From a virus (lineage: Duplodnaviria > Caudoviricetes), in IMG/VR virus record IMGVR_UViG_3300006922_000005: a stretch of DNA of 64,000 nucleotides, one strand, 5' to 3'. Made by a program: the position numbers and the translations under genes. Under the pieces are notes generated by a model. It was not told where the DNA came from, made no database searches, and saw only the letters and a list, made by a program, of their open reading frames with translations. How positions within the stretch are numbered: position 1 is the first letter of the stretch; the number at the start of each line of letters is the position of its first letter. Shown here piece after piece: positions 1 through 64,000 of the stretch.

Positions 1-1
1 T

Positions 2-1846
2 CCACCAAATAATCCAATTGAAGGACAAGTTTGGTTTGATAGTGCAACTAACAGATTAAAAATTAATGATTCAACAGCAGGTTCTGCAAACTGGAGACCA
101 GCAGGCGGCGTACATGTTGAAGCAGTTGAACCAACAAATCCACTAACAGGAGATGTTTGGGTTGATACAACAAACAATCAACTTTACATTTATACAGGTG
201 CGGCATTCCAATTAGTTGGACCAAACTTTGCAGGCGGCCTTAAAGCAGGTGCTCAAGCAGAAGAAGTTGTTGATACACAAAATACTACTCATACAGTAAT
301 TAAAAACTATGTTGCAGATAAAGTTGTAACAATTATTTCAAAAGATCAATTTATTCCAAGACAAAAAATTGAAGGATTTGTAGAATTGTTTCCAGGTATT
401 AATATTTCTTCTACAGATTTTGACAACAATGGAATATTATTAAACAAATTACATGCAACAGCAACAAGGGCAGATGCATTAAATGTAACACAACCTGCTA
501 TTGAAACTGTAAATGCAAATAACTTTATAAGAAGTGATATTACAGATACAATGAACGGTCAGTTGTTTGTAAGAAACGACGGTGGTGTAACAGTTGGATC
601 AAATCAAATTTTTAACTTAGAGATTGCAAGTAACAATGCTGTAATTAAAAATAACTCATTAGATGGTAACATTGACTTTAAAGTTTTTCCAGAAGCAGAT
701 AGAGATGTTGTTACTGTTATGCGTGTTGACGGAAGAAACAAACGTATAGGTATTAATCAAGTTTCACCAACAGTAGCATTAGATGTAACTGGTAGTGGAC
801 ACTTTACACAAAATTTACAATTATCAGCAACAGATACATCAACATCAACATCAACCGGAGCACTTATTGTTGCAGGTGGTGCAGGTATTGCAGAAAACTT
901 ATTTGTTGGCGGTAATGCAAACTTCCAAGGACATATTCAAGTTGGCGAAACAGGTAGTGGTACAGTTGCTATTCAACCCACAGACAATGGAACACAAGCG
1001 TTTGATAAATCATTAGACATTGGTACTACAAACAATTCATTTAGAAATGTTTATTCAGAAACATTTACAGGTAGACTAGTAGGTAGTGTTGTTGGTGATG
1101 TATTTGGTAACATTAATGGTACAGCAGATAGACTAGTTGCTTCAACAGTATTTAAAATTGGCGGACACGTTGCTGACTCTACAGGATTTAGTTTTGATGG
1201 TCAAACAGGTGGCGCAGAAAAAGTATTCAACGTAACATTAACACAAGATGCTATTTCAGATCAAACAGCAGTTACAGACAACGAAAACGATGACGAATTA
1301 TTAATTGTTAGATCAGGACAAGGACTTAAACGTACTAAAAGATCTAACTTTTTTGCAGGTGCTTCATTAGTACCAATTGGGGCAATTATGCCTTACGCAG
1401 GACCTATTACAACATTTGCAGATATTCCAAGTGGATATTTGTTATGTGATGGATCAGAAGTTGCACAAGGTATATATCCAGACTTATTTGATGTAATTGC
1501 ATTTACATACGGTGCTGGTGTTAACCCAAGTACATTTAAATTACCAGACTTACGTGGTAGATTTCCACTAGGTTTAGACAACATGGACAATGGAACTACA
1601 GTAAACGATGTTAGTGGTTCAGCAGTTGATGCAGGTGGTGGTACAGCAAACAGAGTTACAAATACTAGTGCAAGGTCACTAGGTGGTTCAGGAGGTGTTG
1701 AGCAAATCGATACAACTAACGTTGCATTTGGTAGTGGTACACAATTCAGTGATACAACAGGAAGCGGACCATATCAGAATCAAAATGTAATGAATCCATA
1801 TTTGGCGTTAAGTTACATTATTAGATCAGGGGAGCCAGCGGCGTAA
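2..1846 (+). CDS. Tail fibre protein with C-terminal tail-collar domain (5'-truncated by window edge)
   Basis: Frame is open from base 2 (PPNNPIEGQVWFD...), so 386 is not the real start. Shares the paralog motif P..P..GQVW.D. C-terminal collar signature IGAIMPYAG...YLLCDGS...YPDLFDVI...FKLPDLRGRFPLG. Confidence 0.85.
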   Translation, partial: PPNNPIEGQVWFDSATNRLKINDSTAGSANWRPAGGVHVEAVEPTNPLTGDVWVDTTNNQLYIYTGAAFQLVGPNFAGGLKAGAQAEEVVDTQNTTHTVIKNYVADKVVTIISKDQFIPRQKIEGFVELFPGINISSTDFDNNGILLNKLHATATRADALNVTQPAIETVNANNFIRSDITDTMNGQLFVRNDGGVTVGSNQIFNLEIASNNAVIKNNSLDGNIDFKVFPEADRDVVTVMRVDGRNKRIGINQVSPTVALDVTGSGHFTQNLQLSATDTSTSTSTGALIVAGGAGIAENLFVGGNANFQGHIQVGETGSGTVAIQPTDNGTQAFDKSLDIGTTNNSFRNVYSETFTGRLVGSVVGDVFGNINGTADRLVASTVFKIGGHVADSTGFSFDGQTGGAEKVFNVTLTQDAISDQTAVTDNENDDELLIVRSGQGLKRTKRSNFFAGASLVPIGAIMPYAGPITTFADIPSGYLLCDGSEVAQGIYPDLFDVIAFTYGAGVNPSTFKLPDLRGRFPLGLDNMDNGTTVNDVSGSAVDAGGGTANRVTNTSARSLGGSGGVEQIDTTNVAFGSGTQFSDTTGSGPYQNQNVMNPYLALSYIIRSGEPAA

Positions 1847-3684
1847 TGAGTTATACAGTAAACAAAACAAACGGTTCAGTTTTAACTATTGTCGGTGACG
1901 GTACAGTTGATGCAACATCAACAGATATTACACTAGTTGGTAGAAAATACAGTGGGTACGGAGAAGTACTTAACGAAAATACAATTAAGTTATTAGAAAA
2001 TTTTGCAAACAGAACAGCACCTAACTCACCGTTAGAAGGACAAGTTTGGTATGATACATTAGAAGGACGTTTAAAAGTTTATACTGGTAGCGTTTTTAAA
2101 CCAACTGGTGGTCCTTTAGTTCAAGATACAGAACCAGCAGGATTAGTTATTGGTGATTTATGGATTAACAACGAAGCAAACCAACTTTACTTTTATGACG
2201 GAGTGGATCTAAGTTTAGCAGGTCCTATATATTCAAATGCAGAAGGTAAGCATGGGTGGATTGTAGAAAACCTTGTTGACACAGGAAACAATGGGCGTTC
2301 AATTACAGGTTTATGGGTAAACGGAGAACGTATAGGTATTTTAAGTAGATACCAATTTACACCACAAACAGCAATTAATGGATTTGCAAGTATTAATGTT
2401 GGTTTAAATTTTAGTACGGCAGTAACAGGATTAAAATTACACGGTACAGCAACATCAGCAGATGCAGTTGCAGGTATTGCTCCTGGACAGTTTTTACGTT
2501 CAGATGAAAGTGATATTACAACAGGTACACTTGGTGTACTTAATGATGGCGGACTTACATTAGGTTCTTCTAGTAACTTTACACAATTTATTAGTAGTAC
2601 TGTAACAACATTTAAAAACAACCTACAAGATAGAGATTGGTTACTACAGGTTAACTCAAGTGTTACCGGTGGATTAACAAATGCAATTGATATTGATAGT
2701 TCTTCACTTACACTAAAATTATTTGAAGGTAGAGAAACTAGTAACGTTGTAATGGGTGGTGATTTAACTATTGATGGAAATCTTATTGTAAGTGGAGACA
2801 CAACAACAGTTAATGTTGCTACAATGAGAGTTGAAGATAAAAACATTGAACTTGCATACGGCGGAACGCCAACTGATACACTAGCAAACGGTGGAGGTAT
2901 TACTCTTAAAGGTACAACTGATCATACAATTAATTGGGCAAACAGCACAACAAATTGGACTACTAGTGATAACTTTGGTGTTGCATCAGGTAAGCATTTC
3001 CATGTAAATGATGTATTAGTATTAAGCAATGATACTTTAGGTGCAGGAGTTGTAAATTCAAGTTTAACAAATGTAGGAACACTTACAGAATTACAAGTTG
3101 ATAGTTTAGAACTAAATGGTAACACAATTTCTACTATTACAACAAACACAGATTTAAATATTGATGTACATGGTACAGGTAATGTTGTATTTGATAATGA
3201 AGAATCAACACCAGTTACACAAATTAAAGGTGTAGCAGATCCAACAGTGGCACAAGATGTTGCTACTAAAAATTATGTTGATACAGAAATTACAAATCAA
3301 GATATCATTATAACTATGAACGTTACAGGAATGGCAAGTCAAAACACAGTTGAAATTCCAGCAGAATTAGCAAAACTAGCACCACCAGTAAATTACCAAG
3401 TTGGTACACAAGCAAGAATATTGTGTGAAACACTTTCACTTGCAGGTACACCAACTACTATTACAACAAACACAGGAACAACTACAGGTTTAACAAACGA
3501 ATTATTAGTTAATCAAGTAGCAGTAGATAAAGATGGAAGTGTAAGTAGTGCAAGTGTAGTACAGAGTCTGAGTTTTCCAAATGGTATAACACCAAGTGGT
3601 AACTCAATTGCAGTAGCAAGAACAACTAAAATATTCGAAATCCAAACAGGTCCATTAAGATGGGCGTATGTGAGTGATGTGTAA
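1846..3684 (+). CDS. Tail fibre/baseplate-anchored fibre protein, paralog 2
   Basis: N-terminal anchor motif GTVD..STDI.LVGR.YSGYGE..NEN..KLLENFA..TAP..P.EGQVWYD; G/T/N-rich beta-fibre repeats. Confidence 0.8.
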   Translation: MSYTVNKTNGSVLTIVGDGTVDATSTDITLVGRKYSGYGEVLNENTIKLLENFANRTAPNSPLEGQVWYDTLEGRLKVYTGSVFKPTGGPLVQDTEPAGLVIGDLWINNEANQLYFYDGVDLSLAGPIYSNAEGKHGWIVENLVDTGNNGRSITGLWVNGERIGILSRYQFTPQTAINGFASINVGLNFSTAVTGLKLHGTATSADAVAGIAPGQFLRSDESDITTGTLGVLNDGGLTLGSSSNFTQFISSTVTTFKNNLQDRDWLLQVNSSVTGGLTNAIDIDSSSLTLKLFEGRETSNVVMGGDLTIDGNLIVSGDTTTVNVATMRVEDKNIELAYGGTPTDTLANGGGITLKGTTDHTINWANSTTNWTTSDNFGVASGKHFHVNDVLVLSNDTLGAGVVNSSLTNVGTLTELQVDSLELNGNTISTITTNTDLNIDVHGTGNVVFDNEESTPVTQIKGVADPTVAQDVATKNYVDTEITNQDIIITMNVTGMASQNTVEIPAELAKLAPPVNYQVGTQARILCETLSLAGTPTTITTNTGTTTGLTNELLVNQVAVDKDGSVSSASVVQSLSFPNGITPSGNSIAVARTTKIFEIQTGPLRWAYVSDV

Positions 3685-3698
3685 GGAAATAAAGAGCG

Positions 3699-6092
3699 AT
3701 GCCATATCAAATAGATAAAACAGACGGAACAGTACTAGTAACATTAGCCGACGGAGTTGTAGATAATTCAACAGACTTACAACTTGTAGGTAGAAATGTT
3801 GCAGGCTACGGTGAGCAACAAAATGAAAACTTTGTTAAGTTATTAGAAAACTTTGCAAGAGCAGATACACCACCAAGTAAACCGCAGGTTGGCCAATTAT
3901 GGTTTGATAAAAATGCAGACAAACTTCGTCCAAGTGTGTTTGATGGAGTACATTGGCGTAACCTTTCAATTACACAAGTTTCAGCAACAGAGCCACAAGG
4001 ACAAAAAGAAGGTGACCTATGGTGGGATACTGTAAACAATAAATTATATGTTTTTGTTGCAGACGGTAATCAACACGTATTAGTAGGTCCTGAAAGTATA
4101 TTAGGCTTTGGTAAAACAAAGTGGGAAACAACTAAACTTACAGATACATCAGCAGGTGAACATCCAGTTAGTATTGGATATGTTGATGGTAGTGCATATA
4201 TGGTAATGGCAGATACTGCATTTGAAATTGATCAAACAGTAACACCTTTAACTGGATTTACAAGAATAGGCGAAGGCCTAACTTCTAAAGGAACAAACAT
4301 TGACGGAGTAACATCAGGAACTACAAGATTTTTTGGTACAGCAGGTGATGCAGATAGACTAGGCGGACGTTTAGCAAGTACATGGGCAAATAGAAACGAC
4401 AACGAAATTATTACAGGAACATATAGTTTTCAAAATGATGGTGGTATTACAATAGGTGATACACTTGAATTAAGTTTAAAAGTTATTAATGCTAACGAAC
4501 CAAGTATTTTTGCAGAGTTTGGAGACCAATTAAATTTAGGTGTTAACTATTCAGGTAGTGGATTTGATAAAACAACAATTTACTTAAAAGAAAAAAGTGT
4601 GTTACCTTATGCTAACAACGAAGTTAGTTTAGGATCTCCAAGTAGAAACTTTAGAAACGTATATGCAACAGACATTTATGCAAACTTTATTGGTACACTT
4701 GCAGGATCTATGGTTGGTACAACAACAGGTGCTAACAGAGGTCCACTACAAGATAGTTCAGGAGCGACAGTTATTGATCCAGACACAGGATTATCTTACA
4801 CAATTAACGTTGGTAATTCACAAGCAACAAACGGGTTAACAGTAGTAGATGTTGATGCAACTACAACAGCACCGATTGTACCAACTAGTGCAGGAACACT
4901 TAGAGGTAGATTTGAAGGTTCGTCTGCATTTGTTGATTACGGAGTTTATACTAATCAAAATAATGTATTAGCAGGATCAAACACTTATAACGGTACATCA
5001 GTTTTTAACGGAAGTTCTACGCATACAGCATTAACTTCAACAAACGTAAACTTATCAGTTGGTAGAATTGGTAGAGGAGCAATTACAAGTCCTAATCCAG
5101 ATCCAAACACTACTATTGGAGATTTATTAATTGATAGAGTAACTATTAACGAATCTAAAATACAAGATAGTGATATAAGAGCAGGAACAATTACAAACGG
5201 TACTGTAATTGACGGAGCCGACATTGGCCAAAATGCACCAGCAATACAAGTTAAAGCACAAAAATTTGTTGATGCTGTTGGAGCAGAAGTAACACGTATT
5301 AGTGATGATGGACAATTTTTACAAAACAGTACAACTAACCTTGTTACTGAACGTGCTATTAAAGAATATGTAGATACAACATTCCAGTCAACAGGACAAG
5401 ACATACAGTTTTATCTTGATACTAAAGATATGACAACATCAGATGTTGGAACACAACTTACAAGACTTGCACCACCTGAAAACTTCAAAGAAGGAACTAC
5501 AGCAAGAATTTTAGGTAGTTATTATTATGGCGATTTAGGAACAGATAGTAGCGGACAACCTTTCTTTGTAAAGAAATATGGTACTACTGTTCAAAGAGGT
5601 ATTGGTTATATTGGAGGACGAACTGTTACTAGAGCAATTGGTGCAGTACAAGGATTAATTAATAAAAAATCTGCAACACAAGGTTATGAATTTCAATTAA
5701 GTGCAACAGGAAGCATTACAACTGATACTCAAACACATAATCCAAATACAAATCAAGGTGACTTTACACAAAAATTAGGTAATGGTACTATTGACGGTTG
5801 GTATGTATTTCCAAATGCTCCATTAAACGGAGACCAAGCAGATGAATTTTCAACTGATGCAGTACAAGGTGCAAAAGTAGTTGTAGTAAGAAATGGTCTA
5901 GTAGAAACTTATAGTTCAAGTGACAGTATTTTACAACTAGTAGTTGGCAACGTTACGTTTACTAGAGCGGCGGCTAGTTACTGGAATGGTACAGTTAGCC
6001 TTGCAGGATATGCAGTGGCAGTACAAGGATATGCATTTGATAGAACTTCAAGAACAAGTTCTGCGGCATGGGTATATAGGGGTAATATTTAA
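3699..6092 (+). CDS. Tail fibre protein, paralog 3
   Basis: Same N-terminal anchor (DGVVDNSTDLQLVGRNVAGYGEQQNENFVKLLENFA). LAPP.N...GT.ARIL segment shared with paralog 2. Confidence 0.8.
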   Translation: MPYQIDKTDGTVLVTLADGVVDNSTDLQLVGRNVAGYGEQQNENFVKLLENFARADTPPSKPQVGQLWFDKNADKLRPSVFDGVHWRNLSITQVSATEPQGQKEGDLWWDTVNNKLYVFVADGNQHVLVGPESILGFGKTKWETTKLTDTSAGEHPVSIGYVDGSAYMVMADTAFEIDQTVTPLTGFTRIGEGLTSKGTNIDGVTSGTTRFFGTAGDADRLGGRLASTWANRNDNEIITGTYSFQNDGGITIGDTLELSLKVINANEPSIFAEFGDQLNLGVNYSGSGFDKTTIYLKEKSVLPYANNEVSLGSPSRNFRNVYATDIYANFIGTLAGSMVGTTTGANRGPLQDSSGATVIDPDTGLSYTINVGNSQATNGLTVVDVDATTTAPIVPTSAGTLRGRFEGSSAFVDYGVYTNQNNVLAGSNTYNGTSVFNGSSTHTALTSTNVNLSVGRIGRGAITSPNPDPNTTIGDLLIDRVTINESKIQDSDIRAGTITNGTVIDGADIGQNAPAIQVKAQKFVDAVGAEVTRISDDGQFLQNSTTNLVTERAIKEYVDTTFQSTGQDIQFYLDTKDMTTSDVGTQLTRLAPPENFKEGTTARILGSYYYGDLGTDSSGQPFFVKKYGTTVQRGIGYIGGRTVTRAIGAVQGLINKKSATQGYEFQLSATGSITTDTQTHNPNTNQGDFTQKLGNGTIDGWYVFPNAPLNGDQADEFSTDAVQGAKVVVVRNGLVETYSSSDSILQLVVGNVTFTRAAASYWNGTVSLAGYAVAVQGYAFDRTSRTSSAAWVYRGNI

Positions 6093-6580
6093 TGTATGAA
6101 GTTGTTGATAACTTTATAACAAATGTTGATGGAATTATGGAACTGGTTAAACAACACGAAGCAGAAGGGCGTTTTACTAATAGAGGAATTGGTGGAACAG
6201 ACACTCATGCAACTGTGTATGGTGAAAGTCATTTTTCTAGTCTATATGAAAAAAATATGGATGAGAAATTAGTTGAAACAGTTTGGGAAACTATACCTAA
6301 AGAACGCAAGTGGTGTTCACAGATTGTTGTAAACAAATATAAACCTGGTGATTGGTTAATTAGACATCAAGATAGTGCAGGTGGGTATTGGAAGTTTATG
6401 CTAGTGTTTTTAACACAAGGTAAGCCTCATTTTAAGTATTGGGACAAAGATGAAAAAGAACATTTAGTCCAAGAAGTAAAAGGTGCAATGTTTAAAATGC
6501 CAATTGAAACTTGGCACGAAGTAACAAAAATAGAAAATGACGAAGAACCCAAGTATAGTCTTTGTCTAATATGGGAATAA
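6092..6580 (+). CDS. 2OG-Fe(II) oxygenase superfamily protein
   Basis: VNKY.PGD...RHQD (HxD), distal WHEV His and KYSL strand typical of the DSBH oxygenase fold. Confidence 0.75.
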   Translation: MYEVVDNFITNVDGIMELVKQHEAEGRFTNRGIGGTDTHATVYGESHFSSLYEKNMDEKLVETVWETIPKERKWCSQIVVNKYKPGDWLIRHQDSAGGYWKFMLVFLTQGKPHFKYWDKDEKEHLVQEVKGAMFKMPIETWHEVTKIENDEEPKYSLCLIWE

Positions 6581-6584
6581 GGAT

Positions 6585-7061
6585 ATGGCAAAAGAAAAAT
6601 TTAAATTAATGTTTAATGCCAAAAACGGAACACTCTTAGGACATCTTCCTAAGGGCATGGACACTTTTGGTTTAGATCCTGCAGAAGTAAAAATAAGGAC
6701 TGTACAATATGATCCTGAACAAGAAGTCTTCATAGGAACTTATGCAGATGGAAAAGTTATTAAGATAAGCGATGCAGATGACGGCAAAGCATTTATTGAT
6801 GAAGAGGTATTAAATGCAGGAGTGCAAGATGACATTGCTGAAAAATACCCAATGCATAGACAACTTAATATTATTATTGATATGTTAGATAAGTGTGATT
6901 ATCCTAATACTCCAGAATTTAAGGAAATGGTAGAATATATTAAAGATTTACGTGAAATGAATAAAACACGTAAAGAGCAATATAAATCTAGCGATGCATA
7001 CTTTTTTGCAGATAAAGAACTTTCTAAACTTGATCGCAAGAAACGTATGGGCGAAGCATAA
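6585..7061 (+). CDS. Hypothetical protein, possible tail-fibre-associated/assembly protein
   Basis: Tightly packed between fibre genes; GGA RBS-like site upstream. Confidence 0.5.
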   Translation: MAKEKFKLMFNAKNGTLLGHLPKGMDTFGLDPAEVKIRTVQYDPEQEVFIGTYADGKVIKISDADDGKAFIDEEVLNAGVQDDIAEKYPMHRQLNIIIDMLDKCDYPNTPEFKEMVEYIKDLREMNKTRKEQYKSSDAYFFADKELSKLDRKKRMGEA

Positions 7062-7062
7062 G

Positions 7063-7069
7063 GTAAATA
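7063..7069 (+). promoter_or_regulatory. T4-like late promoter core (GTAAATA)
   Basis: TAAATA core 20 nt upstream of a structural gene; T4 late consensus is TATAAATA. Confidence 0.5.
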
Positions 7070-7088
7070 CTGCAAGTAGAGGAAAAAC

Positions 7089-8837
7089 ATGCCATATATT
7101 ATTAATACATACAACGGACAACAAATTGCAGTAGTACAAGACGGTACTGTAGATAGTACTACAGATATTAAACTTGTAGGTAAAAACTATGCTGGATTTG
7201 GTGAAATCATTAATGAGAACTTTGTACACTTATTGGAAAGTTTCTCAGGTGCTAATCAACCACCTAACCCTTTAGCAGGACAAGTTTGGTATGATAGTGC
7301 TAACCGTGTTATTAAGTTTTATGATGGTAATAGATTTAGAATTGCAGGCGGTGCTGAAATTGGACCAAACCAACCAGTAGGTTTAGCACGTGGAGACCTT
7401 TGGTGGGAAACAGATGGTGAACAACTATATGTTTACAACGGTGAAGATTTTATTCTTGTTGGTCCTGTAAGTACAGGTGGTGAAGGTGTATCACAGGTTA
7501 CTTCAAGAGTAGTAAAAGATGTTAGTGCAAACGACAGAACAATATTAACTTATACAGTTAATGACGCAGTAATGGGTATTACTGCTAAAGACGAATTTAT
7601 ATTAGATAGTTCTAAAAATCCTATTGCTGGATTTAGTTCAATCAAAAAAGGTTTTAACCTAGCAAACGAATCTTCAGTTCCAGGTATACGTTATCACGGA
7701 ACAGCAGTAAATGCAGATAACTTAGGCGGAATTCCAGCGGCACAATATGTACTTAATAGTGGACTACAAAGTTTTGCAGATCAAGTTAAATTTTTAGGTG
7801 ATGAAGGACTAACTGTAGGTGCAGGCGAAGATTTAAAATTACACATCACAAGTGGTGATGTTGGAAACCTTACTAACCAAGTAGGTAATGCAATACAGTT
7901 TCAAGTTAATACAGGAACAGGTGCGGCAGTAGTTGCAAAGTTTAATCAAAATCAATTTTTACCAGCAACAAATAATACAGGATCATTAGGATCAATTAGT
8001 ACACGTTGGGCAAACGTCTATTGTGGAAATATTGATATTGATTCAACAGGAGTATTAACTGGTGACGTAACAGGTAACTTAACAGGTAACAGTGCAGGTA
8101 CACATACTGGAGATGTAGTAGGTAACGTTACTGCAAGTACAGGAACAAGTTCATTTAATAACCTTACTGTAAACGGTACATTAACTGCAACAGTACAAGG
8201 TACATCAGATGTTGCTAACAAATTAGTAGTAGATGCAGGTACAGCAAGAGAAGCAAATACGTTGCTTGTAAATAATAGTATTGTTGCTAGAGATTCAAAC
8301 GGTGATATTAACGTAAACATCTTAAACGGTACTGCAACTAACTCACAGGGATTAAATGGTGCTAGTGCAAGTACTACTGCAACAGCAGGTACTATTGCAC
8401 AAAGAGATGGTAATAAAGATTTAACAGCAAGAAAGTTCTTAGGAACTGCAACCGCGGCACAGTTTGCTGACTTGGCTGAAATATACAAATCAGATTTAGA
8501 TTACGAACCAGGTATAGTTTTAATATTTGGTGGTGATGAAGAAGTTACAACAACTGACAAGTTCTGTGATCATAGAATAGCAGGTATTGTTAGTACTGAA
8601 CCAGCACACTTAATGAATTCAAATGCTGAAGGTGTTGCAGTAGCACTTAGAGGTAGAGTTCCGTGTATGATGGAAGGTCCTACTAAAAAAGGTGACCTGG
8701 TTGTAACAAGTCCAAAAAACGGAATAGCAACTTGCTTATCAGCAGATAGTGCTTTACCTAGTTCAATTTGTATCCTAGGAAGATGCTTAGAAAACAATAA
8801 TGAGCAAGGTATTAGACTAGTAGAAGTTGTAGTTTAA
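7089..8837 (+). CDS. Tail fibre protein, paralog 4, with C-terminal intramolecular-chaperone-like domain
   Basis: Same N-terminal anchor. C-terminal AQFADLAEIY...GIVLIFGGDEEV...VALRGRVPC segment typical of autocleaved chaperone domains of fibres. Confidence 0.75.
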   Translation: MPYIINTYNGQQIAVVQDGTVDSTTDIKLVGKNYAGFGEIINENFVHLLESFSGANQPPNPLAGQVWYDSANRVIKFYDGNRFRIAGGAEIGPNQPVGLARGDLWWETDGEQLYVYNGEDFILVGPVSTGGEGVSQVTSRVVKDVSANDRTILTYTVNDAVMGITAKDEFILDSSKNPIAGFSSIKKGFNLANESSVPGIRYHGTAVNADNLGGIPAAQYVLNSGLQSFADQVKFLGDEGLTVGAGEDLKLHITSGDVGNLTNQVGNAIQFQVNTGTGAAVVAKFNQNQFLPATNNTGSLGSISTRWANVYCGNIDIDSTGVLTGDVTGNLTGNSAGTHTGDVVGNVTASTGTSSFNNLTVNGTLTATVQGTSDVANKLVVDAGTAREANTLLVNNSIVARDSNGDINVNILNGTATNSQGLNGASASTTATAGTIAQRDGNKDLTARKFLGTATAAQFADLAEIYKSDLDYEPGIVLIFGGDEEVTTTDKFCDHRIAGIVSTEPAHLMNSNAEGVAVALRGRVPCMMEGPTKKGDLVVTSPKNGIATCLSADSALPSSICILGRCLENNNEQGIRLVEVVV

Positions 8838-8843
8838 GGTATC

Positions 8844-8935
8844 TTAAACGCATTTTAAGCGTCATACAGCGGTGTTATATACTATATGCTACAATTATGT
8901 TGTTTGCTGTATAACGTTAAAATAAGACGGTTTAA
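8844..8935. terminator. Long imperfect inverted repeat between convergent transcription units
   Basis: Arm 8852-8870 ATTTTAAGCGTCATACAGC pairs with 8906-8923 GCTGTATAACGTTAAAAT; outer TTAAAC/GTTTAA; 35-nt loop. Confidence 0.45.
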
Positions 8936-8938
8936 ATG

Positions 8939-9598
8939 CTATAGTTCTTGTACTAACGGAAAGATTTTAGCAATAACTTTGGCACAAGCATGTGCAATAT
9001 CCATATGTTCTTTTTGTGTGCCGTTGGCACCACGCAACTCAATATAGTGAACCCAACTACGTAAACTACCATTCATATATAATGTAGTTTTTGTAATACC
9101 TTCGGGTAATACTTTACGTGCTTGTTCTTTTGCAATACCTTTTTTGATTGCCCAATCGTATTCTTTTTTGGCTAGTACTGCAATACGTCTTTGTGCATGT
9201 TCCCAATCAAGTTGTAGTTTTGCATCATCAACATCAATAGAATTTTGTCTGTTCTTTGGATCTTGTAATCGTGCTTCTGAGTATTCGAACATATCGCCTT
9301 GATCTTCAGGATTAGCATAACGCTGACTAAACTCTTGGAAAGCAAAACTTCTATGTCTTACAATTTGGTGTGCAATATCACGTGTAGTTTGAATTTCTAA
9401 ACAAGCACTTACCATTTCTAAAGGTGACCAATGTGCATGTTTAATTAAGTACTTGATAAGTTTTTCGTTAGTTTCTTTATTCATTTGATTGCTTGGGTTA
9501 CTTACCCTAGCACAAAAGGCAATTAGATCTTGTACATTATCTAAATCATTTTTAAAATCTTGTGTTGGTTGTGAATAACTTACTAGGTTAACTTTCAT
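8939..9598 (-). CDS. thyX: FAD-dependent thymidylate synthase
   Basis: RHRx7S motif (RHRSFAFQEFSQRY), HWSPLE, KEQARKVLP, LRSWVHYIELR. Confidence 0.97.
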   Translation of the reverse strand: MKVNLVSYSQPTQDFKNDLDNVQDLIAFCARVSNPSNQMNKETNEKLIKYLIKHAHWSPLEMVSACLEIQTTRDIAHQIVRHRSFAFQEFSQRYANPEDQGDMFEYSEARLQDPKNRQNSIDVDDAKLQLDWEHAQRRIAVLAKKEYDWAIKKGIAKEQARKVLPEGITKTTLYMNGSLRSWVHYIELRGANGTQKEHMDIAHACAKVIAKIFPLVQEL

Positions 9599-9985
9599 TT
9601 ACTTCTTCTTTCCTTTTTTCTTTGCTTCAGCGTTTTTACGTTTGATTGTTTTGTTTACTTTCTTAGTAAAAGCATTTCTTGCTTGGACGACTTGTCCTTG
9701 TAGATTAGTCATATCAACTCTAAAATCAATATGCTCAACATTGTTACCATGTTCTCTAATTAGATTGTTTACTCTTAATGCGGCCTCTTGTAGATGTCCA
9801 CTTTGAGCAAGGATATTAGGTACGTCGATTACTATCTTATTACCTTTTTTTAGATTAAGTGTGAGTTCTCTTATATATTGAACAGGAAGGCTTTCGATTT
9901 TGATTTCATCGATAACGCCTTCCCATTCTGGATTGTTTGTCTCATCACCGTGGAGTATTATTCGTCCAGGGTTCTTTTCGTCCAT
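9599..9985 (-). CDS. Hypothetical protein
   Basis: Operonic packing with thyX; basic C-terminus. Confidence 0.6.
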   Translation of the reverse strand: MDEKNPGRIILHGDETNNPEWEGVIDEIKIESLPVQYIRELTLNLKKGNKIVIDVPNILAQSGHLQEAALRVNNLIREHGNNVEHIDFRVDMTNLQGQVVQARNAFTKKVNKTIKRKNAEAKKKGKKK

Positions 9986-10572
9986 TATGCACTAGTCTTA
10001 GTTTTTTTAGCAGTAGGCTTTGGAGCCAATTCTTCTGCTTTCTTACGAAGTTCTTGTACTTCTTTATATAGTGCATCAGCATCTGCTCTATATTTTTTAG
10101 CAAGATCTTCGTCAGTCATAATGCCTGCATCACCTGCAGGAATTTCATTTGCTACGGCAACTGTTTTACCAGGTTTTCCATCTTCACCGATTGCAAGTTC
10201 ATCAATACCAACGCCTCTTTGATCAGCAATAATTTTATTCAACTCATCTAGTTTAACCCATGAGTCTTTAGTTGTTGCTGGAGTCATTGTTACTTCACTT
10301 GTTGGAACTTTTTGTAAGTGTCCTTTAGCATGTAATGAAGGTAACATAGTACTACCATCTGAAAACTTACGAACGTTTAAAATTGTCGCAAATTCAAATG
10401 CCTGTTGTGCTTCTTCTTTCATAACTAATGAATCAAGTTCATCATGATATGTTTGTTTTAATGCCGCGGTAGGAATCACTAAAGCGTTAGTTGGTTCACC
10501 CGGAAGTGTTCTCATTGCAACTAATACCTTTGTTCCGCTAGTACCTACTGTGCCTACGTGCTTAACTGTCAT
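9985..10572 (-). CDS. Hypothetical protein
   Basis: Abuts neighbours; GGAG RBS; C-terminal coiled coil. Confidence 0.7.
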   Translation of the reverse strand: MTVKHVGTVGTSGTKVLVAMRTLPGEPTNALVIPTAALKQTYHDELDSLVMKEEAQQAFEFATILNVRKFSDGSTMLPSLHAKGHLQKVPTSEVTMTPATTKDSWVKLDELNKIIADQRGVGIDELAIGEDGKPGKTVAVANEIPAGDAGIMTDEDLAKKYRADADALYKEVQELRKKAEELAPKPTAKKTKTSA

Positions 10573-10575
10573 AGT

Positions 10576-10896
10576 TTACTCCTTAGGAGCCTCTGCTACT
10601 GGAGCAGGAGCCGCTGTTTCTGGTTGAGCAGGTGCACTTGTTGGTGCTGGTGCTTCACCGTCTGCTGATTCTGTTTTAGGCGTAATTGCCGCTAAGAAAG
10701 TATCTAGTCTATTGTAAGTACGACCAACAACTTCCATTTCATTTGGCTTGTATGCACCACGTTGACTTGCAACGTCGATGATTGCCTTTAATGCTTGTAG
10801 ATCTTGTACTGTAAGATCCGGTGCACCTTTTACTGGTGCTTCTGACTGAGGTGCTTCTGCTGTCGGCGCCTGAGTCGTTTTATTTTCGTCTGTCAT
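10576..10896 (-). CDS. Hypothetical protein with Pro/Ala-rich termini
   Basis: AGGAG RBS; helical core LTVQDLQALKAIIDVASQRGAY. Confidence 0.7.
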   Translation of the reverse strand: MTDENKTTQAPTAEAPQSEAPVKGAPDLTVQDLQALKAIIDVASQRGAYKPNEMEVVGRTYNRLDTFLAAITPKTESADGEAPAPTSAPAQPETAAPAPVAEAPKE

Positions 10897-10941
10897 TTAA
10901 GTTAACTCCTTAATTAAGTTTGTTTGTTATAACACTAGTAA

Positions 10942-11250
10942 TTAGTATGTTGCTAGGCTCTCGGTATGCAAAACTGAGCAACCCAAACTAAACATAGTTG
11001 ATTCAGAACCTTGTTCAAAACCAACCTTATATACAATTTCAACCTTGTTATCTACTAGTTCTGTATCACTAATGATACAAAATCTTCCGCTTAGATTGTT
11101 GTAAATCCATTGTCTACAAGCCTCTATATTTGATGTAATGTCCCATGGGTTACCTTTTATTATTACAGTAGTCCATGCTTTTGGACAAAAGTTTATTTCA
11201 CGTATTTCTAACACATTTAATGGATTAGGTTTGTCGTGTAAAAACCTCAT
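10942..11250 (-). CDS. Hypothetical protein
   Basis: ATGA overlap with upstream VWA gene. Confidence 0.6.
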   Translation of the reverse strand: MRFLHDKPNPLNVLEIREINFCPKAWTTVIIKGNPWDITSNIEACRQWIYNNLSGRFCIISDTELVDNKVEIVYKVGFEQGSESTMFSLGCSVLHTESLATY

Positions 11251-12536
11251 GCCGCCATTTCTCTTTTATCATCGTAATGACAAGTAATACCATGCGGTGC
11301 TTCAATTGAAGTATCAGAGTGTATAACCCAAATTGTATCACAATAGTTTTCGTCACCCCAGTTCCATGAGTAACCATCTGTGAATACAATTAGTTTTTTA
11401 GGTTGAATATCGTTCTCTTTCATATACACCCAATTAGCATCAAAGTCTGTACCGCCACCACCGTGTAGTTCGTAATCTTCAATAGTTACACCTGAGTCTG
11501 GTGTAAAGTCTTGTTCGTTATACACTTCAGTATCAAAGCACCATACTTTAATTTTGTAATCATCATATTGATCACAAATGCCTTTAACTTCACTTAAGAA
11601 GTCTTGTGCTTCTGCATTAGCAATTGAACCTGACATATCAAGTGCAATAGCAATATCAATTGTTTGATCAAAATCCATACCAGGAAGTATTGCACCTGTG
11701 TGCCATGCTTTACGTGATGGACGCATAAATGTATAGTTACTCTTAATAACACTTTGAATCTGTTGATTAAGTAGTTCACGCCAGTTCATTTTAGGCTCTG
11801 TAAGATCTTTAATCAATCTTGCTACACCTTTAGGAACATTGCCAACACCAGCCGCCTGTGCCGCTGATACCATTGCTTCTTTCATTTCGTCACGTATCTT
11901 TTTTAATTCTTCTTTTGAGTAAGAAGGTTGCTTACCTTTACCACTTTTACTCTTTTTAGTTTTACCTGCAGGACCTTGTCCTTTACCTTTTTCCCAATCA
12001 ATATGTTCGTCAAGCAATCTACCTAATTGTTGTAGTTGTTCTTGATCATACTTTTTAAAAATGTCATCGTATACTTCTTCTGAAGCCCAACCATAATATT
12101 TTGCATCGTGAAATGGTTTTACTTGTGTAATTACTTCTCCAATATTATGACGAATCAAATCACCGTTAACACAATAGTCAGCGGCAATGTTATAAATTTG
12201 TGCATCACGGTCATCTCTACGTGTAAAGTGATCATAAACACAGTGTAGGATTTCATGTCCAAACAAGAATTCAGTTTGCTTTTGATTAAGACTGTTTACA
12301 AAGTTTTCATTGTAATAAAAGTTTTTACCATCAGTGGCGGCAGTTGCACACCAGTCTGTTGCATCAATAATTTTAAGACGTGTTGCTAAATTACCAAAAA
12401 ACGGCTGACGGATTAGCAATGCAATTCTTGCAGTTGTTAATCTTTCTTTTACTTTATTACTATCGACAGCAGGATCTTTATCATAGATCTTACCATCTAA
12501 CATTGTTTGTTCTACTGCGGTTGTTTCTTGTGACAT
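11247..12536 (-). CDS. Metallopeptidase-like + VWA domain protein (MoxR partner)
   Basis: HEILH (HExxH), MIDAS DMSGS, GGGTDF, VFTDG. Confidence 0.9.
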   Translation of the reverse strand: MSQETTAVEQTMLDGKIYDKDPAVDSNKVKERLTTARIALLIRQPFFGNLATRLKIIDATDWCATAATDGKNFYYNENFVNSLNQKQTEFLFGHEILHCVYDHFTRRDDRDAQIYNIAADYCVNGDLIRHNIGEVITQVKPFHDAKYYGWASEEVYDDIFKKYDQEQLQQLGRLLDEHIDWEKGKGQGPAGKTKKSKSGKGKQPSYSKEELKKIRDEMKEAMVSAAQAAGVGNVPKGVARLIKDLTEPKMNWRELLNQQIQSVIKSNYTFMRPSRKAWHTGAILPGMDFDQTIDIAIALDMSGSIANAEAQDFLSEVKGICDQYDDYKIKVWCFDTEVYNEQDFTPDSGVTIEDYELHGGGGTDFDANWVYMKENDIQPKKLIVFTDGYSWNWGDENYCDTIWVIHSDTSIEAPHGITCHYDDKREMAA

Positions 12537-12568
12537 ATTTTTGCTCCTAACTTTCTAACTATACTTAC

Positions 12569-12596
12569 ATTATAGCATCAACTAGGTATTTGTCAA
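12569..12596 (-). promoter_or_regulatory. Sigma70-type early promoter
   Basis: TTGACA-16-TATAAT with extended -10 TG, followed by GTAAGTATAGTTAG. Confidence 0.8.
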
Positions 12597-12597
12597 C

Positions 12598-13173
12598 CTA
12601 AAATTGTGCTAAAAAGTCTTGTTGCATCTTCTTTTTAGCGTCTTTGTATGACTTAGATTCTACTAGATCTTGTGGGTTATACTCACCCGGAACGAATACA
12701 TATTGTACCATATGACTTGGCAGTTTGGATGTTTTTAAACCATCACCTGCGTCAACTACAAAGTTAATTAGGTCTTGTTTGGCAATAACTGCCGCACTAT
12801 CAGTATCGCATATTAGTAAAAAGTCTGCATATCCTGGTGGTAATGTTCTTCCAGCACTTGATCCTCTACTGTTCATTAATTGTAAATCGGACACGTTCTT
12901 TTTCTTTTGCTTCTTCTTACGAGTAAACAAACTACCTTCGGTATATTTCATTTCGATTGTTGATGCTTCAGGACCAATATGATCTACACCCTCTAGGTTA
13001 ACATATACCATTTCATTATTGCTAAACAGTTCTAAAGAACGTTCTAGTAAATCACTTTTATCAAAGCGAAGTTTACGTTCGTTGAGTTCATCACCAATAG
13101 TTTTAACTAGTGTGGTATACTTGTTCCAGTCGATGTTTTCTCTTAACCAAATTGCGAGATCTACTGTTTGCAT
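12598..13173 (-). CDS. Putative PD-(D/E)xK (restriction-endonuclease-like) nuclease
   Basis: Helix with D/E (KSDLLERSL), then GVDH...IEMK pattern matching D-xn-E-x-K. Confidence 0.5.
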   Translation of the reverse strand: MQTVDLAIWLRENIDWNKYTTLVKTIGDELNERKLRFDKSDLLERSLELFSNNEMVYVNLEGVDHIGPEASTIEMKYTEGSLFTRKKKQKKKNVSDLQLMNSRGSSAGRTLPPGYADFLLICDTDSAAVIAKQDLINFVVDAGDGLKTSKLPSHMVQYVFVPGEYNPQDLVESKSYKDAKKKMQQDFLAQF

Positions 13174-13205
13174 TTTTAAAATCCTTTTTACTTTATACTG
13201 TAATT

Positions 13206-13234
13206 ATTATACTTGATTTTATTTCAAAGGTCAA
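13206..13234 (-). promoter_or_regulatory. Sigma70-type promoter
   Basis: TTGACC-17-TATAAT upstream of 12598..13173. Confidence 0.75.
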
Positions 13235-13243
13235 CTGAATTGG

Positions 13244-13843
13244 TTAAATTAACCCTTTGTTCAATTTTGGTAAGTCATTAGTAAAACTTAATCTACTAAG
13301 ATATGCTTTTTCAAGATCTTTATGAACCTGCATATACATTGTTTGTTCTTGTCCTAATACTTGATATGTAGTTTCTACCTTTTCACATTTTAAAGCATAT
13401 AGACTAACTTTGCCTTGTGAAGCAGACTCTTTTAATACACCTCTAATACGACTGTCTGTATCATTAGAACTAGGGTGAGCCCAACCATGACTAATCAAAC
13501 GTCCAAAACGACTTTGTGTACCTGCTTTCATAAAAGTTCTTGGACCTTGTATTGCAAGTGGTTGTCCTGATTCACCAAGTTTAACAACTGTATCATCTTC
13601 TACAATAACATAAACCCAACTGTTATGGTTACTAAACAACAACTGTTCGTTGTAGTTAACTAGTTCCCAATTTGTATCTTCATAATAAGTTTGTTCTTTT
13701 ACATCAGCAATATGCTGAAATCCTTCTTGAATAAAATTACTAATATGTAGACTGTGCATACTGTTAATACTTACCACATTGTCTTTTAAGTCAATGTCGT
13801 CTGATTCAAATAGTGTGTGGAATAATTTTTTGGAATTGAGCAT
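13244..13843 (-). CDS. GIY-YIG nuclease, T4 endonuclease II (DenA)-like
   Basis: WVYVI....VVKLGES variant GIY-YIG, RFGR Arg, KVSLYALKC, DLE Glu and terminal LPKLN Asn, co-linear with T4 EndoII as recalled. Confidence 0.65.
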   Translation of the reverse strand: MLNSKKLFHTLFESDDIDLKDNVVSINSMHSLHISNFIQEGFQHIADVKEQTYYEDTNWELVNYNEQLLFSNHNSWVYVIVEDDTVVKLGESGQPLAIQGPRTFMKAGTQSRFGRLISHGWAHPSSNDTDSRIRGVLKESASQGKVSLYALKCEKVETTYQVLGQEQTMYMQVHKDLEKAYLSRLSFTNDLPKLNKGLI

Positions 13844-13876
13844 ACTAACCTCCTATGCTCTAGAGTGGAAATGAGC

Positions 13877-13898
13877 GAGGGGATCCGAAGACCCCCTC
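13877..13898 (-). terminator. cUUCGg tetraloop hairpin after MoxR ATPase (terminator or mRNA-stabilising)
   Basis: Minus strand GAGGGGGTC-TTCG-GATCCCCTC, 9 bp with one G-U; no strong U tract. Confidence 0.6.
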
Positions 13899-13907
13899 TA
13901 TAGTTAG

Positions 13908-14999
13908 TTAGGATGCCATAGCGGCTTGAACGTACTTGCCGTACTTATCGTGGAAACGGTCAAAGTTTTTCAAGTCTTTTGGCGAAAATGGCAGTTTGTA
14001 AGTAGCGATAGCAACTCGCGTACCCATTACAACTAATTCAGTTTCAAAATTATCCATCATAAAACCAAAAAAGTTATCTGCCATTTGTGTCCAACCCTTC
14101 TCCTTGCGTTTGAATGCCTCTTGAAGTTCATAACACATACTTACAGTTAGTGAATACATTGCCGAAATTTCTTTCGTCTCCATAGTCTTAACCTTGCCAT
14201 TAAGTATGTCTGTTGGATTAGGCAGTTTCGCCGCAACCTTACGGTGTGCCGCAAATTTAACTGCCAAGCCTTCGCCGACTGAACCTGCTACCAAGTCTGT
14301 TAGTGTAGACTCTTGCAAATTATCATCGAGAAGTTCGCTTACGAAACTCCAAGAACGTGGAGTTGCGAATGCTCTTGAACTTGACTTAGGATCAAAATCA
14401 TAAAGATCTTGTTTTGCAAAAGTCAAGTAACCCACTACGTCTGAGTGGATCTTATGTTCTGTAGCCCATGTCAACCAGTCTTCAAAGTCAACACGTAATT
14501 CTAAGTGTACAAACCTGTTAGCAAGTGGTGCCGGCATACGATAAGTAACACCCTTATCAGTTTCACGGTTACCTGCCGCAACAATTACAACATTGTCTGG
14601 AAGTTTGTATGTACCAACTTTACGATTTAGAATAAGTTGATATGCCGCCGCCTGTACTGCCGGCGCCGCAGAGTTCATTTCATCTAAGAAAAGAACAATG
14701 CTTTTAAATTGTGATGCAAATTCTTCTGTTGGAAGTTCTGCTGGTGGTGCCCACGCCATTACATTGTCGTTTGCAGAGTAGTAAGGTATACCCTTAATAT
14801 CTGTAGGCTCCCAAAGTGATAGTCTAATATCTATCAAATGTGAATTATCTAATGACCCATTAATCTGTGCCATAATATCTGATTTACCAATGCCTGGAGG
14901 TCCCCACATAAAGATAGGACGCTTCAATTTCATTGCGTGTTGTACTGCTGATTTCGCTTCGTTTGGTGTAACTGTACGTGCTTCTGTTGTTTGTGCCAT
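13908..14999 (-). CDS. MoxR-family AAA+ ATPase
   Basis: Walker A GPPGIGKS, Walker B LFLDEMN, AGN, PLANRF; VWA partner nearby. Confidence 0.92.
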   Translation of the reverse strand: MAQTTEARTVTPNEAKSAVQHAMKLKRPIFMWGPPGIGKSDIMAQINGSLDNSHLIDIRLSLWEPTDIKGIPYYSANDNVMAWAPPAELPTEEFASQFKSIVLFLDEMNSAAPAVQAAAYQLILNRKVGTYKLPDNVVIVAAGNRETDKGVTYRMPAPLANRFVHLELRVDFEDWLTWATEHKIHSDVVGYLTFAKQDLYDFDPKSSSRAFATPRSWSFVSELLDDNLQESTLTDLVAGSVGEGLAVKFAAHRKVAAKLPNPTDILNGKVKTMETKEISAMYSLTVSMCYELQEAFKRKEKGWTQMADNFFGFMMDNFETELVVMGTRVAIATYKLPFSPKDLKNFDRFHDKYGKYVQAAMAS

Positions 15000-15034
15000 T
15001 TTGCTATGCTCCTTTTGTTTCTAACTATAATACT

Positions 15035-15062
15035 ATAATACACTCAACTAGCAAAAAGTCAA
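15035..15062 (-). promoter_or_regulatory. Sigma70-type early promoter
   Basis: TTGACT-16-TATTAT followed by TATAGTTAG motif. Confidence 0.65.
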
Positions 15063-15108
15063 CCGGTTATTCCACTTTTTTATTAAAAAAACTGTCCAAA
15101 ATGAATGA

Positions 15109-15498
15109 TTAGTCGTCTAGTTCTTGTGCCATAGCACGAGCAAGGCCGTATTGCTTGATATCTCCAGCAAACATCATAAGTTGTAACCCCATTTTTTCGC
15201 TGAATACGTATATTCTTTTCTTTGTAACGTAATACGGGCAATCAATAAAGTTATCTAAGTATAAGAATACTTGTGGAGTAAACTTTATTTCGTTAGGAAA
15301 TTTTATTTCATATGTGGTTAAATCTGCATGATCGACAGCATAATCAAAACCGTCTTTAGTTAATCGTAATCCACTGTCACCTTTCATACGTGTGTTCTGC
15401 CACCAAAGCATATAGTTCTTCTTAATCTCAGAATCAAGTATATTTTCTTGTCCTGCGGAGATCATAAAAGTTTTAGTGTATGCTTCTTTAATATCCAT
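15109..15498 (-). CDS. Hypothetical protein
   Basis: Stop/start overlap with upstream gene. Confidence 0.65.
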   Translation of the reverse strand: MDIKEAYTKTFMISAGQENILDSEIKKNYMLWWQNTRMKGDSGLRLTKDGFDYAVDHADLTTYEIKFPNEIKFTPQVFLYLDNFIDCPYYVTKKRIYVFSEKMGLQLMMFAGDIKQYGLARAMAQELDD

Positions 15499-15782
15499 TA
15501 TGCGATTTTATCGCCTTTAGTTAACTTGTAAACTTCAAACTCTGTGGTTTTAAATGTAGAGTTTAGTTTCTTAGCCAAATTAAGTGCATGTCCTGGATTT
15601 GCAAAAGAAGTCTTTTTATACTTAGGTCCTGGAGTAGGCGAAATTGAATTTGAACTTTTAAGATTAAAGGGTTTGCCCTGATAGAAGATTGCCCATGTTG
15701 CTTCTGCATGTAGGACTTCTTCTCTACGATATGTGTTCTTGTCAGTAAATTCTAACAAAATTTTAGGTTTAGGTCTACTCAT
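15498..15782 (-). CDS. Hypothetical basic protein (start likely 15782, MSRPKP)
   Basis: AAGGA RBS; late-promoter core upstream. Confidence 0.65.
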   Translation of the reverse strand: MSRPKPKILLEFTDKNTYRREEVLHAEATWAIFYQGKPFNLKSSNSISPTPGPKYKKTSFANPGHALNLAKKLNSTFKTTEFEVYKLTKGDKIA

Positions 15783-15814
15783 TATACGCAATTCCTTTTA
15801 GTTAACTACGTATA

Positions 15815-15821
15815 TATTTAT
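15815..15821 (-). promoter_or_regulatory. T4-like late promoter core (cgATAAATA)
   Basis: ATAAATA 32 nt upstream of 15782 start. Confidence 0.55.
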
Positions 15822-15827
15822 CGTTTT

Positions 15828-16055
15828 TTAGAAGTTTCCGCCGTCCATTTTTATATCTACACTTACGTCTTGTGGTTGTTGTAGACGTTTATCCTGTAGT
15901 TCTACAAGCCTTGTCATTAATATTGCTATACTATCTGACAAGTCTTTATATTCTTTAGAATCTAGTTTAAGTTCACGTTGTTGAGTCTTAGTTGCAATCT
16001 TTGCCTTCTGCAAAAAGTTTTCTATTGGAATAGTATTAACTGGATTTCGAGACAT
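15828..16055 (-). CDS. Hypothetical protein
   Basis: Fills gap; overlaps upstream gene by 20 nt. Confidence 0.55.
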   Translation of the reverse strand: MSRNPVNTIPIENFLQKAKIATKTQQRELKLDSKEYKDLSDSIAILMTRLVELQDKRLQQPQDVSVDIKMDGGNF

Positions 16056-16524
16056 TTGATAATACCTGACGCATTTCTAATTCTGTTGTAAATGGTCCTT
16101 TGTAATCATAACGTTGTAGTGTTATAAGTTTAGGACAAAAACTTTTAACCCAACCTTTAGCAAATCTAATTGTATAGTAACCTGCACAATATAAACTTTT
16201 AGATTTTCTACTTTTACTATAAAGAGGTAGATTGTTTTGTACATCTAACAACGGGTTCCATGCTTGTGTGCTTGTAGGAAATCCATGTACTTCCATTACC
16301 TTACTATCTTTAGTTTTCTTTGTAGCAGTATATTCAAAAAAGTCTTTTCCAAATGCATCGTATACTTTGTCTACAGTTTCAAAATACATTTTATCTTTGC
16401 GTGTAACAAGAATATAACCTTCTTTGTTCTTTTGTAGTGTTCCTACTTTTTGTCCATAGTTTTGTACTATCCAAAACTTATTAGGTACTAACTGTTTTGC
16501 TTCAAGTTCTTTTTCTTTTGTCAT
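16036..16524 (-). CDS. Hypothetical protein (start likely 16524, MTKEKE)
   Basis: GGAGG RBS before 16524. Confidence 0.7.
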   Translation of the reverse strand: MTKEKELEAKQLVPNKFWIVQNYGQKVGTLQKNKEGYILVTRKDKMYFETVDKVYDAFGKDFFEYTATKKTKDSKVMEVHGFPTSTQAWNPLLDVQNNLPLYSKSRKSKSLYCAGYYTIRFAKGWVKSFCPKLITLQRYDYKGPFTTELEMRQVLSNVSKSS

Positions 16525-16525
16525 A

Positions 16526-17506
16526 TTAACCTCCGTATCTTGCATTTAATGGTTTAGCAAATGTTTCTGCTTGTTCTGTAATTTTGTTAAGTTCATAACT
16601 ATTCGCAAACTTAATTAAACGAATACCAACTTGACTAACTTCTTTAGGCTCTACATCTTCAATACTTTTGTTAATAATACTTCTAATGTCGTCTGGTTGT
16701 GCTGATAAGTCACATAATGTAACATTGCGTGTATAGTCATCTAGTACACGATGTTCTTCACCTAAGTGATCAGTCCAACGTTGTAGCATCATATTATTCC
16801 AATTAAACCCTTTAGTTGTTCTATCTTCAAATGCTTCTAACAAGCCTACTTTATTCTTAGTGCCTTTTTTACGAACACCTGGATACGCACTAAACACATT
16901 GTCACTAGTATCGCCACGCATACACTTTTCAAATAATAACCATTGCGGATCAGGTGCACCTTTAGATTGTTTAGTTTTCTTATCTATAACTTCTTTGCCT
17001 TTTTCATCAAAGTAGCCTTCGTGTGTTATTGTTACTTTTTGTACACCATTGTATTGTTTTACATTAGGTGCAATAAGTTGTGCAAAGTCACCATCAGTAC
17101 TAATAATAACATGATCATCGTTAGGGTGTGATTGTATCCAACCAGCAATTAAGTCATCTGCTTCTAGTTGCTTGTGTTGTAATACAGTACAATTTGTTTT
17201 ATTAGTTAAGAAGTCTTTAAAGTCATCGAATGTTTCCCAAAATATTTTTTCTTCTTCTTGTTGTGAAACTGTAAGAGCATCACGAGCAACTTGTCTATTA
17301 CGTTTGTAAGGTTCGTAATAATCTTTACGCCAACTACGTCCTTCTAAACAAAAAACAACATGACTACCATTAAAGTCTTGCCATGCTTTACGTATGCTTT
17401 GTAATGTTGTGTGTAAAGCCATGCCAATCTTAACATCAGCATCACCTCTTACGGCGTGCCTAGCACGGAAAAAAGTGTTTGCAGTATCTACTAAAATATA
17501 TGTCAT
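16526..17506 (-). CDS. rnh: 5'-3' exonuclease/RNase H (T4 rnh/FEN family)
   Basis: ILVDTAN.FFR, LEADDLIA, ISTDGDFAQL, GDTSDNV. Confidence 0.92.
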   Translation of the reverse strand: MTYILVDTANTFFRARHAVRGDADVKIGMALHTTLQSIRKAWQDFNGSHVVFCLEGRSWRKDYYEPYKRNRQVARDALTVSQQEEEKIFWETFDDFKDFLTNKTNCTVLQHKQLEADDLIAGWIQSHPNDDHVIISTDGDFAQLIAPNVKQYNGVQKVTITHEGYFDEKGKEVIDKKTKQSKGAPDPQWLLFEKCMRGDTSDNVFSAYPGVRKKGTKNKVGLLEAFEDRTTKGFNWNNMMLQRWTDHLGEEHRVLDDYTRNVTLCDLSAQPDDIRSIINKSIEDVEPKEVSQVGIRLIKFANSYELNKITEQAETFAKPLNARYGG

Positions 17507-17519
17507 GTGTTCTCCTAAC

Positions 17520-17693
17520 TTAAATTATACCATTTATCCAATTTTCAGCACAGTCTTCTGCATATCTTTTACTGTGTCCTACTATTGGGCGTTCTTCTAC
17601 TAATTCATCACCTACATACATTTTAACTATGTAATGTGTTTCTTCAACTATCTCTGCTTTGCGATCTTCTTTTTTAAACTTTACATTACCCAT
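17520..17693 (-). CDS. Small hypothetical protein (57 aa; not in the ORF track)
   Basis: MGNVKF...GHSKRYAEDCAENWINGII, AAGGA RBS, fills gap exactly. Confidence 0.65.
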   Translation of the reverse strand: MGNVKFKKEDRKAEIVEETHYIVKMYVGDELVEERPIVGHSKRYAEDCAENWINGII

Positions 17694-17702
17694 ATCATTT
17701 CC

Positions 17703-18317
17703 TTATACAATATTAAAACTAACTGCAATTCTATCACGTTCATGTCTTTGTTGTGCAACACTATGTTTTAAATAGCCAGGAAAGATGTTTAACATACTTG
17801 TACTAGGCTTAAAACTAACTTGTGTTGTATTAAAGTCATTGTATTCGTTTATTACATTACTAGCCCAATGATTGTCTGATATCGCAGGACTAAAAAAGTT
17901 TAATGAAGCATCATCTTCGTGTGCTTCTACATAATACACACCACTCCAAATACTAGGAGTATGTGTGTGCGTTTCGTGGTAACTGCCTTTTCTATTAATA
18001 GCAAACCACATGTCTTTAATAGTGAATTTATGTTCTTTTGTAAAACCCATAAAGTCGTTAAGGTTTCTAATATTGTCAGATAAAAAATTTACAAAAGGTT
18101 TCATTTCATCATATTCTATTAATTGTTTGTCTAATACTTTATTATAACTGGTATAGTAGTGATCTGTCAAGTTAAAAGATGTATTATCCATAGGAAATTT
18201 CTTTTCAATTTGATAAAACAGATGTTTCATATCCAAATTGAACTTGTTTCCTTCGTTCCAAACTTTACGTGCTAGAACATTAGGAAACAAACCTACAATT
18301 TCCCCTTGTTGGTCCAT
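17703..18317 (-). CDS. 2OG-Fe(II) oxygenase (TIGR02466-like)
   Basis: WFAIN...HETHTH...WSGVYY, FPGYLKHSV, RIAVSFN. Confidence 0.85.
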   Translation of the reverse strand: MDQQGEIVGLFPNVLARKVWNEGNKFNLDMKHLFYQIEKKFPMDNTSFNLTDHYYTSYNKVLDKQLIEYDEMKPFVNFLSDNIRNLNDFMGFTKEHKFTIKDMWFAINRKGSYHETHTHTPSIWSGVYYVEAHEDDASLNFFSPAISDNHWASNVINEYNDFNTTQVSFKPSTSMLNIFPGYLKHSVAQQRHERDRIAVSFNIV

Positions 18318-18688
18318 TAACTAATCTCTGACTTATCGTCGCTAATCTTCTTTGTATTAATATATCCTGCACCCATCGGTTTGTCTTCACTAGCAACGCC
18401 ATCACTTTGTGCTACATTACCACAAAGTTCTTTAAACCATGCATCTACAATTTCTTCTTCTGTTGAACCGTTGTATCCGTTTATTCTTAGTTCTTTAATA
18501 AAGTATTCATTCCAGTCAAGTTCAAAGAACCCGTTACGTGGATTGTTATCCTTCATTTCAACATTAAGAACAGTTACGTATGCTTCTTTCTTTTTTGTTG
18601 CTTCTGCTTTAGCATCGGTACTTTTTTCTTTAGATACTGTAGCAGGGATCTTGTTCTTATTAAACATATTTTTTAGTTTATCTAACAT
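18317..18688 (-). CDS. Hypothetical protein
   Basis: AGGAG RBS; stop/start overlap. Confidence 0.7.
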   Translation of the reverse strand: MLDKLKNMFNKNKIPATVSKEKSTDAKAEATKKKEAYVTVLNVEMKDNNPRNGFFELDWNEYFIKELRINGYNGSTEEEIVDAWFKELCGNVAQSDGVASEDKPMGAGYINTKKISDDKSEIS

Positions 18689-18704
18689 TCTATCTCCTTA
18701 TTCA

Positions 18705-19025
18705 TTACATGTGTCTCCTTATTTTATCTAGTTTATCTTCCGGCTTTTCAGGTTTTTCACTTATACCGTCTATGTCCTCATACTTAATATTACTATCAGG
18801 AGCAATAGTTTGTGTGACAACATCTTTGTTTTCTTTATTAAGTTTATCTTTTAAAAAAACAAATGTCTCTATTATAGAGTAAACTACAAAAAAAGTAATA
18901 GTTAACACTAGTAAAATAAATGTATGCAGAAGTTTAGACAATCCAATGAATAAATCTGTTTTACTCCATTCGACTGTTTTGTCTTCTGCGTTAAACCAAA
19001 TAATTTTTAATCTGTCTTTAATCAT
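18705..19025 (-). CDS. Hypothetical membrane protein
   Basis: One long hydrophobic segment; ATGA overlap with queE. Confidence 0.6.
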   Translation of the reverse strand: MIKDRLKIIWFNAEDKTVEWSKTDLFIGLSKLLHTFILLVLTITFFVVYSIIETFVFLKDKLNKENKDVVTQTIAPDSNIKYEDIDGISEKPEKPEDKLDKIRRHM

Positions 19026-19918
19026 GTTCCTATAGCATTGCCGAACAAGTATACATGTACTCTTGCCGCCACGTTATAACCTCTTTTAAATGCCTTTTCT
19101 GCTACCTTACCTGCACCAGAAGTTTGTTCTTCTTCCCTTGCACCTGTAGGCATAATCCATACTGGCCAATCAACACCTGCATCTCTAAACTTTGCAACTG
19201 CTTCTTCCATTTCGTTCCATTCTCTATCTTTATCACCTACAACAAATTTAAGTTGTCCTTTACTACTTACCTTTGCATATTCTGCAACTATTTCAGGCTT
19301 AATTGCTTTCTCAGTCTTTTCACCTGATACTGTAAATAATTTAGGACTACAACTAAAAAATATTTCTGTATCAATACTGTTTGCCCATTCAATAAATTCA
19401 GGACGTAATTTTTGTGTACCATTTGTTTCAAATGTCATGCTACCGGGCAAATTGTCTTGTCTTTTTAATTCGTTATATATTCCTACTACTGCTTGTTGTC
19501 CTGTTATCATTAAAGGTTCACCACCTGTAAAACACAGATGTTGCCGAGTGTTACTTACAGGATGTAAAAACTTTCCTTCTGGGTTACTATCATTCTTTAT
19601 ACAATCTACAATTTTATTAGCAAGTGTACTAGGTGTTTCATACCCCATTAGTTTCTTAAACTTCTTTGCCCAAGTGTAACTACTATCACAACCTTTTTCC
19701 CACACAGGGAGATCTTCAACACGTTTGACACTGTCTACATCAAAGTCTTCAAACGGTAATTCATATGTATTAGGATTAGTAGGATCTAATTGTCCAAATC
19801 CGTTACATTGTAAATTACACAAAAAGAATCTTATCCAAGCAGTAGGAACACCTGTATAATGTCCTTCTCCTTGAATACTATAGAATATTTCAGAGTAATA
19901 ATACTTTTTCTCAGTCAT
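19022..19918 (-). CDS. queE: 7-carboxy-7-deazaguanine synthase (radical SAM), start at 19918
   Basis: YSEIFYSIQGEG..TG.P..WIRF..CNLQC...CDSSY.W, FTGGEP, FETNG, SCSPKL, R.HVYL.GN. AGAGG RBS before MTEKK. Confidence 0.9.
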   Translation of the reverse strand: MTEKKYYYSEIFYSIQGEGHYTGVPTAWIRFFLCNLQCNGFGQLDPTNPNTYELPFEDFDVDSVKRVEDLPVWEKGCDSSYTWAKKFKKLMGYETPSTLANKIVDCIKNDSNPEGKFLHPVSNTRQHLCFTGGEPLMITGQQAVVGIYNELKRQDNLPGSMTFETNGTQKLRPEFIEWANSIDTEIFFSCSPKLFTVSGEKTEKAIKPEIVAEYAKVSSKGQLKFVVGDKDREWNEMEEAVAKFRDAGVDWPVWIMPTGAREEEQTSGAGKVAEKAFKRGYNVAARVHVYLFGNAIGT

Positions 19919-19939
19919 TTGTTTAACCTCTTTCATATA

Positions 19940-19968
19940 ATTATAGTGTGTATTTAGGTTTTTGTCAA
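19940..19968 (-). promoter_or_regulatory. Sigma70 promoter with embedded late-promoter core
   Basis: TTGACA-17-TATAAT; CTAAATA inside the spacer. Confidence 0.75.
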
Positions 19969-20384
19969 CCGTTAATAACATCTTCTATATCCATTTGACT
20001 ATTATCTTTTTTGGAATACTTCTGTTTTTCCGGAATAACACCACGAATTCCGCCTGCTGGATCAATCATATCTCCATCTCTACGAAAAATTAAATGTACA
20101 TGTGGATACATGCAAGTTTGTCCTGCACTCTTACCCATATTAATGCCTACATTATACCCTGTAATGTTGTTGTTACTTGATTTAATATTATCATTGCCCA
20201 TTGAATTAGCAAACTTAAAACATTTTAAAATTGCTTCTTCTGTGTTTACTTTGGGTACTACTAGTGTATGTCCTTCAGTAACAGGATAGATATCATTGTA
20301 GACAACAAACTCACGTGTGTCAATTTCAACGTTAGTCCAAGGTGCTCTACCTTCTGCTTGTGCGTTTTCTAAAGTATCAGTCAT
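19965..20384 (-). CDS. HIT-family hydrolase
   Basis: DIYPVTEGHTLVVPK, YNVGINMG..AGQT..YPHVHLI. Confidence 0.9.
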   Translation of the reverse strand: MTDTLENAQAEGRAPWTNVEIDTREFVVYNDIYPVTEGHTLVVPKVNTEEAILKCFKFANSMGNDNIKSSNNNITGYNVGINMGKSAGQTCMYPHVHLIFRRDGDMIDPAGGIRGVIPEKQKYSKKDNSQMDIEDVING

Positions 20385-21121
20385 TAAAACTCCTGTGTCC
20401 ATACTGCGGCAGTATATCCTTTGCCGTTAGTATCACCGCCACAGTTGTCTAGTTCTTCGCCGTCATAGTAAACTCCTGATACAGTATCTTCACCGTTGGG
20501 CAGTTCATATGATTGTATTCTTAATTTTGTAGGATCAAAGTCACCTATAGTCTCTACTATTCCTTCAAAAAATGTGCCCTTCTCGATTGATAGCATTTGG
20601 ACGATGTGTGTTCCTTTTTCTGGGTACGAATCGTCTTGGGGTTCCATAATTTCAATTTCATAATTAGTGTCTTCACTAATTTTATTAGTCCATTCATTTA
20701 AATCTTCTCCCTCGATAACCTCTCTAATATGTTGTGCAGAATAATCAGCACTGCTAACTTCGTCTACAGTAAGGTAAGCACTGTCTACTGAAACATTGTT
20801 AATATGTTCAAATTCAGTTGGCATTTCAAACCAACTACTACGCCACGAGTTTCCATCTGAGCCTTCACTCATTAAAAAGTCTGCACTTGGCGGAACTTCG
20901 TCAATATTATCAAAATCAAATTCACCTTCTTCAGCATTAAGTGCATAATTACACAAATCACTATCACCGTGTTCTTCTACAATAGGCTTCCAAAAATCAT
21001 ACTGTTCTTGAGTTAATGTTCCATACACATGTTCGCCACCGTATCCGTTAAGTATGATACGATAAAATCTAGGACCTTTAATAGTTTCTAGTGTGTGTTC
21101 TTTTTCTTGTAGCGTTGCCAA
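20384..21121 (-). CDS. Acidic hypothetical protein
   Basis: Long ORF, GAGGA RBS, stop/start overlap. Confidence 0.7.
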   Translation of the reverse strand: MATLQEKEHTLETIKGPRFYRIILNGYGGEHVYGTLTQEQYDFWKPIVEEHGDSDLCNYALNAEEGEFDFDNIDEVPPSADFLMSEGSDGNSWRSSWFEMPTEFEHINNVSVDSAYLTVDEVSSADYSAQHIREVIEGEDLNEWTNKISEDTNYEIEIMEPQDDSYPEKGTHIVQMLSIEKGTFFEGIVETIGDFDPTKLRIQSYELPNGEDTVSGVYYDGEELDNCGGDTNGKGYTAAVWTQEF

Positions 21122-21125
21122 CGTT

Positions 21126-21326
21126 TTATTCCTCGCTGATCTTAAACATAGGATCTACTGTCATACTATCGTGCCAGTCTGTTTGATCCAAGTTAAATTT
21201 ACGTGATGTTGTTTCTTTACGCAACATTCCATCTTTAATACGATATGTAATTAATTCTTGTTTAATTACTCCTGTAGGTTCAGTTTGAAATGCACTTACA
21301 AGTGGTCCGTCAAATTTCTCATTCAT
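21126..21326 (-). CDS. Hypothetical protein
   Basis: Stop/start overlap with clpP. Confidence 0.6.
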   Translation of the reverse strand: MNEKFDGPLVSAFQTEPTGVIKQELITYRIKDGMLRKETTSRKFNLDQTDWHDSMTVDPMFKISEE

Positions 21327-21883
21327 TAGTATAACTCCTCTATTTTATCACATATTTTTAATTTCTTGGCTTCAGTAGCACTTAACCAAACGTCTTGTGG
21401 CGGAAGTAAAATTTCTTTAATTTTAGCCTCTGTCATACCAAGACATTTTTTGTAATGATCTATCATACGTTGTGTGCTTAATTCAAATTCTTTTACACGA
21501 GCATATAACTCATGTTCTTTTCCTTTACTACCCCAACTGTATTGATGTGAAAGGATTGCAGTATTAGGAGTAAGAATACGTTTACCTTTTTTCCCTGCAA
21601 TAAAAATTAAGAACCCACAACTTGCAATAAGTCCTAGTCCTACTGTTTTAATAGGAATATTACTTGCTTTCATAGTATCAATTAATGCAAAGGCGGCATG
21701 AACATCACCACCTGGTGAATTTATAATAATTGTTAATTGTGGTAATGGATTATCGCTTAGGTTATGATTCATTATCCACTTAATTGCTTCTCGACAAGTT
21801 GCATGATTAATTTGATCCATTAAAACATAGATACCGTTTGATTCAATATTTTGTGGTTGTGCTGGTTGTTTTTCTTTAGCCAT
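21326..21883 (-). CDS. clpP: ClpP-family serine protease (start 21883)
   Basis: INSPGG, GLIASCG (Ser), ILSHQ (His), QDVWLSATEA (Asp). AGGAG RBS. Confidence 0.9.
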   Translation of the reverse strand: MAKEKQPAQPQNIESNGIYVLMDQINHATCREAIKWIMNHNLSDNPLPQLTIIINSPGGDVHAAFALIDTMKASNIPIKTVGLGLIASCGFLIFIAGKKGKRILTPNTAILSHQYSWGSKGKEHELYARVKEFELSTQRMIDHYKKCLGMTEAKIKEILLPPQDVWLSATEAKKLKICDKIEELY

Positions 21884-22449
21884 TAGTATTCTCCTACGTT
21901 TTCCCAAGGATATACTAACCAAACATCCTCTTCTGCTTTGTTAACTTCATGACAGTAATAAGATACTTGATCAAACTCACTTGCTAAATTTTCTGTAAGT
22001 GTAGCAAACTTAACGTTGTCTCCCCAAATTTGGTTCCATAAAGGACTGTCTGGTAAACAACAATTTTGCCAATCATTTTTAATCCAATTAAATGTTGCAC
22101 CTGTATCATTAATATCATCTACAATAAGAATTTTTCTTTCTTGTTCGGGGTTATTTTTAAATTGTCCCATTTCAGCATTGTACGAACCTTCGTCGTCATA
22201 GCCATATGCATCACTAGCCATCCAAGTCATGCTATCGCCAGTCTTTCCTGATTCGCCATCACGTAAACTTACTTTAAATGATTCGCAACGTATGCCTGTC
22301 ATGTTACTAATAATAGTAGCAGGTACGTTACCGCCTCTTGTAATTCCTACAATGTAATCAGGTTTCCAATTTTCTTTGTACATTTGGTTTACAATGCTAA
22401 CACACATTTTTTCTATGTCTGACCAACTGTAATAATGTTTTTTAATCAT
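21883..22449 (-). CDS. Purine phosphoribosyltransferase (Gpt/Hpt-like type I PRTase)
   Basis: IVGITRGG, PRPP motif ILIVDDINDTGATF, WLVYPWE. Confidence 0.88.
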   Translation of the reverse strand: MIKKHYYSWSDIEKMCVSIVNQMYKENWKPDYIVGITRGGNVPATIISNMTGIRCESFKVSLRDGESGKTGDSMTWMASDAYGYDDEGSYNAEMGQFKNNPEQERKILIVDDINDTGATFNWIKNDWQNCCLPDSPLWNQIWGDNVKFATLTENLASEFDQVSYYCHEVNKAEEDVWLVYPWENVGEY

Positions 22450-22451
22450 GT

Positions 22452-22604
22452 TTAATCCTTGTTTATAATATCAGGAGTAATAGTGTCTACTGTGTTAACT
22501 ACTGTTTTCCCTGCGTAAATTGCCGTTGATGTTGCTACATCGACTACTGCTACAGTTGTAGAACAACCCGAACATAGTAAAATAATAGCAAATAATTTAT
22601 GCAT
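22452..22604 (-). CDS. Small lipoprotein (50 aa; not in the ORF track)
   Basis: MHKLFAIILLCSGCSTTVAVVD: signal peptide with lipobox ending in C. Confidence 0.65.
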   Translation of the reverse strand: MHKLFAIILLCSGCSTTVAVVDVATSTAIYAGKTVVNTVDTITPDIINKD

Positions 22605-22893
22605 TAGGATTGATACCTGCCACATCAGTTACATTTGCCCATCTAAAACTACGCCAACCTTTAGCATTAATATCCCATACTATTTGTGTTTCTTCACTAA
22701 TAGAACGGACTTTCTTTTGACTAGCAGTATCATCTTTAGTTGCCGGAGGAATAACACCTTCTTCAAGTGTACATGTCATTACTCTTTTGTCACCGTTTAT
22801 TTTTGTAAATGTTACAATAACTTCACCTTGTTTAAGTTTTGTTATTGTTGACTCTTTTAATTCTTCATATGTTTCCATGTTAACCTCGTTCAT
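22597..22893 (-). CDS. WYL_2/DUF2693-like SH3-fold phage protein
   Basis: VTFTK.NGDKRVM.CTL...VWD....GWRSFR; alternative start 22878. Confidence 0.75.
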   Translation of the reverse strand: MNEVNMETYEELKESTITKLKQGEVIVTFTKINGDKRVMTCTLEEGVIPPATKDDTASQKKVRSISEETQIVWDINAKGWRSFRWANVTDVAGINPNA

Positions 22894-23356
22894 TTAAATA
22901 TTCCTCATTATGAACCCATCTGTATCCAGTATGTTTTACCCAACGCATAAAGCCCCATTCTTTTTGTTTCTTTCCCATAAAGAATATGCTTGTGCATGGT
23001 AGTTCGTTTCCGTCTTTGTCTTTAGCAAGTTCTAACCAATGTAAGTCACTTGCCTTTCTAAATCTAATATGTCCAGGACCACGCCAATGTGCAGTTGCAC
23101 CACATACGTGTCCTTCTTTTGCAAATACTGGAACATACTCCCAATACCCGCCTTTTAAAATAATAGCACCCCAACTCCATGGATGATCATGTAACACAGG
23201 TTCATCACTTACAAGAACTTTATGAAGTGTAATATTAAATGGAAAGTTTTTTCTTTCTTTTAAAAATAGATAATATCTAATCAAATAAGGTACTTTTCCT
23301 GAGCGATCAGTAATCACTCTACGTCTACCTAGTTTGTCCATTATCTTACTAAACAT
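22880..23356 (-). CDS. Cupin-like metal-binding protein
   Basis: LHK...D.P.LHDHPW..., GGYWEY, distal LHWLEL. Confidence 0.65.
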   Translation of the reverse strand: MFSKIMDKLGRRRVITDRSGKVPYLIRYYLFLKERKNFPFNITLHKVLVSDEPVLHDHPWSWGAIILKGGYWEYVPVFAKEGHVCGATAHWRGPGHIRFRKASDLHWLELAKDKDGNELPCTSIFFMGKKQKEWGFMRWVKHTGYRWVHNEEYLNERG

Positions 23357-23629
23357 TTATTCTTCCATTTCTTCATTAACTTTACACATATTATACACGT
23401 TTATGAACTGTTTGTAAAGAGATTTTGCAGTCGGATACTTTTCTAATAAGTCCAAATCAATCATCTCATAATTATCAAATCTATCTTCCCAACTACTTGT
23501 ATCTATTGTAATATTATCTACGTCCATTCCGGAAATCGACATTGACGTATTGTAAGTATCACTAACAGAATACGTAACGGAACCTGCATTACTATTATCT
23601 AATGTAAATGTGTAATCATCGTCATTCAT
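23357..23629 (-). CDS. Hypothetical protein
   Basis: GGAG RBS; packed in operon. Confidence 0.55.
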   Translation of the reverse strand: MNDDDYTFTLDNSNAGSVTYSVSDTYNTSMSISGMDVDNITIDTSSWEDRFDNYEMIDLDLLEKYPTAKSLYKQFINVYNMCKVNEEMEE

Positions 23630-23648
23630 TTAAGAATCTCCAATATAG

Positions 23649-23673
23649 AAAAGTGGGGGATTTCTCCCCCACT
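23649..23673 (-). terminator. Hairpin terminator after yhhQ
   Basis: AGTGGGGGA-GAAA-TCCCCCACT, short T tract. Confidence 0.7.
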
Positions 23674-23685
23674 ATACTAAAACAA

Positions 23686-24345
23686 TTAACTTGCTGACTT
23701 ATTATCAGTAAGTTTACCGTTAAGGTATTTTAACAAAATACCGTATGCTGGCAGGAATACTACCAAGCCTACGACAATCTTAGTCAGTGTGTTGTTCTGT
23801 GCAACAATGTGCCAGTTAGCACCAATCCAAGACATGTTACCTTCTGCGTCCAACGATCCTGCAAACGCCACATAAAAGAATGAATATGTGTCAATTATAT
23901 TTGCAACAATAGTTGAAAGTGCAGGAGCCGCCCACCATGCGTTTGAGCGTTCTCTAATTGCTTGGAAAACATATACGTCAAGCATTGTACCAATTGCGTA
24001 TGCGGTACCACTTGCTAAACCTACTCTGTATGCGTGTGGATCATCTAGTGCCATTAGCACAAGTACAGATGCTATAATAGCAGGAATAATTGCCATTGCT
24101 ACAACGGCTCTTCCTGCTTCTTTACCAACCATACGTACTGTTAGGTCAGTTGCTACAACAACGATCGGAAATGTAAAAGCCGCCGCCGCTAGTGGAAATG
24201 ATCCAAACAAGGGCAATTCAGCACCTGGAAATAAATCAAATCTAATCGTAACTAGATAGTTTGACACAGCAATAACAAGCGTGTGTAAAATAACTAGTTT
24301 AGTTACAAGTGCCCTATCGACACCGTGTAAAAGTTTTGTGAACAT
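23686..24345 (-). CDS. yhhQ: Queuosine-precursor (preQ0/preQ1) transporter, YhhQ/VUT family
   Basis: HTLVIAVSNYLV, AFTFP.VV.ATDLTVR..G...R, YA.GTMLDVYVF, N.IDT..F; about six TM segments. Confidence 0.88.
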   Translation of the reverse strand: MFTKLLHGVDRALVTKLVILHTLVIAVSNYLVTIRFDLFPGAELPLFGSFPLAAAAFTFPIVVVATDLTVRMVGKEAGRAVVAMAIIPAIIASVLVLMALDDPHAYRVGLASGTAYAIGTMLDVYVFQAIRERSNAWWAAPALSTIVANIIDTYSFFYVAFAGSLDAEGNMSWIGANWHIVAQNNTLTKIVVGLVVFLPAYGILLKYLNGKLTDNKSAS

Positions 24346-24378
24346 TCGTTCCTCCTTCTATTTTGGTGCCTTGCACCT

Positions 24379-24400
24379 TTTAACACAATATTGTGTTAAA
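24379..24400. repeat. Perfect 22-bp palindrome between folE and yhhQ
   Basis: TTTAACACAATATTGTGTTAAA is its own reverse complement. Confidence 0.8.
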
Positions 24401-24411
24401 CTTTTTATTGA

Positions 24412-25101
24412 TTACGAACCTGCCGCAAATTGCTGTTGCAGTTTAACGTTATCGATAAATTCTTTTTTAGTTGCAGGATCATCTTTAAACGCACCACGTA
24501 ATACTGTTGTTTGTGTTAATGAACTATGGGCTCTAATACCCCTGTTCTCACAACAACCGTGTGTTGCTTGTACATATACACCTACGTGTTCACTACCTGT
24601 TTGTTCTTGTATTGCATTAGCAATCATAACATTCAGTTCTTCTTGTAGTGTACCTCTTGTAGCACACCATTGTGCAATACGAGTGTACTTACTTAAACCT
24701 AATAGTTTAGGTCCTGCAATGATACCAATGTATGCTACACCTTTTACTGTCTGGTGATGATGCGAACATAAACTTGTAAGTTCACTTCGCACTACTAACA
24801 TACCTTCATAACCGCCTTCAATATAGTTAGGAAATGCACTTGGATTAGGCATTGGATCATAACGTCCTGCCATAATCTCATTAATGTACATCTTAGCCAT
24901 ACGTCTTGCAGTATCCATACTGTTAGGATCTGTTTTAGTATCAATTAATAATTTTTGTAATACATTTTCAAAAGCAGGTACTGCTTCATCAATTAACTGT
25001 TGCTTATCACCTTCTTCAATGTAATCAGCAATGTTGTCGTTAGCCCAATATCTTACGCCTTGTTGTTCTAACTTTGCTTTTATTTCTTCGCTTTTACTCA
25101 T
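24412..25101 (-). CDS. folE: GTP cyclohydrolase I
   Basis: TARRMAKMY, SLCSHH, GLSK..RI, LQEEL, H.C...RG. Confidence 0.95.
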   Translation of the reverse strand: MSKSEEIKAKLEQQGVRYWANDNIADYIEEGDKQQLIDEAVPAFENVLQKLLIDTKTDPNSMDTARRMAKMYINEIMAGRYDPMPNPSAFPNYIEGGYEGMLVVRSELTSLCSHHHQTVKGVAYIGIIAGPKLLGLSKYTRIAQWCATRGTLQEELNVMIANAIQEQTGSEHVGVYVQATHGCCENRGIRAHSSLTQTTVLRGAFKDDPATKKEFIDNVKLQQQFAAGS

Positions 25102-25139
25102 TTATTTCTCCGATGTTTAGGCAGTGGATTGCCTCTTTT

Positions 25140-25168
25140 ATTATAACTTCTCAAGTAAGTTTTTACAA
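25140..25168 (-). promoter_or_regulatory. Sigma70-type promoter for folE, followed by a 5' hairpin at 25119-25134
   Basis: TTGTAA-17-TATAAT; AGGCA-ATCCAC-TGCCT stem-loop just after the predicted start site. Confidence 0.6.
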
Positions 25169-26238
25169 CTAAAATAGTTGTCATTTAATTGAGTAGCAAG
25201 TTTATTTAGGTCAATAAGGTAGTTGTCATAATTTTCCATATAATCAATTATACGTGCAACTATCTCATCTTTGTGTTCTTTATACGAAACAAATGATTCT
25301 GTCCATTCGCTTGGGTATAAGAACTTGCCTGTATTGTCCATTTCAGTGTAACTTAAACGATCTGGAACCATAGGCAAGGTGCCAACCAAAGCACCTTCGT
25401 ACCAACTAATACCTAGTGTTTCTTGTAGGTTAGCACTAAAGACAAGTTTTGCTTCTCCTAGTGCGTTGTAGTATTCTTGTTTTGAATAATTTTTATCCAT
25501 ACAAATTTCAAATTCATATTGTGTAAGTGTGTCTTTTAAATCTAAAAATATCTCAGGTTGTTTTTCTGGAGCAACTCTGTGCGGAAACAAAATTAAATTA
25601 CGTTTTGTCATACCTTTAAATGCTTCTAATTCTTTGCGTACATATTCCATAGGCCAACCGCAACGTACAATCTTTCCGTTATTGAATCTATTGTTGTATG
25701 CTTCGTTATACATGTCTGTAGGTTCGTTGTTGCCATCTAAAAGTAATTCATCAAAGAACAACTTTACATGGAAGTCTGTTGCAAAGTAATTATGATCATA
25801 ACTGTGAAAGAAACTTTTCTCTGCATGTCTTACCCACGGTGCATTATTAATAAGTCTACCTAAAAAGTCTTGTGGGTCGTATGAGCCAGCATGCCAAAGT
25901 GCATGTGTTATAACTTTAATGCCAAGTAGTTCACTCATATACTTAATATTAGTGATACCAGGATGCCAAGCATCTGTAAAGATAATATGATCACCTTCGT
26001 GTACTTCGCCTGTTGTAAATGCTCTACTAATTTGTTCTATTTGATTTGCTTTGTAAATATTAGTACCACCAAAGTTCAAAAAAGCACCTGGAGTTGTAGC
26101 ATTAGGAATATCTGTTGGACCTTCTACAACAAATACTTCGTGATTGTTCTTACGTAGTAATGCAGGAAAGAAAGTTTTCCATTGTTTAGTGTAGCGTGTT
26201 TCTACACTCTCTATATCTATTAACCATATTCTAGCCAT
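25141..26238 (-). CDS. GT-B glycosyltransferase, GTDC1/QTMAN (DUF3524 + GT4)-like
   Basis: EX7E motif ETLGISWYE; ILFPHRVAPEKQPEIF and SKQEYYNAL..A.LV.S motifs. Confidence 0.8.
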   Translation of the reverse strand: MARIWLIDIESVETRYTKQWKTFFPALLRKNNHEVFVVEGPTDIPNATTPGAFLNFGGTNIYKANQIEQISRAFTTGEVHEGDHIIFTDAWHPGITNIKYMSELLGIKVITHALWHAGSYDPQDFLGRLINNAPWVRHAEKSFFHSYDHNYFATDFHVKLFFDELLLDGNNEPTDMYNEAYNNRFNNGKIVRCGWPMEYVRKELEAFKGMTKRNLILFPHRVAPEKQPEIFLDLKDTLTQYEFEICMDKNYSKQEYYNALGEAKLVFSANLQETLGISWYEGALVGTLPMVPDRLSYTEMDNTGKFLYPSEWTESFVSYKEHKDEIVARIIDYMENYDNYLIDLNKLATQLNDNYFSCKNLLEKL

Positions 26239-26458
26239 TTGTTAATCCTAATATTGTTAGTATTCTTAAATCGTTATATTCAAATATTATAGCATCATCC
26301 ATACTATCTGTATAGCCTTGATCTTGCCAAATAAAATCACGACCGTAAACATAACCATGATTGCCTAGTGTATTACTCACTTTGGCGACTGCGTCTACGG
26401 TCGTATAATTTGCATTTAATGCACCACCTTCTACTGAATTTCCAAATTTATCAGTCAA
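26231..26458 (-). CDS. Hypothetical protein (TTG start at 26458)
   Basis: GAGG RBS after stop of 26469..26690; avoids the 180-nt overlap of the tracked 139-aa ORF. Confidence 0.55.
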   Translation of the reverse strand: MTDKFGNSVEGGALNANYTTVDAVAKVSNTLGNHGYVYGRDFIWQDQGYTDSMDDAIIFEYNDLRILTILGLTNG

Positions 26459-26468
26459 GTATGGACCT

Positions 26469-26690
26469 CTATCGCTTTGGTCCTCGGTTCTTAAAGTTAC
26501 GATTCTTGTGAACACGTTGTTTTGCTTTCCGTGGATTGTTACGACCTTCGTATGCCCTCCACTCTCTTGTTTCCCTTTTGTAAAGGAACTTTTCGTTAAA
26601 TTTAAACCCTTCAAATCGACAAAAGTCGCGGAAGGAATCGAGATCATCAAAGATTTTTACAATCTCTGGACGTTGTGCAAGGTAAGACAA
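26469..26690 (-). CDS. Small basic hypothetical protein
   Basis: GGAGA RBS; RPEIVKIFDDLDSFRDFCRFE. Confidence 0.7.
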   Translation of the reverse strand: MSYLAQRPEIVKIFDDLDSFRDFCRFEGFKFNEKFLYKRETREWRAYEGRNNPRKAKQRVHKNRNFKNRGPKR

Positions 26691-26704
26691 TGTTATCTCC
26701 TTTT

Positions 26705-27160
26705 TTACTTTGCATAGTACTCAATGTGTGCGCCGTTTTCTCCATCTTCACTTACGTCAATATGGACTTCACGACCTGGGTGTTTTGCGATAATTTGTTC
26801 ATATAAATCATCACTCATCATTTCACAACTCTTATAATCTAGTTCAAGTGTTTTTTCTGCGTAAAGTTTTTCTAACCAACGTTTAAATTGAATAAACTCT
26901 ATATCTCTATCGTTGTGTGTTACAGTAATACCTACTTTAAAATGAAATATGTGTCTGTGGGGATATCCCAAAAAACTAACATCATATTCATCACCTGTAG
27001 CAAGTGCTGGATCGTCCAGTGCCGCAGGATATTTGTGAATACCTTCTTTTCTAAAGGTTACCCATATCATTCTTTTTGCGTTTTCCATAATTACCTTTTC
27101 GTTTTCTTCTCTTGTTCTTCTTAACATATAATCATAATAAGGTTCTCTTTGATTATTCAT
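26705..27160 (-). CDS. dpdL: T-fold QueD paralog with LxxxHRHxF motif (DpdL-type, predicted CDG decarboxylase); alternative start 27088
   Basis: FRKEGIHKYP, LGYPHRHIFHF, DRDIEF, KSCEMM, VSEDGENGA; lacks the QueD CxxxHGH. Confidence 0.65.
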   Translation of the reverse strand: MNNQREPYYDYMLRRTREENEKVIMENAKRMIWVTFRKEGIHKYPAALDDPALATGDEYDVSFLGYPHRHIFHFKVGITVTHNDRDIEFIQFKRWLEKLYAEKTLELDYKSCEMMSDDLYEQIIAKHPGREVHIDVSEDGENGAHIEYYAK

Positions 27161-27162
27161 TT

Positions 27163-27191
27163 ATAATACATTCTTTCTATACAGTTGTCAA
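27163..27191 (-). promoter_or_regulatory. Sigma70-type promoter overlapping the aminotransferase stop
   Basis: TTGACA-17-TATTAT; -10 only 2 nt from ATG 27160, which favours the 27088 start. Confidence 0.65.
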
Positions 27192-28435
27192 TTACTTTTC
27201 CAGTTATTTTGGTCCCATATTTTACCATTATTAACAAGGGTTACAAACTTTTGAAATGTGTGTTCAATGTAGTCTGCTTCTTGTTTATTTAGGTCGTAGA
27301 AACTCAAGAACCAAATTCTTGTGTGTTCTGAGTTCCATAATTTATGACTGTTTAAAAATGTTGATAACATTTTACATTGATCATTGTCATAATTGTTCAC
27401 AAAGTTACAGTAAAGAATACTGTTGCTGTGTGTTACTTCAAATGTATCTACTTGTTTTAGTATGTTTGCAATACGTTCAACAAACGGTACAACATCATTT
27501 ATTACTTTTGTACCAATATCTTCTTCAATACATTTGTTAATTGTTTCTATTGTTGCTCTAGCACCTGTATTTGATTGTGCCCTTGTATTACCTACTGCAA
27601 TAGGAAAGTTATCCCATAGGCTAGGATCAAATGCACTTATTGTATCGTGAATGTTTTTATGTAATACGGTAATAGCCAAAGTTCCAAACCCACCTGTAAG
27701 TGCTTTTCCAAAACAGATCATATCAGGGTTTAAGTTTTTATGTATACTATGTGAAAAATGTCCCATACGCCACATGCCTGTAAGTATTTCATCTACTATT
27801 AACAAGCAACCTGTTTGTTTTCTTGCAGTTTGTATTTTTTCTAATACTTCGTCACTTACTTCACTAATACCATTATACCAATTTACAGTATCTAACATAA
27901 TACCTGCAAGGGTATCTTTGTGTTTTGTAAACATAGCATCAAAGTTATCATCAAAGAAGTCTACAAAATCAATATGTGGCCAATTTCCTAAAATCCAATC
28001 TTGATCATCTGTCATTTGCCAACCAGTAATACTACCTGAATGAAAACTTCCTTTTCTTACAAGTACTGTACGTCTGCGAGATTGTTCTTTTTTAGTCCAA
28101 TATCTCCATGCAATCTTTAATGAATTGTCTACACTATCACTGCCCGTAAGTGCAGGTATAAATCCTGTGTATGTGTTAGGTAAAACTTTTTTAAGAGTAT
28201 CTTCTAGTTCATACCATACAGTACTTTTAGTTGTCCAATCATCGTTTGGAAACTGAAAACTTGTTTCTGCTACTTTGGCTTGTATTTCAGGCTGTGTAAA
28301 TCCAAATATATTACATCCTGTTCCGCCACTTAGGTCATACCATTGCTGATTTTCACCTACTAAGAAGTGTCCATTCATTTCTTTAACTTTAGGGTGTTCG
28401 TCTTTGGGCTGAGAAAAAGGGTGTATTAATTTCAT
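27188..28435 (-). CDS. PLP-dependent class-III aminotransferase
   Basis: YDLSGG, TGSDSVDNSLK, SFHSGS, LIVDEILTG..R.G, PDM...GKALTGG (catalytic Lys present). Confidence 0.88.
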   Translation of the reverse strand: MKLIHPFSQPKDEHPKVKEMNGHFLVGENQQWYDLSGGTGCNIFGFTQPEIQAKVAETSFQFPNDDWTTKSTVWYELEDTLKKVLPNTYTGFIPALTGSDSVDNSLKIAWRYWTKKEQSRRRTVLVRKGSFHSGSITGWQMTDDQDWILGNWPHIDFVDFFDDNFDAMFTKHKDTLAGIMLDTVNWYNGISEVSDEVLEKIQTARKQTGCLLIVDEILTGMWRMGHFSHSIHKNLNPDMICFGKALTGGFGTLAITVLHKNIHDTISAFDPSLWDNFPIAVGNTRAQSNTGARATIETINKCIEEDIGTKVINDVVPFVERIANILKQVDTFEVTHSNSILYCNFVNNYDNDQCKMLSTFLNSHKLWNSEHTRIWFLSFYDLNKQEADYIEHTFQKFVTLVNNGKIWDQNNWKSN

Positions 28436-28439
28436 TGCG

Positions 28440-28955
28440 TTACTCTACTGAATTATCATTTTCGTATTTAGACCAATCAGTAAACTTATCTCTTGGCTGT
28501 AAATCTCTAGCATAATGTACCCAAACACCTACGTTAGATGCTTTAAAGTCTTTATCATCAATCTTAATACAAGCATTATAATTTAAATGATCGATATACG
28601 GAAGTTTAACACTAATCATACTAATAAATTTATTATATTCGTTATATCCTGCTTCGATAACATATTCATGATATCTTACATCATAATCTAGTGTAACCAT
28701 ATAACTTTCTTTAAGTAACCCTTCTACAAGTTCGTCCCAAGCATGACTTGTACCGCCATCAATATTAAAACTTTGATTAGCACCTAAGTAAATATGATCT
28801 ACTGCATGTTTCTTTGCTTGTTTTAATACTTCTTGTAATGGTCTAGGCCCTACTACAAATAACGTGTGTTCTTCAAATGCTGGAGTTTTTTCTACTTCGT
28901 AACCTGTGAAGTAAACAACATCGTCCTTAACACCATCATCATAATCACGCTTCAC
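28440..28955 (-). CDS. Conserved hypothetical protein in deazaguanine operon
   Basis: FTGYEVEKT...TLFVVG...HIYLGANQSF, alternating beta/alpha pattern; co-transcribed with dpdA. Confidence 0.6.
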   Translation of the reverse strand: MKRDYDDGVKDDVVYFTGYEVEKTPAFEEHTLFVVGPRPLQEVLKQAKKHAVDHIYLGANQSFNIDGGTSHAWDELVEGLLKESYMVTLDYDVRYHEYVIEAGYNEYNKFISMISVKLPYIDHLNYNACIKIDDKDFKASNVGVWVHYARDLQPRDKFTDWSKYENDNSVE

Positions 28956-29160
28956 TTTGTGCCTCCAATGAAGTTATTTCTAAGTTAATTTTCCACATCT
29001 CGTCTTTAAGAGAAAGTTTTTGTTTCTTCATTTCTACTAAAAACTTTTCTTGTACTTTTTCTGCCTCTGCAACTTCAACTTTTTCATGTACTAGTTTATG
29101 TTTTGCAATAAGGCTTTGCAGTCTATTGTTTAACTTATCTATCTTTTCTACGTTAGTCAT
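28945..29160 (-). CDS. DUF465/YdcH-like coiled-coil protein (start 29160)
   Basis: L.AKH..VH...MKKQKL.LKDEM; GGAGG RBS. Confidence 0.65.
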   Translation of the reverse strand: MTNVEKIDKLNNRLQSLIAKHKLVHEKVEVAEAEKVQEKFLVEMKKQKLSLKDEMWKINLEITSLEAQSEA

Positions 29161-29161
29161 A

Positions 29162-30610
29162 TTATACCTCCTCGAATAGGTTTGTGTATTGTGTACTAGC
29201 ATTAACTGTCTTCTTACCAGTAGCACCTCTAGTTCCAATAATAGACATCCAAAACCTTGAAAATTCTTCTATTATCGCATTTGCTTCGTCTCTGTTTGAA
29301 GTTGCAAATATTGCTTCCACAACATCTTTAAAAAATAACCTGTCAAAGGACTCTTCGACAAGCATGTTTGGAATGATTCCATTGTCGTATTGTCTGTTTG
29401 CTTCTTGTACTGCATTGATATGACTCCATACATTATGACCCATTTGGATCGCATAAGAAAAACTATCCCATGATGTCTTTCCTTCTTTACCTATTTTATT
29501 TAGATCACCTGGAGCATAAATGCAAACATCTTTGGCTTTTAAGTTTTGTGTAAGTGGTGAATCTTTAAAACTTCCATGTTTACCTTCACGTACAAATGCT
29601 TGTGCAAAAGGCGTAGTATCTGTAGCAAGTGCTTTATCATCTATGCTAGGTACCATTCTGTATACCCATTTACTTCTATCTTGTGTTTCAAGTTCACAAT
29701 AAATTTGACCATTTGCTGTGGCTAAGAACGGACTAGCACAATCAAATGTAATCATAAAGTTTTCATTGTGATACTTGCGAACTGCTCTTTGTATATCTGT
29801 TAATAATGTTGCCCACTCTAATTTACTAGTACCCAAAAAGTGCATAACATCATGTTTGCCCTTTTCAAGTAATCCATCAAAGCGTAATGCAACTAAACGT
29901 TTTAATACTAGATGTACATCACACATGTTCTGTCCACCCATCGACCAACCATTAAAATGATTTTCATACTTTTTAGGATCACAGTAATCTTTCATTTGTT
30001 GATACCAATCTTCTGCATCAGCATGATTCTCGCCTTGTAATACATTTAAGAATTTACAAGCACCGCTTCTGTGTTTCATAAAGTAGTCGTTGTTAATACG
30101 TGTAGCATTAACGGCATCTTGATAGTTGTCAATACCTGTTGCTTTTGCACCTGCTGGTGAACGTGCTACCCAAGCCGGAATATCAAGTATCATACCATAG
30201 TCCATGTAAGCGTCCATCCACGCAAGTACTTGCTCACGTTTCTTTTGTGCTTTAGGACAATTAGGATCTTTCCAATCACCTTCCCACACACCTTTACCTA
30301 TCTGGAAACCACCTGAGTCACCTAACATCCAACTATTGTTACGATCTCTATCTCGTACCATATCTTCTTTAGGTGCATCTTTATTAATATCTAGTTCGGC
30401 ATGTCCTGCGGAATATAATGACCAATGATAGTTAAACAGTCCTTCTTTCTTGTTTAACCAATTCATACTTTCCATACTAGGATACGGAATACGACTCTTA
30501 TCAACGTATTCTTCTCTGCGTTGCTTACCTATAAAGGTAGCATAGAAACCACTCAACGCTGGTAAAAACGTTGCGTAGTCTTTTTGTTCTGTTGTTAAGT
30601 CCGTATTCAT
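29162..30610 (-). CDS. dpdA: 7-deazaguanine DNA transglycosylase (TGT fold, DpdA family, probably DpdA2-like)
   Basis: Catalytic DSGGFQ, MILD, LNVLQG, GWSMGG, HFLG, FDCASP, terminal HN. No CxCxxC zinc site of tRNA TGT. Directly downstream of polB and clamp. Confidence 0.8.
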   Translation of the reverse strand: MNTDLTTEQKDYATFLPALSGFYATFIGKQRREEYVDKSRIPYPSMESMNWLNKKEGLFNYHWSLYSAGHAELDINKDAPKEDMVRDRDRNNSWMLGDSGGFQIGKGVWEGDWKDPNCPKAQKKREQVLAWMDAYMDYGMILDIPAWVARSPAGAKATGIDNYQDAVNATRINNDYFMKHRSGACKFLNVLQGENHADAEDWYQQMKDYCDPKKYENHFNGWSMGGQNMCDVHLVLKRLVALRFDGLLEKGKHDVMHFLGTSKLEWATLLTDIQRAVRKYHNENFMITFDCASPFLATANGQIYCELETQDRSKWVYRMVPSIDDKALATDTTPFAQAFVREGKHGSFKDSPLTQNLKAKDVCIYAPGDLNKIGKEGKTSWDSFSYAIQMGHNVWSHINAVQEANRQYDNGIIPNMLVEESFDRLFFKDVVEAIFATSNRDEANAIIEEFSRFWMSIIGTRGATGKKTVNASTQYTNLFEEV

Positions 30611-30618
30611 TATATCTC

Positions 30619-31350
30619 CTATTTAGATTGTGCTGGCAAAATGTATTCATAAGTTGCCAAACCACTGTCTACTTGAATTTGCATAGCACCTTGATCTGAG
30701 AACTTCATTACTTTGTCGCCATCTAAACTTAAAATAGCAAGTGTTTGTTGTACTGGCCATGCCCATTCATTTTTAAGTGAACCTGTTACACCTGTAGCAA
30801 AAATAAATTCACCTGCGTGTGTACTAGCATCACCAAACTTGAACTTGATGTCTGTACCATCTGTAAGTACAGTAAACACAGTTTCTTCTGCGTTTGCAGT
30901 TGCCTGCATTTTAAATCTTTGTACACTTGCCATAGTAGGTGAAACTTCTACGTCCCATGCCGCACCTTTAAACTTAACAGTCTTAAGTTTTTCATTAATG
31001 ATTTCTGCGTTCATAAAACGATAATCATTTTTAAAGTCACCTGTTTTGTTTTCAAAGTGTATACCAGTTGGAATCTGTACACCGTTTCTATCTTGACGTA
31101 CAACATCAATAGTTGCTTCGTCTTTATATTCTGGACACTTCAAATGAATGTCTAGTTTGTTTAAGTTTGGCATACCAAACGTACCCTTCATCTCTACTTG
31201 GGCGTTTTTAGTATTTGCCTGCATGATCACAGAGCGATCCTCTGCCATGCTATCGATACCTGTTTGTGCATCATCACCATTGACCTTAACAATGTTAAGA
31301 AAGCCAAGTGCATGTGTATGTGCAACAATGTCTTGTAAAATGTCTTTCAT
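30619..31350 (-). CDS. Sliding clamp (gp45/PCNA-like)
   Basis: 243 aa two-domain clamp-like pattern ending YEYILPA; directly after the polymerase. Confidence 0.65.
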   Translation of the reverse strand: MKDILQDIVAHTHALGFLNIVKVNGDDAQTGIDSMAEDRSVIMQANTKNAQVEMKGTFGMPNLNKLDIHLKCPEYKDEATIDVVRQDRNGVQIPTGIHFENKTGDFKNDYRFMNAEIINEKLKTVKFKGAAWDVEVSPTMASVQRFKMQATANAEETVFTVLTDGTDIKFKFGDASTHAGEFIFATGVTGSLKNEWAWPVQQTLAILSLDGDKVMKFSDQGAMQIQVDSGLATYEYILPAQSK

Positions 31351-31374
31351 AGTTTTCTCCGTTCCTTATATACT

Positions 31375-31403
31375 ATTATATTTAGAAAATCATTCAAAGT
31401 CAA
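31375..31403 (-). promoter_or_regulatory. Sigma70 promoter with overlapping late core
   Basis: TTGACT-17-TATAAT; CTAAATA overlaps the -10. Confidence 0.7.
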
Positions 31404-34059
31404 ATAAATTATTGAATGTATTCTTCTGTTCGGTTGATTTAATATCCCAATCTAGCACTCCAATTAGATTATCTAACTTTTTATCGATGATTGCAGTTTC
31501 CATTTCGTCATCTTCAAAAGGCAGTTCTTGGAACCATTTTGGTAGTCTTAGTTCGTCCGTTGGGTACGCAACCGAAGTATATCCCATTGGATTTTGTTTT
31601 AGTTTGCAAACAATAACTTTCATACCGTCTACAATCTGCATACTAAATTTGTCACCGTTCATATCTTTTAATGTATTCCAATTAATAGAAGCACGAACGT
31701 GTCCAGGCATGTTTACTTTGCCTAATTTTTTAAGTTTAGCAAGATAGTCTGTTACGTTGTTTGCACGTTTAGGAGAACCTTTCTCCCAACCAGGCCTTGC
31801 TTTAAATTTAGTTCTAAAATCTGTGATCATATCAAGTATTTCAACTTCTTTGCCGTCTGTTAGTACTGCTAACAATACTTCACTTAAAAAGTCTTGCATA
31901 AACACAGGAGTATCAGAACGTTTAAGATCTAACCCCATTGCTTTTACTTTACCAGGCTTACCATCTGTATCTGTTCTAAATCCTTCATTGTCATATATTA
32001 GAATTGCATAACGTTTTTTAGTAATAAACAATCCTTTTTCACCAACAACTTCTCTACCAGCGGCAATAACTTCACCCCTGCTTTTAGGACAGTGAAATGC
32101 ATTTCCCATAAACTTTGGAAAAGTTACATTTGCTTCTTCACATATTTGATCATACAGTTGAATTACACTTTCTTTATTCCAAGGAATATCTCCTTTGTCA
32201 ATTTCTGCACGTAAACTAGTATAAGCACTAAAGTACACAGAGTCTGTATCACCATATATAATACTTTTACCTACATGATCATACTCGCCTGTAATAATTT
32301 CATTTACTTTTGCACTCATATGTTTTGCAATAGCACGACCTGTAAGTGTAGTACTTTGCCCAATTCTATGATCAAAGAATCTACACCCTGGGTTTAGGAT
32401 TGCTCCATATAAACTATTTAGGTTAATCTTTTTAACAAGTTGTCTTTTATCCCAAAAAGCAGTTTCAATTTTATTACCTGCATCTTGTGCCGCAACCTTT
32501 TTAGCCTGCATTTCTTTACGTTCAGCATACCAACGTTTTAGTAGTCCGGGAATAATACCTTCAAACTCTGTTGTAAATAATGTACCATTAGCACTAACCA
32601 TCCATGGTTGATTACTATCAAAAATTAGTTTGTAAACTTCTGCGGCACTTAATGTATCGCTTTCGCCACCTTCCCAATCAATAGTAATTTCAACGTCCTT
32701 GCGTTGTTCCATTACATAATCATATTCAAGACTACCAAACTTTCCTTCCCAAGCACCTGCAAATGACTTCTTTTTAAAGTTCATTTGTTCGCCTATAAAT
32801 TCTTCTGTATGGTTTTGTTTAAGTTGTCCTATAACTGTTGCTGGATCCATATTCAAACTTCTAATAACAGAAGGATACAGTGAATTCAAATCCATTGATG
32901 CAATCCAGTCATGCAATCCTTTCTTAGGATATGCAACATATGCACCAGCCGCCTGCGATGAACCTGGCTCTCTGTGTACTCTATTAGGTACAACATAACC
33001 ACGTCTGTGTGCTTCGTTAATAATTGCTTGTTCTGTAACTGCGACAGCACCCATTGTTGTTGGTAGTAACACTGTGTTTGCATGTGCAAGTTCATTTGCT
33101 AGATCAATAAAGCGTAATTTCTTATCAAGTTTATCTAACAACAGAACGTCTTGTCTGTTATATTCAATAAATGTTTTAAAGTCATTGTTATATAATTGAT
33201 CTAATGTACCTTCATATTCAGTTTTCTTTTCACCTACTTCTAGTTCACCAATAGCATCTAGTCGATAAGTGTGTCGTTCTTCATATGTGTACTTACGATA
33301 TAGTTCAAGACTATCTAAGTGTTGACGTCCTATAAGATCATATGTTTCTTGTTCTCTACCAAACTTTTCATATACTCTTTTCTTAGGATAAGCGTTCCAT
33401 AAACAAAAACGTCTTGTATCTTCTTTACTTAAAACTCTTGTAATTCTGTTAACAGTATACGGAATATCATAACCTTCACTGTTCCAACCTGATAAAATAT
33501 CAGCGTCTTTAATTAAATCTAAAAATGTATCAAGCATTTCTGCTTCTGAGTCAAACAAATATGTATTAGGAAAGTCTTTACATTCTTCTTTTGCTTGTTC
33601 CATTGTAAGTGTTTTAGGAGGAAGTGCTAGTGTAATAAGACTATCAAGCCATTGTAAATGTACTGTAATTGCAGTAATGGCAGTAAAAGGATCTTCTGGT
33701 GAACTATAACCACGTTCAGGATCAAAGTCAACTTCAATATCAAAAAATGCAACGTTTAGATTAGGTGCATCTTGACCTAAATAGTTTTCTTCTAGTAGTC
33801 TGTATACAGGATTGATGTCTGCTTCATATAGTCCGCGATGTTTATTAATCTTTTGTTCCCTAAGAAAGTCTTTCCAACTTTTACAAACAACACGACTTAC
33901 AGGATCACCAAAAGTACTTTTCTGTTTACCTTTGCCGTCGCCATAATAAAACACATATCTTGCGGGGAACTCGCGAAACTCTCTTTCGCCTTTTTTGTTT
34001 CTCTCTACAACCTTAATAATATCTTTATCACGATCCCAGAGTGCGTCTACATAACTCAA
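31390..34059 (-). CDS. polB: Family B DNA polymerase with 3'-5' exonuclease (T4 gp43-like), TTG start
   Basis: FDIE, WNSEGYD, YNRQD exonuclease motifs; DLNSLYPS, KINLNSLYG, YGDTDS polymerase motifs; no intein. Confidence 0.97.
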   Translation of the reverse strand: MSYVDALWDRDKDIIKVVERNKKGEREFREFPARYVFYYGDGKGKQKSTFGDPVSRVVCKSWKDFLREQKINKHRGLYEADINPVYRLLEENYLGQDAPNLNVAFFDIEVDFDPERGYSSPEDPFTAITAITVHLQWLDSLITLALPPKTLTMEQAKEECKDFPNTYLFDSEAEMLDTFLDLIKDADILSGWNSEGYDIPYTVNRITRVLSKEDTRRFCLWNAYPKKRVYEKFGREQETYDLIGRQHLDSLELYRKYTYEERHTYRLDAIGELEVGEKKTEYEGTLDQLYNNDFKTFIEYNRQDVLLLDKLDKKLRFIDLANELAHANTVLLPTTMGAVAVTEQAIINEAHRRGYVVPNRVHREPGSSQAAGAYVAYPKKGLHDWIASMDLNSLYPSVIRSLNMDPATVIGQLKQNHTEEFIGEQMNFKKKSFAGAWEGKFGSLEYDYVMEQRKDVEITIDWEGGESDTLSAAEVYKLIFDSNQPWMVSANGTLFTTEFEGIIPGLLKRWYAERKEMQAKKVAAQDAGNKIETAFWDKRQLVKKINLNSLYGAILNPGCRFFDHRIGQSTTLTGRAIAKHMSAKVNEIITGEYDHVGKSIIYGDTDSVYFSAYTSLRAEIDKGDIPWNKESVIQLYDQICEEANVTFPKFMGNAFHCPKSRGEVIAAGREVVGEKGLFITKKRYAILIYDNEGFRTDTDGKPGKVKAMGLDLKRSDTPVFMQDFLSEVLLAVLTDGKEVEILDMITDFRTKFKARPGWEKGSPKRANNVTDYLAKLKKLGKVNMPGHVRASINWNTLKDMNGDKFSMQIVDGMKVIVCKLKQNPMGYTSVAYPTDELRLPKWFQELPFEDDEMETAIIDKKLDNLIGVLDWDIKSTEQKNTFNNLFDFE

Positions 34060-34140
34060 TGTCTTCTCCTTTATATGCCACTTTCGGTTGGCAAAAACCA
34101 GTAATGTTGCTTATGGCCAACTAACCTTCTTCAACACTAT
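34060..34140 (-). promoter_or_regulatory. Structured 5' leader of polB with twin bulged hairpins
   Basis: GTTG-gc-C-ATAA-G-CAAC (34106-34121) and TGCCA-ac-C-GAAA-G-TGGCA (34076-34093) upstream of the GGAG SD. Confidence 0.55.
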
Positions 34141-34145
34141 TTAAT

Positions 34146-34174
34146 ATTATAGTATCTTACCACTACAAAGTCAA
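34146..34174 (-). promoter_or_regulatory. Sigma70 promoter for polB
   Basis: TTGACT-17-TATAAT, followed by a TTAAATA late-like core. Confidence 0.78.
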
Positions 34175-34185
34175 GACTTTTTTTA

Positions 34186-34356
34186 TCAAAATCCAAATAA
34201 CTTCATACCATGATTTGCTATTGCATTTAAGATAATAGCAATGCAAGTAAAAATGTGTAGCAACACCCACCCAGTGCGTATAATTGCCACTCTGTCAGCC
34301 TTATTGTTATCTTCATATGCCTTTGTTCCTATTGCCTTGCACCAAATATCCCACAA
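34186..34356 (-). CDS. Small membrane protein (56 aa, TTG start; not in the ORF track)
   Basis: MWDIWCKAIGTKAYEDNNKADRVAIIRT + TM helix; AAGGTG RBS. Confidence 0.6.
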   Translation of the reverse strand: MWDIWCKAIGTKAYEDNNKADRVAIIRTGWVLLHIFTCIAIILNAIANHGMKLFGF

Positions 34357-34373
34357 ATTTAATCACCTTTCAT

Positions 34374-34655
34374 TTACCACCACATGGCGGCAACTCCATA
34401 TCCAAATACGTTAATAACAGCAAAATATCCTGTTAGTAACATGACCCATGCCGCACCTCTGCGTACTGCGGCGTAGCATTGTGTAACCGATCCTACAAAA
34501 AAGAACGGATATATAATTAGCATATTTGGATCTTTAGCATTAAATGCCAAAGTCAAACTTGCCATAACTGTAAAAACAAAACTTATTAGTTCAAAACCAA
34601 AAGCAACCTGATCACTTTTGTAACTATTGATCCAAAAATCTTTTACCTTTTGCAT
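34374..34655 (-). CDS. Small multi-TM membrane protein
   Basis: Three hydrophobic segments; stop/start overlap. Confidence 0.65.
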   Translation of the reverse strand: MQKVKDFWINSYKSDQVAFGFELISFVFTVMASLTLAFNAKDPNMLIIYPFFFVGSVTQCYAAVRRGAAWVMLLTGYFAVINVFGYGVAAMWW

Positions 34656-34918
34656 TAGAGTTTGTCGCGACCAGTAGTAACCATAATAGTTTCTAGGTCT
34701 TCAAACTCATCAACGGCTTTATGCCATTCACCTTTTTGTGCAATTTTAATTGCTTTGTTAATTAAACTTGGCTTAACATCCATTTCTTCTGCTACTGCTT
34801 TTACAGTATCTCTTAAACCTTCTTGTAGGTCTGTAACTTCTTGCAAAACATTTACGCCTTCGTTAACGATCTGAATTAGTTTTGCTTTTTCGTCAGCACC
34901 AAATACTTTGTCACTCAT
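34655..34918 (-). CDS. dsbA: T4 DsbA-like dsDNA-binding protein
   Basis: KL...V.EG...L.E...LQEGL.D.V.A.AEE.DVKP..INKAIK.A; AGGAG RBS. Confidence 0.7.
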   Translation of the reverse strand: MSDKVFGADEKAKLIQIVNEGVNVLQEVTDLQEGLRDTVKAVAEEMDVKPSLINKAIKIAQKGEWHKAVDEFEDLETIMVTTGRDKL

Positions 34919-34945
34919 GTGAGACTCCTTTTAGTAATTTGTTAT

Positions 34946-34974
34946 ATTATATATAGATTTATGCTAGTTGTCAA
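34946..34974 (-). promoter_or_regulatory. Sigma70 promoter
   Basis: TTGACA-17-TATAAT. Confidence 0.8.
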
Positions 34975-35518
34975 GTAGTTTAAACGGAATTGGCACCGTT
35001 TTGTCTAAACATTTAAACCAAACGTTATTTGGACCTATATGATGGTCGTCTGGTAACAGTTCGTTAACTGCTTTGTTTACACCTGGAAAATCCATATCAT
35101 GCCCACATAACCAACCGTTTGGTTTTAATTTAGGTGTGTAGTATTCAATATCACCTTTTACACTATCATAATCGTGACTAGCATCAATGAATACGAAGTC
35201 TAAACTGCCGTTTTCTATTTGTTCATGTACTGTATGACTATGTCCTTGTATTGCTTTTAGCCTAGGACCATACTTTATTATCATGTTATCTTTATAGAAT
35301 AACTTTATGTCATAGTCAATAGCATACATCTTTAATTTTGGAAATGCTTCTAGTAAATGAAATGTTGTTCTACCGTTTCTTACGCCGACTTCGCAACCCA
35401 CTGTTGGTTGTATTTTTTTAAATAAGTCTGCTAAAAAGTAATCTCTTTTGTTAGGTCCAGTGTATTCGATTGTTCTTTTAATTTTAATTTTATCATTAGC
35501 CAATGTTTTCTGCCTCAT
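34964..35518 (-). CDS. Class I SAM-dependent methyltransferase (Methyltransf_24-like)
   Basis: CEVGV..G.T, FVFIDASHDY..V..D, LKPNGWLCGHD. Confidence 0.85.
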   Translation of the reverse strand: MRQKTLANDKIKIKRTIEYTGPNKRDYFLADLFKKIQPTVGCEVGVRNGRTTFHLLEAFPKLKMYAIDYDIKLFYKDNMIIKYGPRLKAIQGHSHTVHEQIENGSLDFVFIDASHDYDSVKGDIEYYTPKLKPNGWLCGHDMDFPGVNKAVNELLPDDHHIGPNNVWFKCLDKTVPIPFKLLDN

Positions 35519-36149
35519 CTTTTGATTTATATGCCCATTCGTCAGTGTGTCCGACTGACCATTTAGGATTGTTTTCTACTGTATAATTTTGTGTACAAAC
35601 TTTAAAGTCTGGCATCTTTCGATCTCCAACTACTAAACTTTGGTCTGTAAAAATAACTCTATTATTAGGTTGTGCGGCAAACTGTCCGTTATCTAATTTA
35701 ATAAAGTTAAAACTTTTGTGTTCTGGATCGTGTTCACTAAAATTTACATTTAGTGTTGAGTGTTGTGTATGACAAGTATCAAGTGTAAACATATATTCGC
35801 CTTTGTGCATCTTTTTATCTTTACCAAAGAATTCACAGTCTGCTAACATAGGCTTTTTAATTAATGTAATATCATAATCAAAACAATCCCATATTTGTAG
35901 TGTGTCTAAAGGTAATTGGTCACTGTGTAAGTAATCATCTTTCCATACAAATGCACTAATAGGTAATTTATCGTACAATGCACCGTATTCTGTAAGTAAT
36001 GTTTCTACGTATAATGCTTTGCCCATTATACTTCTAATACTAATCCAAATACCAGGAGTAACTTCTCCATGCCCTTTTTGGTGGTCATACAGATATTCTT
36101 TTTTCACATAAACTTCAACAGGAGGTAAGTTATGTACTAAGAATGCCAT
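35496..36149 (-). CDS. Conserved hypothetical protein
   Basis: Long ORF, packed; YGALYDKLPISAF, QIWDCF, GQFAAQPNNR. Confidence 0.75.
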   Translation of the reverse strand: MAFLVHNLPPVEVYVKKEYLYDHQKGHGEVTPGIWISIRSIMGKALYVETLLTEYGALYDKLPISAFVWKDDYLHSDQLPLDTLQIWDCFDYDITLIKKPMLADCEFFGKDKKMHKGEYMFTLDTCHTQHSTLNVNFSEHDPEHKSFNFIKLDNGQFAAQPNNRVIFTDQSLVVGDRKMPDFKVCTQNYTVENNPKWSVGHTDEWAYKSKDEAENIG

Positions 36150-36152
36150 ACT

Positions 36153-36308
36153 TTATTTCTTTTGTTTCTTTTGTTTCTTTTTTACATGCAGTTTTGCATG
36201 TGGTACTTTTAAATTTTTCTTGCCATACACATCGCCTATTTTATGCTTGTATGACATATGTGCCGGATCTAATCCGTAGAAGTAATCTGTTACTTCACAT
36301 ATTTTCAT
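36153..36308 (-). CDS. Small basic putative internal-head protein (51 aa; not in the ORF track)
   Basis: MKICEVTD leader; Lys-rich tail; TAATG overlap. Confidence 0.55.
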   Translation of the reverse strand: MKICEVTDYFYGLDPAHMSYKHKIGDVYGKKNLKVPHAKLHVKKKQKKQKK

Positions 36309-36898
36309 TACTCAAACTCTTTCAAAAAACTTGCAAACCCTTTTGTTAGAGATTGTTCTGTTGTAATTTTTCCTGATTTATGATCTTTTTCTAATTCTTG
36401 TCTACGTCTTATTAGTTCTTTTTTAAGTTTAGGATCTTTAGATGTGTTTGGATCCATTTGAATATCTTGTAATGCTTTTCTTTTTGCTCGATATTCTTCG
36501 TTACTCATTTGTTTTAAACCTTCAAGGCTTTCAAACACTTTTGCTAGTGTATTTTCAATTTTTGAAAGTCTACTGTCTACTTCATGCCACTTATCGTTAT
36601 ATGTTTGTTGTGTAGGTACAGTTGATTCTACTATGCGTTGTGGTTGTGGTGCTTGTGGAGTTACACTACTTAACCCTGCTAGTGCGGCCATATCACTTGC
36701 TCTAGTATCGCTTACACCAGGAATATGTTTTCCTTTAATACTTTCTGCAACCATACGTGCATGGGAGTTAGCATCTGTGCTTTGATTATTATTTTGTTCT
36801 TGTAACGCTTGACCGTGTTGTGGAGCGTCTACAGTAAGTCCTTTATTTTCAATTCCTAACTCAGTAAACTTATTTAAAATGCTTTGTAAATCTGCCAT
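36308..36898 (-). CDS. Hypothetical, putative internal-head protein
   Basis: CTTAAATA late-like core just upstream; MADLQSILNKF leader. Confidence 0.6.
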   Translation of the reverse strand: MADLQSILNKFTELGIENKGLTVDAPQHGQALQEQNNNQSTDANSHARMVAESIKGKHIPGVSDTRASDMAALAGLSSVTPQAPQPQRIVESTVPTQQTYNDKWHEVDSRLSKIENTLAKVFESLEGLKQMSNEEYRAKRKALQDIQMDPNTSKDPKLKKELIRRRQELEKDHKSGKITTEQSLTKGFASFLKEFE

Positions 36899-36904
36899 AA
36901 TTAT

Positions 36905-37060
36905 TTAAGAGACACTTTTGGATTTAGTGTTTCCTCCTCCTTGTCTTTTTTTACGTCCTGCACAATGAGCCTTTTGTGAGAAACCTTTGGGGTTCGAACA
37001 GTCAATTGACTTTTTATGTTTCTTGCTCCAGGCTTCACTAATAATCTCATAGTACCTCAT
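36905..37060 (-). CDS. Small basic Cys-containing protein (51 aa; not in the ORF track)
   Basis: MRYYEIISEA-WSKKHKKSIDCSNPKGFSQKAHCAGRKK; ATGA overlap. Confidence 0.7.
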   Translation of the reverse strand: MRYYEIISEAWSKKHKKSIDCSNPKGFSQKAHCAGRKKRQGGGNTKSKSVS

Positions 37061-37455
37061 TTCTTTTTAGTGGCAACGTTTTTTGCTTTACCACGTCTAT
37101 TTTTGTTTGGATCTTGTCTACGTTTTCTACTAGCCGCAGACTTCCTTCCTTTTTTACCTAATGATTGTGCTTTACTACGAGGTAAACATTTTGGCTTACC
37201 TTCACTGTTTGAGCCTCTTGCACAGTCACCACGAATTTTTCCATCAGGGCCAAAACGTACCCATTTATCTTTAAACCACTTTTTTAAGTTTTCGTCTATG
37301 GATTCAGAAAATACTAAATCACCACAATTTACACAGAAGTCAACATCTTCATTTTTAACACAATTAGGTACACGTTTTCCGAACATAGTTTTCATGCCCT
37401 TCTTTTTGTAGCCTTTCCAGCATCGTGTTCCTTCAGTGACTTCTATAATACGCAT
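37057..37455 (-). CDS. Basic Cys-rich modular protein, putative internal-head protein
   Basis: MRIIEVTEG leader; CWKGY...VPNCVK and LKKWFKDKW...KPKCLP modules. Confidence 0.7.
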   Translation of the reverse strand: MRIIEVTEGTRCWKGYKKKGMKTMFGKRVPNCVKNEDVDFCVNCGDLVFSESIDENLKKWFKDKWVRFGPDGKIRGDCARGSNSEGKPKCLPRSKAQSLGKKGRKSAASRKRRQDPNKNRRGKAKNVATKKK

Positions 37456-37862
37456 TAATCTTTATCCCAACTCTTACTTACTTTATCTGTATGTATTGGT
37501 CCACCACCGGCCCATGTTCTACAAGTTCTAGCACTGTGACATTTAAATTTGTGCATCCAGCAATAACCTAAATATCCATCTTCATCTTCTAGTTCACCTG
37601 GCATACATTCAAGCATACCTGGACTAATATCAAAAGCGGCACAACTATTACATAAAGTTTTTTCTGCGGCGTCTACACTTGTTTTCCAAAACTTTGCAAT
37701 CTTTTCATAATAGTCACCTGGATGTTTTACATTCAATGGACCATACTGAATATGTTCTGCTTGTATAGCGGCATTACGATTCTTAGTATTAAGTTCTAAA
37801 TCTTGTGTTGCTAGTGGGCAACCTTTTTCACCTGCTTCTACGATTGCAATTAAGTTTCTCAT
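37455..37862 (-). CDS. Cys-rich (putative Zn-binding) protein, putative internal-head protein
   Basis: MRNLIAIVEA leader; CxxC, YCWMHKFKC..ARTC. Confidence 0.7.
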   Translation of the reverse strand: MRNLIAIVEAGEKGCPLATQDLELNTKNRNAAIQAEHIQYGPLNVKHPGDYYEKIAKFWKTSVDAAEKTLCNSCAAFDISPGMLECMPGELEDEDGYLGYCWMHKFKCHSARTCRTWAGGGPIHTDKVSKSWDKD

Positions 37863-38461
37863 GATTTACTATTTCCCCAGTTCTTAGCACCTTTTTTACG
37901 ACACTGTACTAGAGCACCACTTGCATATGCACTTGGCCATACTTTGTAACGTGCTTTAACTTTATGATAACAAGCATCTTTTTCACCAGCGGCTTCGTCA
38001 AATTGTGCTTCTGTCATAGTCTGTGCTGATTCAACAAATACTTCTACCATGTCATCGCCATTACGCAATGCACCTTTTTTAACTTTTACGTTTTCTTTGC
38101 CGTATTTTTTTGTTGCTTCTTCTGGAGACATTGAAGTTTGTTTCCAACGCTTCTCTGCTTCCTTTACTACTGATAATTTTTCTTCTAGTGATTCAAAATA
38201 ATCATCTTTTTGATCTTTCATACTCATCATACGTTCACGTTCTTTGGCTTGCATACGCTCGCCTTCCATGTAAGCATGAAGTGTTTTTACTTTTTCGTGT
38301 ACACCACTGAATTTGTTTTGAAACCACTCAGGGAATGTTCCACCCTTGTGTACATGGTCATGAATTTCTTCTACTGCGTATTTGATGTATGCAACCTGAT
38401 TGGCAAGCATTTCATCTTCGTACTTTGATGCTGGCTCATCGTACTTGTCTTCATTAATCAT
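37859..38461 (-). CDS. Modular putative internal-head protein
   Basis: Three Glu-delimited modules ending DACYHKVKARYKVWPSAYASGALVQCRK. Confidence 0.7.
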   Translation of the reverse strand: MINEDKYDEPASKYEDEMLANQVAYIKYAVEEIHDHVHKGGTFPEWFQNKFSGVHEKVKTLHAYMEGERMQAKERERMMSMKDQKDDYFESLEEKLSVVKEAEKRWKQTSMSPEEATKKYGKENVKVKKGALRNGDDMVEVFVESAQTMTEAQFDEAAGEKDACYHKVKARYKVWPSAYASGALVQCRKKGAKNWGNSKS

Positions 38462-38496
38462 CGATTGCTCCTATAATGTGTTTTGTATTATACGAG

Positions 38497-38503
38497 TATT
38501 TAT
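38497..38503 (-). promoter_or_regulatory. T4-like late promoter core (cgATAAATActc)
   Basis: ATAAATA upstream of 38461 start. Confidence 0.65.
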
Positions 38504-39069
38504 CGTTTTAGTGGTCCGCCGAAGATAGATGTGTCTTTCATATTAAGAGCATTATCTGTTGGCTTTTGCTTTTTTGCTTTAGGAGGATTAGGTAAACCGC
38601 CTACTAAACCGTATTTTTTACGTGTTTTTGCGTCACCTATTGCTAAATGCGGACTTGCAACTGAGGCAATGTTACCTGCACTAGTTGCTCCTGCTGTTGC
38701 TGTTTCTTCAACTTGTTCTAATCCTTTAAATATATCGCTAGATTCTTGACTAAGTTTGGCCGCAATAGCCATTTGTCTACGTTTTGCTTTGCTTTTACCT
38801 TTAAATTGCGGAGCATCGCTTTTGTAGAAATCTTTAATAACATCACCCATTTCAGTATCTTTAGTAATCTTTTCAGATACAAAACTTTCAAACTGTTGTT
38901 CCATAGGTGTTTTTTTGTATTTTTCTTTACGTGGGATAGTCTTAGTTTTATCTTTATGAGAGCCAGATGCGCCACTTTTACGTAGTGCTTCCATATCACG
39001 CCAATTAGGATCACGTGATTTACTTGGTTCTAATTTTTTTACTGCTTCTACTAAGTCTTTTAAACGCAT
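38500..39069 (-). CDS. Modular putative internal-head protein
   Basis: MRLKDLVEA leader; DFYKSDAPQFKGKSK.KRR.MAIAA and ETATAGATSAG modules. Confidence 0.7.
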   Translation of the reverse strand: MRLKDLVEAVKKLEPSKSRDPNWRDMEALRKSGASGSHKDKTKTIPRKEKYKKTPMEQQFESFVSEKITKDTEMGDVIKDFYKSDAPQFKGKSKAKRRQMAIAAKLSQESSDIFKGLEQVEETATAGATSAGNIASVASPHLAIGDAKTRKKYGLVGGLPNPPKAKKQKPTDNALNMKDTSIFGGPLKR

Positions 39070-39077
39070 ATTGATAT

Positions 39078-39269
39078 TTACCTATCTTTAAGAATATTTT
39101 TCATAACATTAGTTGCTGTATTAGTAAAGCATCTTGGAGCAATACTATGTACTAGTAGTGCAGGTACTAGCAGTTGTAATTTTACTGCTGTTTTAATTGC
39201 CTTCCTCATATGCTGTAATCCTGTTTCACCTTGTTCTTCTAAGTGTAGTTTACATTGTTTACTTAACAT
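39078..39269 (-). CDS. Small hypothetical protein
   Basis: Stop/start overlap; HLEEQGETGLQHM. Confidence 0.6.
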   Translation of the reverse strand: MLSKQCKLHLEEQGETGLQHMRKAIKTAVKLQLLVPALLVHSIAPRCFTNTATNVMKNILKDR

Positions 39270-40057
39270 TACGCCGCCTCTCTTTCTTTTTCTTTACTAG
39301 CAATCCACTTCATCATATTTGTAGCAGGGTTTGCCAAGTACCATCCAACGTCACTATATGTTTTAAATTTACTTGCTAATAGATCTGCTGATATAGATGA
39401 AAAGGACCTTCTATTTTGTACAGTTATTAATTCTTTAACTTTTTTACCACCAAACGTACTTAAAAAAGATTGTAAGTTTAGCATATAATAGAAAGGTGTA
39501 TCTAATATAACTTCACCTTTGTGTTGACTATAACTAGGAATACCTTTTTGATAGCCACTTAATATTTTTTGCATTTCCTCATCTGGTAAATCTTCGCGAC
39601 CTTGCCCACGGACTAATGTTCCGCCTTGGTCATCATATGCTCCTTTTTGAAATTTTGGATCATATCCTTTGAAGCCACCCAAGTCGTCTATGTCTGGGTT
39701 CCAATAAGCAGTAAAGTCACCACCTGGAATTATTATATGATTTGTACCAAAATAGTCACTAGTACTACTAGGTGCTACTGTAGTTGTTTGTGCAGGACTA
39801 ACAATGTTTAAATCGTTAAGCACTGCTACCTGTATAGGATTGTGATTTCCCATTACGCTTTTTCTTGCAGGGTTATCTACCTTTTGTATTAGATTTTGTT
39901 TAGCACCGCCGTGGTATGTGCCTGTGTGCATTGCCCTATAAAGAATAGGTTGGTTTCCCATTTTACTACAAAGTTCAGCGGCAACTTTTAAACGCTCTAT
40001 AGCATGTTCTGTATTATTAGTTGGTGTAACAACTTCTGTTACTTCGCATATCCTCAT
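39269..40057 (-). CDS. Putative ADP-ribosyltransferase-fold protein
   Basis: LYRA (Arg), TTT/STS..YFG..HIIIP, GEVIL (Glu); MRICEVTEV leader. Confidence 0.5.
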   Translation of the reverse strand: MRICEVTEVVTPTNNTEHAIERLKVAAELCSKMGNQPILYRAMHTGTYHGGAKQNLIQKVDNPARKSVMGNHNPIQVAVLNDLNIVSPAQTTTVAPSSTSDYFGTNHIIIPGGDFTAYWNPDIDDLGGFKGYDPKFQKGAYDDQGGTLVRGQGREDLPDEEMQKILSGYQKGIPSYSQHKGEVILDTPFYYMLNLQSFLSTFGGKKVKELITVQNRRSFSSISADLLASKFKTYSDVGWYLANPATNMMKWIASKEKEREAA

Positions 40058-40761
40058 TTCTTTTTGCCACTCTTCATATTAGCACACCAGTGATACATCT
40101 TTGCTTTTTCACCACTTGCTTTTTTAGCCTTTGCTCTTAAACTTGTAACTGATCCGTTACAACTAGCACCCGACTTCTTTACTCTGCCTGGGCGACTCTT
40201 GCCCTTTTTTTTACCGTCTGCGAAGTTTTCTTTTACTTTATTATTATCTAAGTGTAATAGTATTGTTTTAAAACTTCTTTCAAACTTATGATCTTTGTGT
40301 TTGACTCCAATGCCTCCCGCGGCATTCCATTTGTCAATATTTTGTCCAAAGTCATCTATCAGTATGTTGGGAGTACCATCACTTTGCTGTGCGTACTTGG
40401 CTTTGTTTCCTGTGATGATTACTGATTTAGGTGGAAACTGTTTAAGATTGTTTTTCACCCACATACGTTTATGTGGTTCTGATCTAGGATCGTCAGCCAA
40501 AGGCGAACTTAAAATAGTATAACTGCCTTTATGTTTTTGAATCAAAGCCAAAAGTTTTCCTGCGTTAGGAGTAGGTTCGAGATCTAACCAAAAGTTGTCT
40601 GCATCTCTAATTGCTTGAAGACCTGCATCGATATCTTTAATATCACGAAAGTCTTTTGCACCCATAAGTTTTGCCCAAGCACCAAAGAAGTCAACAAGGA
40701 CACCGTCCATGTCTACGTAGATTTCAGGTTTTGAATTATTACTGATTTCAAATAATCTCAT
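40054..40761 (-). CDS. HAD-family 5'(3')-deoxyribonucleotidase with basic C-terminal module
   Basis: IYVDMDGVLVDF, ILSSP, K..W, ILIDD; MRLFEIS leader. Confidence 0.85.
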   Translation of the reverse strand: MRLFEISNNSKPEIYVDMDGVLVDFFGAWAKLMGAKDFRDIKDIDAGLQAIRDADNFWLDLEPTPNAGKLLALIQKHKGSYTILSSPLADDPRSEPHKRMWVKNNLKQFPPKSVIITGNKAKYAQQSDGTPNILIDDFGQNIDKWNAAGGIGVKHKDHKFERSFKTILLHLDNNKVKENFADGKKKGKSRPGRVKKSGASCNGSVTSLRAKAKKASGEKAKMYHWCANMKSGKKK

Positions 40762-40973
40762 TTACGTCCTCTAAATCCTTTAAATCCTGCGCCAGTCATA
40801 TAAGGTCTTGAAAACCATAATTCAAACCATTCTTTGTCACCAGGTTTGACACCTAACTTACGTTCTTTATCTTTTAGTTCTTGTGCAGTATGTGACATGT
40901 TTTCTAATGTTTGATGATTATCATTTCTAACAATATCTACACCTGCTAATTTTTTTAACTCATCTAATGTCAT
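40758..40973 (-). CDS. Small hypothetical protein
   Basis: MTLDELKKLAG; ATGA overlaps on both sides. Confidence 0.65.
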   Translation of the reverse strand: MTLDELKKLAGVDIVRNDNHQTLENMSHTAQELKDKERKLGVKPGDKEWFELWFSRPYMTGAGFKGFRGRK

Positions 40974-41836
40974 ATTAGTTTGTACGCTTTCATCATTTTT
41001 TTAAGAGTACCTTTTTTAACATCTTTAGTTGTGTTTTGCTTTGTAATAATTCCAACGCCGGCGGCTTCTGTACTTTTTATTGCATCTTGTTTAAATGCTT
41101 TATCTACGCCAATTTTACTTGCCATGGCTCTACGTTTTTTAAGTTTATCTGCAACACTTAATTCTTCTGGTTCAGGTGGACGTCTTTTAACAGTGTTTCT
41201 TTTTGGAGTTCTAGTTGCAAACCCCATTATCTCATTTACTTCAAGACCCATTCCTTTGCGTACTCTAGCAAACATTTGTTTAGCAAGAGTTTCATTTCCT
41301 GAAATACCTTGTGCAAAACTAGTAAAATCATCGTCAGCGGCAAACTGTCTTAGTTTACTTGCACTCATACCTTGTACACCTTCAGCATCAGGATCACGTT
41401 CTCCACTGCTTACTACTTTTGCATTTGCAAACGTAAAAGGAACTTCACCTTTAGTATCTGGCTTATTATTGTACTTGTCAATTAAATCTTGATATTGTTG
41501 CACTCTATCACTTCCTGCAACAAGTATAACATTATCATAACCTTTACCTTGTAGATGTTGAAACATTTGAATAATAGTTTTTACACTAGTATTTTTATCT
41601 ACAGGTACATTAAACATTTCTTGAGCAAAATGTAATTTTTCTGCAAATGATAATGGATCTGTTTTTGGTTTTTGTGTTTTAGTTAAAAACAAAATAGGAT
41701 CACCCATAAACTTTTGTGCATGTTGATTAACAACATCTATAACTTTTTGGTGACCTATAGTTGGCGGATTCATTCTTCCCCAAGCAACTACTGCTGTCTT
41801 CTTTGGTTGTGCTTCAAGCAGTTCGTTGAGTAGCAT
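40970..41836 (-). CDS. HIGH-superfamily nucleotidyltransferase (cytidyltransferase-like)
   Basis: WGRMNPPTIGH, VAGSDR, SSGERDPD, GMSASKLR; MLLNELLEA leader. Confidence 0.82.
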   Translation of the reverse strand: MLLNELLEAQPKKTAVVAWGRMNPPTIGHQKVIDVVNQHAQKFMGDPILFLTKTQKPKTDPLSFAEKLHFAQEMFNVPVDKNTSVKTIIQMFQHLQGKGYDNVILVAGSDRVQQYQDLIDKYNNKPDTKGEVPFTFANAKVVSSGERDPDAEGVQGMSASKLRQFAADDDFTSFAQGISGNETLAKQMFARVRKGMGLEVNEIMGFATRTPKRNTVKRRPPEPEELSVADKLKKRRAMASKIGVDKAFKQDAIKSTEAAGVGIITKQNTTKDVKKGTLKKMMKAYKLI

Positions 41837-42196
41837 TTAAGCCTCCTTGGTATCGTATGCGCCGTCTTTAATGTGTGGTAGGTGTTTTTCCGCTAGTTTG
41901 TGACATATACTAGACATTAACTCTTGTGTGTAAACTTCTTCAGTCTTGCCAGATATGTTATAAGTTTCGTTGTACTTCATACAACCTGCTGTAACCATTG
42001 CTTCAAAGTATGGTGCAACTTCTTCAATTGAATCTTTTTCAACAATATTTTTTCTTTTTAGATCTGCTATAGCAGGTAAAAAGAATTCTTTATGGATTGA
42101 ATCGTCATTATCAATGAAGAAACTAATATCATCTATTAAGTCGTATTGTGGAGTACTATTATCGCTGTCTGCTGTAAAAAGTTCTTTTAATAACAT
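41837..42196 (-). CDS. Hypothetical protein
   Basis: MLLKELF leader; abuts neighbours. Confidence 0.65.
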   Translation of the reverse strand: MLLKELFTADSDNSTPQYDLIDDISFFIDNDDSIHKEFFLPAIADLKRKNIVEKDSIEEVAPYFEAMVTAGCMKYNETYNISGKTEEVYTQELMSSICHKLAEKHLPHIKDGAYDTKEA

Positions 42197-42202
42197 GTGT
42201 AA

Positions 42203-43564
42203 TTACCATTTTCTACATGACCAGTAACGTGCCTTAGTCTTAGGACCAGGATTGTCACAGTTGTGTCTAGCACGGAAACTTCTACGTCTTGCTGGATTAG
42301 ATTTTTTAATTCTCATATCCGGATCACCAAAGTTAACTTTAACTACATTACCTTTTGGATTCTTAACGTATACTTTAAACTTTTTAACATCACCACGCAT
42401 TGGTTTGTTTAGTTTAACAGTACGTCCTTGGTATTCTGCTTCTACAACATTTTCGTCATTTTCTTCAATCCAACCAAATGCTTCATAAAACTCATCTCCA
42501 TTAAATGATACATCAGTCTGTCCTTTAAACCATTCTGTTGCTTCTACATCTTCTGAATAAAAATCTAATTGAGGATCTTTAAATAATCTTTTTGCAAGTT
42601 GTGGATCTTTAGAAAATGATTTTTTAAATCTTCCTATTAGTTCTTCTCTTGGTGATGTATCTAAACTTGCTGGCATCATATGGTCAACAACATCTTCGAT
42701 GTCCATGTCTGGGTTATCAAGAATCGCTTTCACATACTTTTGCATATCTTTTAAATCTCTAAGGTATGGCATTATCATATCTATGTCGCCACCTTCTTCT
42801 CCAGTGTCGCCACCTGCTTTGTAAGTTTCTATATCTTGTCTTGCAGTTTGAAGATCAGTTAGTAACGTTTTGTAAGTCATCTTTACAAATGGTAATACTT
42901 CATCATAGGTTACACTATCTCTGTCGAAGTCTGATTCATTTGTTGACTCGTCTACTGGAGAAAATGACATGTGGTCTTTACATTTACTACACACTGCGTT
43001 GCCGTCTTTGTCTATTTCGCTATCTGCAGGTGCACCACAACAGTCACTTAACATGTCTGGTTCATCTTCTGATTCACTTACATCTTCTGTTGATTCCATT
43101 TCAGATGCATCAGGTGCATCACTATCTTTGTATGTACTTTGATCAGCATCTCTTTCAATATCCATACTGCGTATTGCATGTTTAATAACTTCAAAAGCAA
43201 GTGTCTGTTCTTCTTTAGACATAGTGCCTTTTTCTTTTTCGCTGAGTTCACCAACGAACATACTTAATTCTATTTGTGCATCTGACGATGGTTTAATACG
43301 TTGTGCAATTTCACCTAGTAATCTGCCTGGAGAGCGTTTTAGTTCGTCTTGATATAATGCAAGTCTTACTTTTGGATCAGTTAGGTCTTTGCCTTTGAAT
43401 GCTACATTGTTAGCAATGCTGTATTCGTTTTGTGCTGGTGTTGGGGGTGTAAAAGTAATATCCTTTACATGATTAATTGCATCGCTAAACTTCATTCTCT
43501 CCGGTTCTTTTTTGGCTTCCGTATTGAAAGAATCAAGTTTGTTTATTAGTGTTCTGAAATCCAT
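42203..43564 (-). CDS. Acidic modular putative internal-head/scaffold protein
   Basis: AAGGAG RBS and late promoter; acidic linkers, CCG..C..C..H module, basic C-terminal EAEYQGR...ARYWSCRKW module. Confidence 0.7.
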   Translation of the reverse strand: MDFRTLINKLDSFNTEAKKEPERMKFSDAINHVKDITFTPPTPAQNEYSIANNVAFKGKDLTDPKVRLALYQDELKRSPGRLLGEIAQRIKPSSDAQIELSMFVGELSEKEKGTMSKEEQTLAFEVIKHAIRSMDIERDADQSTYKDSDAPDASEMESTEDVSESEDEPDMLSDCCGAPADSEIDKDGNAVCSKCKDHMSFSPVDESTNESDFDRDSVTYDEVLPFVKMTYKTLLTDLQTARQDIETYKAGGDTGEEGGDIDMIMPYLRDLKDMQKYVKAILDNPDMDIEDVVDHMMPASLDTSPREELIGRFKKSFSKDPQLAKRLFKDPQLDFYSEDVEATEWFKGQTDVSFNGDEFYEAFGWIEENDENVVEAEYQGRTVKLNKPMRGDVKKFKVYVKNPKGNVVKVNFGDPDMRIKKSNPARRRSFRARHNCDNPGPKTKARYWSCRKW

Positions 43565-43586
43565 AGTTATACTCTCCTTATGTGAG

Positions 43587-43593
43587 TATTTAT
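43587..43593 (-). promoter_or_regulatory. T4-like late promoter core (taATAAATActc)
   Basis: ATAAATA heading the 36-43.6 kb cassette. Confidence 0.7.
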
Positions 43594-43608
43594 TATAGAA
43601 TGGATCAT

Positions 43609-43842
43609 TTAGCGGTGCTGTTTGAATACTACCTTATGTGGTGGCTTTGCTGTAAATTCATAGCCGAATTGATTACCTACAAAATATCTGCCCTTCCAAA
43701 CCAAGCGTACACGCACTGTATTAAGGATTACGTCCATGTGCTTATCTTCTTGATATGAGAACAAATCTGCTTCAACTACTTGCTCATTGTCTGTACACGT
43801 TACTGAAATTGTTTTTGGTAGTTCTTCTCTGTATTGAGCCAT
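43609..43842 (-). CDS. Hypothetical protein
   Basis: GGAGA RBS. Confidence 0.65.
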   Translation of the reverse strand: MAQYREELPKTISVTCTDNEQVVEADLFSYQEDKHMDVILNTVRVRLVWKGRYFVGNQFGYEFTAKPPHKVVFKQHR

Positions 43843-43872
43843 TTATATCTCCGTTGTTGAAAATGTAGGTAT

Positions 43873-43898
43873 AAAAAAAGACCCCCGAAGGGGTCTTT
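43873..43898 (-). terminator. Rho-independent terminator with cUUCGg loop
   Basis: AAAGACCCC-TTCG-GGGGTCTTT followed by a T run. Confidence 0.88.
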
Positions 43899-43912
43899 CT
43901 TCAATGTGTTAC

Positions 43913-44170
43913 TTAGGCTACTTTTGTAGCAAGTGCTTTGTAACCAGCCGCAATTACTTTACGACTTGCAGTACCTAAACGATACTTGTTAGTTACTCTA
44001 CCCTTTGTATCAGTGTGAGTGTTCAAGTAGATTGAATAACCTGAAAACCTTAGTGCCTGAATTACTGCGGCCGGGTTACCTGCACCAAAACGTGACTTGA
44101 TTTGTTTTGCTGTAAGTTCGTTGCCGTTTGAAAGGGCTGTTAGTACTTTTGATTGAATTGTGTTTGACAT
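43913..44170 (-). CDS. Winged helix-turn-helix protein
   Basis: LTALSNG.ELTAKQIKSRF...NP...I..LR..GY.I; AGGAG RBS. Confidence 0.65.
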   Translation of the reverse strand: MSNTIQSKVLTALSNGNELTAKQIKSRFGAGNPAAVIQALRFSGYSIYLNTHTDTKGRVTNKYRLGTASRKVIAAGYKALATKVA

Positions 44171-44220
44171 TATTTTCTCCTAGTTGTCTATGCGAAAACT
44201 ATTTTCACATTCACTTGTAT

Positions 44221-44249
44221 ATAATACAGTCTAATAATAAGTTTGTAAA
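44221..44249 (-). promoter_or_regulatory. Sigma70-type promoter
   Basis: TTTACA-17-TATTAT. Confidence 0.6.
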
Positions 44250-44265
44250 GACTTTGTTTAGCCAA

Positions 44266-44285
44266 AGTGGCGTCGAAACGCCACT
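44266..44285 (-). terminator. UUCG hairpin after 44299..44610
   Basis: AGTGGCGT-TTCG-ACGCCACT, 8 bp. Confidence 0.7.
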
Positions 44286-44298
44286 CTGTTTATCCAAT

Positions 44299-44610
44299 TT
44301 ATGCCGCTTGGTTGATTACAGTTTTGTTAGTGCTTGATAACAAGTTAACTAATTCTGATTTCATTGCCATTGCGCCTTGTAATGATGTAGTACCTAGTAC
44401 TCTTACATTAAAGTCATAACCAGCATCTACTAATTTTCTAGTAGCAGTTGGTCTAGTCATTTTTAGATTTGCAAATTTAATTGCTCCACCGTTAACTGAT
44501 CCGTTAACCATGTATTTGTTTGCTTCTTCAACGAACACGCCAACTTTTGAGTTTACGTTTCCTTTTTGAAATTCTCTAGTGTATACAACAAATTGTTTTG
44601 TTCTAGCCAT
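44299..44610 (-). CDS. Hypothetical early protein (start likely 44610, MARTKQ)
   Basis: AAGGAG RBS before 44610; promoter lies inside the tracked upstream extension. Confidence 0.7.
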   Translation of the reverse strand: MARTKQFVVYTREFQKGNVNSKVGVFVEEANKYMVNGSVNGGAIKFANLKMTRPTATRKLVDAGYDFNVRVLGTTSLQGAMAMKSELVNLLSSTNKTVINQAA

Positions 44611-44670
44611 TTCTATCTCCTTGTTTAGATTATTAAAAAAGTGCTTAATTAAATTAAACATACTATATAC

Positions 44671-44699
44671 ATAATACAACAAATCGTTGTAAAAATCAA
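44671..44699 (-). promoter_or_regulatory. Sigma70-type promoter (divergent pair, leftward)
   Basis: TTGATT-17-TATTAT. Confidence 0.6.
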
Positions 44700-44726
44700 G
44701 TTTTTATTTTACCAAAATAAAAGTGG

Positions 44727-44755
44727 TTGACAAGAGTGGTAAAACCAACTATAAT
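44727..44755 (+). promoter_or_regulatory. Sigma70-type promoter (divergent pair, rightward)
   Basis: TTGACA-17-TATAAT followed by ATAAGTATAGTTAG. Confidence 0.85.
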
Positions 44756-44787
44756 ATAAGTATAGTTAGGCAAAAGGAAATCCAAAA

Positions 44788-45471
44788 ATGCAAAAAGAAA
44801 TTCCAATTAAAGATGCTATCAATCTGGCTGTACAAGCATATAATATTATCGGGTCGTATAGAAAAGAAAATACTTGGGAATATATCAAAACAGAAAACGG
44901 TTCATTAGAGTCAGTTACTGCAAAGAGTAATAAACAAATGATGAAAGACTTTTATGATACTGGTGATTTCTTTATTGATGGTAGTTGTCAAGATATGACC
45001 AATGACATTTATAACCATTATCAAGGTTTGATATTTAAAGTGTTATCGGATTCTTCAAATGACTTTACAGACCGTATATACCAAATTATTACAAAAGATA
45101 CAGTTACACGCAAAGACTTAGGGTTCATTGCTCCGTTGCCTTCACTTTACGAACAAGAAATACAGAGAGAGTTATTTGTTAAAGAAATAAGTAATTCAAC
45201 ACACATTGGTACTAAAGGTGCTAAAGTATCTGTACGTGCATTGTTACACGAAGCACGTTATATTAGAACACGTGACTTTCATGTTTATACTTTTATAAGT
45301 GACGGTAATTTGATTACACATTTTAGTAGTAAACATCCTACTGATTGGAAAGTTGAAAAGTTAGTTGAGGGTAATGAATATAACTTAGATTTCAAAGTAA
45401 AAAATCATAACCAAAGCAAATGGTATGACTGTAAAGAAACTTTAGTAAATTATCTTAAAATTAGCGACTAG
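44788..45471 (+). CDS. Early protein with probable C-terminal OB-fold
   Basis: HIG..G.KV.V...L...Y.......VYTF...GNL pattern; consensus promoter upstream. Confidence 0.6.
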   Translation: MQKEIPIKDAINLAVQAYNIIGSYRKENTWEYIKTENGSLESVTAKSNKQMMKDFYDTGDFFIDGSCQDMTNDIYNHYQGLIFKVLSDSSNDFTDRIYQIITKDTVTRKDLGFIAPLPSLYEQEIQRELFVKEISNSTHIGTKGAKVSVRALLHEARYIRTRDFHVYTFISDGNLITHFSSKHPTDWKVEKLVEGNEYNLDFKVKNHNQSKWYDCKETLVNYLKISD

Positions 45472-45748
45472 AGTCGTCGCCACCGCTTACTTCAATATCA
45501 AAATCTTTTGGAATGGCTTTCGCAACAACATTAGCCATTTCTTCTGCTGTAGCATCGTCGATATCATTGTTTAGTGCAACTTCGTATACATGCATACCTT
45601 CTGTAGTGTATGACTCAAACATAATGTCGCCTTGAGTGCTTTCATTTAAACTTTCGTTTACAGTTGAAGCCATTGCTCCTGCAAACACTTTTAAAAAAGC
45701 ATCGCCTTGATCTTCATTAAAAATAAATCTTATAAAATGTTCGTTCAT
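45461..45748 (-). CDS. Acidic hypothetical protein
   Basis: TAATG overlap. Confidence 0.6.
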   Translation of the reverse strand: MNEHFIRFIFNEDQGDAFLKVFAGAMASTVNESLNESTQGDIMFESYTTEGMHVYEVALNNDIDDATAEEMANVVAKAIPKDFDIEVSGGDDSSR

Positions 45749-46131
45749 TAGTAGTTTACCTTAATTGAATTGATACGTCCGTTTGAGTATGTTGCTATTG
45801 CTCTTAACCAAACAAAGTTACCTGTAAAGTTAGCAACAAAGTCAGTATCGGTATCTGCACCTGTTGTATATGTTGTTCCTGCAATATCAAACCAGTCAGA
45901 TCCCGCAGGCGAAGTGGCTAACGAAGCCTGCATTTTGACTTCTCCTGAAAAATCTGTAATACTGTAATGTACAGTATGTAGACCATCTCCACCTTTATAG
46001 TATCCGTCACCTTTAACTTTATCTGAAGTTAAAACTGTTTGTGTACTATCTGCTTCAGGTGTTTGTGCTACGGCCGAAATTGTTGTTCCGTCCTGATCGA
46101 TAAATTGTAATGTTGTACTGTTCGCTGGCAT
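45748..46131 (-). CDS. Putative virion structural protein (beta-sandwich)
   Basis: Late promoter directly upstream; GDGYY...DGLHTV, F.G.V.MQASLA, FTGNFVWLRA. Confidence 0.55.
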   Translation of the reverse strand: MPANSTTLQFIDQDGTTISAVAQTPEADSTQTVLTSDKVKGDGYYKGGDGLHTVHYSITDFSGEVKMQASLATSPAGSDWFDIAGTTYTTGADTDTDFVANFTGNFVWLRAIATYSNGRINSIKVNY

Positions 46132-46136
46132 ACAGT

Positions 46137-46143
46137 TATTTAT
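46137..46143 (-). promoter_or_regulatory. T4-like late promoter core
   Basis: cATAAATA 6 nt upstream of ATG 46131. Confidence 0.55.
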
Positions 46144-46418
46144 GTAATTTTAATCTTATAGGCTTTTGCTAACCTAGTAATTCCCATACCTTCAACATCA
46201 TTAATATCCGTTAATTTAACGTTGTATTTGTGGTCTCTACCAGCATAGTCAAGTTCCCATGCAACTATACCTTTCTCATTAGCAATAGTAACATCAATAT
46301 CTTTAGGTACTTCAACCACTTGACCTCCAATACCGTTTGCCTTTACAGTAGCATTGATTGTTGTACCGTGTTTGATTATTTTACGTTTGATTAGTTCTTT
46401 AATTATTTTATTGTTCAT
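46140..46418 (-). CDS. Hypothetical protein
   Basis: Overlaps upstream gene. Confidence 0.6.
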   Translation of the reverse strand: MNNKIIKELIKRKIIKHGTTINATVKANGIGGQVVEVPKDIDVTIANEKGIVAWELDYAGRDHKYNVKLTDINDVEGMGITRLAKAYKIKIT

Positions 46419-47130
46419 TTAGTTCCGCCTCTGTTATATATTCTTGTGTGCTTCTAATTGTATCGCCTAAATACATTTGTAACAACAGCAACATTTGTGA
46501 ATCTGTTGAGTACAAAAATCTTCCATCGGAATAGTAGCAATTTTCAATTAATTTTTTTGATGCTTTTAATTCGCCTGCATAGTTTTCTACCCATTCTTCA
46601 AACCCTGCTTGACGTACTAGTTTTCCTCTTAGATGTATTTTAAACCTGTATTTGTCATATGGTAAACGTTCACAGATTACATTGTTTGGGTTATTAGTAA
46701 AGTAATCTTCTTGCTTTTTGTTTTTAGGCCAAATCATTTCGTATAAATGATCTTTAAATGTGCCACAGAAGTTTTCCCATACTATTTTATCGTTTGTAAA
46801 GAAGCCAAGTTTATCACCTTCATTACGAATCTTATGTTCTTCGTGAATGTAATATTCTTGAATCCAATTGTATAACTTATACAAGGTAAATCTATTTTCC
46901 CATATTTCTTTATGTGATCTATGCCTTCCATCGTTTATACCTAATGATAAAGAACTGTATGCATAGTTTAAGTCGCCTATGCCTTTCCATTGTTCCATCC
47001 GTTCTGCATTAAACAGTGATTCAATATCACTACGTTTAGCATATCGAATAAAACTAGTTCTTGGTGTCTTTACAACTGCTTTGTACTTGTACTTTTTATA
47101 AAAAAGTTTAGTCGTGTGCGAGGTCTTCAA
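46408..47130 (-). CDS. Hypothetical protein (apparent internal duplication of the LFY/LPY.KY.YK motif)
   Basis: KLFYKKYKYK and RLPYDKYRFK begin two halves. Confidence 0.6.
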   Translation of the reverse strand: MKTSHTTKLFYKKYKYKAVVKTPRTSFIRYAKRSDIESLFNAERMEQWKGIGDLNYAYSSLSLGINDGRHRSHKEIWENRFTLYKLYNWIQEYYIHEEHKIRNEGDKLGFFTNDKIVWENFCGTFKDHLYEMIWPKNKKQEDYFTNNPNNVICERLPYDKYRFKIHLRGKLVRQAGFEEWVENYAGELKASKKLIENCYYSDGRFLYSTDSQMLLLLQMYLGDTIRSTQEYITEAELNEQ

Positions 47131-49381
47131 CTTGGGTATCCTTTCCTAACGTTGGCATAAATTCCTTTATATCTAACGTAATATTTTCACCCTCTAAATC
47201 AACAGTAACATGTCCACCGTTAACCAACTTACCAAACAGTACTTCTTTACTCATTGGCTTTTTAATTTGATCATCAATAACACGTTGCAATGGTCTCGCA
47301 CCCATTTTTTTGTTGAATCCTTTTTTAACTAAAAACTCTTTAACTGTATCAGTAAGTTCAATAAGTATACCTTTGTCTGCTAACATATCGTTAACTTCTT
47401 TAATAAACTTATCTACAATTAGCATCATAGTTGATCTTTCTAGTTTATCAAACTTAATAATACCATCAAGTCTGTTTCTAAATTCTGGTGCAAAGAAATC
47501 TGTTACTGCATTGTCTTGTTCTCCTGAACGATCCATGTCACCAAATCCAATACCATTTTTCTCCATCTCTCTAGCACCTAAGTTAGATGTCATAATAACA
47601 ATAGCATTACGAGCATCTGCTTTTTTACCATTTGAACCTGTAACAAATCCATTGTCCATTAATCCTAACAACACATTTGAAACATCTTTGTGTGCTTTTT
47701 CAATTTCGTCTAACAATAGTATACAATTAGGATGTTCTTGTAGTTTAGTAATAAGTTGACCTGCGTCTTCTTCAAATCCTACATATCCTGGAGGTGCACC
47801 TATAAATTTAGCAACTGAATGTCTTTCTTGGAATTCACTCATATCAAAACGTACAAGTTCAGTACCCATTTCACTTGCAAGTACTTTTGCTGTTTCTGTT
47901 TTACCACAACCAGTAGGACCAACAAATAAGAATGAACCAACGGGTTTATTAAGTGATTTTAGTCCTGCTTGTGCAATAAAGATTTTATCAAGTAGTCCGT
48001 CTATGGCTTCGTCTTGCCCATATACTCTTGTTTTCATTCCACCTTCTAAATCTTTAAGTGTTTCAGTTTCTTTTGATGCAATTTGTTCTAATGGTAAGTT
48101 TGTCATTTTACTTACTTCAAAAACAACCTGATCATGATCAACTATACCGTTTTCTTCATCTTTAACTTTAAACCTAGCACCAGCACGGTCAATAATATCA
48201 ATTGCTTTATCTGGTAGTTTCTTATCTGCCATATACTTTTCTGAATATGTTACAGCACCATTAATTGCTTTGTCGGTAATTGTTACACCGTGATGTGCTT
48301 CATAATACTTTTTAAGTCCGTGTAAAATATCTATAGTAACTTCTGCTGTAGGTTCGTCAACTGTTACACGTTGGAATCTACGCATTAATGCACGATCCTT
48401 TTCAAAGTGCTTACGATATTCTTCCCATGTAGTTGAAGCAACTACTTTGATAGTTCCTTTACCTAATGCAGGCTTTAACATATTAGCCATGTCATTTGAT
48501 TGTCCACTACCGCCTGAACCAGCACCACTCATCATATGTGCTTCGTCAATAAACAAGATTGCTTTTTCTTTTTTCTCTAATGCATGGATAACCATTTTTA
48601 AACGTTCTTCAAAGTCACCTCTATATTTGCTACCTGCTACTAGAGCACCGATGTCTAATGAATAAACTGTACTACCTTTAATAAACTCTGGTACATTATC
48701 ATTTGCTATTTCAACAGCAAGTCCTTCAGCAATAGCAGTTTTACCTACGCCAGGATCACCAACCAACATTACATTTGCTTTTTGTCTACGTGCAAGAATA
48801 AGCACAGTTTCTTCAATTTCGTTAGCACGACCAATAACTGGATCAATCTTACCACGTTTTGCTTTTGCAGAAAGGTTTTCACAGAATGATGAAATAATTT
48901 TTTCTAATTGTGACATGCTGTACTGTTCACTTGCCGCTTCTCCAACTATTTGCTCTGCTTCAATAAAGTTACTAAACTTTTCAGAGTCAATACCATGCTT
49001 CCGCATACAGAATGCAGAAAATGATTTCTTTTCTTTTAATAATGATAAAAACACATCAATTGGATCTATTGTAGTTCTACCACTGAATAGCGTTTGTGTA
49101 AATGCTCTATTAAGCATACGTTCCATTGCTTGTGTTTTCTTAGGACGTCCTTTAAAATTAGGTACAACAATATCCTGAAGTTTATCTTGAATAAACGCTG
49201 ACAAGTCTTCTTTGATAGCATTTGTATCTGCACCAAACTCCGCTAGTGTTTTTGAAAATTCTTCATCACAAACCAATGCCATAGCAAAGTGTTCAATGGT
49301 TACATATTCATGTTCACCTGTTTGAGCAAGTTTGATTGCTTCTTCAAAAATTCCTTCTAACTGTTCATTAGGTTCAAGCAT
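47108..49381 (-). CDS. clpA: ATP-dependent Clp protease ATP-binding subunit
   Basis: N-domain HEYVTIEH, NBD1 GDPGVGKT, NBD2 GPTGCGKT, ClpP-docking IGF loop (NGIGFG). Confidence 0.93.
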   Translation of the reverse strand: MLEPNEQLEGIFEEAIKLAQTGEHEYVTIEHFAMALVCDEEFSKTLAEFGADTNAIKEDLSAFIQDKLQDIVVPNFKGRPKKTQAMERMLNRAFTQTLFSGRTTIDPIDVFLSLLKEKKSFSAFCMRKHGIDSEKFSNFIEAEQIVGEAASEQYSMSQLEKIISSFCENLSAKAKRGKIDPVIGRANEIEETVLILARRQKANVMLVGDPGVGKTAIAEGLAVEIANDNVPEFIKGSTVYSLDIGALVAGSKYRGDFEERLKMVIHALEKKEKAILFIDEAHMMSGAGSGGSGQSNDMANMLKPALGKGTIKVVASTTWEEYRKHFEKDRALMRRFQRVTVDEPTAEVTIDILHGLKKYYEAHHGVTITDKAINGAVTYSEKYMADKKLPDKAIDIIDRAGARFKVKDEENGIVDHDQVVFEVSKMTNLPLEQIASKETETLKDLEGGMKTRVYGQDEAIDGLLDKIFIAQAGLKSLNKPVGSFLFVGPTGCGKTETAKVLASEMGTELVRFDMSEFQERHSVAKFIGAPPGYVGFEEDAGQLITKLQEHPNCILLLDEIEKAHKDVSNVLLGLMDNGFVTGSNGKKADARNAIVIMTSNLGAREMEKNGIGFGDMDRSGEQDNAVTDFFAPEFRNRLDGIIKFDKLERSTMMLIVDKFIKEVNDMLADKGILIELTDTVKEFLVKKGFNKKMGARPLQRVIDDQIKKPMSKEVLFGKLVNGGHVTVDLEGENITLDIKEFMPTLGKDTQVEDLAHD

Positions 49382-49889
49382 TAATTAATCCTTTTTTAAT
49401 ATTTTTTCTAGCACGTTTACTAGCCATATCCCATTTTAAATTTGAAACACGGTCTTTAAACACTATGCCATTTAAATGATCACACTCGTGTAGATAACAA
49501 CGAGCATCATATCCTTCTATTCTTCCTACTTGTTTTTCTCCGTTTTGATCCCAAAACTCTGCAACAATCCAAGTTGGTCTTTTAACTTGCACAAACACTC
49601 CAGGAAAACTTAAACAACCTTCAATATCTAAAACTACATCAGTACTAGAATCTAATACAGTAGGATTAATAAAGATTTGTGCTTTATCTTTGTGTTGTTC
49701 ACTGCCCATAGTAAATGCCGCAGTTTCAATGCCAACTTGACATGCACTTAACCCTACACCCTTGTTAGCAAATTGTGCTTCTAACATTTTTTCTTTAAGT
49801 TCAATTGGATCCATAATTGGATTTTCAAAGTCAAATGCAGGCATTTGTTTGTTTAATACTTCTGCTGGATATTTAATTATTTCTAACAT
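49374..49889 (-). CDS. def: Peptide deformylase
   Basis: GVGLSACQVG, EGCLS, HECDH. Confidence 0.95.
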   Translation of the reverse strand: MLEIIKYPAEVLNKQMPAFDFENPIMDPIELKEKMLEAQFANKGVGLSACQVGIETAAFTMGSEQHKDKAQIFINPTVLDSSTDVVLDIEGCLSFPGVFVQVKRPTWIVAEFWDQNGEKQVGRIEGYDARCYLHECDHLNGIVFKDRVSNLKWDMASKRARKNIKKGLINA

Positions 49890-49896
49890 ATTATAT

Positions 49897-49924
49897 ACTA
49901 TACTTCCTTTTTAGTTTTTGTCAA
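49897..49924 (-). promoter_or_regulatory. Sigma70-type promoter, possibly giving leaderless def mRNA
   Basis: TTGACA-16-TATAGT, then 7 nt to ATG. Confidence 0.5.
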
Positions 49925-50758
49925 GATCCTCGCTCGCTCAATTAGGTCTTTATGTGCATCATTTATATTCTTAGGAACAGTTCCCTTTACTTTTATGTAT
50001 AACGTTCCGAGGCCAGGGGCATTCACTATTGGCATACCCAATTCTTTCATACTAAAAACAGTACCTGGTTGTGTTCCTTCAGGAACGTTTAATAAAAATC
50101 CTTGATTAAAGTGTTCTATTTCGACCTTACAGCCTAGTATTAGTTCATATACAGTTAACACTATTGTTTTGTGTAAATCACATCCTGTACGTACAAATCT
50201 TGGATCTTTAGAAATACGAGCCGTAATTGTTAAGTCGCCTGGTGGAATATTTGGAATACTATCATCGCCTAGTCCACGTAACTTTATTGACTGTCCGTTT
50301 TCAATACCTGCTGGCATACGTGTATCAATTGTTTGTTTACGTCCACTTGGTAATGGTATTTCAAATACTACATTTTTTCCTTTGTATGCATCTTCAAGTG
50401 TTAGATCATAATTAATATTTAAAGTTTTATTTCTTTGTTGACGTTGTTGTCTACGTTGTCCAAACATGTCTCCAAATTGACCACTCATATCTCCACCAAA
50501 CATTTGAGAAAATATATCATTAATATCTCCCATATTATTTTGTCCTGCTTGTTGTGGATCAGCAGTTCCATACTGATCATACATGGCTTTCTTTTGTGGA
50601 TCTTTTAATACTTGATATGCTTCGTTAATGTCTTTGAACTTGGAATCATCACCGCCCGTACGATCAGGGTGATGTTGCATACTTTGTTTCTTGTATGCTT
50701 TTTTAATATCTGTGGCAGATGCGCCGCGGGAGATGCCCAAAGTGTCATAGTAGTTCAT
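49898..50758 (-). CDS. dnaJ: DnaJ-class co-chaperone (class B/CbpA-like, no zinc finger)
   Basis: J-domain with HPD, G/F region, C-terminal GDDS...PGDL, GTQPG. Confidence 0.93.
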   Translation of the reverse strand: MNYYDTLGISRGASATDIKKAYKKQSMQHHPDRTGGDDSKFKDINEAYQVLKDPQKKAMYDQYGTADPQQAGQNNMGDINDIFSQMFGGDMSGQFGDMFGQRRQQRQQRNKTLNINYDLTLEDAYKGKNVVFEIPLPSGRKQTIDTRMPAGIENGQSIKLRGLGDDSIPNIPPGDLTITARISKDPRFVRTGCDLHKTIVLTVYELILGCKVEIEHFNQGFLLNVPEGTQPGTVFSMKELGMPIVNAPGLGTLYIKVKGTVPKNINDAHKDLIERARILTKTKKEV

Positions 50759-50765
50759 AGTATTA

Positions 50766-50794
50766 ATTATATGACAGAATCAAACATCTGTCAA
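50766..50794 (-). promoter_or_regulatory. Consensus sigma70 promoter, leaderless dnaJ mRNA
   Basis: TTGACA-17-TATAAT, then 7 nt to ATG; no SD. Confidence 0.75.
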
Positions 50795-50797
50795 GTG

Positions 50798-51121
50798 TTA
50801 TTTTTTACTTTTAGATGTACCAGTATAAAGACCAAACCATGCCGCACCAGCACCAACTACGATACTAATTAAACCTGATTGTTCCATAGTAGGAGCAGGT
50901 AAGTTCATATACCAAATTACACATTTGTATAATAATACAATGTAAACAGTTAAGAATAATCTTGGAAAGATTCTCCAAGCATCAACTGCTCTTGCCATAT
51001 GTATTAATTTTGCGTATGGATTAACACCTAAGTCTTTTATACTTGTGTCTACTTCCAAATCTACTGTAATTTTTTGTTTAGGTTCTGCAACCTTAACTTC
51101 TTGTTTTACTTCATCAGCCAT
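50798..51121 (-). CDS. Two-TM membrane protein, holin candidate
   Basis: Two hydrophobic helices, basic C-terminus, end of lysis cassette. Confidence 0.5.
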   Translation of the reverse strand: MADEVKQEVKVAEPKQKITVDLEVDTSIKDLGVNPYAKLIHMARAVDAWRIFPRLFLTVYIVLLYKCVIWYMNLPAPTMEQSGLISIVVGAGAAWFGLYTGTSKSKK

Positions 51122-51402
51122 TATTTCTTACCCTCTAATTTTTTGATTCGCTTTTCCAATTCGTCTATTTTTTTGGTTACATATGGATATTTTTTACGCC
51201 ATGCATCTTTTGGTTGCTCTAACCAAGTCCAACCATAACGTTCTACTAAAAAATCCACAATACGATCAAAATGACCATACAACCAAAGACCAATTCGTGT
51301 GCTTTTGAAATACGTAGAAAACGCAAGACCAAACAAAGATCCAACTAATGCTGTGTAAATCCACAGACGATCGCTCGCCATTCTTTCAATCATTTCCCAC
51401 AT
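51121..51402 (-). CDS. Membrane protein, holin/antiholin candidate
   Basis: N-terminal TM, C-terminal coiled coil; AAGGAG RBS. Confidence 0.5.
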   Translation of the reverse strand: MWEMIERMASDRLWIYTALVGSLFGLAFSTYFKSTRIGLWLYGHFDRIVDFLVERYGWTWLEQPKDAWRKKYPYVTKKIDELEKRIKKLEGKK

Positions 51403-51427
51403 AATTCGCTCCTTTGTATTATATGAG

Positions 51428-51434
51428 TATTTAT
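51428..51434 (-). promoter_or_regulatory. T4-like late promoter core (gaATAAATActc)
   Basis: ATAAATA upstream of 51402. Confidence 0.65.
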
Positions 51435-51452
51435 TCTATCCAGAGTGTTTTA

Positions 51453-51842
51453 TTATTGCTTGTCTGATTTTTCTGACTCTTTAGGCTCGTAGTACTCTCT
51501 GTACTGCTCTAAAGTCATGCCTTGTTGGATCATATATGCACGGATTTGTGCAAAGTTCTTAGATAATAACTCGTAGTCGTCATCACTTAACCCAAATAGC
51601 ACAGGATCTTTGCCCTGCTCTTTCATTTTAGCAAATACTTCTTCTGCATTTTTGCTAGTAATGATAGTCCATTTAAGTTCTTCTAGTTGCGGAGTTTCTG
51701 GATTAGGGAGATCTAAAGGTACTCTTTCAACCTCTGTCTTAAACACGTCTAACTGCCTTACTGAACTACAACTAGTAAGGAACGTAGTTAGGATTAGCAA
51801 TGCTAGGACACTCAGAATTGATCTGTGATTTCTTAGTTGCAT
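51453..51842 (-). CDS. o-spanin (Rz1-like lipoprotein)
   Basis: Signal peptide with lipobox FLTSC, Pro-rich segment, overlaps i-spanin 3' end. Confidence 0.7.
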   Translation of the reverse strand: MQLRNHRSILSVLALLILTTFLTSCSSVRQLDVFKTEVERVPLDLPNPETPQLEELKWTIITSKNAEEVFAKMKEQGKDPVLFGLSDDDYELLSKNFAQIRAYMIQQGMTLEQYREYYEPKESEKSDKQ

Positions 51843-52257
51843 TTATCTCTTTCTCCGTTAGTGGCGCACCCATAGCAATTTCTACACATCTCATTGCTTT
51901 TTTGGTAGCACTGTTTATAACACGTTCAACTGAACTACTGCGTTCTTCAGCAAGTTTGCCAATGTCACGTACTTTACCTTGACCGTTAATTTTATTAAAG
52001 CGTTGGTCAAGTGCTTTAAATTCTTTTGATAAGATTTTATTTTGCTCATCAAGTACTTTGTTAGCCGCCATTATTGATTTAAAATCATTAGCCTGCTGTG
52101 CAATTACTGCCTTTTGATCAGCAACACTTTCTTCTAACTTTAAGTTGTTTGCTTCTGATGTTGCTAAGTCTGCTTGTAAATTTTTTACGTATATAAATCC
52201 ACCGCCAGCACCTGCTAACATCATTAATACTATTGCAATTTTAATTGAACTAAACAT
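51772..52257 (-). CDS. i-spanin (Rz-like), start 52257
   Basis: Single N-terminal TM, then long coiled coil and two C-terminal Cys. Confidence 0.7.
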   Translation of the reverse strand: MFSSIKIAIVLMMLAGAGGGFIYVKNLQADLATSEANNLKLEESVADQKAVIAQQANDFKSIMAANKVLDEQNKILSKEFKALDQRFNKINGQGKVRDIGKLAEERSSSVERVINSATKKAMRCVEIAMGAPLTEKEINATKKSQINSECPSIANPNYVPY

Positions 52258-52393
52258 TATCTTTATCTTCTTTTGTAATGTAACGAGGATAATCACACAC
52301 TACTATTTCAATAGGTTTATTATCCCCGTCAGTAAATGTTTCAATTAATCTACCTTCGTGCTTTCTTCCGCAGTTTTGGCAGTATTGACTCAT
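52250..52393 (-). CDS. Small CxxC protein (start likely 52393)
   Basis: MSQYCQNCGRKH...IVVC; ATGA overlap with endolysin. Confidence 0.55.
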   Translation of the reverse strand: MSQYCQNCGRKHEGRLIETFTDGDNKPIEIVVCDYPRYITKEDKDNV

Positions 52394-52902
52394 ACCATTG
52401 TTAAAGCAAGTTCTGTAGTTTCTGTAACTCTGCGAGTCCAACCTCTACCAAAAGTATCAAATGTAGATAACTTTTCGTAGTAACCTTGTCTTGCTTCTTG
52501 AAAGTTTTTAATTGTGTCTTCAACACCGTGCTTACTTACATAGTCATTTAAACATTTTAATGTGTTTGGTCCAATACCGCCATCAGCAGTAGTACCAATT
52601 AATGTTTGTAAGTATTTTGCACTTCGACCTGTACCTGCATTAACACCAAAGTCAAATACACATAGATCTAAACCTGCTGGTAAGTCATCGCCTTTAACAC
52701 GATCCCAGTAGTTCTTTTTATAAATGGGAGCAACATCTTCAACTAAAAGATCTTTCATATCTTTAGTTCCGCCCCAATCTTCGTAAACTCTTTTTGTAAC
52801 ACCCAAGTTAGTTTCGCCACCTGGGTCTTTTGGGTGGTTTACATAACCGCCTTCGTGGTGTAGAATTGTTTCTAAACACTTGTCGTAGTTTACACTTGCC
52901 AT
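52390..52902 (-). CDS. Endolysin, glycoside hydrolase family 108
   Basis: HEGGYVNHPKDPGGETNLG, FDFGVNAG, DGGIGP.T, FGRGW.RR. Confidence 0.93.
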   Translation of the reverse strand: MASVNYDKCLETILHHEGGYVNHPKDPGGETNLGVTKRVYEDWGGTKDMKDLLVEDVAPIYKKNYWDRVKGDDLPAGLDLCVFDFGVNAGTGRSAKYLQTLIGTTADGGIGPNTLKCLNDYVSKHGVEDTIKNFQEARQGYYEKLSTFDTFGRGWTRRVTETTELALTMV

Positions 52903-52904
52903 TG

Positions 52905-53624
52905 TTATATCCTTTTTAATATTTTCGTTCTGTTACCATTAGTAAAGAACAGGTTTTCACCTAGTTTTTGTATGTTATAGTTACCCATAAACTTTGTTAA
53001 GAACATCACTTCTGAAATTGAAGTTTCGTCCAAACTAACAGCACCGGCATATTTGGTAAGTAATTCTTCAGTTGACCCTTCTTCAACTACTTCCATTCTA
53101 ACTTTGCCCGAAGCATGTCTTCCAAACTCAATAATATTTTCTTTAACAAACTTTTGTTCTGTAACACCTTTGTTAAAAAATCTATCTAACTCTGTTTGGT
53201 TATACTCGTTAATCATACTTTCGTATGTGTTACCATCTAAGGGAATATCGTTTTCAGCGTCTTCAATTGTAAACGCTTTACTTTCTACATTCTTATAATA
53301 TCTATATTTCCATTCATCAATGCCTGCTAATTTTGAAACATCATCTAACAATGCACCTATATTTTTAGGTAAATGTCTATCTCTTTCAATCTCAACAAAT
53401 ACATCATATTTGCCTTTACGATTTTCACCTGTACTAATATCAGCATCAAGTACAAAATCATATCCTTTTTCAATAAAGTTCATTAAGTCCTTTGCAGGCT
53501 CTTGTGTTAGAACTTCAAATGCTAATACAGAAATTTCTTTATCTTGACCCATTTTAGATTTATATGAATCAATTGTAAAGATCTCGTTAACGAAAGTCTT
53601 TAAATCGTTAGGCTGTAGGCTCAT
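52905..53624 (-). CDS. Conserved hypothetical protein
   Basis: Long packed ORF; IDSYKSKMG, YDFVLDAD. Confidence 0.7.
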   Translation of the reverse strand: MSLQPNDLKTFVNEIFTIDSYKSKMGQDKEISVLAFEVLTQEPAKDLMNFIEKGYDFVLDADISTGENRKGKYDVFVEIERDRHLPKNIGALLDDVSKLAGIDEWKYRYYKNVESKAFTIEDAENDIPLDGNTYESMINEYNQTELDRFFNKGVTEQKFVKENIIEFGRHASGKVRMEVVEEGSTEELLTKYAGAVSLDETSISEVMFLTKFMGNYNIQKLGENLFFTNGNRTKILKRI

Positions 53625-54141
53625 TATTAATTTCTCCTATATCTGCATCTTGTTCAGCGTCTGGAATTATATCTGGTTGTGTAGTTGTTTGTTCTAATCC
53701 AGCCATTACATACTCATCAGTTTCTCTCATGTAACCTTTGTACATATCAAACATTAATTGTTTTGGCATGTCAATGCTTACAATCCAAATAGGATGCTGA
53801 TCAATTTTACCCTTTTTAGTTCCGGGTCTGTAATCATCTGGTGACTCAATTTTGCGAGGTTTTGTTAAAAAGTCTTTTTTGTATGATACTTTACAACCAT
53901 AATCAAGTAGTCTTTTTCCTGCTGTAGGATTAGGCATTTCTTCTCTAGGCCACATAAACGAACACTCTACTGTGTGCCTATTTACATTAGGTCCTGAAAT
54001 AAGTTCACCGCTTTTCCAGTTCTCAAACACATACATGTCTAGTTCGTCAATAACACGCTCAAAGTCCTTTAATACACGCATATGCGTATTAGACTCATAT
54101 ATGGTCTTTACATTTTCTATAATTTTTACAATATCATACAT
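53608..54141 (-). CDS. Conserved hypothetical late protein
   Basis: Late promoter and GGAG RBS upstream. Confidence 0.7.
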   Translation of the reverse strand: MYDIVKIIENVKTIYESNTHMRVLKDFERVIDELDMYVFENWKSGELISGPNVNRHTVECSFMWPREEMPNPTAGKRLLDYGCKVSYKKDFLTKPRKIESPDDYRPGTKKGKIDQHPIWIVSIDMPKQLMFDMYKGYMRETDEYVMAGLEQTTTQPDIIPDAEQDADIGEINNEPTA

Positions 54142-54158
54142 ACTTTAGTCTCCACTAT

Positions 54159-54165
54159 TATTTAT
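54159..54165 (-). promoter_or_regulatory. T4-like late promoter core (cgATAAATA)
   Basis: ATAAATA upstream of 54141; a divergent TTAAATA at 54221-54227 precedes phoH. Confidence 0.6.
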
Positions 54166-54272
54166 CGAATTAAGAGGATGATCAAAAATAAACACATCAG
54201 TTTATTATTTGTAATACATGTTAAATACTTTTGCAGTCGGACAAAGTTCTAATTATTAAAAAGGAGGACAGT

Positions 54273-55001
54273 TTGTCAAGAGCAAAACGCAAAGAACGCA
54301 ATAGGGAGCGTTCGCAATCGGGTAATATAACATATATTAATCCAGTCCCTAACAAAAGACGGCAAGTAGAGGTTCTACCCAGGAACCTAAGCCAAGAGAC
54401 TTACCTAGAGACACTTAAAGACTATAAGAAGCACATAGTATTTGCTATTGGACCAGCAGGTACAGGTAAGACCCTTATTGGTGTACAGATGGCTATTAAA
54501 GCATTCCAAGAAGGAAACGTAGACAGAATCGTAGTGACAAGACCCGCTGTAAGCGTGGACGAGCAACACGGCTTTCTACCTGGAACTTTAGAGCAGAAGA
54601 TGGAGCCATGGACAAAGCCTATATTTGACGTTTTTAATGAATACTACTATCAAAAAGAAATCAGCGGAATGCTACAAGAGGGGGTGATTGAAATATCGCC
54701 GTTGGCTTTTATGCGTGGTAGAACTTTTAAGAAAGCGTACATTATAGCAGATGAAATGCAAAATGCTACACCAAGTCAAATGAAAATGTTATTAACTAGA
54801 ATCGGCGAAGGTAGTCGAATGGTAGTAACAGGAGATTTACAACAAGCAGATAGAATGAAATCTAATGGTTTGTTAGACTTTACAAATAAAGTAGAGTCTA
54901 GAGATAATCTTAATCATATTGGCGTATGTACATTTGGAACGGGAGATGTTGAAAGACACGAAGCAGTAAAAGAAATACTAGATATATACGGCGAAGATTA
55001 A
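54273..55001 (+). CDS. phoH: PhoH-family ATPase (TTG start at 54273)
   Basis: [34 protein letters not shown]; AAGGAGG RBS before TTG. Confidence 0.95.
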
Positions 55002-55336
55002 ATTTCCTTGTAAGGTAATTTTTTGAAAAGTTTAGTTTTGTCCGACTGTCCACTATACTTTTCATACTCAGGCATTGGATCTTTAGCGTTGGTTATGTTT
55101 GGCCAGTTTGCTTCTTCGGCAAAGTACAAGTTGTGTTTGAACCACGGATCGTCTTCATCGTCGGTCTGATATATTGCTTCTTCTGGACATTCAGGTATAC
55201 ATACTCCGCAATCTATACATTCGTCAGGATTAATTACTAACATGTTTTCACCTTCGTAAAAACAATCTACAGGACACACATCTACGCAAGTTGTGTGCTT
55301 ACACATTATACATTTACTATCAACCACGTGTGCCAT
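54998..55336 (-). CDS. fdxA: 7Fe-type ferredoxin
   Basis: [16 protein letters not shown]...[19 protein letters not shown]. Confidence 0.9.
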
Positions 55337-55337
55337 A

Positions 55338-55943
55338 TTATACCTCTTTAAAATTCATTGACATAACAATTCTGTTATCGTTATTTACTTTTTTATCTAC
55401 TTCGTGTTCAGTAAAACTTCTAAATATAAGCAGTCGTCCTGATAACGGGTAATACCAATGCGAAGGCGATGTAAGTTCATTAAAGTGATGTTCTTCACCG
55501 TTTTGCTTAGGAGTAATCTTTAATGGATTATTCATATCATTAAAGTAAGGACCTCTAAATGAAATAGGTACATCTGATGTATAACCTTCTAAATAAAAAC
55601 TTGTGCTAATTGTACTACCAGTGTGCATATGTGCAGGATTGTAACTTCCTGCTTTATAGTCTATACACCAAGATTCAAAAGGTTGATACTGTCCTGGAAA
55701 ATTGTGTTCATTTGCATAGTCTTGAACTCTATTTGTTATCCACTCTGTAAGTTGATTAAATTTTTCATCTTTATGTATTTGATAATATTTCAATTCAGAA
55801 TCATCATCACTAGGTATTGTTTTTAATATTTCTTTATAAGGGTCTTGTATATCGTTAATAAAAGGACAATCTGCAATACCAATTACTGTAGGAAATAATT
55901 TTTCTAAATATATACCTTGATGAAATCTAGTAATATTATCCAT
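55338..55943 (-). CDS. 2OG-Fe(II) oxygenase (TIGR02466-like)
   Basis: SW...Y....YNPAHMH..S.IS..FY, IFRS..EHEV, RIVMSMN. Confidence 0.82.
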
Positions 55944-56189
55944 TTAAAGTACCCAATTATATATCCCTCTTATCGCAAGTAACAAATACATACCTTCCAT
56001 TAATGCTCTGGGTGTATCTCCATCTTTAACGCCAAAGTAAATCCACATTGAACAACTTACTGTGGCTACTGCCCAACCAATCCATTGTACACTAGGATTA
56101 CCTCCGCTTAAAAGGAAAGCACTGATCATTGCTAATATAAAGCCTAACCAACGCCACCCATTAATATTCTGATAGTATCTTATCTTCAT
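55944..56189 (-). CDS. Small three-TM membrane protein
   Basis: Hydrophobic helices; TAATG overlap. Confidence 0.65.
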   Translation of the reverse strand: MKIRYYQNINGWRWLGFILAMISAFLLSGGNPSVQWIGWAVATVSCSMWIYFGVKDGDTPRALMEGMYLLLAIRGIYNWVL

Positions 56190-56395
56190 TATTTACGCTT
56201 AGATGCCTTTTTCTTTTTACCGTTGCCTTTTTTGTATTCTTTGTATTCTTCGCCTGTCATTCCTGTTGGGATCTTTTCAATCTTTCCACCGTTGGCTAAG
56301 AATTTTTTAATTGATTCGTCAAGTTGTGCTTGTCTTTTTTGTGGCGCCTCTGGATCACTCACAGAGTCGTAGGCACGATTTATTTCATTTGGCAT
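56189..56395 (-). CDS. SutA-like RNA-polymerase-binding protein
   Basis: QKRQAQLDESIKKFLANGGKIEKI resembles the SutA core (FLxxGGKV/I); AAGGAG RBS. Confidence 0.55.
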   Translation of the reverse strand: MPNEINRAYDSVSDPEAPQKRQAQLDESIKKFLANGGKIEKIPTGMTGEEYKEYKKGNGKKKKASKRK

Positions 56396-56406
56396 TGTAC
56401 TCCTTT

Positions 56407-57327
56407 TTATAGCCGTGCTAGTTTTACCAACGTAGCACTCATGTTTATTTCCGGATCAGCGACAAATGAATGATCAACTAATCCTTGTTTAATTATTAAT
56501 ATTGCTTGATCTTGTTTATCATCTTCTTTTGTAAACACTTCCAAGTTATCATACATCCAACGGAAAATATCTTCCATCTCTTCAGGCCTTGCCTGTGTAC
56601 AAATTAGTTTACGTGCTTGTGCAATGTTACCTGCTTTAAATAGTTCAACCATTTCTACTTTGTAATCACTTTCTCCTGTATCGCCTTTTTGTGGCGGAGT
56701 AAGTTTACCTGTTGTACTATTCATTTGACACATGTTAATACATTTTCTCATATCAGGATATGTTGCTTTAACAAATGTGTCTAACACATCTAAATCAGGT
56801 TCTACACCTTCTTCTAATAGTATTGTTGCAATACGTGCAGTAAATTCTGTTTGATCAACGTTTGTAATATGAAAGCCTTGACATCTTGAATGTAGTGCAG
56901 GAATAATTCTGTTAGGATAGTTACAAGTTAAAATAAATCTACTTGTAGTATGATGCTCCTCCATTACACCACGTAGTGCCGCCTGTGCGTTTGGCGACAA
57001 GTAATCAGCCTCATCAAGTAGTACAACCTTAAAGTCACCAAATGGAATCATCTGTACAAAGTTTACAATCTTGTCACGTACATCTTCTACACTGTTTGTT
57101 CTACTAGCATTAATCTCTAGTAGATCATATTCATTTATTTCTAATTCATTACACAATACTTTAGCAAGTGTTGTCTTACCAATACCTGCATGACCACTGA
57201 ATAACAAATGCGGAATACTTTTATCTTTTACCCAACCGTTTACTTGATCTCTTTGTGCTTGATCTCTAAACACATAGTCACCTACTGTGCTTGGACGATA
57301 CTTTTCTACCCATAGTTCTTTAGCCAT
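56407..57327 (-). CDS. Clamp-loader AAA+ subunit (T4 gp44/RFC-small-like)
   Basis: WVEKYRP, GHAGIGKTT, NAS, LDEAD, SRC, PDMRK. Confidence 0.93.
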   Translation of the reverse strand: MAKELWVEKYRPSTVGDYVFRDQAQRDQVNGWVKDKSIPHLLFSGHAGIGKTTLAKVLCNELEINEYDLLEINASRTNSVEDVRDKIVNFVQMIPFGDFKVVLLDEADYLSPNAQAALRGVMEEHHTTSRFILTCNYPNRIIPALHSRCQGFHITNVDQTEFTARIATILLEEGVEPDLDVLDTFVKATYPDMRKCINMCQMNSTTGKLTPPQKGDTGESDYKVEMVELFKAGNIAQARKLICTQARPEEMEDIFRWMYDNLEVFTKEDDKQDQAILIIKQGLVDHSFVADPEINMSATLVKLARL

Positions 57328-57733
57328 TTTGTTCTATCCTTTTGCGTAATCCACTTGTACTAAATGAATGTTGTCTTTTATTATAATAAATTTCTATGCT
57401 TTTGTCAACACATAATTGCTTTCCTGTAAAGTCTTTTGTCCGATATTCTTCGCCAATAAAACGTTTGTTGATGTCATACGTTAATAGTATGTCAAGCAAA
57501 TCTTGTTCTGTAGCATATGGAATAATTTCGTCAATGTACTTGCAACCTTCAAGTTGTACATATCTTTCAAATACACTTTGAATAGGTTTATTTTTTTCTG
57601 GTCTGTCAAGTGTAGGATCAGTTTGCAATCCTACCATTAGATAGTCGCAGTTTGCTCTTGCTTCTTTAAGCATAGCAACATGTCCGCTATGGAAAAGATC
57701 AAAAGATGAGAATGTAATTCCTTTAACAATCAT
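57320..57733 (-). CDS. Glycerol-3-phosphate cytidylyltransferase (TagD-like)
   Basis: SFDLFHSGH, VGLQTD, RPEKNKP, YVDE-like YIDEI, STSGLR. Confidence 0.85.
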   Translation of the reverse strand: MIVKGITFSSFDLFHSGHVAMLKEARANCDYLMVGLQTDPTLDRPEKNKPIQSVFERYVQLEGCKYIDEIIPYATEQDLLDILLTYDINKRFIGEEYRTKDFTGKQLCVDKSIEIYYNKRQHSFSTSGLRKRIEQNG

Positions 57734-57739
57734 ACTACA

Positions 57740-57768
57740 AATATACAGTTATTTTATAGTCTTGTCAA
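57740..57768 (-). promoter_or_regulatory. Sigma70-type promoter, leaderless TagD-like mRNA
   Basis: TTGACA-17-TATATT, then 6 nt to ATG; no SD. Confidence 0.6.
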
Positions 57769-57913
57769 GTTTTTTTATATTTTTATTTGCCGAAATAGAA
57801 TCTCTATATTCTTCTGTGTTACGTAGATGCGGGTACTGATATTTTGTAGGTACAGTACCCCAACCTACAACACGATCCCAATCTCTTTGTGTATAATACT
57901 CGTTCTTTTGCAT
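57749..57913 (-). CDS. Small hypothetical protein (54 aa; not in the ORF track)
   Basis: MQKNEYYTQRDWDRVVGWG...; two CTAAATA cores at 57920-57940 upstream. Confidence 0.5.
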   Translation of the reverse strand: MQKNEYYTQRDWDRVVGWGTVPTKYQYPHLRNTEEYRDSISANKNIKKLDKTIK

Positions 57914-57932
57914 CGCAAGTATTTAGCGGTAC

Positions 57933-58511
57933 TTATTTAGAGTAAGTACCGGTGATGATATTATAAACGTCTTTCCAGTTGTCTGCTCTTTGTACATCTG
58001 GATTGTCGTAGTCTAGGTTCCATTTGTGTGATATAATAATAGGTTTGTGTCCTGCACGTAGTCCTGCGTCACAGTTAAGTGGTTTATCTTCAATCCACCA
58101 ATGTCCTTTATCATACTCTGCAAGTGCTTCGTCTTTGTCAGCACCTGTTCCAATGCATAATACACGATCAAATGTACCTGCACCAAATACTTGTTCTAAA
58201 TTATATGCACGTAATTTACCAGAACATTCATCTTCAGATAAACTAGTAATAGCATCGAAAGTATAGTTAAGTGTTCTTAATTTTCTTACCCACTCAACAC
58301 TATCACGCAAAGGTTTTAAGTAACCAATCCATGCACTTTCGTTAAACTGTTTTACTAAAATATCGCATTGTTTTTTGCGTTGGAACCCGTAACGTACATA
58401 TTGACTATATACATCAGGCTTCTTTACACGAAAACCTTGTTTAGCCATCCATGCATCAAATGCAGGTTCCCAATCTAAAACTACTCCATCAACGTCGATA
58501 AGTATTTTCAT
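57933..58511 (-). CDS. HAD-superfamily phosphatase/nucleotidase (T4 gp30.2-like)
   Basis: ILIDVDGVVLDW, ITSLS, WIEDK..N. Confidence 0.85.
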   Translation of the reverse strand: MKILIDVDGVVLDWEPAFDAWMAKQGFRVKKPDVYSQYVRYGFQRKKQCDILVKQFNESAWIGYLKPLRDSVEWVRKLRTLNYTFDAITSLSEDECSGKLRAYNLEQVFGAGTFDRVLCIGTGADKDEALAEYDKGHWWIEDKPLNCDAGLRAGHKPIIISHKWNLDYDNPDVQRADNWKDVYNIITGTYSK

Positions 58512-58930
58512 TAAAGGTCACCGTCTTTTCGATTCTCTGAATAGTGTACATCAAACTCTCCACCTGGGTAGCGTGACTTTAATTTGTTTACGTTTTCTTC
58601 AATTACTTCGTTAGGGTCCAAACTAAGAGCCCTGCAACTAGTAATCCAGTACCACATAATATCGCCAAGTTCTCGTTTACAATGAAATATAGTTTCATCG
58701 TCCATAGGTTTACCTTGGAAGATACATTTTTTAACAATTTCAGCAAATTCGCCTCCTTCACTTGCAATGCCAATAGCACCTGTCATAAGCGATGCAGTAT
58801 TGACTTTCATCTTACTTTCAGTTGTTTCAATATCAATCATACGATTGTACATCTGCATACTTGACATTGATTCATCACTGGTAACTTGTTGTACAAAATC
58901 TTTGTACTTATTTAGATCTACGTTTTTCAA
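58511..58930 (-). CDS. mazG: MazG-like nucleotide pyrophosphohydrolase
   Basis: GIASEGGEFAEIVKK, RELGDIMWY, N..KL..RYP. Confidence 0.88.
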   Translation of the reverse strand: MKNVDLNKYKDFVQQVTSDESMSSMQMYNRMIDIETTESKMKVNTASLMTGAIGIASEGGEFAEIVKKCIFQGKPMDDETIFHCKRELGDIMWYWITSCRALSLDPNEVIEENVNKLKSRYPGGEFDVHYSENRKDGDL

Positions 58931-58944
58931 TTTATTCCTCGTTT

Positions 58945-59337
58945 TTATCTAGCGCCAAAGTCTTCTGGTCTGACTTGGTCGGGTGCTGTGTTAAACTCAT
59001 CGCCAATCTTGTGATCTTCTGGCTTTGAATCGCTTACAGCAATTATAGCATCAACATCTACTCTATGTAAAGTGATGTCTTCACCATTTATATCTAATTC
59101 CATTTTTCTTGTCCAACGACCATGTTCAACTAAGATATAATCACCTACGTTATATTCTTCTTTGTTCGTAGGACCTTTTGCATGAACTTTTGCCCAACGA
59201 GGATAAACTCCCCTTGCAGTACCGTTATCATCTCTAATAATAATTCCACCTTTGGTTTTCTGTTCACCAAAGTATAAGTCAGTAACTAAAACGTGATCGT
59301 GGATTGGTCTAATTCCGCCAGTCTTAATTCTTGCCAT
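58945..59337 (-). CDS. groES: Co-chaperonin GroES-like
   Basis: PIHDHVLV, TKGGII, V.A.GP, VGD..L. Confidence 0.8.
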   Translation of the reverse strand: MARIKTGGIRPIHDHVLVTDLYFGEQKTKGGIIIRDDNGTARGVYPRWAKVHAKGPTNKEEYNVGDYILVEHGRWTRKMELDINGEDITLHRVDVDAIIAVSDSKPEDHKIGDEFNTAPDQVRPEDFGAR

Positions 59338-59798
59338 TACTTTTCTCCTGTAGCGTCTGATATGCCTCTGCGTCTTGATCTTGCTCTTTTGACTGCTTCG
59401 ACACCTTTGTCTAATACTTTTTCTTCTACTTGTTCTGCTTGTTCTGTTGCTTCTTGTTTTACAGGAACTTCTTCTACAGCAGGTTCAACTTCATTAACAA
59501 TAGAACTTGGTTGAGTATCTTCAATAGTCATTGTTTGTGAAGGTGGATTGTTTGGTACTGATTGTTGCTGTACAGGTTCAGTTGTTGGAACATCTGCATC
59601 AGGTGTTGCTTTTGGATTTGATTCGTAATATGAACTTACAATTTGTTCACGTGTACGTACAATTTTGCCACCAGCGCCAAGTTCGTCGCCTCTAGCATTT
59701 ACTTTCATATTACCTACTGCTGGAGTAAGTTCGTTTTGAGAACGTAATTTGTCCATGTCGACTGAACGTCCGTTCATTGTTCTATATGTTCTTCCCAT
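59337..59798 (-). CDS. Hypothetical protein with low-complexity tail
   Basis: AAGGAG RBS; TAATG overlap. Confidence 0.7.
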   Translation of the reverse strand: MGRTYRTMNGRSVDMDKLRSQNELTPAVGNMKVNARGDELGAGGKIVRTREQIVSSYYESNPKATPDADVPTTEPVQQQSVPNNPPSQTMTIEDTQPSSIVNEVEPAVEEVPVKQEATEQAEQVEEKVLDKGVEAVKRARSRRRGISDATGEK

Positions 59799-59821
59799 AT
59801 TATTCTCCTTTGTATAGGTAG

Positions 59822-60391
59822 TTATCTTAAAAATTCTGTGGGATCTAAATTGTATTTTATAGAGTTTACTTTGTGTACTTCTAACAAATACAAGACATAA
59901 CTGGCTACACTAGACCCACGTCCAACACCCCATACGATATTGTTTTCACGTAGTGTATCCACCATGTATTTAAGGAATTGTAAAACGTCCATCATAGCAT
60001 GTGACTTGTATAAGTCTAACTCATACTCTACACGTTGTTTTTCTTCAGGTGTTTCACAACGTCCTAATACATAATCTTCTATATCAAACTGTTTATACTC
60101 TTCTGGCATGAACCAATTTAATCTATTATCTTGATCATATCCATCTTGATCTACAGTCGTATCAACTACTGACGATAATCTTGTAATATCATCTCTATTA
60201 CTATCTATAATTGCGTTGTACTTGTTTGCTAGTTCTTCTGGAATAATACAATGTTTAATGTTATCAAATTTGTTTTGATAAATTAGTTCAACAATGTTAC
60301 TTTCGCTAACAGATGATTGACCAATACTAGTTGTCTCGGCCACCGTCGATGACTGTTGGTTTGAAACTGTTTTTCTTTTCTGCGAGTTCAT
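59822..60391 (-). CDS. dnaE: DNA polymerase III alpha-subunit fragment (split DnaE); true start probably near 60340
   Basis: RVEYEL....Y...L......D........GVGRGSSVASYVLYLL.V...N...Y.L...EFL matches the DnaE GxGRGS region; stops before the PDID catalytic motif. Confidence 0.75.
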   Translation of the reverse strand: MNSQKRKTVSNQQSSTVAETTSIGQSSVSESNIVELIYQNKFDNIKHCIIPEELANKYNAIIDSNRDDITRLSSVVDTTVDQDGYDQDNRLNWFMPEEYKQFDIEDYVLGRCETPEEKQRVEYELDLYKSHAMMDVLQFLKYMVDTLRENNIVWGVGRGSSVASYVLYLLEVHKVNSIKYNLDPTEFLR

Positions 60392-60953
60392 ATCCTAAAT
60401 CTTTCCAACTTGCGGCACCTGTCCAAATTGTTTTTGCATCAATGCGTTGATCAAATGTTGCAGTGTCATCTCTAAACCACCACGGAACAATTTTATCATC
60501 AATCCAATCTGTAACTTGTAAATGTTTGTTTTCATAACTGTTGCTGTCTATAGTATATTTTACACTATCTCCTAGTTTGCTGTCAACCGTTATGTTGCCA
60601 AAATAGAAATATTTTCCTGCAATTGATTCAATTTTTTGGTATAATGTTACAGCAAGTAGTTGATCATATGGTGCTCCAGGTAATAATATTTTATTAACTG
60701 GCATTTTAAACCATATTGATTCTGTTTTATTTGTTGGAGAAAATACTACTGAGTTTTCACAAAGACGTTCAATAAGATATTTGATTTTATCAAATCCAAT
60801 ATTTTGCTGTGATATTTCTTTAGACTTAGGTATAAAACTTATTTCTAAGTTATATCTATTAGGATATACAACATCGTCAACTACAACCGTAGCATCAAAA
60901 TGTCCTTTCCAACTAAAAAAGTTTAGTGTTTCGTCTTGGTCTTTACTGTACAT
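60327..60953 (-). CDS. Conserved hypothetical protein (possible degenerate T-fold)
   Basis: P.DQLLA.TLY.K.......ITV.S pattern. Confidence 0.6.
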   Translation of the reverse strand: MYSKDQDETLNFFSWKGHFDATVVVDDVVYPNRYNLEISFIPKSKEISQQNIGFDKIKYLIERLCENSVVFSPTNKTESIWFKMPVNKILLPGAPYDQLLAVTLYQKIESIAGKYFYFGNITVDSKLGDSVKYTIDSNSYENKHLQVTDWIDDKIVPWWFRDDTATFDQRIDAKTIWTGAASWKDLGYELAEKKNSFKPTVIDGGRDN

Positions 60954-61194
60954 TAATTAATTCACCTAGATCCTTACCGTCGTCTTTGCTTTGTGTTTGT
61001 TGTTCACGCAACTTGTCGTTGCTTCTTTTACGTTGTTCTTCACTATACATAGTTAGTGAATTTTGTAACTGAAATAACACAGACTGGTTCGGTATTCTAG
61101 ATGCAATTAAATATTTTTTTTGTAAACCTGAAATGGTTTCTTGTAGTTCATCATCCGATAAAGAGTTGGGATCTTTTGCTAACGGATTAAACAT
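60943..61194 (-). CDS. Small helical hypothetical protein
   Basis: TAATG overlap. Confidence 0.6.
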   Translation of the reverse strand: MFNPLAKDPNSLSDDELQETISGLQKKYLIASRIPNQSVLFQLQNSLTMYSEEQRKRSNDKLREQQTQSKDDGKDLGELINVQ

Positions 61195-61196
61195 TA

Positions 61197-61787
61197 TTAT
61201 TCAAACTTGCCTTTGTAGTAGATAAAGATATTAGCACCTTGATCTGGTGACCACAATTCAAAAATATGTTTTGTAGTATTATTTCCATCTGTCATATCAA
61301 AGTCGCTTGACAAGTTTAAGTTAGTTGAGTCGGTTAAAATGTTTCCTGAAGGTGTACTAAAGTTTAAAAACTTTTGACTTGTGTTGTTGGATCTTACTTC
61401 TAATGTCATATGGCTTAGTGCATTAGCAGGTCCCCAATTTTGTACAACTACAGTGTTTGTACTTGGCTTTTCAGTAGTACAAATTAATCTACGATAATGT
61501 CCTGCTGTAAAATCTACATTAGTTTCACCTGCAAGTGTTTCAGCACTTGGTGCCGCTAATCCACTATCTTGTAAAATTACTTTTGAAATAGTGTTATCGT
61601 TAAAATCGTTATCTGCTTGTTTACTTGGTGCAGTACCTTCAATAGTACTAATTGCACTTTTCGCACTGTCTATTGCAGTTTTGATATTGCTAAAATTATC
61701 TCTAAACCCTTGCGAATCATTATCTTGTCCTGCTACAGGATAAAGAGCGTCAATACCACCTGTGTTTATATCGTTACTTGTTGCCAT
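61197..61787 (-). CDS. Putative virion structural protein
   Basis: YPVAGQDNDSQGFRDNF N-terminal motif; follows the baseplate gene. Confidence 0.65.
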   Translation of the reverse strand: MATSNDINTGGIDALYPVAGQDNDSQGFRDNFSNIKTAIDSAKSAISTIEGTAPSKQADNDFNDNTISKVILQDSGLAAPSAETLAGETNVDFTAGHYRRLICTTEKPSTNTVVVQNWGPANALSHMTLEVRSNNTSQKFLNFSTPSGNILTDSTNLNLSSDFDMTDGNNTTKHIFELWSPDQGANIFIYYKGKFE

Positions 61788-61788
61788 A

Positions 61789-63999
61789 TTAAATTACCTT
61801 CCTTTTTGGGAATACAATGTATTTATCGCCTGCTTCACCTTCTACACTATCAATTGTGAGTCTATCAACTTCAAAGTTAATAGTCTTAAAATCAAAGCCA
61901 CTATCTTGTATATTTTCAAGTACAGTTGCACCGTATCCGGGTTTAGCGTAGGCAATTGGTACAGCCTTAGTGTATCCTAGGGCAGTTCCTGTTGTTGTTT
62001 GCGTACTATTCATCCATAATGGAATGAATTTCTCGTTGATATTTATAATAGTACTATCACCATCAGGATAAAGTTCCTTTAGGCGCTTTTGCATATTGCT
62101 AACACTATTTGGATATAAGAACCGTTTTACTAGTTGATCTATTGTAATAATGTTTGTACTTGCTTTATACTGATTAGTATCTACTGTTAAGTCTTTACTA
62201 TTTTTAGTGATGTCTATTTTACTTGCTACACTGCCGTTTATCTTTTCAGCATCGTCAAATATATCTACATAAAGAATTTCATATATTACATTATTATTGT
62301 CATCTCTTGCTGTTGCAATTTTAACATCACCAAACTTAAAAGTTTTTCTGTGGAAGTTTCTTACTAGTGCTGGAACATATTCTTCAACTTTTAAAGTTTC
62401 AATACCATACTGTAATAACATCTTAATTTGATTTTGTGTACCAAAAGCAGGATCATTAGGTCTATATAAAATATTATCTGGAAAGATAGTATTGTTAGTT
62501 ATGAAGTCATAATAATACTGACGTTTAGGTTTTGGTAATAATGGTTGTAAAAATATATTACTGTACTGTGTAAGTGTATCTGCTGTTACAGCAATTCTAA
62601 ATTGTTTTTCTACAGCACTTTGCTGATAATAATCTCTAGCCTGTACAGTAAATCTAAACTCTCTATCAATTGAAGTAGTTCCACCGTCTAATGTAAAACT
62701 GTTTAAACCAAAGTTTGTTAAATCAACAGTAGTTAATCCATCACCAGCACCTGCCGTAGATTCAAACTGACTAATTTTTCCAATTAGTTCTCCGCCACCA
62801 CTTAAAATAATTCCTGGTGGTAGTACTCCGCTTAGAAATCTATATCTTACATCTGCATTAGATAAAATTGTAGTTGCATCTATTCTTAATGTACTTGTTT
62901 GGTTTGGACTTAATGTACCAATTAACTCTGGTGTTGTAAATGTAATTGTGCTATCAACTTCACCTTGAATCTTTAATATAAACTGACGTGAATGAATTAC
63001 TGATTCAGTAGAGTAAATGTCTTGTCTTTTAATTTGTATTGTAAATGTGTATGTTTCTGTTACTGCAGGTTGATATGGAACCTTACCAAACAACACACCA
63101 TTAGTTGCATCTAGTGTCATACCCGGGGGTAAAATACTAGCACTTGAATCTTCGTTATTAATTAATTCGTATGTAACAGCACCACTAAATTGATTAGGAT
63201 CATATACTTCAAGTGGTATAGTAATAAAGTTATTTGCTCTTTTTATTCCTAGGTTACCTGTTGTTAACCATATAGGAGTTCTCAAATATGTAGCACTTGA
63301 AATAAATGTTTCTGTGTCTGCTTGAATTGCTAGTGTATCAGATCTAAAGTTTTGTTCGTTAACTACAAAAATTCTAAATCTTCTTCTTGCTCTTGTAACG
63401 CCATCACTAACAGTAACAAAAAATTCATAAAATCTATTTAGGTATTTTGGAGCACCACTACCGTCATCGCCTCCTCCATAATCAAAAGGAAACTGATCGT
63501 ATTGTTGTCTATCGTAATTAGTACTTGATGCTTTGTAATCAACAGTAAGTTCTGCTTCAATTATTCCACTTAATTTACCATCTTTAGATAATGTTAAACC
63601 TGGAGGAAGTTCTCCAAATAAATCATCTAAGTAATATTCTAAAGTTTCTCCTGCTGTTAAGTCAGAGTCACCTGCACTTAACTGAAAATCTACGACACTT
63701 CTATTTAAAATAAATTGTTCGCCTTGTGGACCAATTGGCAATGTTCCTTCTGGAGTTAACCAAAACGGAGCATCTTCTCCTTCAACTGTTATTGTAAAAG
63801 TTCTATCTATACTTCCTTCAGTGTTCGATGCACGTATTACAAATTTACTTGTTTGTGTATCTGATACCTCAAAAGGTGTACCTATAATTCTATTACTTTC
63901 AAGACGCAATCCACCAGGGAATGTTCCGCTTTGTAAAGAAAATGTAGTAGCATTAGTAGCGTCTAAGGTGAAAGATTGTGTTGTTCTTTCTTGAATCGT
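61789..63999 (-). CDS. Baseplate wedge-like protein with Ig (He_PIG-type) repeats, 5'-truncated by window edge
   Basis: Frame open to 63999; repeated LPPG.TL...G.L.G motifs; C-terminal F.F..DR...D...G...DKYI.FP. Confidence 0.75.
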   Translation of the reverse strand, partial: TIQERTTQSFTLDATNATTFSLQSGTFPGGLRLESNRIIGTPFEVSDTQTSKFVIRASNTEGSIDRTFTITVEGEDAPFWLTPEGTLPIGPQGEQFILNRSVVDFQLSAGDSDLTAGETLEYYLDDLFGELPPGLTLSKDGKLSGIIEAELTVDYKASSTNYDRQQYDQFPFDYGGGDDGSGAPKYLNRFYEFFVTVSDGVTRARRRFRIFVVNEQNFRSDTLAIQADTETFISSATYLRTPIWLTTGNLGIKRANNFITIPLEVYDPNQFSGAVTYELINNEDSSASILPPGMTLDATNGVLFGKVPYQPAVTETYTFTIQIKRQDIYSTESVIHSRQFILKIQGEVDSTITFTTPELIGTLSPNQTSTLRIDATTILSNADVRYRFLSGVLPPGIILSGGGELIGKISQFESTAGAGDGLTTVDLTNFGLNSFTLDGGTTSIDREFRFTVQARDYYQQSAVEKQFRIAVTADTLTQYSNIFLQPLLPKPKRQYYYDFITNNTIFPDNILYRPNDPAFGTQNQIKMLLQYGIETLKVEEYVPALVRNFHRKTFKFGDVKIATARDDNNNVIYEILYVDIFDDAEKINGSVASKIDITKNSKDLTVDTNQYKASTNIITIDQLVKRFLYPNSVSNMQKRLKELYPDGDSTIININEKFIPLWMNSTQTTTGTALGYTKAVPIAYAKPGYGATVLENIQDSGFDFKTINFEVDRLTIDSVEGEAGDKYIVFPKRKVI

Positions 64000-64000
64000 T

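Follow-up and report, generated by a model that had tools for sequence, protein, structure and literature searches.

A DpdL-type 7-deazaguanine DNA-modification module with a linked glycosyltransferase in a marine jumbo phage

A DpdL-type deazaguanine system is encoded in the replication block of an abundant marine jumbo phage (genome of about 350 kb) related to Pseudomonas phage PA5oct and Sinorhizobium phage Phosso, and its product may well be further glycosylated, a reading that we favour tentatively. The block lies within a 64-kb stretch of DNA, hereafter the window. The initial annotation had described a deazaguanine DNA-modification module here; this module is real, the known tailoring genes are missing from the window, and each named gene was recovered at its place, on the minus strand from polB to queE (Table 1). 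Conservation is given below as counts over about 80 related marine loci, with denominators that vary by gene.

Organization of the locus

The family B polymerase gene heads a co-directional block of replication and modification genes, and its product is 48-53% identical to the PolB of PA5oct and Phosso. The clamp-like protein shares 36% identity with the protein encoded after polB in PA5oct and 34% with the annotated sliding clamp of Phosso. The module had been proposed to be transcribed directly behind polB. Its genes are indeed co-directional and tightly packed, but consensus promoter-like sites 5′ of polB, the clamp gene, dpdL and queE, together with a strong terminator-like hairpin after yhhQ (23652-23673), suggest several transcription units. 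At queE, a 12/12 promoter-like site (19968-19940) is found inside the long ORF, and translation probably begins near 19918. Four marine metatranscriptome runs yielded contigs that cover the region. The window also encodes MazG and further nucleotide enzymes.

Table 1. Genes of the replication and modification block, in order of window position.
Feature	Position	Strand	Supporting evidence
QueE-like radical-SAM enzyme (CDG synthase)	19022..19981	-	phrog_2076 6.2e-53; N-terminal QueE TIGRFAM matches
HIT-family protein, marine-family component	19965..20402	-	Pfam HIT 1e-7
6-oxopurine-type phosphoribosyltransferase (PRTase)	21883..22449	-	Pfam Pribosyltran 1e-8
Cupin-like metal protein, marine-family component	22880..23356	-	phrog_4786 2.9e-28
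YhhQ/Vut_1 membrane protein (preQ0/preQ1 transporter family), accessory	23686..24345	-	Pfam Vut_1 2.2e-20
FolE, GTP cyclohydrolase I	24412..25101	-	Pfam 7.8e-37; phrog_2197 1e-41
GT-B/GT4 retaining-type glycosyltransferase	25141..26238	-	AF2 fold, EX7E motif
139-aa ORF of unknown function, accessory	26231..26650	-	8/65 loci
DpdL, QueD-paralogous T-fold protein, predicted CDG decarboxylase	26705..27160	-	LGYPHRHIF
BioA-like class-III PLP aminotransferase, accessory insertion	27188..28435	-	Pfam Aminotran_3 1.2e-28
171-aa protein of unknown function (unk171)	28440..28955	-	kept in 70/70 loci
Small DUF465 ORF, accessory	28945..29238	-	Pfam DUF465 2e-5; 7/79 related loci
DpdA-like DNA guanine transglycosylase, TGT fold, long form, PA5oct type	29162..30610	-	AF2 model, motifs
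Sliding-clamp-like protein	30619..31350	-	phrog_12062 1.3e-36
Family B DNA polymerase (polB)	31390..34059	-	Pfam DNA_pol_B 4.3e-34; phrog_262 4.5e-193

Genes for deazaguanine synthesis

The QueE-like enzyme retains C55, C59 and C98 (CX3CX38C), conserved in 30 sequences. The LGYPHRHIF motif of DpdL fits the published signature LxxxHRHxF (PMC10516641); the protein is encoded in all 65 marine loci scored and is 73% identical to its counterpart in Phosso, 58% in PA5oct, 53% in Acidovorax phage ACP17 and 31% in Cellulophaga phage phiST.

The reported absence of queD, queC, queF and arcS stands for the 64 kb, in which none of the four is recognisable by direct scans, by tblastn with the QueD-like and QueC-like ORFs of relatives, or in precomputed Pfam lists for contigs with identical proteins (covering about 1-22, 32-53 and 51-64 kb). 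It does not extend to the phage itself. The search beyond the window that had been suggested for the missing genes, made by exact-protein walking through contigs from the window's end, reached a PF01242 PTPS/QueD gene (52.8 bits; cut-off 22.4) in the same phage population; it is located about 16 kb beyond the window's right end and about 50 kb upstream of dpdA. Two related IMG/VR records have it at the corresponding position. The lack of queD is therefore an effect of the window.

The resulting gene set resembles the dDG system of phiST, which consists of FolE, QueD, QueE, DpdL and DpdA3 (Cui, Hutinet et al., NAR 2023; PMC10516641). Both phages encode FolE, QueE, a QueD-type PTPS, a DpdL with LxxxHRHxF and a transglycosylase of the TGT superfamily, neither module includes QueC, QueF or ArcS, and in both the module is located beside a polymerase gene. 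They differ in that the marine queD is 50 kb away, the marine transglycosylase is a 482-aa long form (259 aa for phiST DpdA3; hhalign probability of just 55%, fold match at rank 28), and the glycosyltransferase, PRTase, unk171, cupin and HIT protein have no counterpart in phiST.

The transglycosylase and its partner

The DpdA-like protein has no sequence match in Pfam, PHROG, NCBIfam or PDB, including with a profile query. Its AF2 model (pLDDT 91) nevertheless finds solely the tRNA-guanine transglycosylase of Z. mobilis among the top 50 PDB matches (E ~1e-7), and all three catalytic-type Asp positions are retained: D98 in GDSGGFQ, D143 in LDIP and D290 in FDC. Across 38 sequences of 27-92% identity, D98, S99, G100, G101, H257, G260 and D290 are invariant and D143 nearly so. 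The gene is the most conserved of the block (79-100% identity across 80 loci); its product is 35% identical to EST35_0316 of PA5oct and a remote relative of ACP17 DpdA (hhalign probability 96%, E 3.5e-9). Its fixed partner in the marine family, unk171, carries the invariant motifs HIYLGANxSF and KIDDxDFxxSNxGVW and has no match in Pfam, PDB or Atlas, but a homologue is encoded directly upstream of ACP17 DpdA (HMM E 1.7e-27).

PA5oct, a Pseudomonas jumbo phage (Wroclawvirus), has a syntenic polB, clamp, DpdA, glycosyltransferase, DpdL, PRTase and QueE, with 35% identity for DpdA, 40% for the glycosyltransferase, 58% for DpdL and 37% for QueE. Phosso encodes the clamp, DpdL (73%), glycosyltransferase (47%), FolE (57%) and QueE. 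In both phages the block genes are annotated as hypothetical. Relative to them, the marine phage adds unk171, the cupin and the HIT protein, and this strain also the aminotransferase and YhhQ. The clusters of ACP17, Xanthomonas phage X1 and Synechococcus phage BUCT-ZZ01 share FolE, QueD and QueE with the marine phage and have a glycosyltransferase-DpdL pair beside the transglycosylase; this enzyme, however, is of the DpdA2 type, groups with those of Vibrio phages nt-1, VH7D and KVP40, and is remote from the marine one.

The glycosyltransferase

The AF2 model of the glycosyltransferase (pLDDT 88) matches SPS, BshA, MshA and mannosyltransferases with a VIA Z of 24. Its EX7E motif (E273...E281) does not vary in two sets of 33 and 51 homologues, so the enzyme is predicted to be catalytically intact. 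T-even DNA glucosyltransferases, acting on hmC in DNA, and QTMAN/GTDC1, acting on queuosine in tRNA, share with the present case the idea of a GT-B enzyme decorating a modified base. The comparisons show no specific kinship to either: Drosophila QTMAN, at rank 4 among the Swiss-Prot fold matches, is on a level with generic GT4 enzymes, no match to the QTMAN_N domain (PF12038) occurs in the window's glycosyltransferase, 32 relatives or six cultured homologues, and the top structural matches include neither T4 AGT nor BGT.

The gene is present in 55 of 55 marine loci. Such linkage within one family reflects common descent. The evidence across lineages comes from seven lineages of cultured phages, some with related replication blocks, in which the gene neighbours dpdL or dpdA. 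Full-length homologues (at least 81% coverage) were found in 18 of 50,697 phage records, each with DpdL within 0-4 kb. Lineages carrying both genes include the PA5oct-like phages, Phosso, ACP17, X1/BUDD, BCSR5 and BUCT-ZZ01; they differ in gene order and use transglycosylases of both the DpdA2 and the PA5oct type. The QueC-bearing DpdA2 phages (nt-1 and Stenotrophomonas phages) are not among the matches. Hence the glycosyltransferase is genetically tied to DpdL and to no single DpdA type.

The other interleaved genes

The initial annotation had listed five interleaved extra genes. All are present but they are not equivalent, the aminotransferase being accessory and the others fixed or nearly so. 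The PRTase is encoded in 41/41 loci and in the PA5oct and BUCT-ZZ01 clusters; it carries the PRPP motif ILIVDDINDTGAT, and its best PDB matches are S. solfataricus GpT-2, a Pyrococcus purine PRT, HGPRT and XGPRT. The loci of PA5oct, ACP17 and Phosso showed no copy of the cupin-like gene (49/55 marine loci); its product has weak Cupin_2 PDB matches and conserved H45, H56, H58, E73, H106 and E109. The HIT protein, with conserved H45, H101 and H103, is encoded in 34 of 36 loci. The aminotransferase has a conserved K244 (FGKALTGG), best PDB matches to ArgD and BioA and a TIGR00508 bioA score of 2.4e-35, below the cut-off; just 13/70 related loci have it, and none of the cultured relatives examined does. 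Together with YhhQ (6/55 loci), the 139-aa ORF (no family match in Pfam, PHROG and NCBIfam scans), WYL_2 and ClpP, it is a lineage-variable passenger.

Proposed pathway and alternatives

In the proposed pathway, FolE would convert GTP to H2NTP, the QueD-type PTPS encoded outside the window would produce CPH4, and QueE would produce 7-carboxy-7-deazaguanine (CDG). From here on the steps are deduced from gene content: DpdL would remove or transform the C7 carboxyl, and the DpdA-like enzyme would act after replication, swapping guanine of the phage DNA for the deazapurine. By converting the released guanine to GMP, the purine PRTase could pull the exchange forward and refill the GTP pool. Finally, the GT4 enzyme would add a sugar to the deazapurine, either on the free base before insertion or on DNA, so that the virion base would be a glycosylated 7-deazaguanine derivative rather than plain dDG.

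The main rival, plausible though somewhat doubtful, is plain dDG of the phiST kind: FolE, QueD, QueE and DpdL would make 7-deazaguanine, DpdA would insert it, and the glycosyltransferase would act away from the DNA base, on a glycan of the host or the virion or on a small metabolite, its linkage being kept through expression timing or descent. The phiST gene set is complete once the distant QueD is counted. Six lineages have a DpdL but no glycosyltransferase, among them phiST, the only DpdL phage with measured dDG (PMC10516641); phages with a close DpdL, i.e., RHph_I1_18 (56%), Ahp1, Bakedbeans and D479, also lack it. In addition, 7-deazaguanine offers no obvious C7 hydroxyl or amine to accept a sugar, in contrast to the cyclopentenediol of queuosine. 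The properties of the glycosyltransferase do not indicate DNA as the acceptor: like all its homologues it is acidic (pI 5.3-6.2), and structurally the closest matches are GT4 enzymes that act on small molecules. Against plain dDG, the full-length homologues are confined to DpdL phages and always found inside the deazaguanine cluster, this link persists across differing gene orders and DpdA types, and partial GT4 matches elsewhere occur in an unrelated sugar context. Moreover, E. coli supplied with only the DpdL and DpdA of ACP17 made no dDG, and a possible need for further enzymes was proposed in that study (PMC10516641). The literature searched holds no nucleoside analysis of a glycosyltransferase-bearing phage.

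Alternatively, the PRTase could join CDG or 7-deazaguanine to PRPP, the dNTP form being incorporated by the phage polymerase and the DpdA-like protein having a minor or different role. ToyH and TubE carry out PRPP attachment of this kind in toyocamycin and tubercidin biosynthesis, every marine locus scored has the PRTase, as do the PA5oct and BUCT-ZZ01 clusters, and MazG and the other nucleotide enzymes of the window would fit. This route is nonetheless improbable: the most conserved enzyme of the block keeps its catalytic-type Asp residues, no PRTase was seen in the ACP17, Phosso and X1 clusters, and the PRTase is nearest to ordinary 6-oxopurine salvage enzymes. In published work, moreover, each deazaguanine phage has a DpdA, and post-replicative exchange has been argued (PMC10516641).

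Least probable of all, and very unlikely, is a module that makes another small molecule or modifies tRNA. A pterin glycoside such as cyanobacterial biopterin glucoside requires as its core set FolE, a PTPS-like T-fold protein and a GT4 enzyme, and the fold matches include the pterin glucosyltransferase 5zes, but at rank 46, and dozens of other GT4 enzymes match at least as well. QueE and the TGT-fold base-exchange enzyme are constant members of this block, which directly follows polB and the clamp gene, and PA5oct DNA itself is G-modified (PMC12191111).

A glycosylated deazaguanine is the reading that we tentatively retain. PA5oct DNA withstands restriction enzymes whose sites contain G and is targeted by nucleases sensing hypermodified DNA, although the base was not identified there (PMC12191111). 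The co-occurrence of the glycosyltransferase with DpdL suggests a sugar-bearing DNA base of an undescribed kind, and the final base of the marine phage may thus differ from the described phage deazaguanines, a case carried mainly by the glycosyltransferase.

Organization and conservation of the module

Between 13.9 and 36 kb of the window, all sizeable ORFs lie on the minus strand and are densely packed. The genes of interest follow polB and a clamp-like gene in the order given in the table. The initial annotation had described this block as a non-canonical 7-deazaguanine DNA-modification system, and its gene list is correct, every assignment having been recovered at the locus. Conservation was assessed in the best 80 of approximately 600 IMG/VR stretches encoding a close relative of the transglycosylase, and for each gene only the loci holding both of its flanking genes were counted. 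The class-III aminotransferase, a BioA-like protein with its PLP lysine kept, had been stressed in the initial annotation; its occurrence at 13 of 70 related loci identifies it as a strain-level insertion. The 171-aa protein unk171 found no match in Pfam, PHROG, NCBIfam, a PDB profile search or the ESM Atlas, and hhalign comparisons with the similarly placed small proteins of phages X1, PA5oct and Phosso (the one annotated "glycosylase") were negative.

Genes of the module in transcription order (polB to QueE), followed by other features of the window and of related contigs. Presence is the number of related loci with the gene over the number holding both flanking genes
Feature	Coordinates	Strand	Position	Presence
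polB	31390-34059	-	first
Clamp-like protein	30619-31350	-	after polB
Transglycosylase, 482 aa	29162-30610	-	after clamp; then small DUF465 ORF
unk171, 171 aa	28440-28955	-	after DUF465 ORF	70/70
Class-III aminotransferase	27188-28435	-	after unk171	13/70
T-fold protein DpdL, 151 aa	26705-27160	-	then 139-aa ORF	65/65
139-aa ORF without assignment			after DpdL	8/65
Glycosyltransferase, 365 aa	25141-26238	-	after 139-aa ORF	55/55
FolE	24412-25101	-	after glycosyltransferase
YhhQ/Vut_1	23686-24345	-	after FolE; then 90-aa ORF	6/55
Cupin-like protein	22880-23356	-	after 90-aa ORF	49/55
WYL_2 protein			after cupin	14/55
PRTase	21883-22449	-	after WYL_2 protein	41/41
ClpP	21326-21922	-	after PRTase; then two unassigned ORFs	9/41
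HIT protein	19965-20402	-	after two unassigned ORFs	34/36
QueE	19022-19981	-	last
Terminator-like hairpin	23652-23673	-	directly after yhhQ
PF13759 2OG-Fe(II) oxygenase	17703-18317	-	three genes downstream of queE
PF13759 2OG-Fe(II) oxygenase	55338-55943	-
ClpB-like AAA+, 757 aa	47108-49381	-
Peptide deformylase	49374-49889	-
DnaJ	49898-50758	-
ThyX	8939-9598	-
Small CTP_transf_like nucleotidyltransferase	57320-57733	-
MazG-type pyrophosphatase	58511-58930	-
Three large ORFs	L101:3392-9979		window-equivalent ~67-74 kb, just past right end
QueD-like PTPS and five genes	L105:6215-10023		window-equivalent ~76.8-80.6 kb
QueC-like PP-loop ORF (record G004)	L085:1000-1710
QueC-like PP-loop ORF (record G005)	L084:997-1905

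The block probably comprises several transcription units. Sites resembling promoters (11 or 12 of 12 positions) precede polB (34174), the clamp gene (31403), dpdL (27191) and queE (19968), such sites being overall not enriched relative to shuffled sequences. The 12/12 site at 19968-19940 suggests that the true start of queE lies near 19918. A strong hairpin resembling a terminator, with a 9-bp stem containing 6 GC pairs and a T-run, stands directly behind yhhQ. Elsewhere in the window are two PF13759 oxygenase genes, the one near queE being poorly conserved there in relatives, and a protein-quality-control set made up of ClpP, a ClpB-like AAA+ protein, DnaJ and peptide deformylase. Genes for ThyX, a MazG-type pyrophosphatase and a small nucleotidyltransferase are also present.

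Predicted synthesis of the deazaguanine precursor

FolE matches Pfam GTP_cyclohydroI (7.8e-37) and QueE matches the QueE-like phrog_2076 (6.2e-53). The small T-fold protein carries LGYPHRHIF at residues 64-72, an exact instance of the LxxxHRHxF signature; its residues H68, H70, H73, H82 and E88 are conserved in 50 sequences, and it is 31% identical to the DpdL of Cellulophaga phage phiST. In DpdL, a paralogue of QueD, this signature replaces CxxxHGH, and the enzyme is predicted to decarboxylate CDG (Cui, Hutinet et al., PMC10516641). In QueE, the radical-SAM cysteines follow the spacing CX3CX38C (C55, C59 and C98, then DSSY), and all three are kept in 30 relatives. Two types of QueE occur at related loci, 12 loci having at least 60% identity and 24 having 35-40%.

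The initial annotation had also pointed to the absence of queD, queC, queF, arcS and gat-queC. This holds for the 64-kb window, in which QueC, QueD, QueF, ArcS and Gat-QueC are not recognisable; for queD, it does not extend to the phage as a whole. Completeness is rated at 39-50% for related IMG/VR contigs of 146-182 kb, and the genome would therefore measure about 350 kb, that of a jumbo phage. The full-genome search for queC, queD and queF proposed earlier was carried as far as related IMG/VR records and three exact-protein walks past the right end of the window. In records G004 and G005, a PF01242 PTPS gene lies 48-56 kb upstream of dpdA. The walk from the right end, through proteins identical letter for letter, led to a PTPS gene (52.8 bits) at a window-equivalent position of ~80.2-80.6 kb, about 16 kb past the end. 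Hence a QueD-type gene exists, and its absence was an effect of the window. Its motif reads CxxxHGY in place of CxxxHGH, for which reason its CPH4-synthase activity is only a predicted one.

QueC-like PP-loop ORFs, divergent and matching QueC only weakly and below threshold, were rejected as core genes because they are confined to single related records (one in G004 and one in G005) and not conserved. One of the two has SGGxDS and a zinc-type CGQCWWCEER motif. Near the distant queD there is a second ClpP-like gene. Behind the PTPS gene, five further genes on its strand encode a Cupin_2 protein, a KdsA-like DAHP_synth_1 protein, a KdsB/NeuA-like CTP_transf_3 protein, an unassigned 292-aa protein and a PMM-type HAD protein. 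These look like a phage-borne pathway for a CMP-ulosonic acid (a Kdo-like sugar). Between the window and this cluster, a 2195-aa ORF is followed by ORFs of 996 and 750 aa, probably virion or host-interaction proteins.

A putative separate clade of transglycosylases

The 482-aa protein has no match in Pfam, PHROGs, NCBIfam or the PDB sequences, and a 38-sequence profile found nothing among the PDB sequences. Similarly, neither it nor the 38 family members match Pfam TGT (PF01702) or DpdA (PF23859). An AlphaFold model built on diverse relatives (pLDDT 91) has the TIM-barrel TGT fold, and its top 50 PDB matches in Foldseek are all Z. mobilis TGT (E 1.4e-7 to 1.8e-6; TM by target ~0.5). Matches in a viral structure library included phage proteins bearing the names TGT or queuine tRNA-ribosyltransferase, viral DpdA models and a protein of Vibrio phage nt-1 (E 1e-10). 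With the sequence searches empty, it is by its fold alone that the protein is placed in the TGT superfamily. Across the 38 sequences (27-92% identity), no variation is seen at D98 (GDSGGFQ), H257 and G260 (HFLG) or D290 (FDC), and next to none at D143 (LDIP). The catalytic aspartates of TGT are the DSGGFQ aspartate, the substrate-binding aspartate and the nucleophile; by motif likeness, D98, D143 and D290 would be the counterparts of TGT D102, D156 and D280.

The family comprises 970 clusters at 50% identity (E up to 1e-3). With tblastn at 1e-5, PA5oct-like phages, Phosso and one Vibrio phage were the only ones linked to the window protein; phiST and the Campylobacter phages, which carry DpdA3, were not found. 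Membership in DpdA3 was rejected, hhalign giving 55% against phiST CGPG_00065 and the phiST DpdA3 ranking 28th among fold matches (E 4e-3). Against the DpdA of Acidovorax phage ACP17, which groups with the nt-1, VH7D and KVP40 type, hhalign returned a probability of 96% (E 3.5e-9, 183 columns). We read the enzyme as a putative DpdA clade of its own, closest to DpdA2 but more a sister group of it than an evident member.

A glycosyltransferase that follows DpdL

The modelled glycosyltransferase (pLDDT 88) has a two-Rossmann GT-B fold that aligns with retaining GT4 enzymes (VIA Z 22-24, 300-316 residues, 3.2-3.6 A), its structural matches including sucrose-phosphate synthase, BshA, MshA and mannosyltransferases. 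In sets of 33 and 51 homologues, the EX7E motif of the C-terminal domain (E273-x7-E281) never varies. The window protein does not match Pfam Glycos_transf_1, for which weak matches came from 10 of 33 relatives (best E 1e-4); the cut-off of 26.4 bits is passed by the homologues of X1 (45.5), BCSR5 (42) and BUCT-ZZ01 (26.5). Specific kinship with the tRNA-queuosine mannosyltransferase QTMAN (GTDC1) was rejected at the Pfam level, since QTMAN_N (PF12038) matched none of 33 family members (E up to 1) and none of six cultured-phage homologues (E up to 0.1), and generic GT4 enzymes match the fold as well as Drosophila QTMAN does (E 9e-10). The isoelectric point did not distinguish a DNA acceptor from a small molecule, since acidity is shared by polB and DpdA.

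A search of 50,697 cultured-phage records recovered homologues with coverage of 81% or more in 18, belonging to PA5oct-like phages, Phosso, ACP17, X1, BUDD, BCSR5 and BUCT-ZZ01. DpdL is encoded in all 18, 0-4 kb away, while five partial matches in other phages stand in an unrelated amino-sugar context. The order varies by lineage (GT-DpdL, DpdL-GT or GT-DpdA-DpdL), and so does the neighbouring transglycosylase, which belongs either to the PA5oct type or to the DpdA2 type. As DpdL is the constant companion, the glycosyltransferase follows DpdL, not DpdA. None of the DpdA2 phages that carry QueC appeared among the matches in cultured-phage records. DpdL is found without the glycosyltransferase in phiST, RHph_I1_18, Ahp1, Bakedbeans, D479 and MA9V-3, a pattern which fits an optional decoration step after DpdL. 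The Kdo-like CMP-sugar genes were rejected as the donor pathway, PA5oct, ACP17, Phosso, phiST and RHph_I1_18 having neither PF00793 nor PF02348.

Nature of the modified base

By gene content, the module belongs to the DpdL-type deazaguanine systems of DNA modification, with a putative new clade of DpdA and a GT4 enzyme as conserved partner. The gene observations of the initial annotation stand and its interpretation is partly supported; the final base may, as it suggested, differ from described phage deazaguanines. That the product is further glycosylated is our leading reading, held tentatively and at a little less than even confidence. Its weakest point is that 7-deazaguanine has no obvious acceptor group, so that, in these phages, either the reaction of DpdL would be other than a simple decarboxylation or the attachment of the sugar would be at an unexpected position.

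Plain dDG, the base measured in phiST DNA, is the less probable, still serious, competitor. A published attempt to rebuild dDG with the DpdL and DpdA of ACP17 failed (PMC10516641), which we would attribute to the omission of the conserved partners, the glycosyltransferase and the unk171 homologue. For PA5oct, a modified G was inferred by the authors, LC-MS having been run only on other phages (PMC12191111). Our literature search returned no paper linking any glycosyltransferase to a deazaguanine cluster, and no identification of the base for any phage bearing the glycosyltransferase.

Among solved structures, the PRTase stands closest to 6-oxopurine PRTases (Sulfolobus GpT-2, Pyrococcus purine PRT, HGPRT and XGPRT). 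Its PRPP loop is intact, and homologues lie in the PA5oct and BUCT-ZZ01 clusters. The enzyme could convert the guanine released by base exchange into GMP, with the effect of taking away a competing substrate and supplying FolE. A ToyH/TubE-like action on a deazapurine is a minor alternative to this role. Readings at the level of nucleotides or outside DNA take the remaining probability.

Extended to other phages, the glycosylation reading becomes slightly more guarded: in at least seven lineages (among them an abundant family of marine jumbo phages and the cultured phages PA5oct, ACP17, Phosso, X1, BCSR5 and BUCT-ZZ01), guanine may be replaced with a sugar-bearing derivative of 7-deazaguanine made by the DpdL-linked GT4 enzyme, the PRTase removing released guanine to drive complete replacement.

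Occurrence and implications

The module is very common in the ocean: about 600 IMG/VR stretches and more than 8000 glycosylase-unrelated homologues of the glycosyltransferase came from at least 12 metagenome studies. The stretch itself likewise occurs in marine metagenomes from 12 studies or more. Megablast gave no match between the region and cultured phages. Four metatranscriptome runs yielded contigs that fill 28-30 of 30 bins between 18.0 and 34.1 kb; as RNA libraries can carry DNA, this coverage is only suggestive of expression.

If the base is plain dDG, what is left of the finding is a putative new clade of DpdA, together with a modification that is widespread but already known. To our knowledge, the glycosylated phage DNA bases so far described are all pyrimidines (hmC, hmU and derivatives), and the described phage deazaguanines all carry small C7 groups. 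A glycosylated deazapurine would add a new chemical class to the natural DNA bases, a purine glycoside so far undescribed in DNA, and the module is also present in phages already in culture. If confirmed, it would matter for enzyme tools, for the bias of nanopore and short-read sequencing of marine viromes, and for restriction, CRISPR and glycosylase-based defence.

Follow-up and report, generated by a model that had tools for sequence, protein, structure and literature searches.

A virus-specific glycosyltransferase related to the queuosine mannosyltransferases and its possible role in tailoring 7-deazaguanine in phage DNA

The 64,000-nucleotide stretch of DNA analysed here, which comes from a virus of the Caudoviricetes (IMG/VR record IMGVR_UViG_3300006922_000005) and is referred to below as the window, raises the question of why a gene for a glycosyltransferase (GT) is located among genes for the synthesis of 7-deazaguanine and its insertion into DNA. 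To our knowledge, the substituents of all eight known 7-deazaguanine modifications of DNA are small, and the DNA glycosylations known so far all involve pyrimidines. A preliminary description of this sequence proposed that the enzyme glycosylates a deazaguanine after its insertion into DNA and knew of no described example of such a modification; on the latter point our literature search agrees, as it brought up no report of deazaguanine carrying a sugar in DNA.

The open reading frame in question is a real gene. It occupies positions 25141–26238 on the minus strand, starts with ATG, encodes 365 amino acids, and has homologues in more than 8000 clusters at 90% identity, or 1141 representatives at 50% identity. 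The strings ILFPHRVAPEKQPEIF, YSKQEYYNALGEAKLVFSANLQETLGISWYEG and LPMVPDRLSYTEM are all found in its translation, and folE (24412–25101) begins 39 nt downstream of its end. An AlphaFold2 model (pLDDT 95.2, pTM 0.91) has the GT-B fold with two Rossmann-like domains, in keeping with the earlier placement of a GT-B enzyme with these motifs directly upstream of folE. The protein possesses the E-x7-E motif of the GT4 clan (E273-x7-E281) together with basic residues (R221, K226) that bind the donor diphosphate. E281 is invariant among 60 sequences of the family, while E273, R221 and K226 are kept in at least 90% of them, and 45 of 60 members match PF00534 (Glycos_transf_1). The enzyme is predicted to be a retaining GT-B glycosyltransferase, which would use a nucleotide-sugar donor. 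Searches with the single protein assigned no family in Pfam, PHROGs or NCBIfam, and phmmer found no match in the PDB; the family profile gave weak GT4 matches in the PDB and nothing else. Foldseek (Swiss-Prot, AFDB clusters, PDB) gave generic GT4 enzymes alone among the matches listed, with no GTDC1, and in the Atlas shape search the QTMAN clusters were level with other GT4 clusters (TM 0.74). JGI annotators label homologues of the GT as “cell wall biosynthesis” glycosyltransferases.

The model aligns with about 50 GT4, GT5 and GT20 structures at Z 21–25 over residues 1–365, with VIA-align Z values of 24–25 for the GT4 enzymes BshA, MshA and sucrose-phosphate synthase. BshA and MshA are among the best structural matches (Z about 24), and a PIG-L/BshB-like deacetylase accompanies the GT in the phages BCSR5 and PhiXhv-15, a pairing known from thiol biosynthesis. 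However, the sequence identity of BshA and MshA to the GT is 9–13%, the GT profile scores half as high against generic GT4 as against QTMAN, and no thiol-pathway genes are present.

The resemblance to human GTDC1 (QTMAN) noted in the preliminary description was assessed by direct comparison of profiles. QTMAN mannosylates queuosine-34 of tRNA-Asp from GDP-mannose, and the characterised member of this family acts on a 7-deazaguanine nucleoside within a nucleic acid. We used a wholly bacterial set of 32 QTMAN_N (PF12038) proteins from Bacteroidota genomes, and 29 Glyco_transf_4 proteins from the same genomes as a contrast. The HMM of the phage GT family scored the QTMAN_N proteins at 55–71 bits (one truncated sequence at 25.5 bits) compared to at most 16 bits for the generic GT4 proteins. 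With hhalign, the family matched QTMAN at 99.6–99.9% (E 2e-24, score 180, columns 2–338), compared with a score of 83 for the generic GT4 alignment. The reading of the enzyme as generic GT4 only, which the Pfam, PDB, Foldseek and Atlas searches had suggested, is overturned by these differences; the kinship with QTMAN is upheld on the direct profile tests, against the negative single-protein, Foldseek and shape searches. The likeness is concentrated in one half of the protein. The C-terminal domains alone matched QTMAN at 99.5% (E 3e-23, score 143, compared with 64 for generic GT4), whereas the N-terminal domains alone reached a probability of 63% and a score of 36, compared with 29 for generic GT4. 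In the full-length alignment the N-terminal halves run co-linearly, as proposed earlier, and taken alone these domains show weak similarity. Pfam QTMAN_N is unmatched by the GT of the window and is absent from the 25 top families tallied over 60 members. No queuosine genes were seen in the neighbourhoods of the bacterial QTMAN_N genes.

The C-terminal domain of the GT aligns with the QTMAN family motifs HRW..DK.PE.F and E-x7-E followed by P.RL.YPE, and the shared motifs include (P/N)HR...K.PE.F and PL(V/L)P(D/N)RL.Y.E. Both have GT-B/GT4 architecture and similar lengths (365 aa for the phage GT, 365–400 aa for QTMAN). In a tree of three groups, which cannot tell which groups are closer to each other, the phage GTs form a clade of their own with support 100/98, not nested within QTMAN. 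Judged by sequence profiles, the GT has a specific kinship with the QTMAN family, which it resembles more than it does other GT4 enzymes; its own family is large and virus-specific and is sister to the QTMAN/GTDC1 tRNA-queuosine mannosyltransferases, its nearest relatives. The proposed GTDC1 resemblance is real but partial, and lies mainly in the donor (C-terminal) domain, with the acceptor (N-terminal) domain barely recognisable. Because the likeness is mostly in the donor-binding domain, it tells little about the acceptor of the phage enzyme, for which the genomic surroundings are considered next.

The genes around the GT are all on the minus strand. The first is a DpdA3-like DNA guanine transglycosylase of 482 aa (29162–30610) with the TGT hallmark motifs LGDSGGFQ and FDCASP, which matches the DpdA group of ACP17, X1, BUCT, BCSR5 and PAC2 at 99.9% by hhalign and has an Atlas lead to TGT/DpdA; it does not match Pfam TGT, resembles bacterial TGT weakly in a direct profile comparison, and was uninformative as a family profile against the PDB. 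It is followed by a conserved protein of 171 aa (28440–28955), found in 69–70 of 80 related loci and with a homologue in ACP17 (E 3e-24), whose model (pLDDT 86) has no clear fold match, the nearest named fold being QueE at TM 0.60, and whose family profile against the PDB was likewise uninformative. A class-III (BioA/omega-type) PLP aminotransferase (27188–28435, E 1e-28), possibly a tailoring enzyme, is specific to this lineage and occurs in none of the 80 related loci. DpdL (26705–27160), a T-fold QueD paralogue and predicted decarboxylase of 7-carboxy-7-deazaguanine (CDG), belongs to phrog_17812 and is 31% identical to the DpdL of Cellulophaga phage phiST; its motif LGYPHRHIF fits the published DpdL signature LxxxHRHxF (PMC10516641). 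Between dpdL and the GT lies a doubtful coding sequence of 139 aa without homologues, with a TTG start (26231–26650) and an 8-nt overlap with the start of the GT.

Downstream of the GT, FolE (GTP cyclohydrolase I, Pfam GTP_cyclohydroI, E 8e-37), the first step towards 7-deazaguanines, is followed by a transporter of the YhhQ/Vut_1 family, a family of queuosine-precursor importers (23686–24345, E 2e-20), again lineage-specific and found in none of the 80 loci. The genes from dpdA3 through yhhQ are co-directional with intergenic gaps of −77 to 66 nt, and just 3′ of yhhQ there is a terminator-like hairpin with a 9-bp stem and a T run (23652–23673), at which the transcription unit probably ends; no enrichment of promoter-like sites was found. 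Further genes of the same orientation encode a 158-aa protein (22880–23356) with the cupin-like metal motifs HDHPW ... PGH ... H (weak Cupin_2, E about 1), which is present in 55–60 of 80 loci, limited to this clade with no homologue in other lineages, and uninformative as a family profile against the PDB; a xanthine/guanine-type phosphoribosyltransferase (21883–22449; 42 of 80 loci, and also in the PAC2 and BUCT-ZZ01 clusters); a HIT-family nucleotide hydrolase/transferase (19965–20402; 26 of 80 loci); and a QueE-like radical-SAM CDG synthase (19022–19981), with a weak NCBIfam QueE match and homology to the annotated QueE of PAC2, ACP17 and Phosso. No QueD with CxxxHGH was found in the 64 kb of the window; queD is far from the cluster in all five related complete genomes, and that of the window phage probably sits outside the window.

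The association of the GT with these genes extends well beyond the window. GT, DpdL and QueE are co-located in seven of seven divergent phage lineages (the window clade, Phosso, PA5oct/PAC2, ACP17, X1, BCSR5 and BUCT-ZZ01), with GT identity down to 23%, and the adjacency of GT, DpdL and DpdA survives rearranged gene orders. Among 80 IMG/VR loci, drawn largely from one related clade and including many incomplete contigs, DpdL was found in 77, DpdA3 in 62, FolE in 60 and QueE in 57. The tie between the GT and the deazaguanine DNA-modification genes is far beyond chance, and the phyletic linkage to dpd genes that the preliminary description suggested checking is borne out.

These observations bear on the possibility that the target of the GT has nothing to do with deazaguanine, being for instance a hydroxylated pyrimidine in DNA, a protein or a glycan of the cell envelope, and that the gene merely lies in the early replication block. 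Phage GT-B enzymes glycosylate 5hmC, 5hmU and 5hoC (PMC13326640), and the JGI labels mentioned above would suit an envelope target. In a distant subgroup of the GT family (PhiXhv-15/Ep032 type) the neighbours are GlmS and a BshB-like deacetylase and DpdL is missing from the vicinity, which indicates that the family is not exclusively tied to deazaguanine. However, ThyA-family genes are absent in three of the five complete GT-bearing genomes (ACP17, X1 and BUCT-ZZ01), and the thymidylate-synthase-type gene of the window is ThyX, with no ThyA homologue found there. The DpdL/DpdA adjacency is retained in spite of rearrangement and at GT identities as low as 23%, the Atlas clusters of the GT family are 95–100% viral, and a scan of 185,579 prokaryote genomes with the single protein found no close copy. 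We consider an unrelated target very unlikely.

A similar assessment applies to the notion that the GT glycosylates tRNA of the host or the phage, at queuosine or another 7-deazaguanosine, to tune translation, its link to the DNA pathway being no more than one of ancestry and gene neighbourhood. The closest characterised family does act on Q34 of tRNA (Pfam QTMAN_N, Atlas cluster names), the hhalign match to QTMAN stands at 99.6%, and queuosine offers hydroxyl acceptors where 7-deazaguanine (DG) has none. Nevertheless, the N-terminal domain expected to read tRNA is not QTMAN_N-like, the window contains no tRNA genes, and its open reading frames scanned against Pfam include no match to QueC, QueA or QueG. 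QueC is also absent from all five complete GT-bearing genomes, so the cyclopentenediol of queuosine, the acceptor of QTMAN, could not be made by the QueC-less phage pathway. Unlike QTMAN, the phage family is viral and set in a DNA-modification operon, tightly adjacent to the DNA enzymes DpdL and DpdA3 in seven lineages. The genes beside the GT argue in the same direction. In related contigs, a variable slot next to the GT is occupied by nucleotide-sugar tailoring genes: of the 80 loci, 27 have a UDP-glucose/GDP-mannose dehydrogenase there, 15 a DegT gene and five an NDP-sugar epimerase/dehydratase, and other lineages add an epimerase fragment in PAC2, a PIG-L-like deacetylase in BCSR5 and a second GT in BUCT-ZZ01. 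Such diversity fits an arms-race coat on DNA better than a tRNA mark, and we regard a tRNA target as highly improbable.

We therefore favour the reading of the GT as the tailoring enzyme of a QueC-less deazaguanine DNA-modification module of the DpdL/DpdA3 type, to which we assign a probability of roughly 55%. In the proposed pathway, CDG would be the product of FolE, of a QueD whose gene probably lies beyond the window, and of QueE, DpdL would convert CDG, by published prediction, to DG, the DpdA3-like transglycosylase would exchange guanine in phage DNA for the DpdL product, and the GT would attach a sugar, variable among lineages, to the deazaguanine, most likely already in DNA. The closest precedent is phiST, in which the DpdL/DpdA3 pathway fully replaces dG by 2'-deoxy-7-deazaguanosine (dDG; Cui et al. 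2023, PMC10516641). Its base is an unsubstituted 7-deazaguanine, which offers no hydroxyl for a sugar. A published attempt that used DpdL and DpdA alone did not succeed. Like the window phage and its relatives, phiST has FolE, QueD, QueE, DpdL (LxxxHRHxF) and a DpdA3-type transglycosylase beside polymerase genes, and no QueC. Unlike them, it has no homologue of the GT, which the window and six other lineages add, often with nucleotide-sugar enzymes. DpdL also occurs without the GT in RHph_I1_18, Bakedbeans, Ahp1 and D479 as well as in the phiST group, and the optional presence of the GT, with plain dDG in phiST, fits a decoration on top of dDG.

The chemistry of this decoration would be unusual. 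The lack of QueC in five of five complete genomes suggests a base derived from CDG or DG, and in combination with DpdL the expected base is DG. Since DG has no hydroxyl, attachment of a sugar would call for a C- or N-linkage, esterification of CDG or an extra hydroxylation step, and no third partner able to supply a hydroxyl and conserved in all lineages was found. Candidate linkages would be a glycoside at C7 or at a nitrogen, an acyl glycoside formed on CDG, and an ether to a hydroxylated deazaguanine. The acidity of the GT family (mostly pI about 5–6), which is unlike a typical DNA binder, and the acceptor domain that is not recognisably QTMAN_N both count against the proposed pathway. The fold, the catalytic motifs, the kinship with QTMAN, the synteny and the co-occurrence with sugar-nucleotide genes are observed, and acceptor, timing, attachment atom and donor are inferred; the pathway from FolE to GT as a whole seems to us slightly more likely than not.

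The timing of glycosylation could differ from the order given above. TGT-family enzymes accept bulky 7-substituents such as queuine, and it is conceivable that the GT acts before insertion, on the deazaguanine as a free base (CDG, DG or a derivative) or in nucleotide form, and that DpdA3 or a polymerase then installs the glycosylated base. The tolerance of the TGT family is consistent with this order, as are the small-molecule acceptors of the top structural neighbours (the GT4 enzymes BshA, MshA, LmbT and sucrose-phosphate synthase), the acidic GT family, and the recurrent phosphoribosyltransferase and HIT protein, which hint at nucleotide-level chemistry. However, the ranks among GT4 structures are tied (Z 21–25), and closely similar DpdL and DpdA function in phages that have no GT, which makes a late optional step the simpler assumption. 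Moreover, the known phage DNA glycosylations (PMC13326640) and QTMAN all act on the polymer. We consider glycosylation before insertion unlikely and retain the sequence in which the GT acts on deazaguanine already in DNA.

Glycosylation of that kind would have parallels among phages that modify pyrimidines, namely the alpha- and beta-glucosyl-5hmC of T4 and the arabinosyl-5-hydroxycytosine of RB69 and DLP3 (PMC13326640). There, too, a late-acting GT-B enzyme modifies an already modified base, the phages encode genes for nucleotide-sugar biosynthesis as well, lineages differ in their sugar, and the modification has an anti-restriction role. The differences are that the acceptors in T4, RB69 and DLP3 are pyrimidines hydroxylated by way of a ThyA homologue, whereas the window and three of the five complete genomes have no ThyA homologue and the partner genes of the GT make a purine analogue, and that the GT families differ. 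The product proposed here would be a bulky major-groove adduct, which may guard the DNA against nucleases and glycosylases whose target is plain deazaguanine. Some hosts have glycosylases directed at dDG phages (bioRxiv 10.1101/2025.10.29.685425), which provides a selective reason to cap dDG, and the DNA of PA5oct resists cleavage at G-containing restriction sites, pointing to an unidentified modified G (PMC12191111).

These results lead us to propose that the GT-bearing phages probably carry an undescribed, sugar-decorated deazaguanine. The broader picture, in which abundant aquatic phages, along with cultured ones such as PA5oct, ACP17 and Phosso, have a glycosylated 7-deazaguanine in place of guanine, with a GT drawn from queuosine-mannosyltransferase stock, a hypervariable slot diversifying the glycan and a linkage new for GT4, is in our view an even bet. 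If true, it would unite the themes of deazaguanine and DNA glycosylation, provide the first sugar-bearing purine analogue in DNA, and account for the modified G of PA5oct-type phages, which are therapeutic candidates. DNA of this type may resist standard sequencing-library enzymes and restriction tools, and the GT family is very large, with several of its carriers in culture. For the phages, the sugar would represent a new layer in the arms race with their hosts, capping the DNA against nucleases of the END type and glycosylases specific for dDG, and for the QTMAN family it would mean a second branch, directed at DNA.

The window has a G+C content of 33–38%, carries almost every gene on the minus strand, and looks like a piece of a large phage genome, with phage-typical genes for a tail-collar protein, family-B polymerase, clamp, clamp loader, ThyX, PhoH, ClpB, ClpP and DnaJ. 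The phage-encoded ClpB-like disaggregase, DnaJ and ClpP protease are located at 47108–49381, 49898–50758 and 21326–21922 (minus strand), respectively. The glycosyltransferase under study (GT; 365 aa, 25141–26238, minus strand) has its stop 39 nt ahead of folE, and all motif strings quoted in the preliminary description are present in its translation. Its homologues form more than 8000 clusters at 90% identity (1141 representatives at 50% identity) and its Atlas neighbours are 95–100% viral; the GT is a real, widespread gene. An AlphaFold2 model based on an alignment of 60 diverse homologues has a GT-B fold (pLDDT 95.2). Among these homologues E281 is invariant, its E-x7-E partner E273 as well as R221 and K226 are nearly so, and 45 of 60 family members match Pfam Glycos_transf_1. 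The GT thus belongs to the retaining-type enzymes of the GT4 clan and has its donor site intact.

The preliminary description likened the GT to GTDC1/QTMAN, the tRNA-queuosine mannosyltransferase family. The single protein has no match in Pfam, PHROGs or NCBIfam, and the QTMAN_N domain (PF12038) is not one of the 25 Pfam families that 60 GT family members match most often. The matches listed by Foldseek and VIA-align were all generic GT4 enzymes (BshA, MshA, sucrose-phosphate synthase and glycogen synthase; Z 21–25), and an Atlas shape search placed bacterial QTMAN_N-bearing clusters at TM 0.74, level with other GT4 families. While these searches did not single out this family, a direct profile comparison did. 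We compared 32 QTMAN_N proteins from Bacteroidota genomes with 29 Glyco_transf_4 controls from the same genomes. The phage GT family HMM scored 31 of the 32 QTMAN proteins at 55–71 bits and the remaining one, which is truncated, at 25.5 bits, compared to ≤16 bits for all 29 controls. With hhalign, the GT family aligned to the QTMAN alignment at 99.6% (E 2e-24, score 180, columns 2–338), compared to a score of 83 for the control GT4 alignment. The aligned motifs, (P/N)HR...K.PE.F, E-x7-E and then PL(V/L)P(D/N)RL.Y.E, are the GTDC1-like motifs named in the preliminary description. The kinship with bacterial (Bacteroidota) QTMAN_N proteins is therefore real.

The likeness holds for the C-terminal donor domain (hhalign score 143 against QTMAN, 64 against generic GT4) but is marginal for the N-terminal acceptor domain (36 against QTMAN_N, 29 against generic GT4; 63% probability), which indicates at the sequence level that the specific QTMAN signal resides in the donor domain. 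The acceptor-reading domain has diverged beyond recognition, and homology alone therefore cannot name the acceptor. In the tree, phage GTs form their own clade (support 100/98) and are not nested within QTMAN. Queuosine in tRNA appears a very unlikely acceptor for the phage enzyme. Of the 401 Bacteroidota genomes sampled, 102 carry QTMAN_N genes, frequently as two paralogues; the genes next to them are unrelated to queuosine, with mutL adjoining in two loci. Queuosine mannosylation is not known from bacteria.

On the minus strand, polB and clamp are followed in order by genes for a protein of 482 aa, an ORF of 97 aa, a protein of 171 aa, a class-III aminotransferase, a protein of 151 aa, an ORF of 139 aa, the GT, folE and a YhhQ/Vut_1 transporter. 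Intergenic gaps range from −77 to 66 nt, and downstream of yhhQ there is a terminator-like hairpin. The 151-aa protein contains LGYPHRHIF, the LxxxHRHxF signature of DpdL, a QueD paralogue and proposed 7-carboxy-7-deazaguanine (CDG) decarboxylase defined, like DpdA3, by Cui et al. 2023 (PMC10516641). The 482-aa protein carries the TGT hallmarks DSGGFQ and FDC..P and is DpdA3-like, as it aligns at 99.9% (hhalign) with the DpdA group of ACP17, X1, BUCT-ZZ01, BCSR5 and PAC2. Further along, the window encodes a cupin-like protein of 158 aa, a purine phosphoribosyltransferase, a HIT protein and a radical-SAM enzyme resembling QueE; a motif search of the 64-kb window found no canonical QueD motif, and none of the ORFs scanned with Pfam matched QueC. 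The 171-aa protein (28440–28955, minus strand), located between dpdA3 and dpdL and also present in ACP17, lacks an Fe–S cysteine motif, and its confident model (pLDDT 86) does not clearly match any known fold, with QueE barrels as the closest named shapes (TM 0.60); on this model it may be a degenerate QueE-like, substrate-binding protein. The BioA/omega-type aminotransferase (27188–28435, minus strand) and the queuosine-precursor transporter (23686–24345, minus strand), found in none of 80 related contigs, are lineage-specific additions that may alter the final base or permit precursor salvage.

Linkage of the GT to deazaguanine genes extends well beyond the window. GT matches were found in 23 phage records (tblastn), and GT, DpdL and QueE lie a few genes apart in all six independent lineages inspected (Sinorhizobium Phosso, PA5oct/PAC2 Wroclawviruses, Acidovorax ACP17, Xanthomonas X1/BUDD, Burkholderia BCSR5 and the T4-like cyanophage BUCT-ZZ01), with FolE in the same stretch in five. 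The linkage persists despite altered gene order and GT identity as low as 23%. Within the wider clade of the window, the conserved backbone is polB, clamp, DpdA3, 171 aa, DpdL, GT, a variable slot, FolE, cupin, phosphoribosyltransferase, HIT and QueE; among 80 IMG/VR contigs, many of which end short, DpdL was found in 77, DpdA3 in 62, FolE in 60 and QueE in 57. All five complete GT-bearing genomes contain a PTPS/QueD gene, often distant from the cluster, none contains QueC, and three have no ThyA-family gene at all. DpdL phages without GT (the phiST group, RHph_I1_18, Bakedbeans, Ahp1, D479 and MA9V-3) interleave with GT-bearing lineages by DpdL identity. In the Vibrio phage Bakedbeans, which has no GT homologue, a 383-aa protein (locus L089, 5254–6405) carries the DpdL domain at its C-terminal end, behind an N-terminal extension of ~250 aa. 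A distant GT subgroup (PhiXhv-15, Ep032) is located beside GlmS and a BshB-like deacetylase, without DpdL; in Xanthomonas phage PhiXhv-15 this stretch spans 4669–7903 of locus L087, with a FolE-like gene at a distance of >100 kb. The acceptor of this subgroup may be a different one. For the GT of the window, an acceptor unrelated to deazaguanine appears very unlikely.

The slot between GT and folE is hypervariable among the related phages and contains nucleotide-sugar enzymes: UDP-glucose/GDP-mannose dehydrogenase in 27 of 80 contigs, DegT sugar aminotransferase in 15 and NDP-sugar epimerase/dehydratase in 5. Zn-ADH-like genes (23) and 2OG oxygenases (13) also occur, as do enzymes of the radical-SAM and B12-radical-SAM types and several unassigned proteins. 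The PAC2 cluster has an epimerase fragment. A second glycosyltransferase (Glyco_trans_1_4) within the cluster of Synechococcus phage BUCT-ZZ01 (locus L086, 4010–5353) hints at a disaccharide. In BCSR5, a PIG-L-like de-N-acetylase (locus L085, 5815–6522) precedes the GT by two genes, which hints at a GlcNAc-to-GlcN adduct.

In Cellulophaga phage phiST, which unlike the window has no GT, dG was measured to be wholly replaced by unsubstituted 2'-deoxy-7-deazaguanosine (dDG); reconstitution of dDG with DpdL and DpdA from phiST or ACP17 failed, and further enzymes may be required (PMC10516641). PA5oct DNA resists several restriction enzymes in a pattern that suggests some form of modified G (PMC12191111). 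Vibrio integrons carry numerous DNA glycosylases with activity against a dDG phage (bioRxiv 10.1101/2025.10.29.685425), and glycosylated 5-hydroxycytosine, described in 2026, depends on a ThyA homologue (PMC13326640).

We favor, with a probability of about 0.55, the possibility that the GT acts late and optionally in a phiST-type pathway, as a tailoring enzyme that adds a lineage-specific sugar to the DNA base. CDG would be made by FolE, QueD and QueE and converted by DpdL, with 7-deazaguanine (DG) as the predicted product; DpdA3 would swap the base into DNA, and the GT would then attach the sugar. The phosphoribosyltransferase could recycle excised guanine to GMP, feeding FolE. This scenario is suggested by the conserved adjacency of GT and deazaguanine genes, by co-encoded sugar genes that differ among lineages, by a GT that behaves as gained and lost, by the lack of a pyrimidine route (ThyA-family genes being absent from three of the five complete genomes), by the existence of host defences directed at dDG, and by the fact that the nearest characterised family modifies deazaguanine within a polynucleotide. 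Its weak point is the chemistry, as DG has no hydroxyl and no hydroxylase kept in every GT-bearing lineage was found; the acidic nature of the GT protein also counts against it. Action on a free base or nucleotide is a less likely alternative, which we consider doubtful. The 158-aa protein (22880–23356, minus strand), has invariant HDHPW and PGH...H motifs and is kept in 55–60 of the 80 related contigs, whereas the remaining GT-bearing lineages lack it. It is probably a cupin metalloenzyme and is a candidate oxygenase for introducing a hydroxyl into the base.

A literature search that covered few subscription journals turned up no report connecting a glycosyltransferase with deazaguanine in DNA. 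New here are the controlled test of QTMAN kinship, which proved confined to the donor domain, the lack of QueC in complete GT-bearing genomes, the slot for sugar-tailoring genes next to the GT, and the finding that no third partner is shared by all lineages. GT-bearing phages are already in culture. The GT family is uncharacterised, and the product predicted for it would represent a novel type of base decoration in DNA, inside a known system.

Follow-up and report, generated by a model that had tools for sequence, protein, structure and literature searches.

A late-gene cassette of an uncultured marine jumbo myovirus probably carries a T4-like import-and-cut tag on about ten otherwise unrelated proteins

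The window analysed here, the whole 64,000-nucleotide stretch of the IMG/VR record IMGVR_UViG_3300006922_000005, comes from an uncultured ~350-kb marine jumbo myovirus of the Rak2/Atu_ph07/PA5oct type, a distant relative of T4. Fourteen abutting minus-strand genes at 36153-43564 likely form a hyperplastic late-gene cassette whose products are destined for the interior of the prohead. Judged from sequence, about ten otherwise unrelated late proteins of this block probably bear a short T4-like import-and-cut tag, which is best read as the local form of the leader that serves T4 for capsid targeting and protease cleavage, carried here by modular and mostly basic cargo. With such a tag on late proteins, packaged and possibly injected cargo can probably be read from sequence.

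A relative, G007, is collinear with window positions 551-39069 (60-95% amino acid identity between proteins) and encodes a portal, a scaffold, a gp23-like capsid protein (E 2.4e-40 to T4 gp23) and a Peptidase_S77, the gp21-type prohead protease (E 2.6e-27). A gp21-type protease and gp22-/gp23-type head genes are also present in the relatives G010 and G011; no prohead protease or head genes are visible within the window. Around the cassette, the leader heads differing bodies in 47 of 275 unique ORFs from 21 relatives. Cassette content varies even between phages that are 80-90% identical, which is typical of arms-race cargo and not of assembly parts.

The called ORFs of the window were scored with one fixed pattern for the core, ^M[RKLT]-h-x-[ED]-h. 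It matched 9/14 block genes and 0/89 other window ORFs (Fisher p = 8e-10), which confirms the leader as first noticed. All ten N-termini quoted in that prediction were found at their genes on the minus strand; one of them, MTLDELKK, fits the loose pattern but belongs to the L-K-K-L-A-G-V tag family described below. The core is usually followed by x-E, and leaders end in VTE|G, VTE|V, ISE|A, IVE|A, LVE|A or LLE|A, with Asp replacing the final Glu in one gene. MRNLIAIVEA falls outside the core pattern, yet its I-V-E|A ends at residue 9. Four block genes (453, 200, 196 and 63 aa) are without the leader. Block bodies were assigned to different families or to none; the earlier view that they share only the leader was too narrow, as short basic modules with Cys, in shuffled arrangement, are also common to several of them. 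The pI exceeds 9 in eight of the 14 block proteins, and the window median is 5.5; in T4 internal proteins it ranges from 8.9 to 9.5.

T4 carries a capsid-targeting sequence (CTS) on its internal proteins IPI, IPII and IPIII (Mullaney & Black 1996; review PMC9026906), and the T4 record gives MKTYQEFIAE|A at the start of IPII and IPIII. Both tags are ~10-residue elements at the extreme N-terminus of unrelated, basic late proteins, and both belong to variable, arms-race-type loci. The T4 form, M-K-x-h-x-E-h-(h)-x-E|A, ends in the (L/I)-x-E site of the gp21-type protease, and MRYYEIISE|A, MRLKDLVE|A and MLLNELLE|A in the window resemble it. The closest of the leaders, MRYYEIISE|A on a 51-aa basic protein (36905..37060, minus strand), aligns to MKTYQEFIAE with one gap, over a peptide too short to prove common descent. 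Because the window leader is one to two residues shorter than that of T4, P3 is also the hydrophobic residue that follows the first acidic one. It also differs in marking about ten genes in one cassette compared with three in T4, in having enzymes and multi-module chains as putative cargo, in the reuse of its site as an internal linker, and in its carrier, a ~350-kb jumbo myovirus distant from T4.

We propose that the leader, M-[KR]-[ILV]-x-[ED]-[ILVF]-x-E with 8-9 residues, would be this lineage's version of the T4 CTS. By analogy with T4 residues 4 and 7, the hydrophobic residues at positions 3 and 6 would attach the newly made protein to the core of the scaffold, and the tag would be cut off by a gp21-type S77 prohead protease at the terminal h-x-E. 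The putative cargo chains comprise an NT5C nucleotidase, a nucleotidyltransferase, a 262-aa protein and many basic two-Cys modules of 30-80 residues; since h-x-E sites also lie between modules, the protease would release these inside the head. Two further tags in the block may mimic head proteins, namely an N-terminal copy of the scaffold LKKLAG tail and an internal copy of a capsid-protein site. For the phage of the window, we infer that the cassette proteins are targeted and cleaved, that they are located in the head, and that they are delivered into the host.

The motif, set beforehand, was scored against the virion proteins detected by mass spectrometry in Atu_ph07 and PA5oct, two distant cultured relatives (DNA polymerase ~45-52% identical for Atu_ph07 and the Rak2 group; scaffold 46% identical for the PA5oct group). 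In Atu_ph07, whose virions were PEG-purified only, 13/19 motif genes were virion-detected vs 127/695 others (p = 3.6e-6), or 13/16 when Thr at position 2 was excluded. PA5oct gave 7/11 vs 86/434 (p = 0.002) and the pooled p was 2.5e-8, with ~20% of other genes detected; 6/19 and 4/11 motif genes, respectively, were undetected in virions. Matches of window cassette proteins to detected virion proteins were at module level, with no full-length orthologues among them. G007, G010, Atu_ph07 (gp199) and PA5oct (EST35_0150) all have a conserved small leader gene immediately behind the portal gene, and both gp199 and EST35_0150 were virion-detected. The large, leader-bearing Atu_ph07 virion proteins gp53, gp482 and gp483 peaked in abundance in gel bands well under the mass predicted for them. 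CTS anatomy, an S77 protease in the lineage, late-like promoters and enrichment in the virions of relatives all speak for the capsid-import part of the original prediction. MTLDELKK has to be set apart as a second kind of tag.

Predicted late promoters corresponded to exact ATAAATA boxes on the minus strand. One, at 43587..43593, lies 29 nt upstream of the 453-aa gene, which has an AAGGAG Shine-Dalgarno, and the second, at 38497..38503, lies 42 nt upstream of the 200-aa gene with its TAGGAG Shine-Dalgarno. ATAAATA occurs 8 times in the window vs 33.4 +/- 6.1 expected (4-fold depleted), and 7/8 copies sit 12-42 nt upstream of a same-strand start. These late-promoter-like boxes stand upstream of both cassette sub-operons and likewise precede the head operon of G007, which runs from portal to capsid protein.

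The first gene of the block (42203..43564; this and all following genes on the minus strand) encodes a 453-aa acidic protein with the N-terminus MDFRTLINKL and no CTS-like leader. An MDF..L N-terminus recurs in relatives and in the Atu_ph07 virion protein gp205, which is encoded beside the protease. A basic module at the C-terminus (residues 376-453, window 42206-42439) comes after NVVE|A; positions 5-96 of 96 in phrog_7595 match residues 373-453, and pelagiphage Kolga gp56 (79 aa, MAKYQGRTVKLNKP...) is nearly the same as this module. A 119-aa acidic protein (41837..42196, leader MLLKELF) gave no match in the family search. It is followed by a 288-aa cytidylyltransferase-like nucleotidyltransferase (40970..41836; PF01467, E 1.2e-4; phrog_3041, E 1.4e-47) that starts with the leader MLLNELLE|A and has a basic extension at its C-terminus. 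Both are missing from EST35_0307, its homologue in PA5oct, which was undetected in PA5oct virions.

The second kind of tag is found on a 71-aa protein (40758..40973) that starts MTLDELKKLAGV and copies the motif of the scaffold C-terminal tail. The motif, [LI]x[KR]LAG[VIL], forms the scaffold C-terminus in G007, G010, Atu_ph07 and PA5oct and the N-terminus of the small family of the 71-aa protein; elsewhere, only two internal copies were found, in PA5oct virion proteins. The N-terminal carriers Atu_ph07 gp257 and PA5oct EST35_0203 were virion-detected.

A 235-aa 5'(3')-deoxyribonucleotidase (NT5C/HAD; 40054..40761; PF06941, E 1.2e-7; phrog_2643, E 1.8e-24) has the leader MRLFEIS and a basic Cys module (residues 179-235, window 40057-40227) after NKVKE|N. 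In loci L010-L012, 69-aa genes place the NFADGKKKGK module behind the leader MRFREIIE|; elsewhere it comes after internal VEE|, LEE| or IEE|. The 262-aa conserved cargo protein (39269..40057, leader MRICEVTE|V) is present in 21 IMG/VR loci and, when compared with the catalytic Arg / Ser-Thr-Ser / Glu pattern of R-S-E ADP-ribosyltransferases, shows conserved YR, GTN and GEV motifs; M1, E5 and E8 are invariant across its orthologues at 46-80% identity. Pfam, PHROG and PDB sequence searches with it gave no match, its AF2 model was too poor to use (pLDDT 34), and atlas feature matches to Arr and DarT/PARP scored only 0.87, a weak lead to an ADP-ribosyltransferase-like protein. A 63-aa basic protein without the leader (MLSKQCKLHLEE; 39078..39269) is conserved beside this gene. 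The 189-aa basic protein (38500..39069, leader MRLKDLVE|A) contains the internal site GLEQVEE|TATAGATSAGNIASVA and a module at residues 123-189 (window 38503-38703). The site is a copy of the probable capsid-protein maturation site, predicted as RRYLAE|SATAGATSAGNVATL in G007, PLME|NATAGATSSGN in Atu_ph07 and FLVE|NASAGATQAGN in PA5oct, and the PA5oct virion protein EST35_0203 carries KVEE|TASAGASSAGGIASVA. Residues 70-112 resemble the Atu_ph07 virion protein gp205 (E 1e-6).

Behind the second box, a 200-aa protein without the leader (MINEDKYDE; 37859..38461) has a C-terminal basic module (residues 157-200, window 37862-37993) after AQFDE|A, and its C-terminus is matched by phrog_727, phrog_38880 and phrog_3477. 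The 135-aa Cys-rich protein (37455..37862, variant leader MRNLIAIVE|A) gave no match in the family search. The 132-aa very basic protein (pI 10.3; 37057..37455) has the leader MRIIEVTE|G and then the CWKGYKKKG module; Kolga gp57 (32 aa) is a free-standing CWKGY module. Its second module begins at residue 56 (window 37060-37290) after SIDE|N, and position 3 of the profiles phrog_23735, phrog_3477 and phrog_12753 starts exactly at this residue. Beyond the 51-aa protein with the most T4-like leader lie a 196-aa protein without the core leader (MADLQSILNKFTE; 36308..36898), conserved in G007, and another 51-aa basic protein (36153..36308) whose leader, MKICEVTD, has Asp for the final Glu; its G007 orthologue reads MKIKEVVDYFYG. 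An Asp at the cleavage position of T4 IPIII prevents processing but leaves targeting intact (PMC9026906).

The cargo is modular and polyprotein-like, which refines the original prediction, and part of the products may serve as internal peptides with a structural or DNA-neutralising role and not as effectors. Leader-proximal modules that recur internally have h-x-E at 28/29 junctions vs 8.1 expected; these junctions span about 7-8 module families and so are not 29 independent events. A module that one phage carries behind the leader is preceded by an internal h-x-E in another. A joint reading, possible though doubtful, is that a leader or h-x-E linker gets any module imported, cut free and injected. 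Entry would also run via the copied scaffold C-terminal LKKLAG tail or capsid-protein maturation site, and the released set would consist of enzymes that act on nucleotides, together with dozens of small, basic peptides with two Cys. If true, the DNA would be injected along with a fast-shuffling kit for counter-defence and DNA protection, and this kit would be predictable from sequence in abundant uncultured marine phages.

It is unlikely, in our view, that the leader and internal h-x-E are protease sites of prohead-core or internal-peptide proteins that are largely degraded and are not host-delivered effectors, their products assisting assembly of the very large head or neutralising DNA charge. 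Such a role would suit the tiny, very basic nature of most modules, the mimics of the scaffold tail and capsid-protein site in the block, and the finding that Atu_ph07 gp205, a protein with a module in common with the 189-aa protein, is encoded beside the protease; T4 core proteins gp22, gp67 and gp68 are cut likewise. However, it fits poorly with a tag on intact-looking enzymes (NT5C, nucleotidyltransferase) and with cassette content that differs between phages 80-90% identical. This alternative agrees with the main reading on targeting and cleavage and differs only in the later fate of the products.

Packaged cargo behind a removable leader, the reading we prefer, has parallels elsewhere. 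T4 Alt is a packaged ADP-ribosyltransferase processed by gp21 (PMC9026906, PMC5694885). Like Alt, the window proteins are predicted to include head-carried enzymes behind a protease-removed propeptide, but the recognised ones (NT5C, nucleotidyltransferase) act on nucleotides. The cut motif of phiKZ/SPN3US-type giant phages is (S/A/G)-x-E. These phages have propeptide-bearing ejection proteins, many head-internal proteins that mature through a prohead protease cutting after Glu, and large cargo sets in giant capsids (PMC5694885, PMC7411985, PMC10052503); they belong to an unrelated lineage, and the titles and abstracts of these papers name no short uniform N-terminal tag.

The shared N-terminus could in principle reflect translation initiation, through favoured early codons, in a tightly coupled operon without Shine-Dalgarno sequences, or an inherited 5'-end duplication, with no sorting role, but we consider this very improbable. 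Leader genes are mostly without a Shine-Dalgarno and are start-stop coupled, abutting or overlapping the preceding stop, so that a translational constraint on their first codons is possible, and both genes with a strong Shine-Dalgarno are without the leader. Yet the residues are kept while codons differ synonymously among leaders (AGG/CGT/AGA, ATA/ATT, GTA/GTC, ACA/ACT), which shows selection on the peptide and not the DNA. The same peptide pattern also occurs internally as a linker, the motif predicts virion presence in two phages of different gene order, and the 89 other window ORFs, many coupled too, are without it. A sorting or stability signal for elsewhere, either tail/baseplate attachment or recognition by phage-encoded Clp/ClpS, is hardly credible: virion proteomes leave head and tail unseparated and Atu_ph07 and PA5oct encode ClpX, ClpP and ClpS, but in sequence the leader most closely parallels the T4 head CTS, the portal gene is flanked by leader genes, the cut sites match the probable capsid-protein maturation site, and basic cargo suits co-packing with DNA.

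Although gp56 and gp57 of the pelagiphages Kolga and Aegir are independent genes without leader or linker, they and PHROG 7595 and 23735 are nearly the same as the modules predicted to be released from the 453-aa and 132-aa proteins.

The 14 genes of the cassette (36153–43564, minus strand) each abut or overlap the next. The original prediction held that about 10 of their proteins share a short N-terminal leader, likened to the capsid-targeting sequence of T4, with no evident counterpart on the enzymes outside the block. A core pattern, ^M[RKLT]-h-x-[ED]-h (h, hydrophobic; x, any residue), was fixed from that description before counting and matched 9/14 block genes and 0/89 other called ORFs in the 64-kb window (Fisher p = 8e-10), confirming the observation. 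A tenth block gene, MRNLIAIVE/A (the slash marks the predicted cut position), lacked the core pattern yet had the same I-V-E/A ending. The same leader residues were encoded by differing codons among the block genes, and for this reason an origin of the shared N-terminus in a repeat or recombination cassette at the DNA level was rejected. Together with the invariance of M1, E5, and E8 amid variable adjacent positions in the 262-aa family (orthologues 46–80% identical), the differing codons indicate that constraint acts on the peptide.

The local tag shares its layout with the T4 tag and is shorter by one to two residues. T4 internal proteins IPII and IPIII begin MKTYQEFIAE/A and IPI begins MKTFKEF...ITE/A, and a single gap suffices to align MRYYEIISE/A of the block with the T4 tag. 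Residues 4 and 7 of the T4 tag serve targeting while residues 8 and 10 serve processing, and Asp at position 10 keeps import but blocks cutting (PMC9026906).

The 262-aa gene occurred in 21 IMG/VR loci. Where both flanks were visible, the relatives’ cassettes were bounded by the ribonucleotide reductase gene on one side and, on the other, by a large conserved gene that is probably DNA polymerase. Gene content varied among these cassettes and the leader was kept (MKINEITEE, MRLREITEG, MLLRELFEA, MKIHDIISEA, MRIRELFES), appearing on 47 of 275 unique ORFs in the relatives’ cassette loci. The IMG/VR relative G007, though 80–90% identical, had a different gene set at the cassette position, including a 39-aa ORF with 11 Cys (MTECKCENCGCNHHCGKECEKC...; L059 2069–2188) that was missing from the window. 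The 262-aa protein was not found in any cultured phage. Searches with the block proteins gave only two weak, unrelated matches in the jumbo phage Atu_ph07 (tblastn), and the nucleotidyltransferase was the sole match in the jumbo phage PA5oct.

The DNA polymerase was 45–52% identical to those of Sinorhizobium phage Phosso, Agrobacterium phage Atu_ph07, a 349-kb Vibrio phage, and the Rak2/121Q group. A 111-kb relative contig was estimated as 31% complete (CheckV), implying a genome of ~350 kb. The first five relative contigs examined contained neither an S77 protease nor gp23; both were found on contigs retrieved via a protein from the tail-fibre region of the window. G007, an 84-kb contig collinear with window 551–39069 (protein identity 60–95%), carried a head module of portal, small leader protein, acidic core protein, Peptidase_S77 (T4 gp21-type) prohead protease (E 2.6e-27), scaffold, and a capsid protein matching T4 gp23 (E 2.4e-40). 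Atu_ph07 likewise has homologues of T4 gp20, gp21, and gp23 (Table S3).

We compared the motif with the virion proteomes of the two cultured relatives, using the unchanged core pattern and annotated start codons only; motif ORFs from other in-frame starts were left out, such as PA5oct EST35_0271 and the virion-detected Atu_ph07 gp377. Atu_ph07 has 714 genes, 140 of them virion-associated by ESI-MS/MS (Table S5, PMC6102473). Thirteen of its 19 motif genes were virion-listed (gp43, 46, 47, 53, 196, 199, 381, 482, 483, 487, 548, 561, and 672) vs 127/695 other genes (p = 3.6e-6), and the fraction was 13/16 for the motif without Thr at position 2. For PA5oct, whose virion set comprised the 93 proteins that its GenBank record marks as ESI-MS/MS-detected, 7/11 motif genes were virion-flagged vs 86/434 others (p = 0.002; p = 2.5e-8 for the two phages pooled). 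In these two relatives the motif was enriched on virion genes; an equal frequency on non-virion genes would have counted against the original prediction. A small leader gene directly after the portal gene was conserved in G007, in the further IMG/VR relative G010, in Atu_ph07 (gp199, E 1e-5), and in PA5oct (EST35_0150), and its product was virion-detected in both cultured phages. Three large Atu_ph07 leader proteins peaked in abundance in gel bands far under their predicted size, which fits cleavage. As a putative capsid tag in this phage, the local leader is well supported by indirect evidence.

The presumed protease site h-x-E also marked the junctions between modules. BLAST comparison of all cassette proteins with one another yielded 29 cases, from ~7–8 module families, in which the leader-proximal module of one protein lay deep within another, and h-x-E stood at the junction in 28 of them vs 8.1 expected from motif density. 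Module NFADGKKKGK followed the leader MRFREIIE/ and occurred internally after VKE/ (window, residue 178), VEE/, LEE/, and IEE/; DGRIVKGVN followed several leaders and, internally, FKE/; and the NT5C domain followed a window leader and, internally, FLE/A in a 546-aa chain. In the 132-aa protein, PHROG families of small free-standing proteins start precisely at residue 56, directly after SIDE/. In relatives (L008 285–1925; L017 11816–13762), one leader headed chains of 546–648 aa in which NT5C was fused to a HEGRNRM (ParB/sulfiredoxin-like) segment and further modules.

Two further elements of the cassette copied parts of head proteins. The 189-aa protein contained an internal VEE/TATAGATSAGNIASVA (38503–38703, minus strand), a near-repeat of YLAE/SATAGATSAGNVATL in the G007 capsid protein. 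The latter is a probable, predicted maturation site, and the stretch there aligns to the start of mature T4 gp23. Capsid proteins of Atu_ph07 (LME/NATAGATSSGN) and PA5oct (LVE/NASAGATQAGN) were arranged alike, and the PA5oct virion protein EST35_0203 carried the same capsid-site copy, VEE/TASAGASSAGGIASVA. The N-terminus of the 71-aa gene product (40758–40973, minus strand), MTLDELKKLAGV, copied the far C-terminal tail of the scaffold, which reads ...IELRKLAGLN in G007 (L057 16510–17601), ...DLKRLAGIKK in Atu_ph07, and ...ELRRLAGIK in PA5oct. Scanned across all sets examined, the tail pattern [LI]x[KR]LAG[VIL] occurred in three locations: the extreme C-terminus of the scaffolds of G007, G010, Atu_ph07, and PA5oct; the N-terminus of the 71-aa family, including the virion-detected Atu_ph07 gp257 and PA5oct EST35_0203; and two internal copies in the PA5oct virion proteins EST35_0203 and EST35_0235. 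Such an N-terminal scaffold-tail copy may provide another way into the prohead. N-termini similar to that of the 453-aa protein (42203–43564, minus strand; MDFRTLINKL) occurred in relatives (MDFNALQHKL) and in the Atu_ph07 virion protein gp205 (MDFRQIRALLEG), whose gene adjoins the prohead protease gene; they may represent a third conserved N-terminal class. Literature searches did not find such leaders described for the Rak2/Atu_ph07/PA5oct group; new in this analysis are the rule that module junctions carry h-x-E and the two tags that mimic head proteins. The junction rule, scaffold-tail mimic, and capsid-site mimic constitute three testable rules for entry into a large capsid and could serve the loading of foreign proteins into jumbo-phage heads.

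Cargo proteins were frequently basic: pI was >9 in 8/14 block proteins vs a median of 5.5 in the rest of the window, and the C-terminal 40 residues were basic in 12/14. T4 IPI, IPII, and IPIII have pI values of 8.9–9.5. Recognizable cargo enzymes were an NT5C-type deoxyribonucleotidase and a cytidylyltransferase-like nucleotidyltransferase. PA5oct offers one natural contrast: its homologue of the latter had neither leader nor basic tail and was not virion-detected. An ADP-ribosyltransferase identity is a weak lead for the 262-aa cargo, whose alignment was too shallow to yield a usable fold and whose profile matched no PDB sequence. Should the tag function as it does in T4, N-termini alone would predict the packaged, possibly injected, proteome of an abundant uncultured jumbo-phage group, and the cassette would be a list of candidate early-acting effectors (nucleotidase, nucleotidyltransferase, and unknown enzymes).

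The late promoters proposed at 43587 and 38497 correspond to exact ATAAATA boxes (43587–43593 and 38497–38503). The window contained eight copies vs 33.4 ± 6.1 expected, a four-fold depletion, all on the minus strand (15815, 38497, 43587, 46137, 51428, 54159, 61820, and 62040), and seven sat 12–42 nt upstream of a start on the same strand. In G007, ATAAATA preceded a 221-aa gene with N-terminus MKINEVAVLNE as well as the operon that begins immediately upstream of portal. Judged by its placement in the sequence, ATAAATA behaves as the late-promoter core of this phage, one base shorter than the T4 late promoter TATAAATA. A sigma-70 promoter and terminator scan gave no signal above shuffles.

Window 42182–42468 shared 75% nucleotide identity over 287 nt with two Pelagibacter siphoviruses (L077: Pelagibacter phage Kolga, gp56 and gp57). 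The common stretch is a small basic module that forms a free-standing gene in the siphoviruses: Kolga gp56 (MAKYQGRTVKLNKP..., 79 aa) equals the C-terminus of the window 453-aa protein after NVVE/AEYQGRTVKLNKP, and Kolga gp57 is the CWKGY module. This sequence similarity points to a marine gene pool shared by the jumbo phage and the Pelagibacter siphoviruses, and may be a hint that the host of the window phage is related to SAR11.
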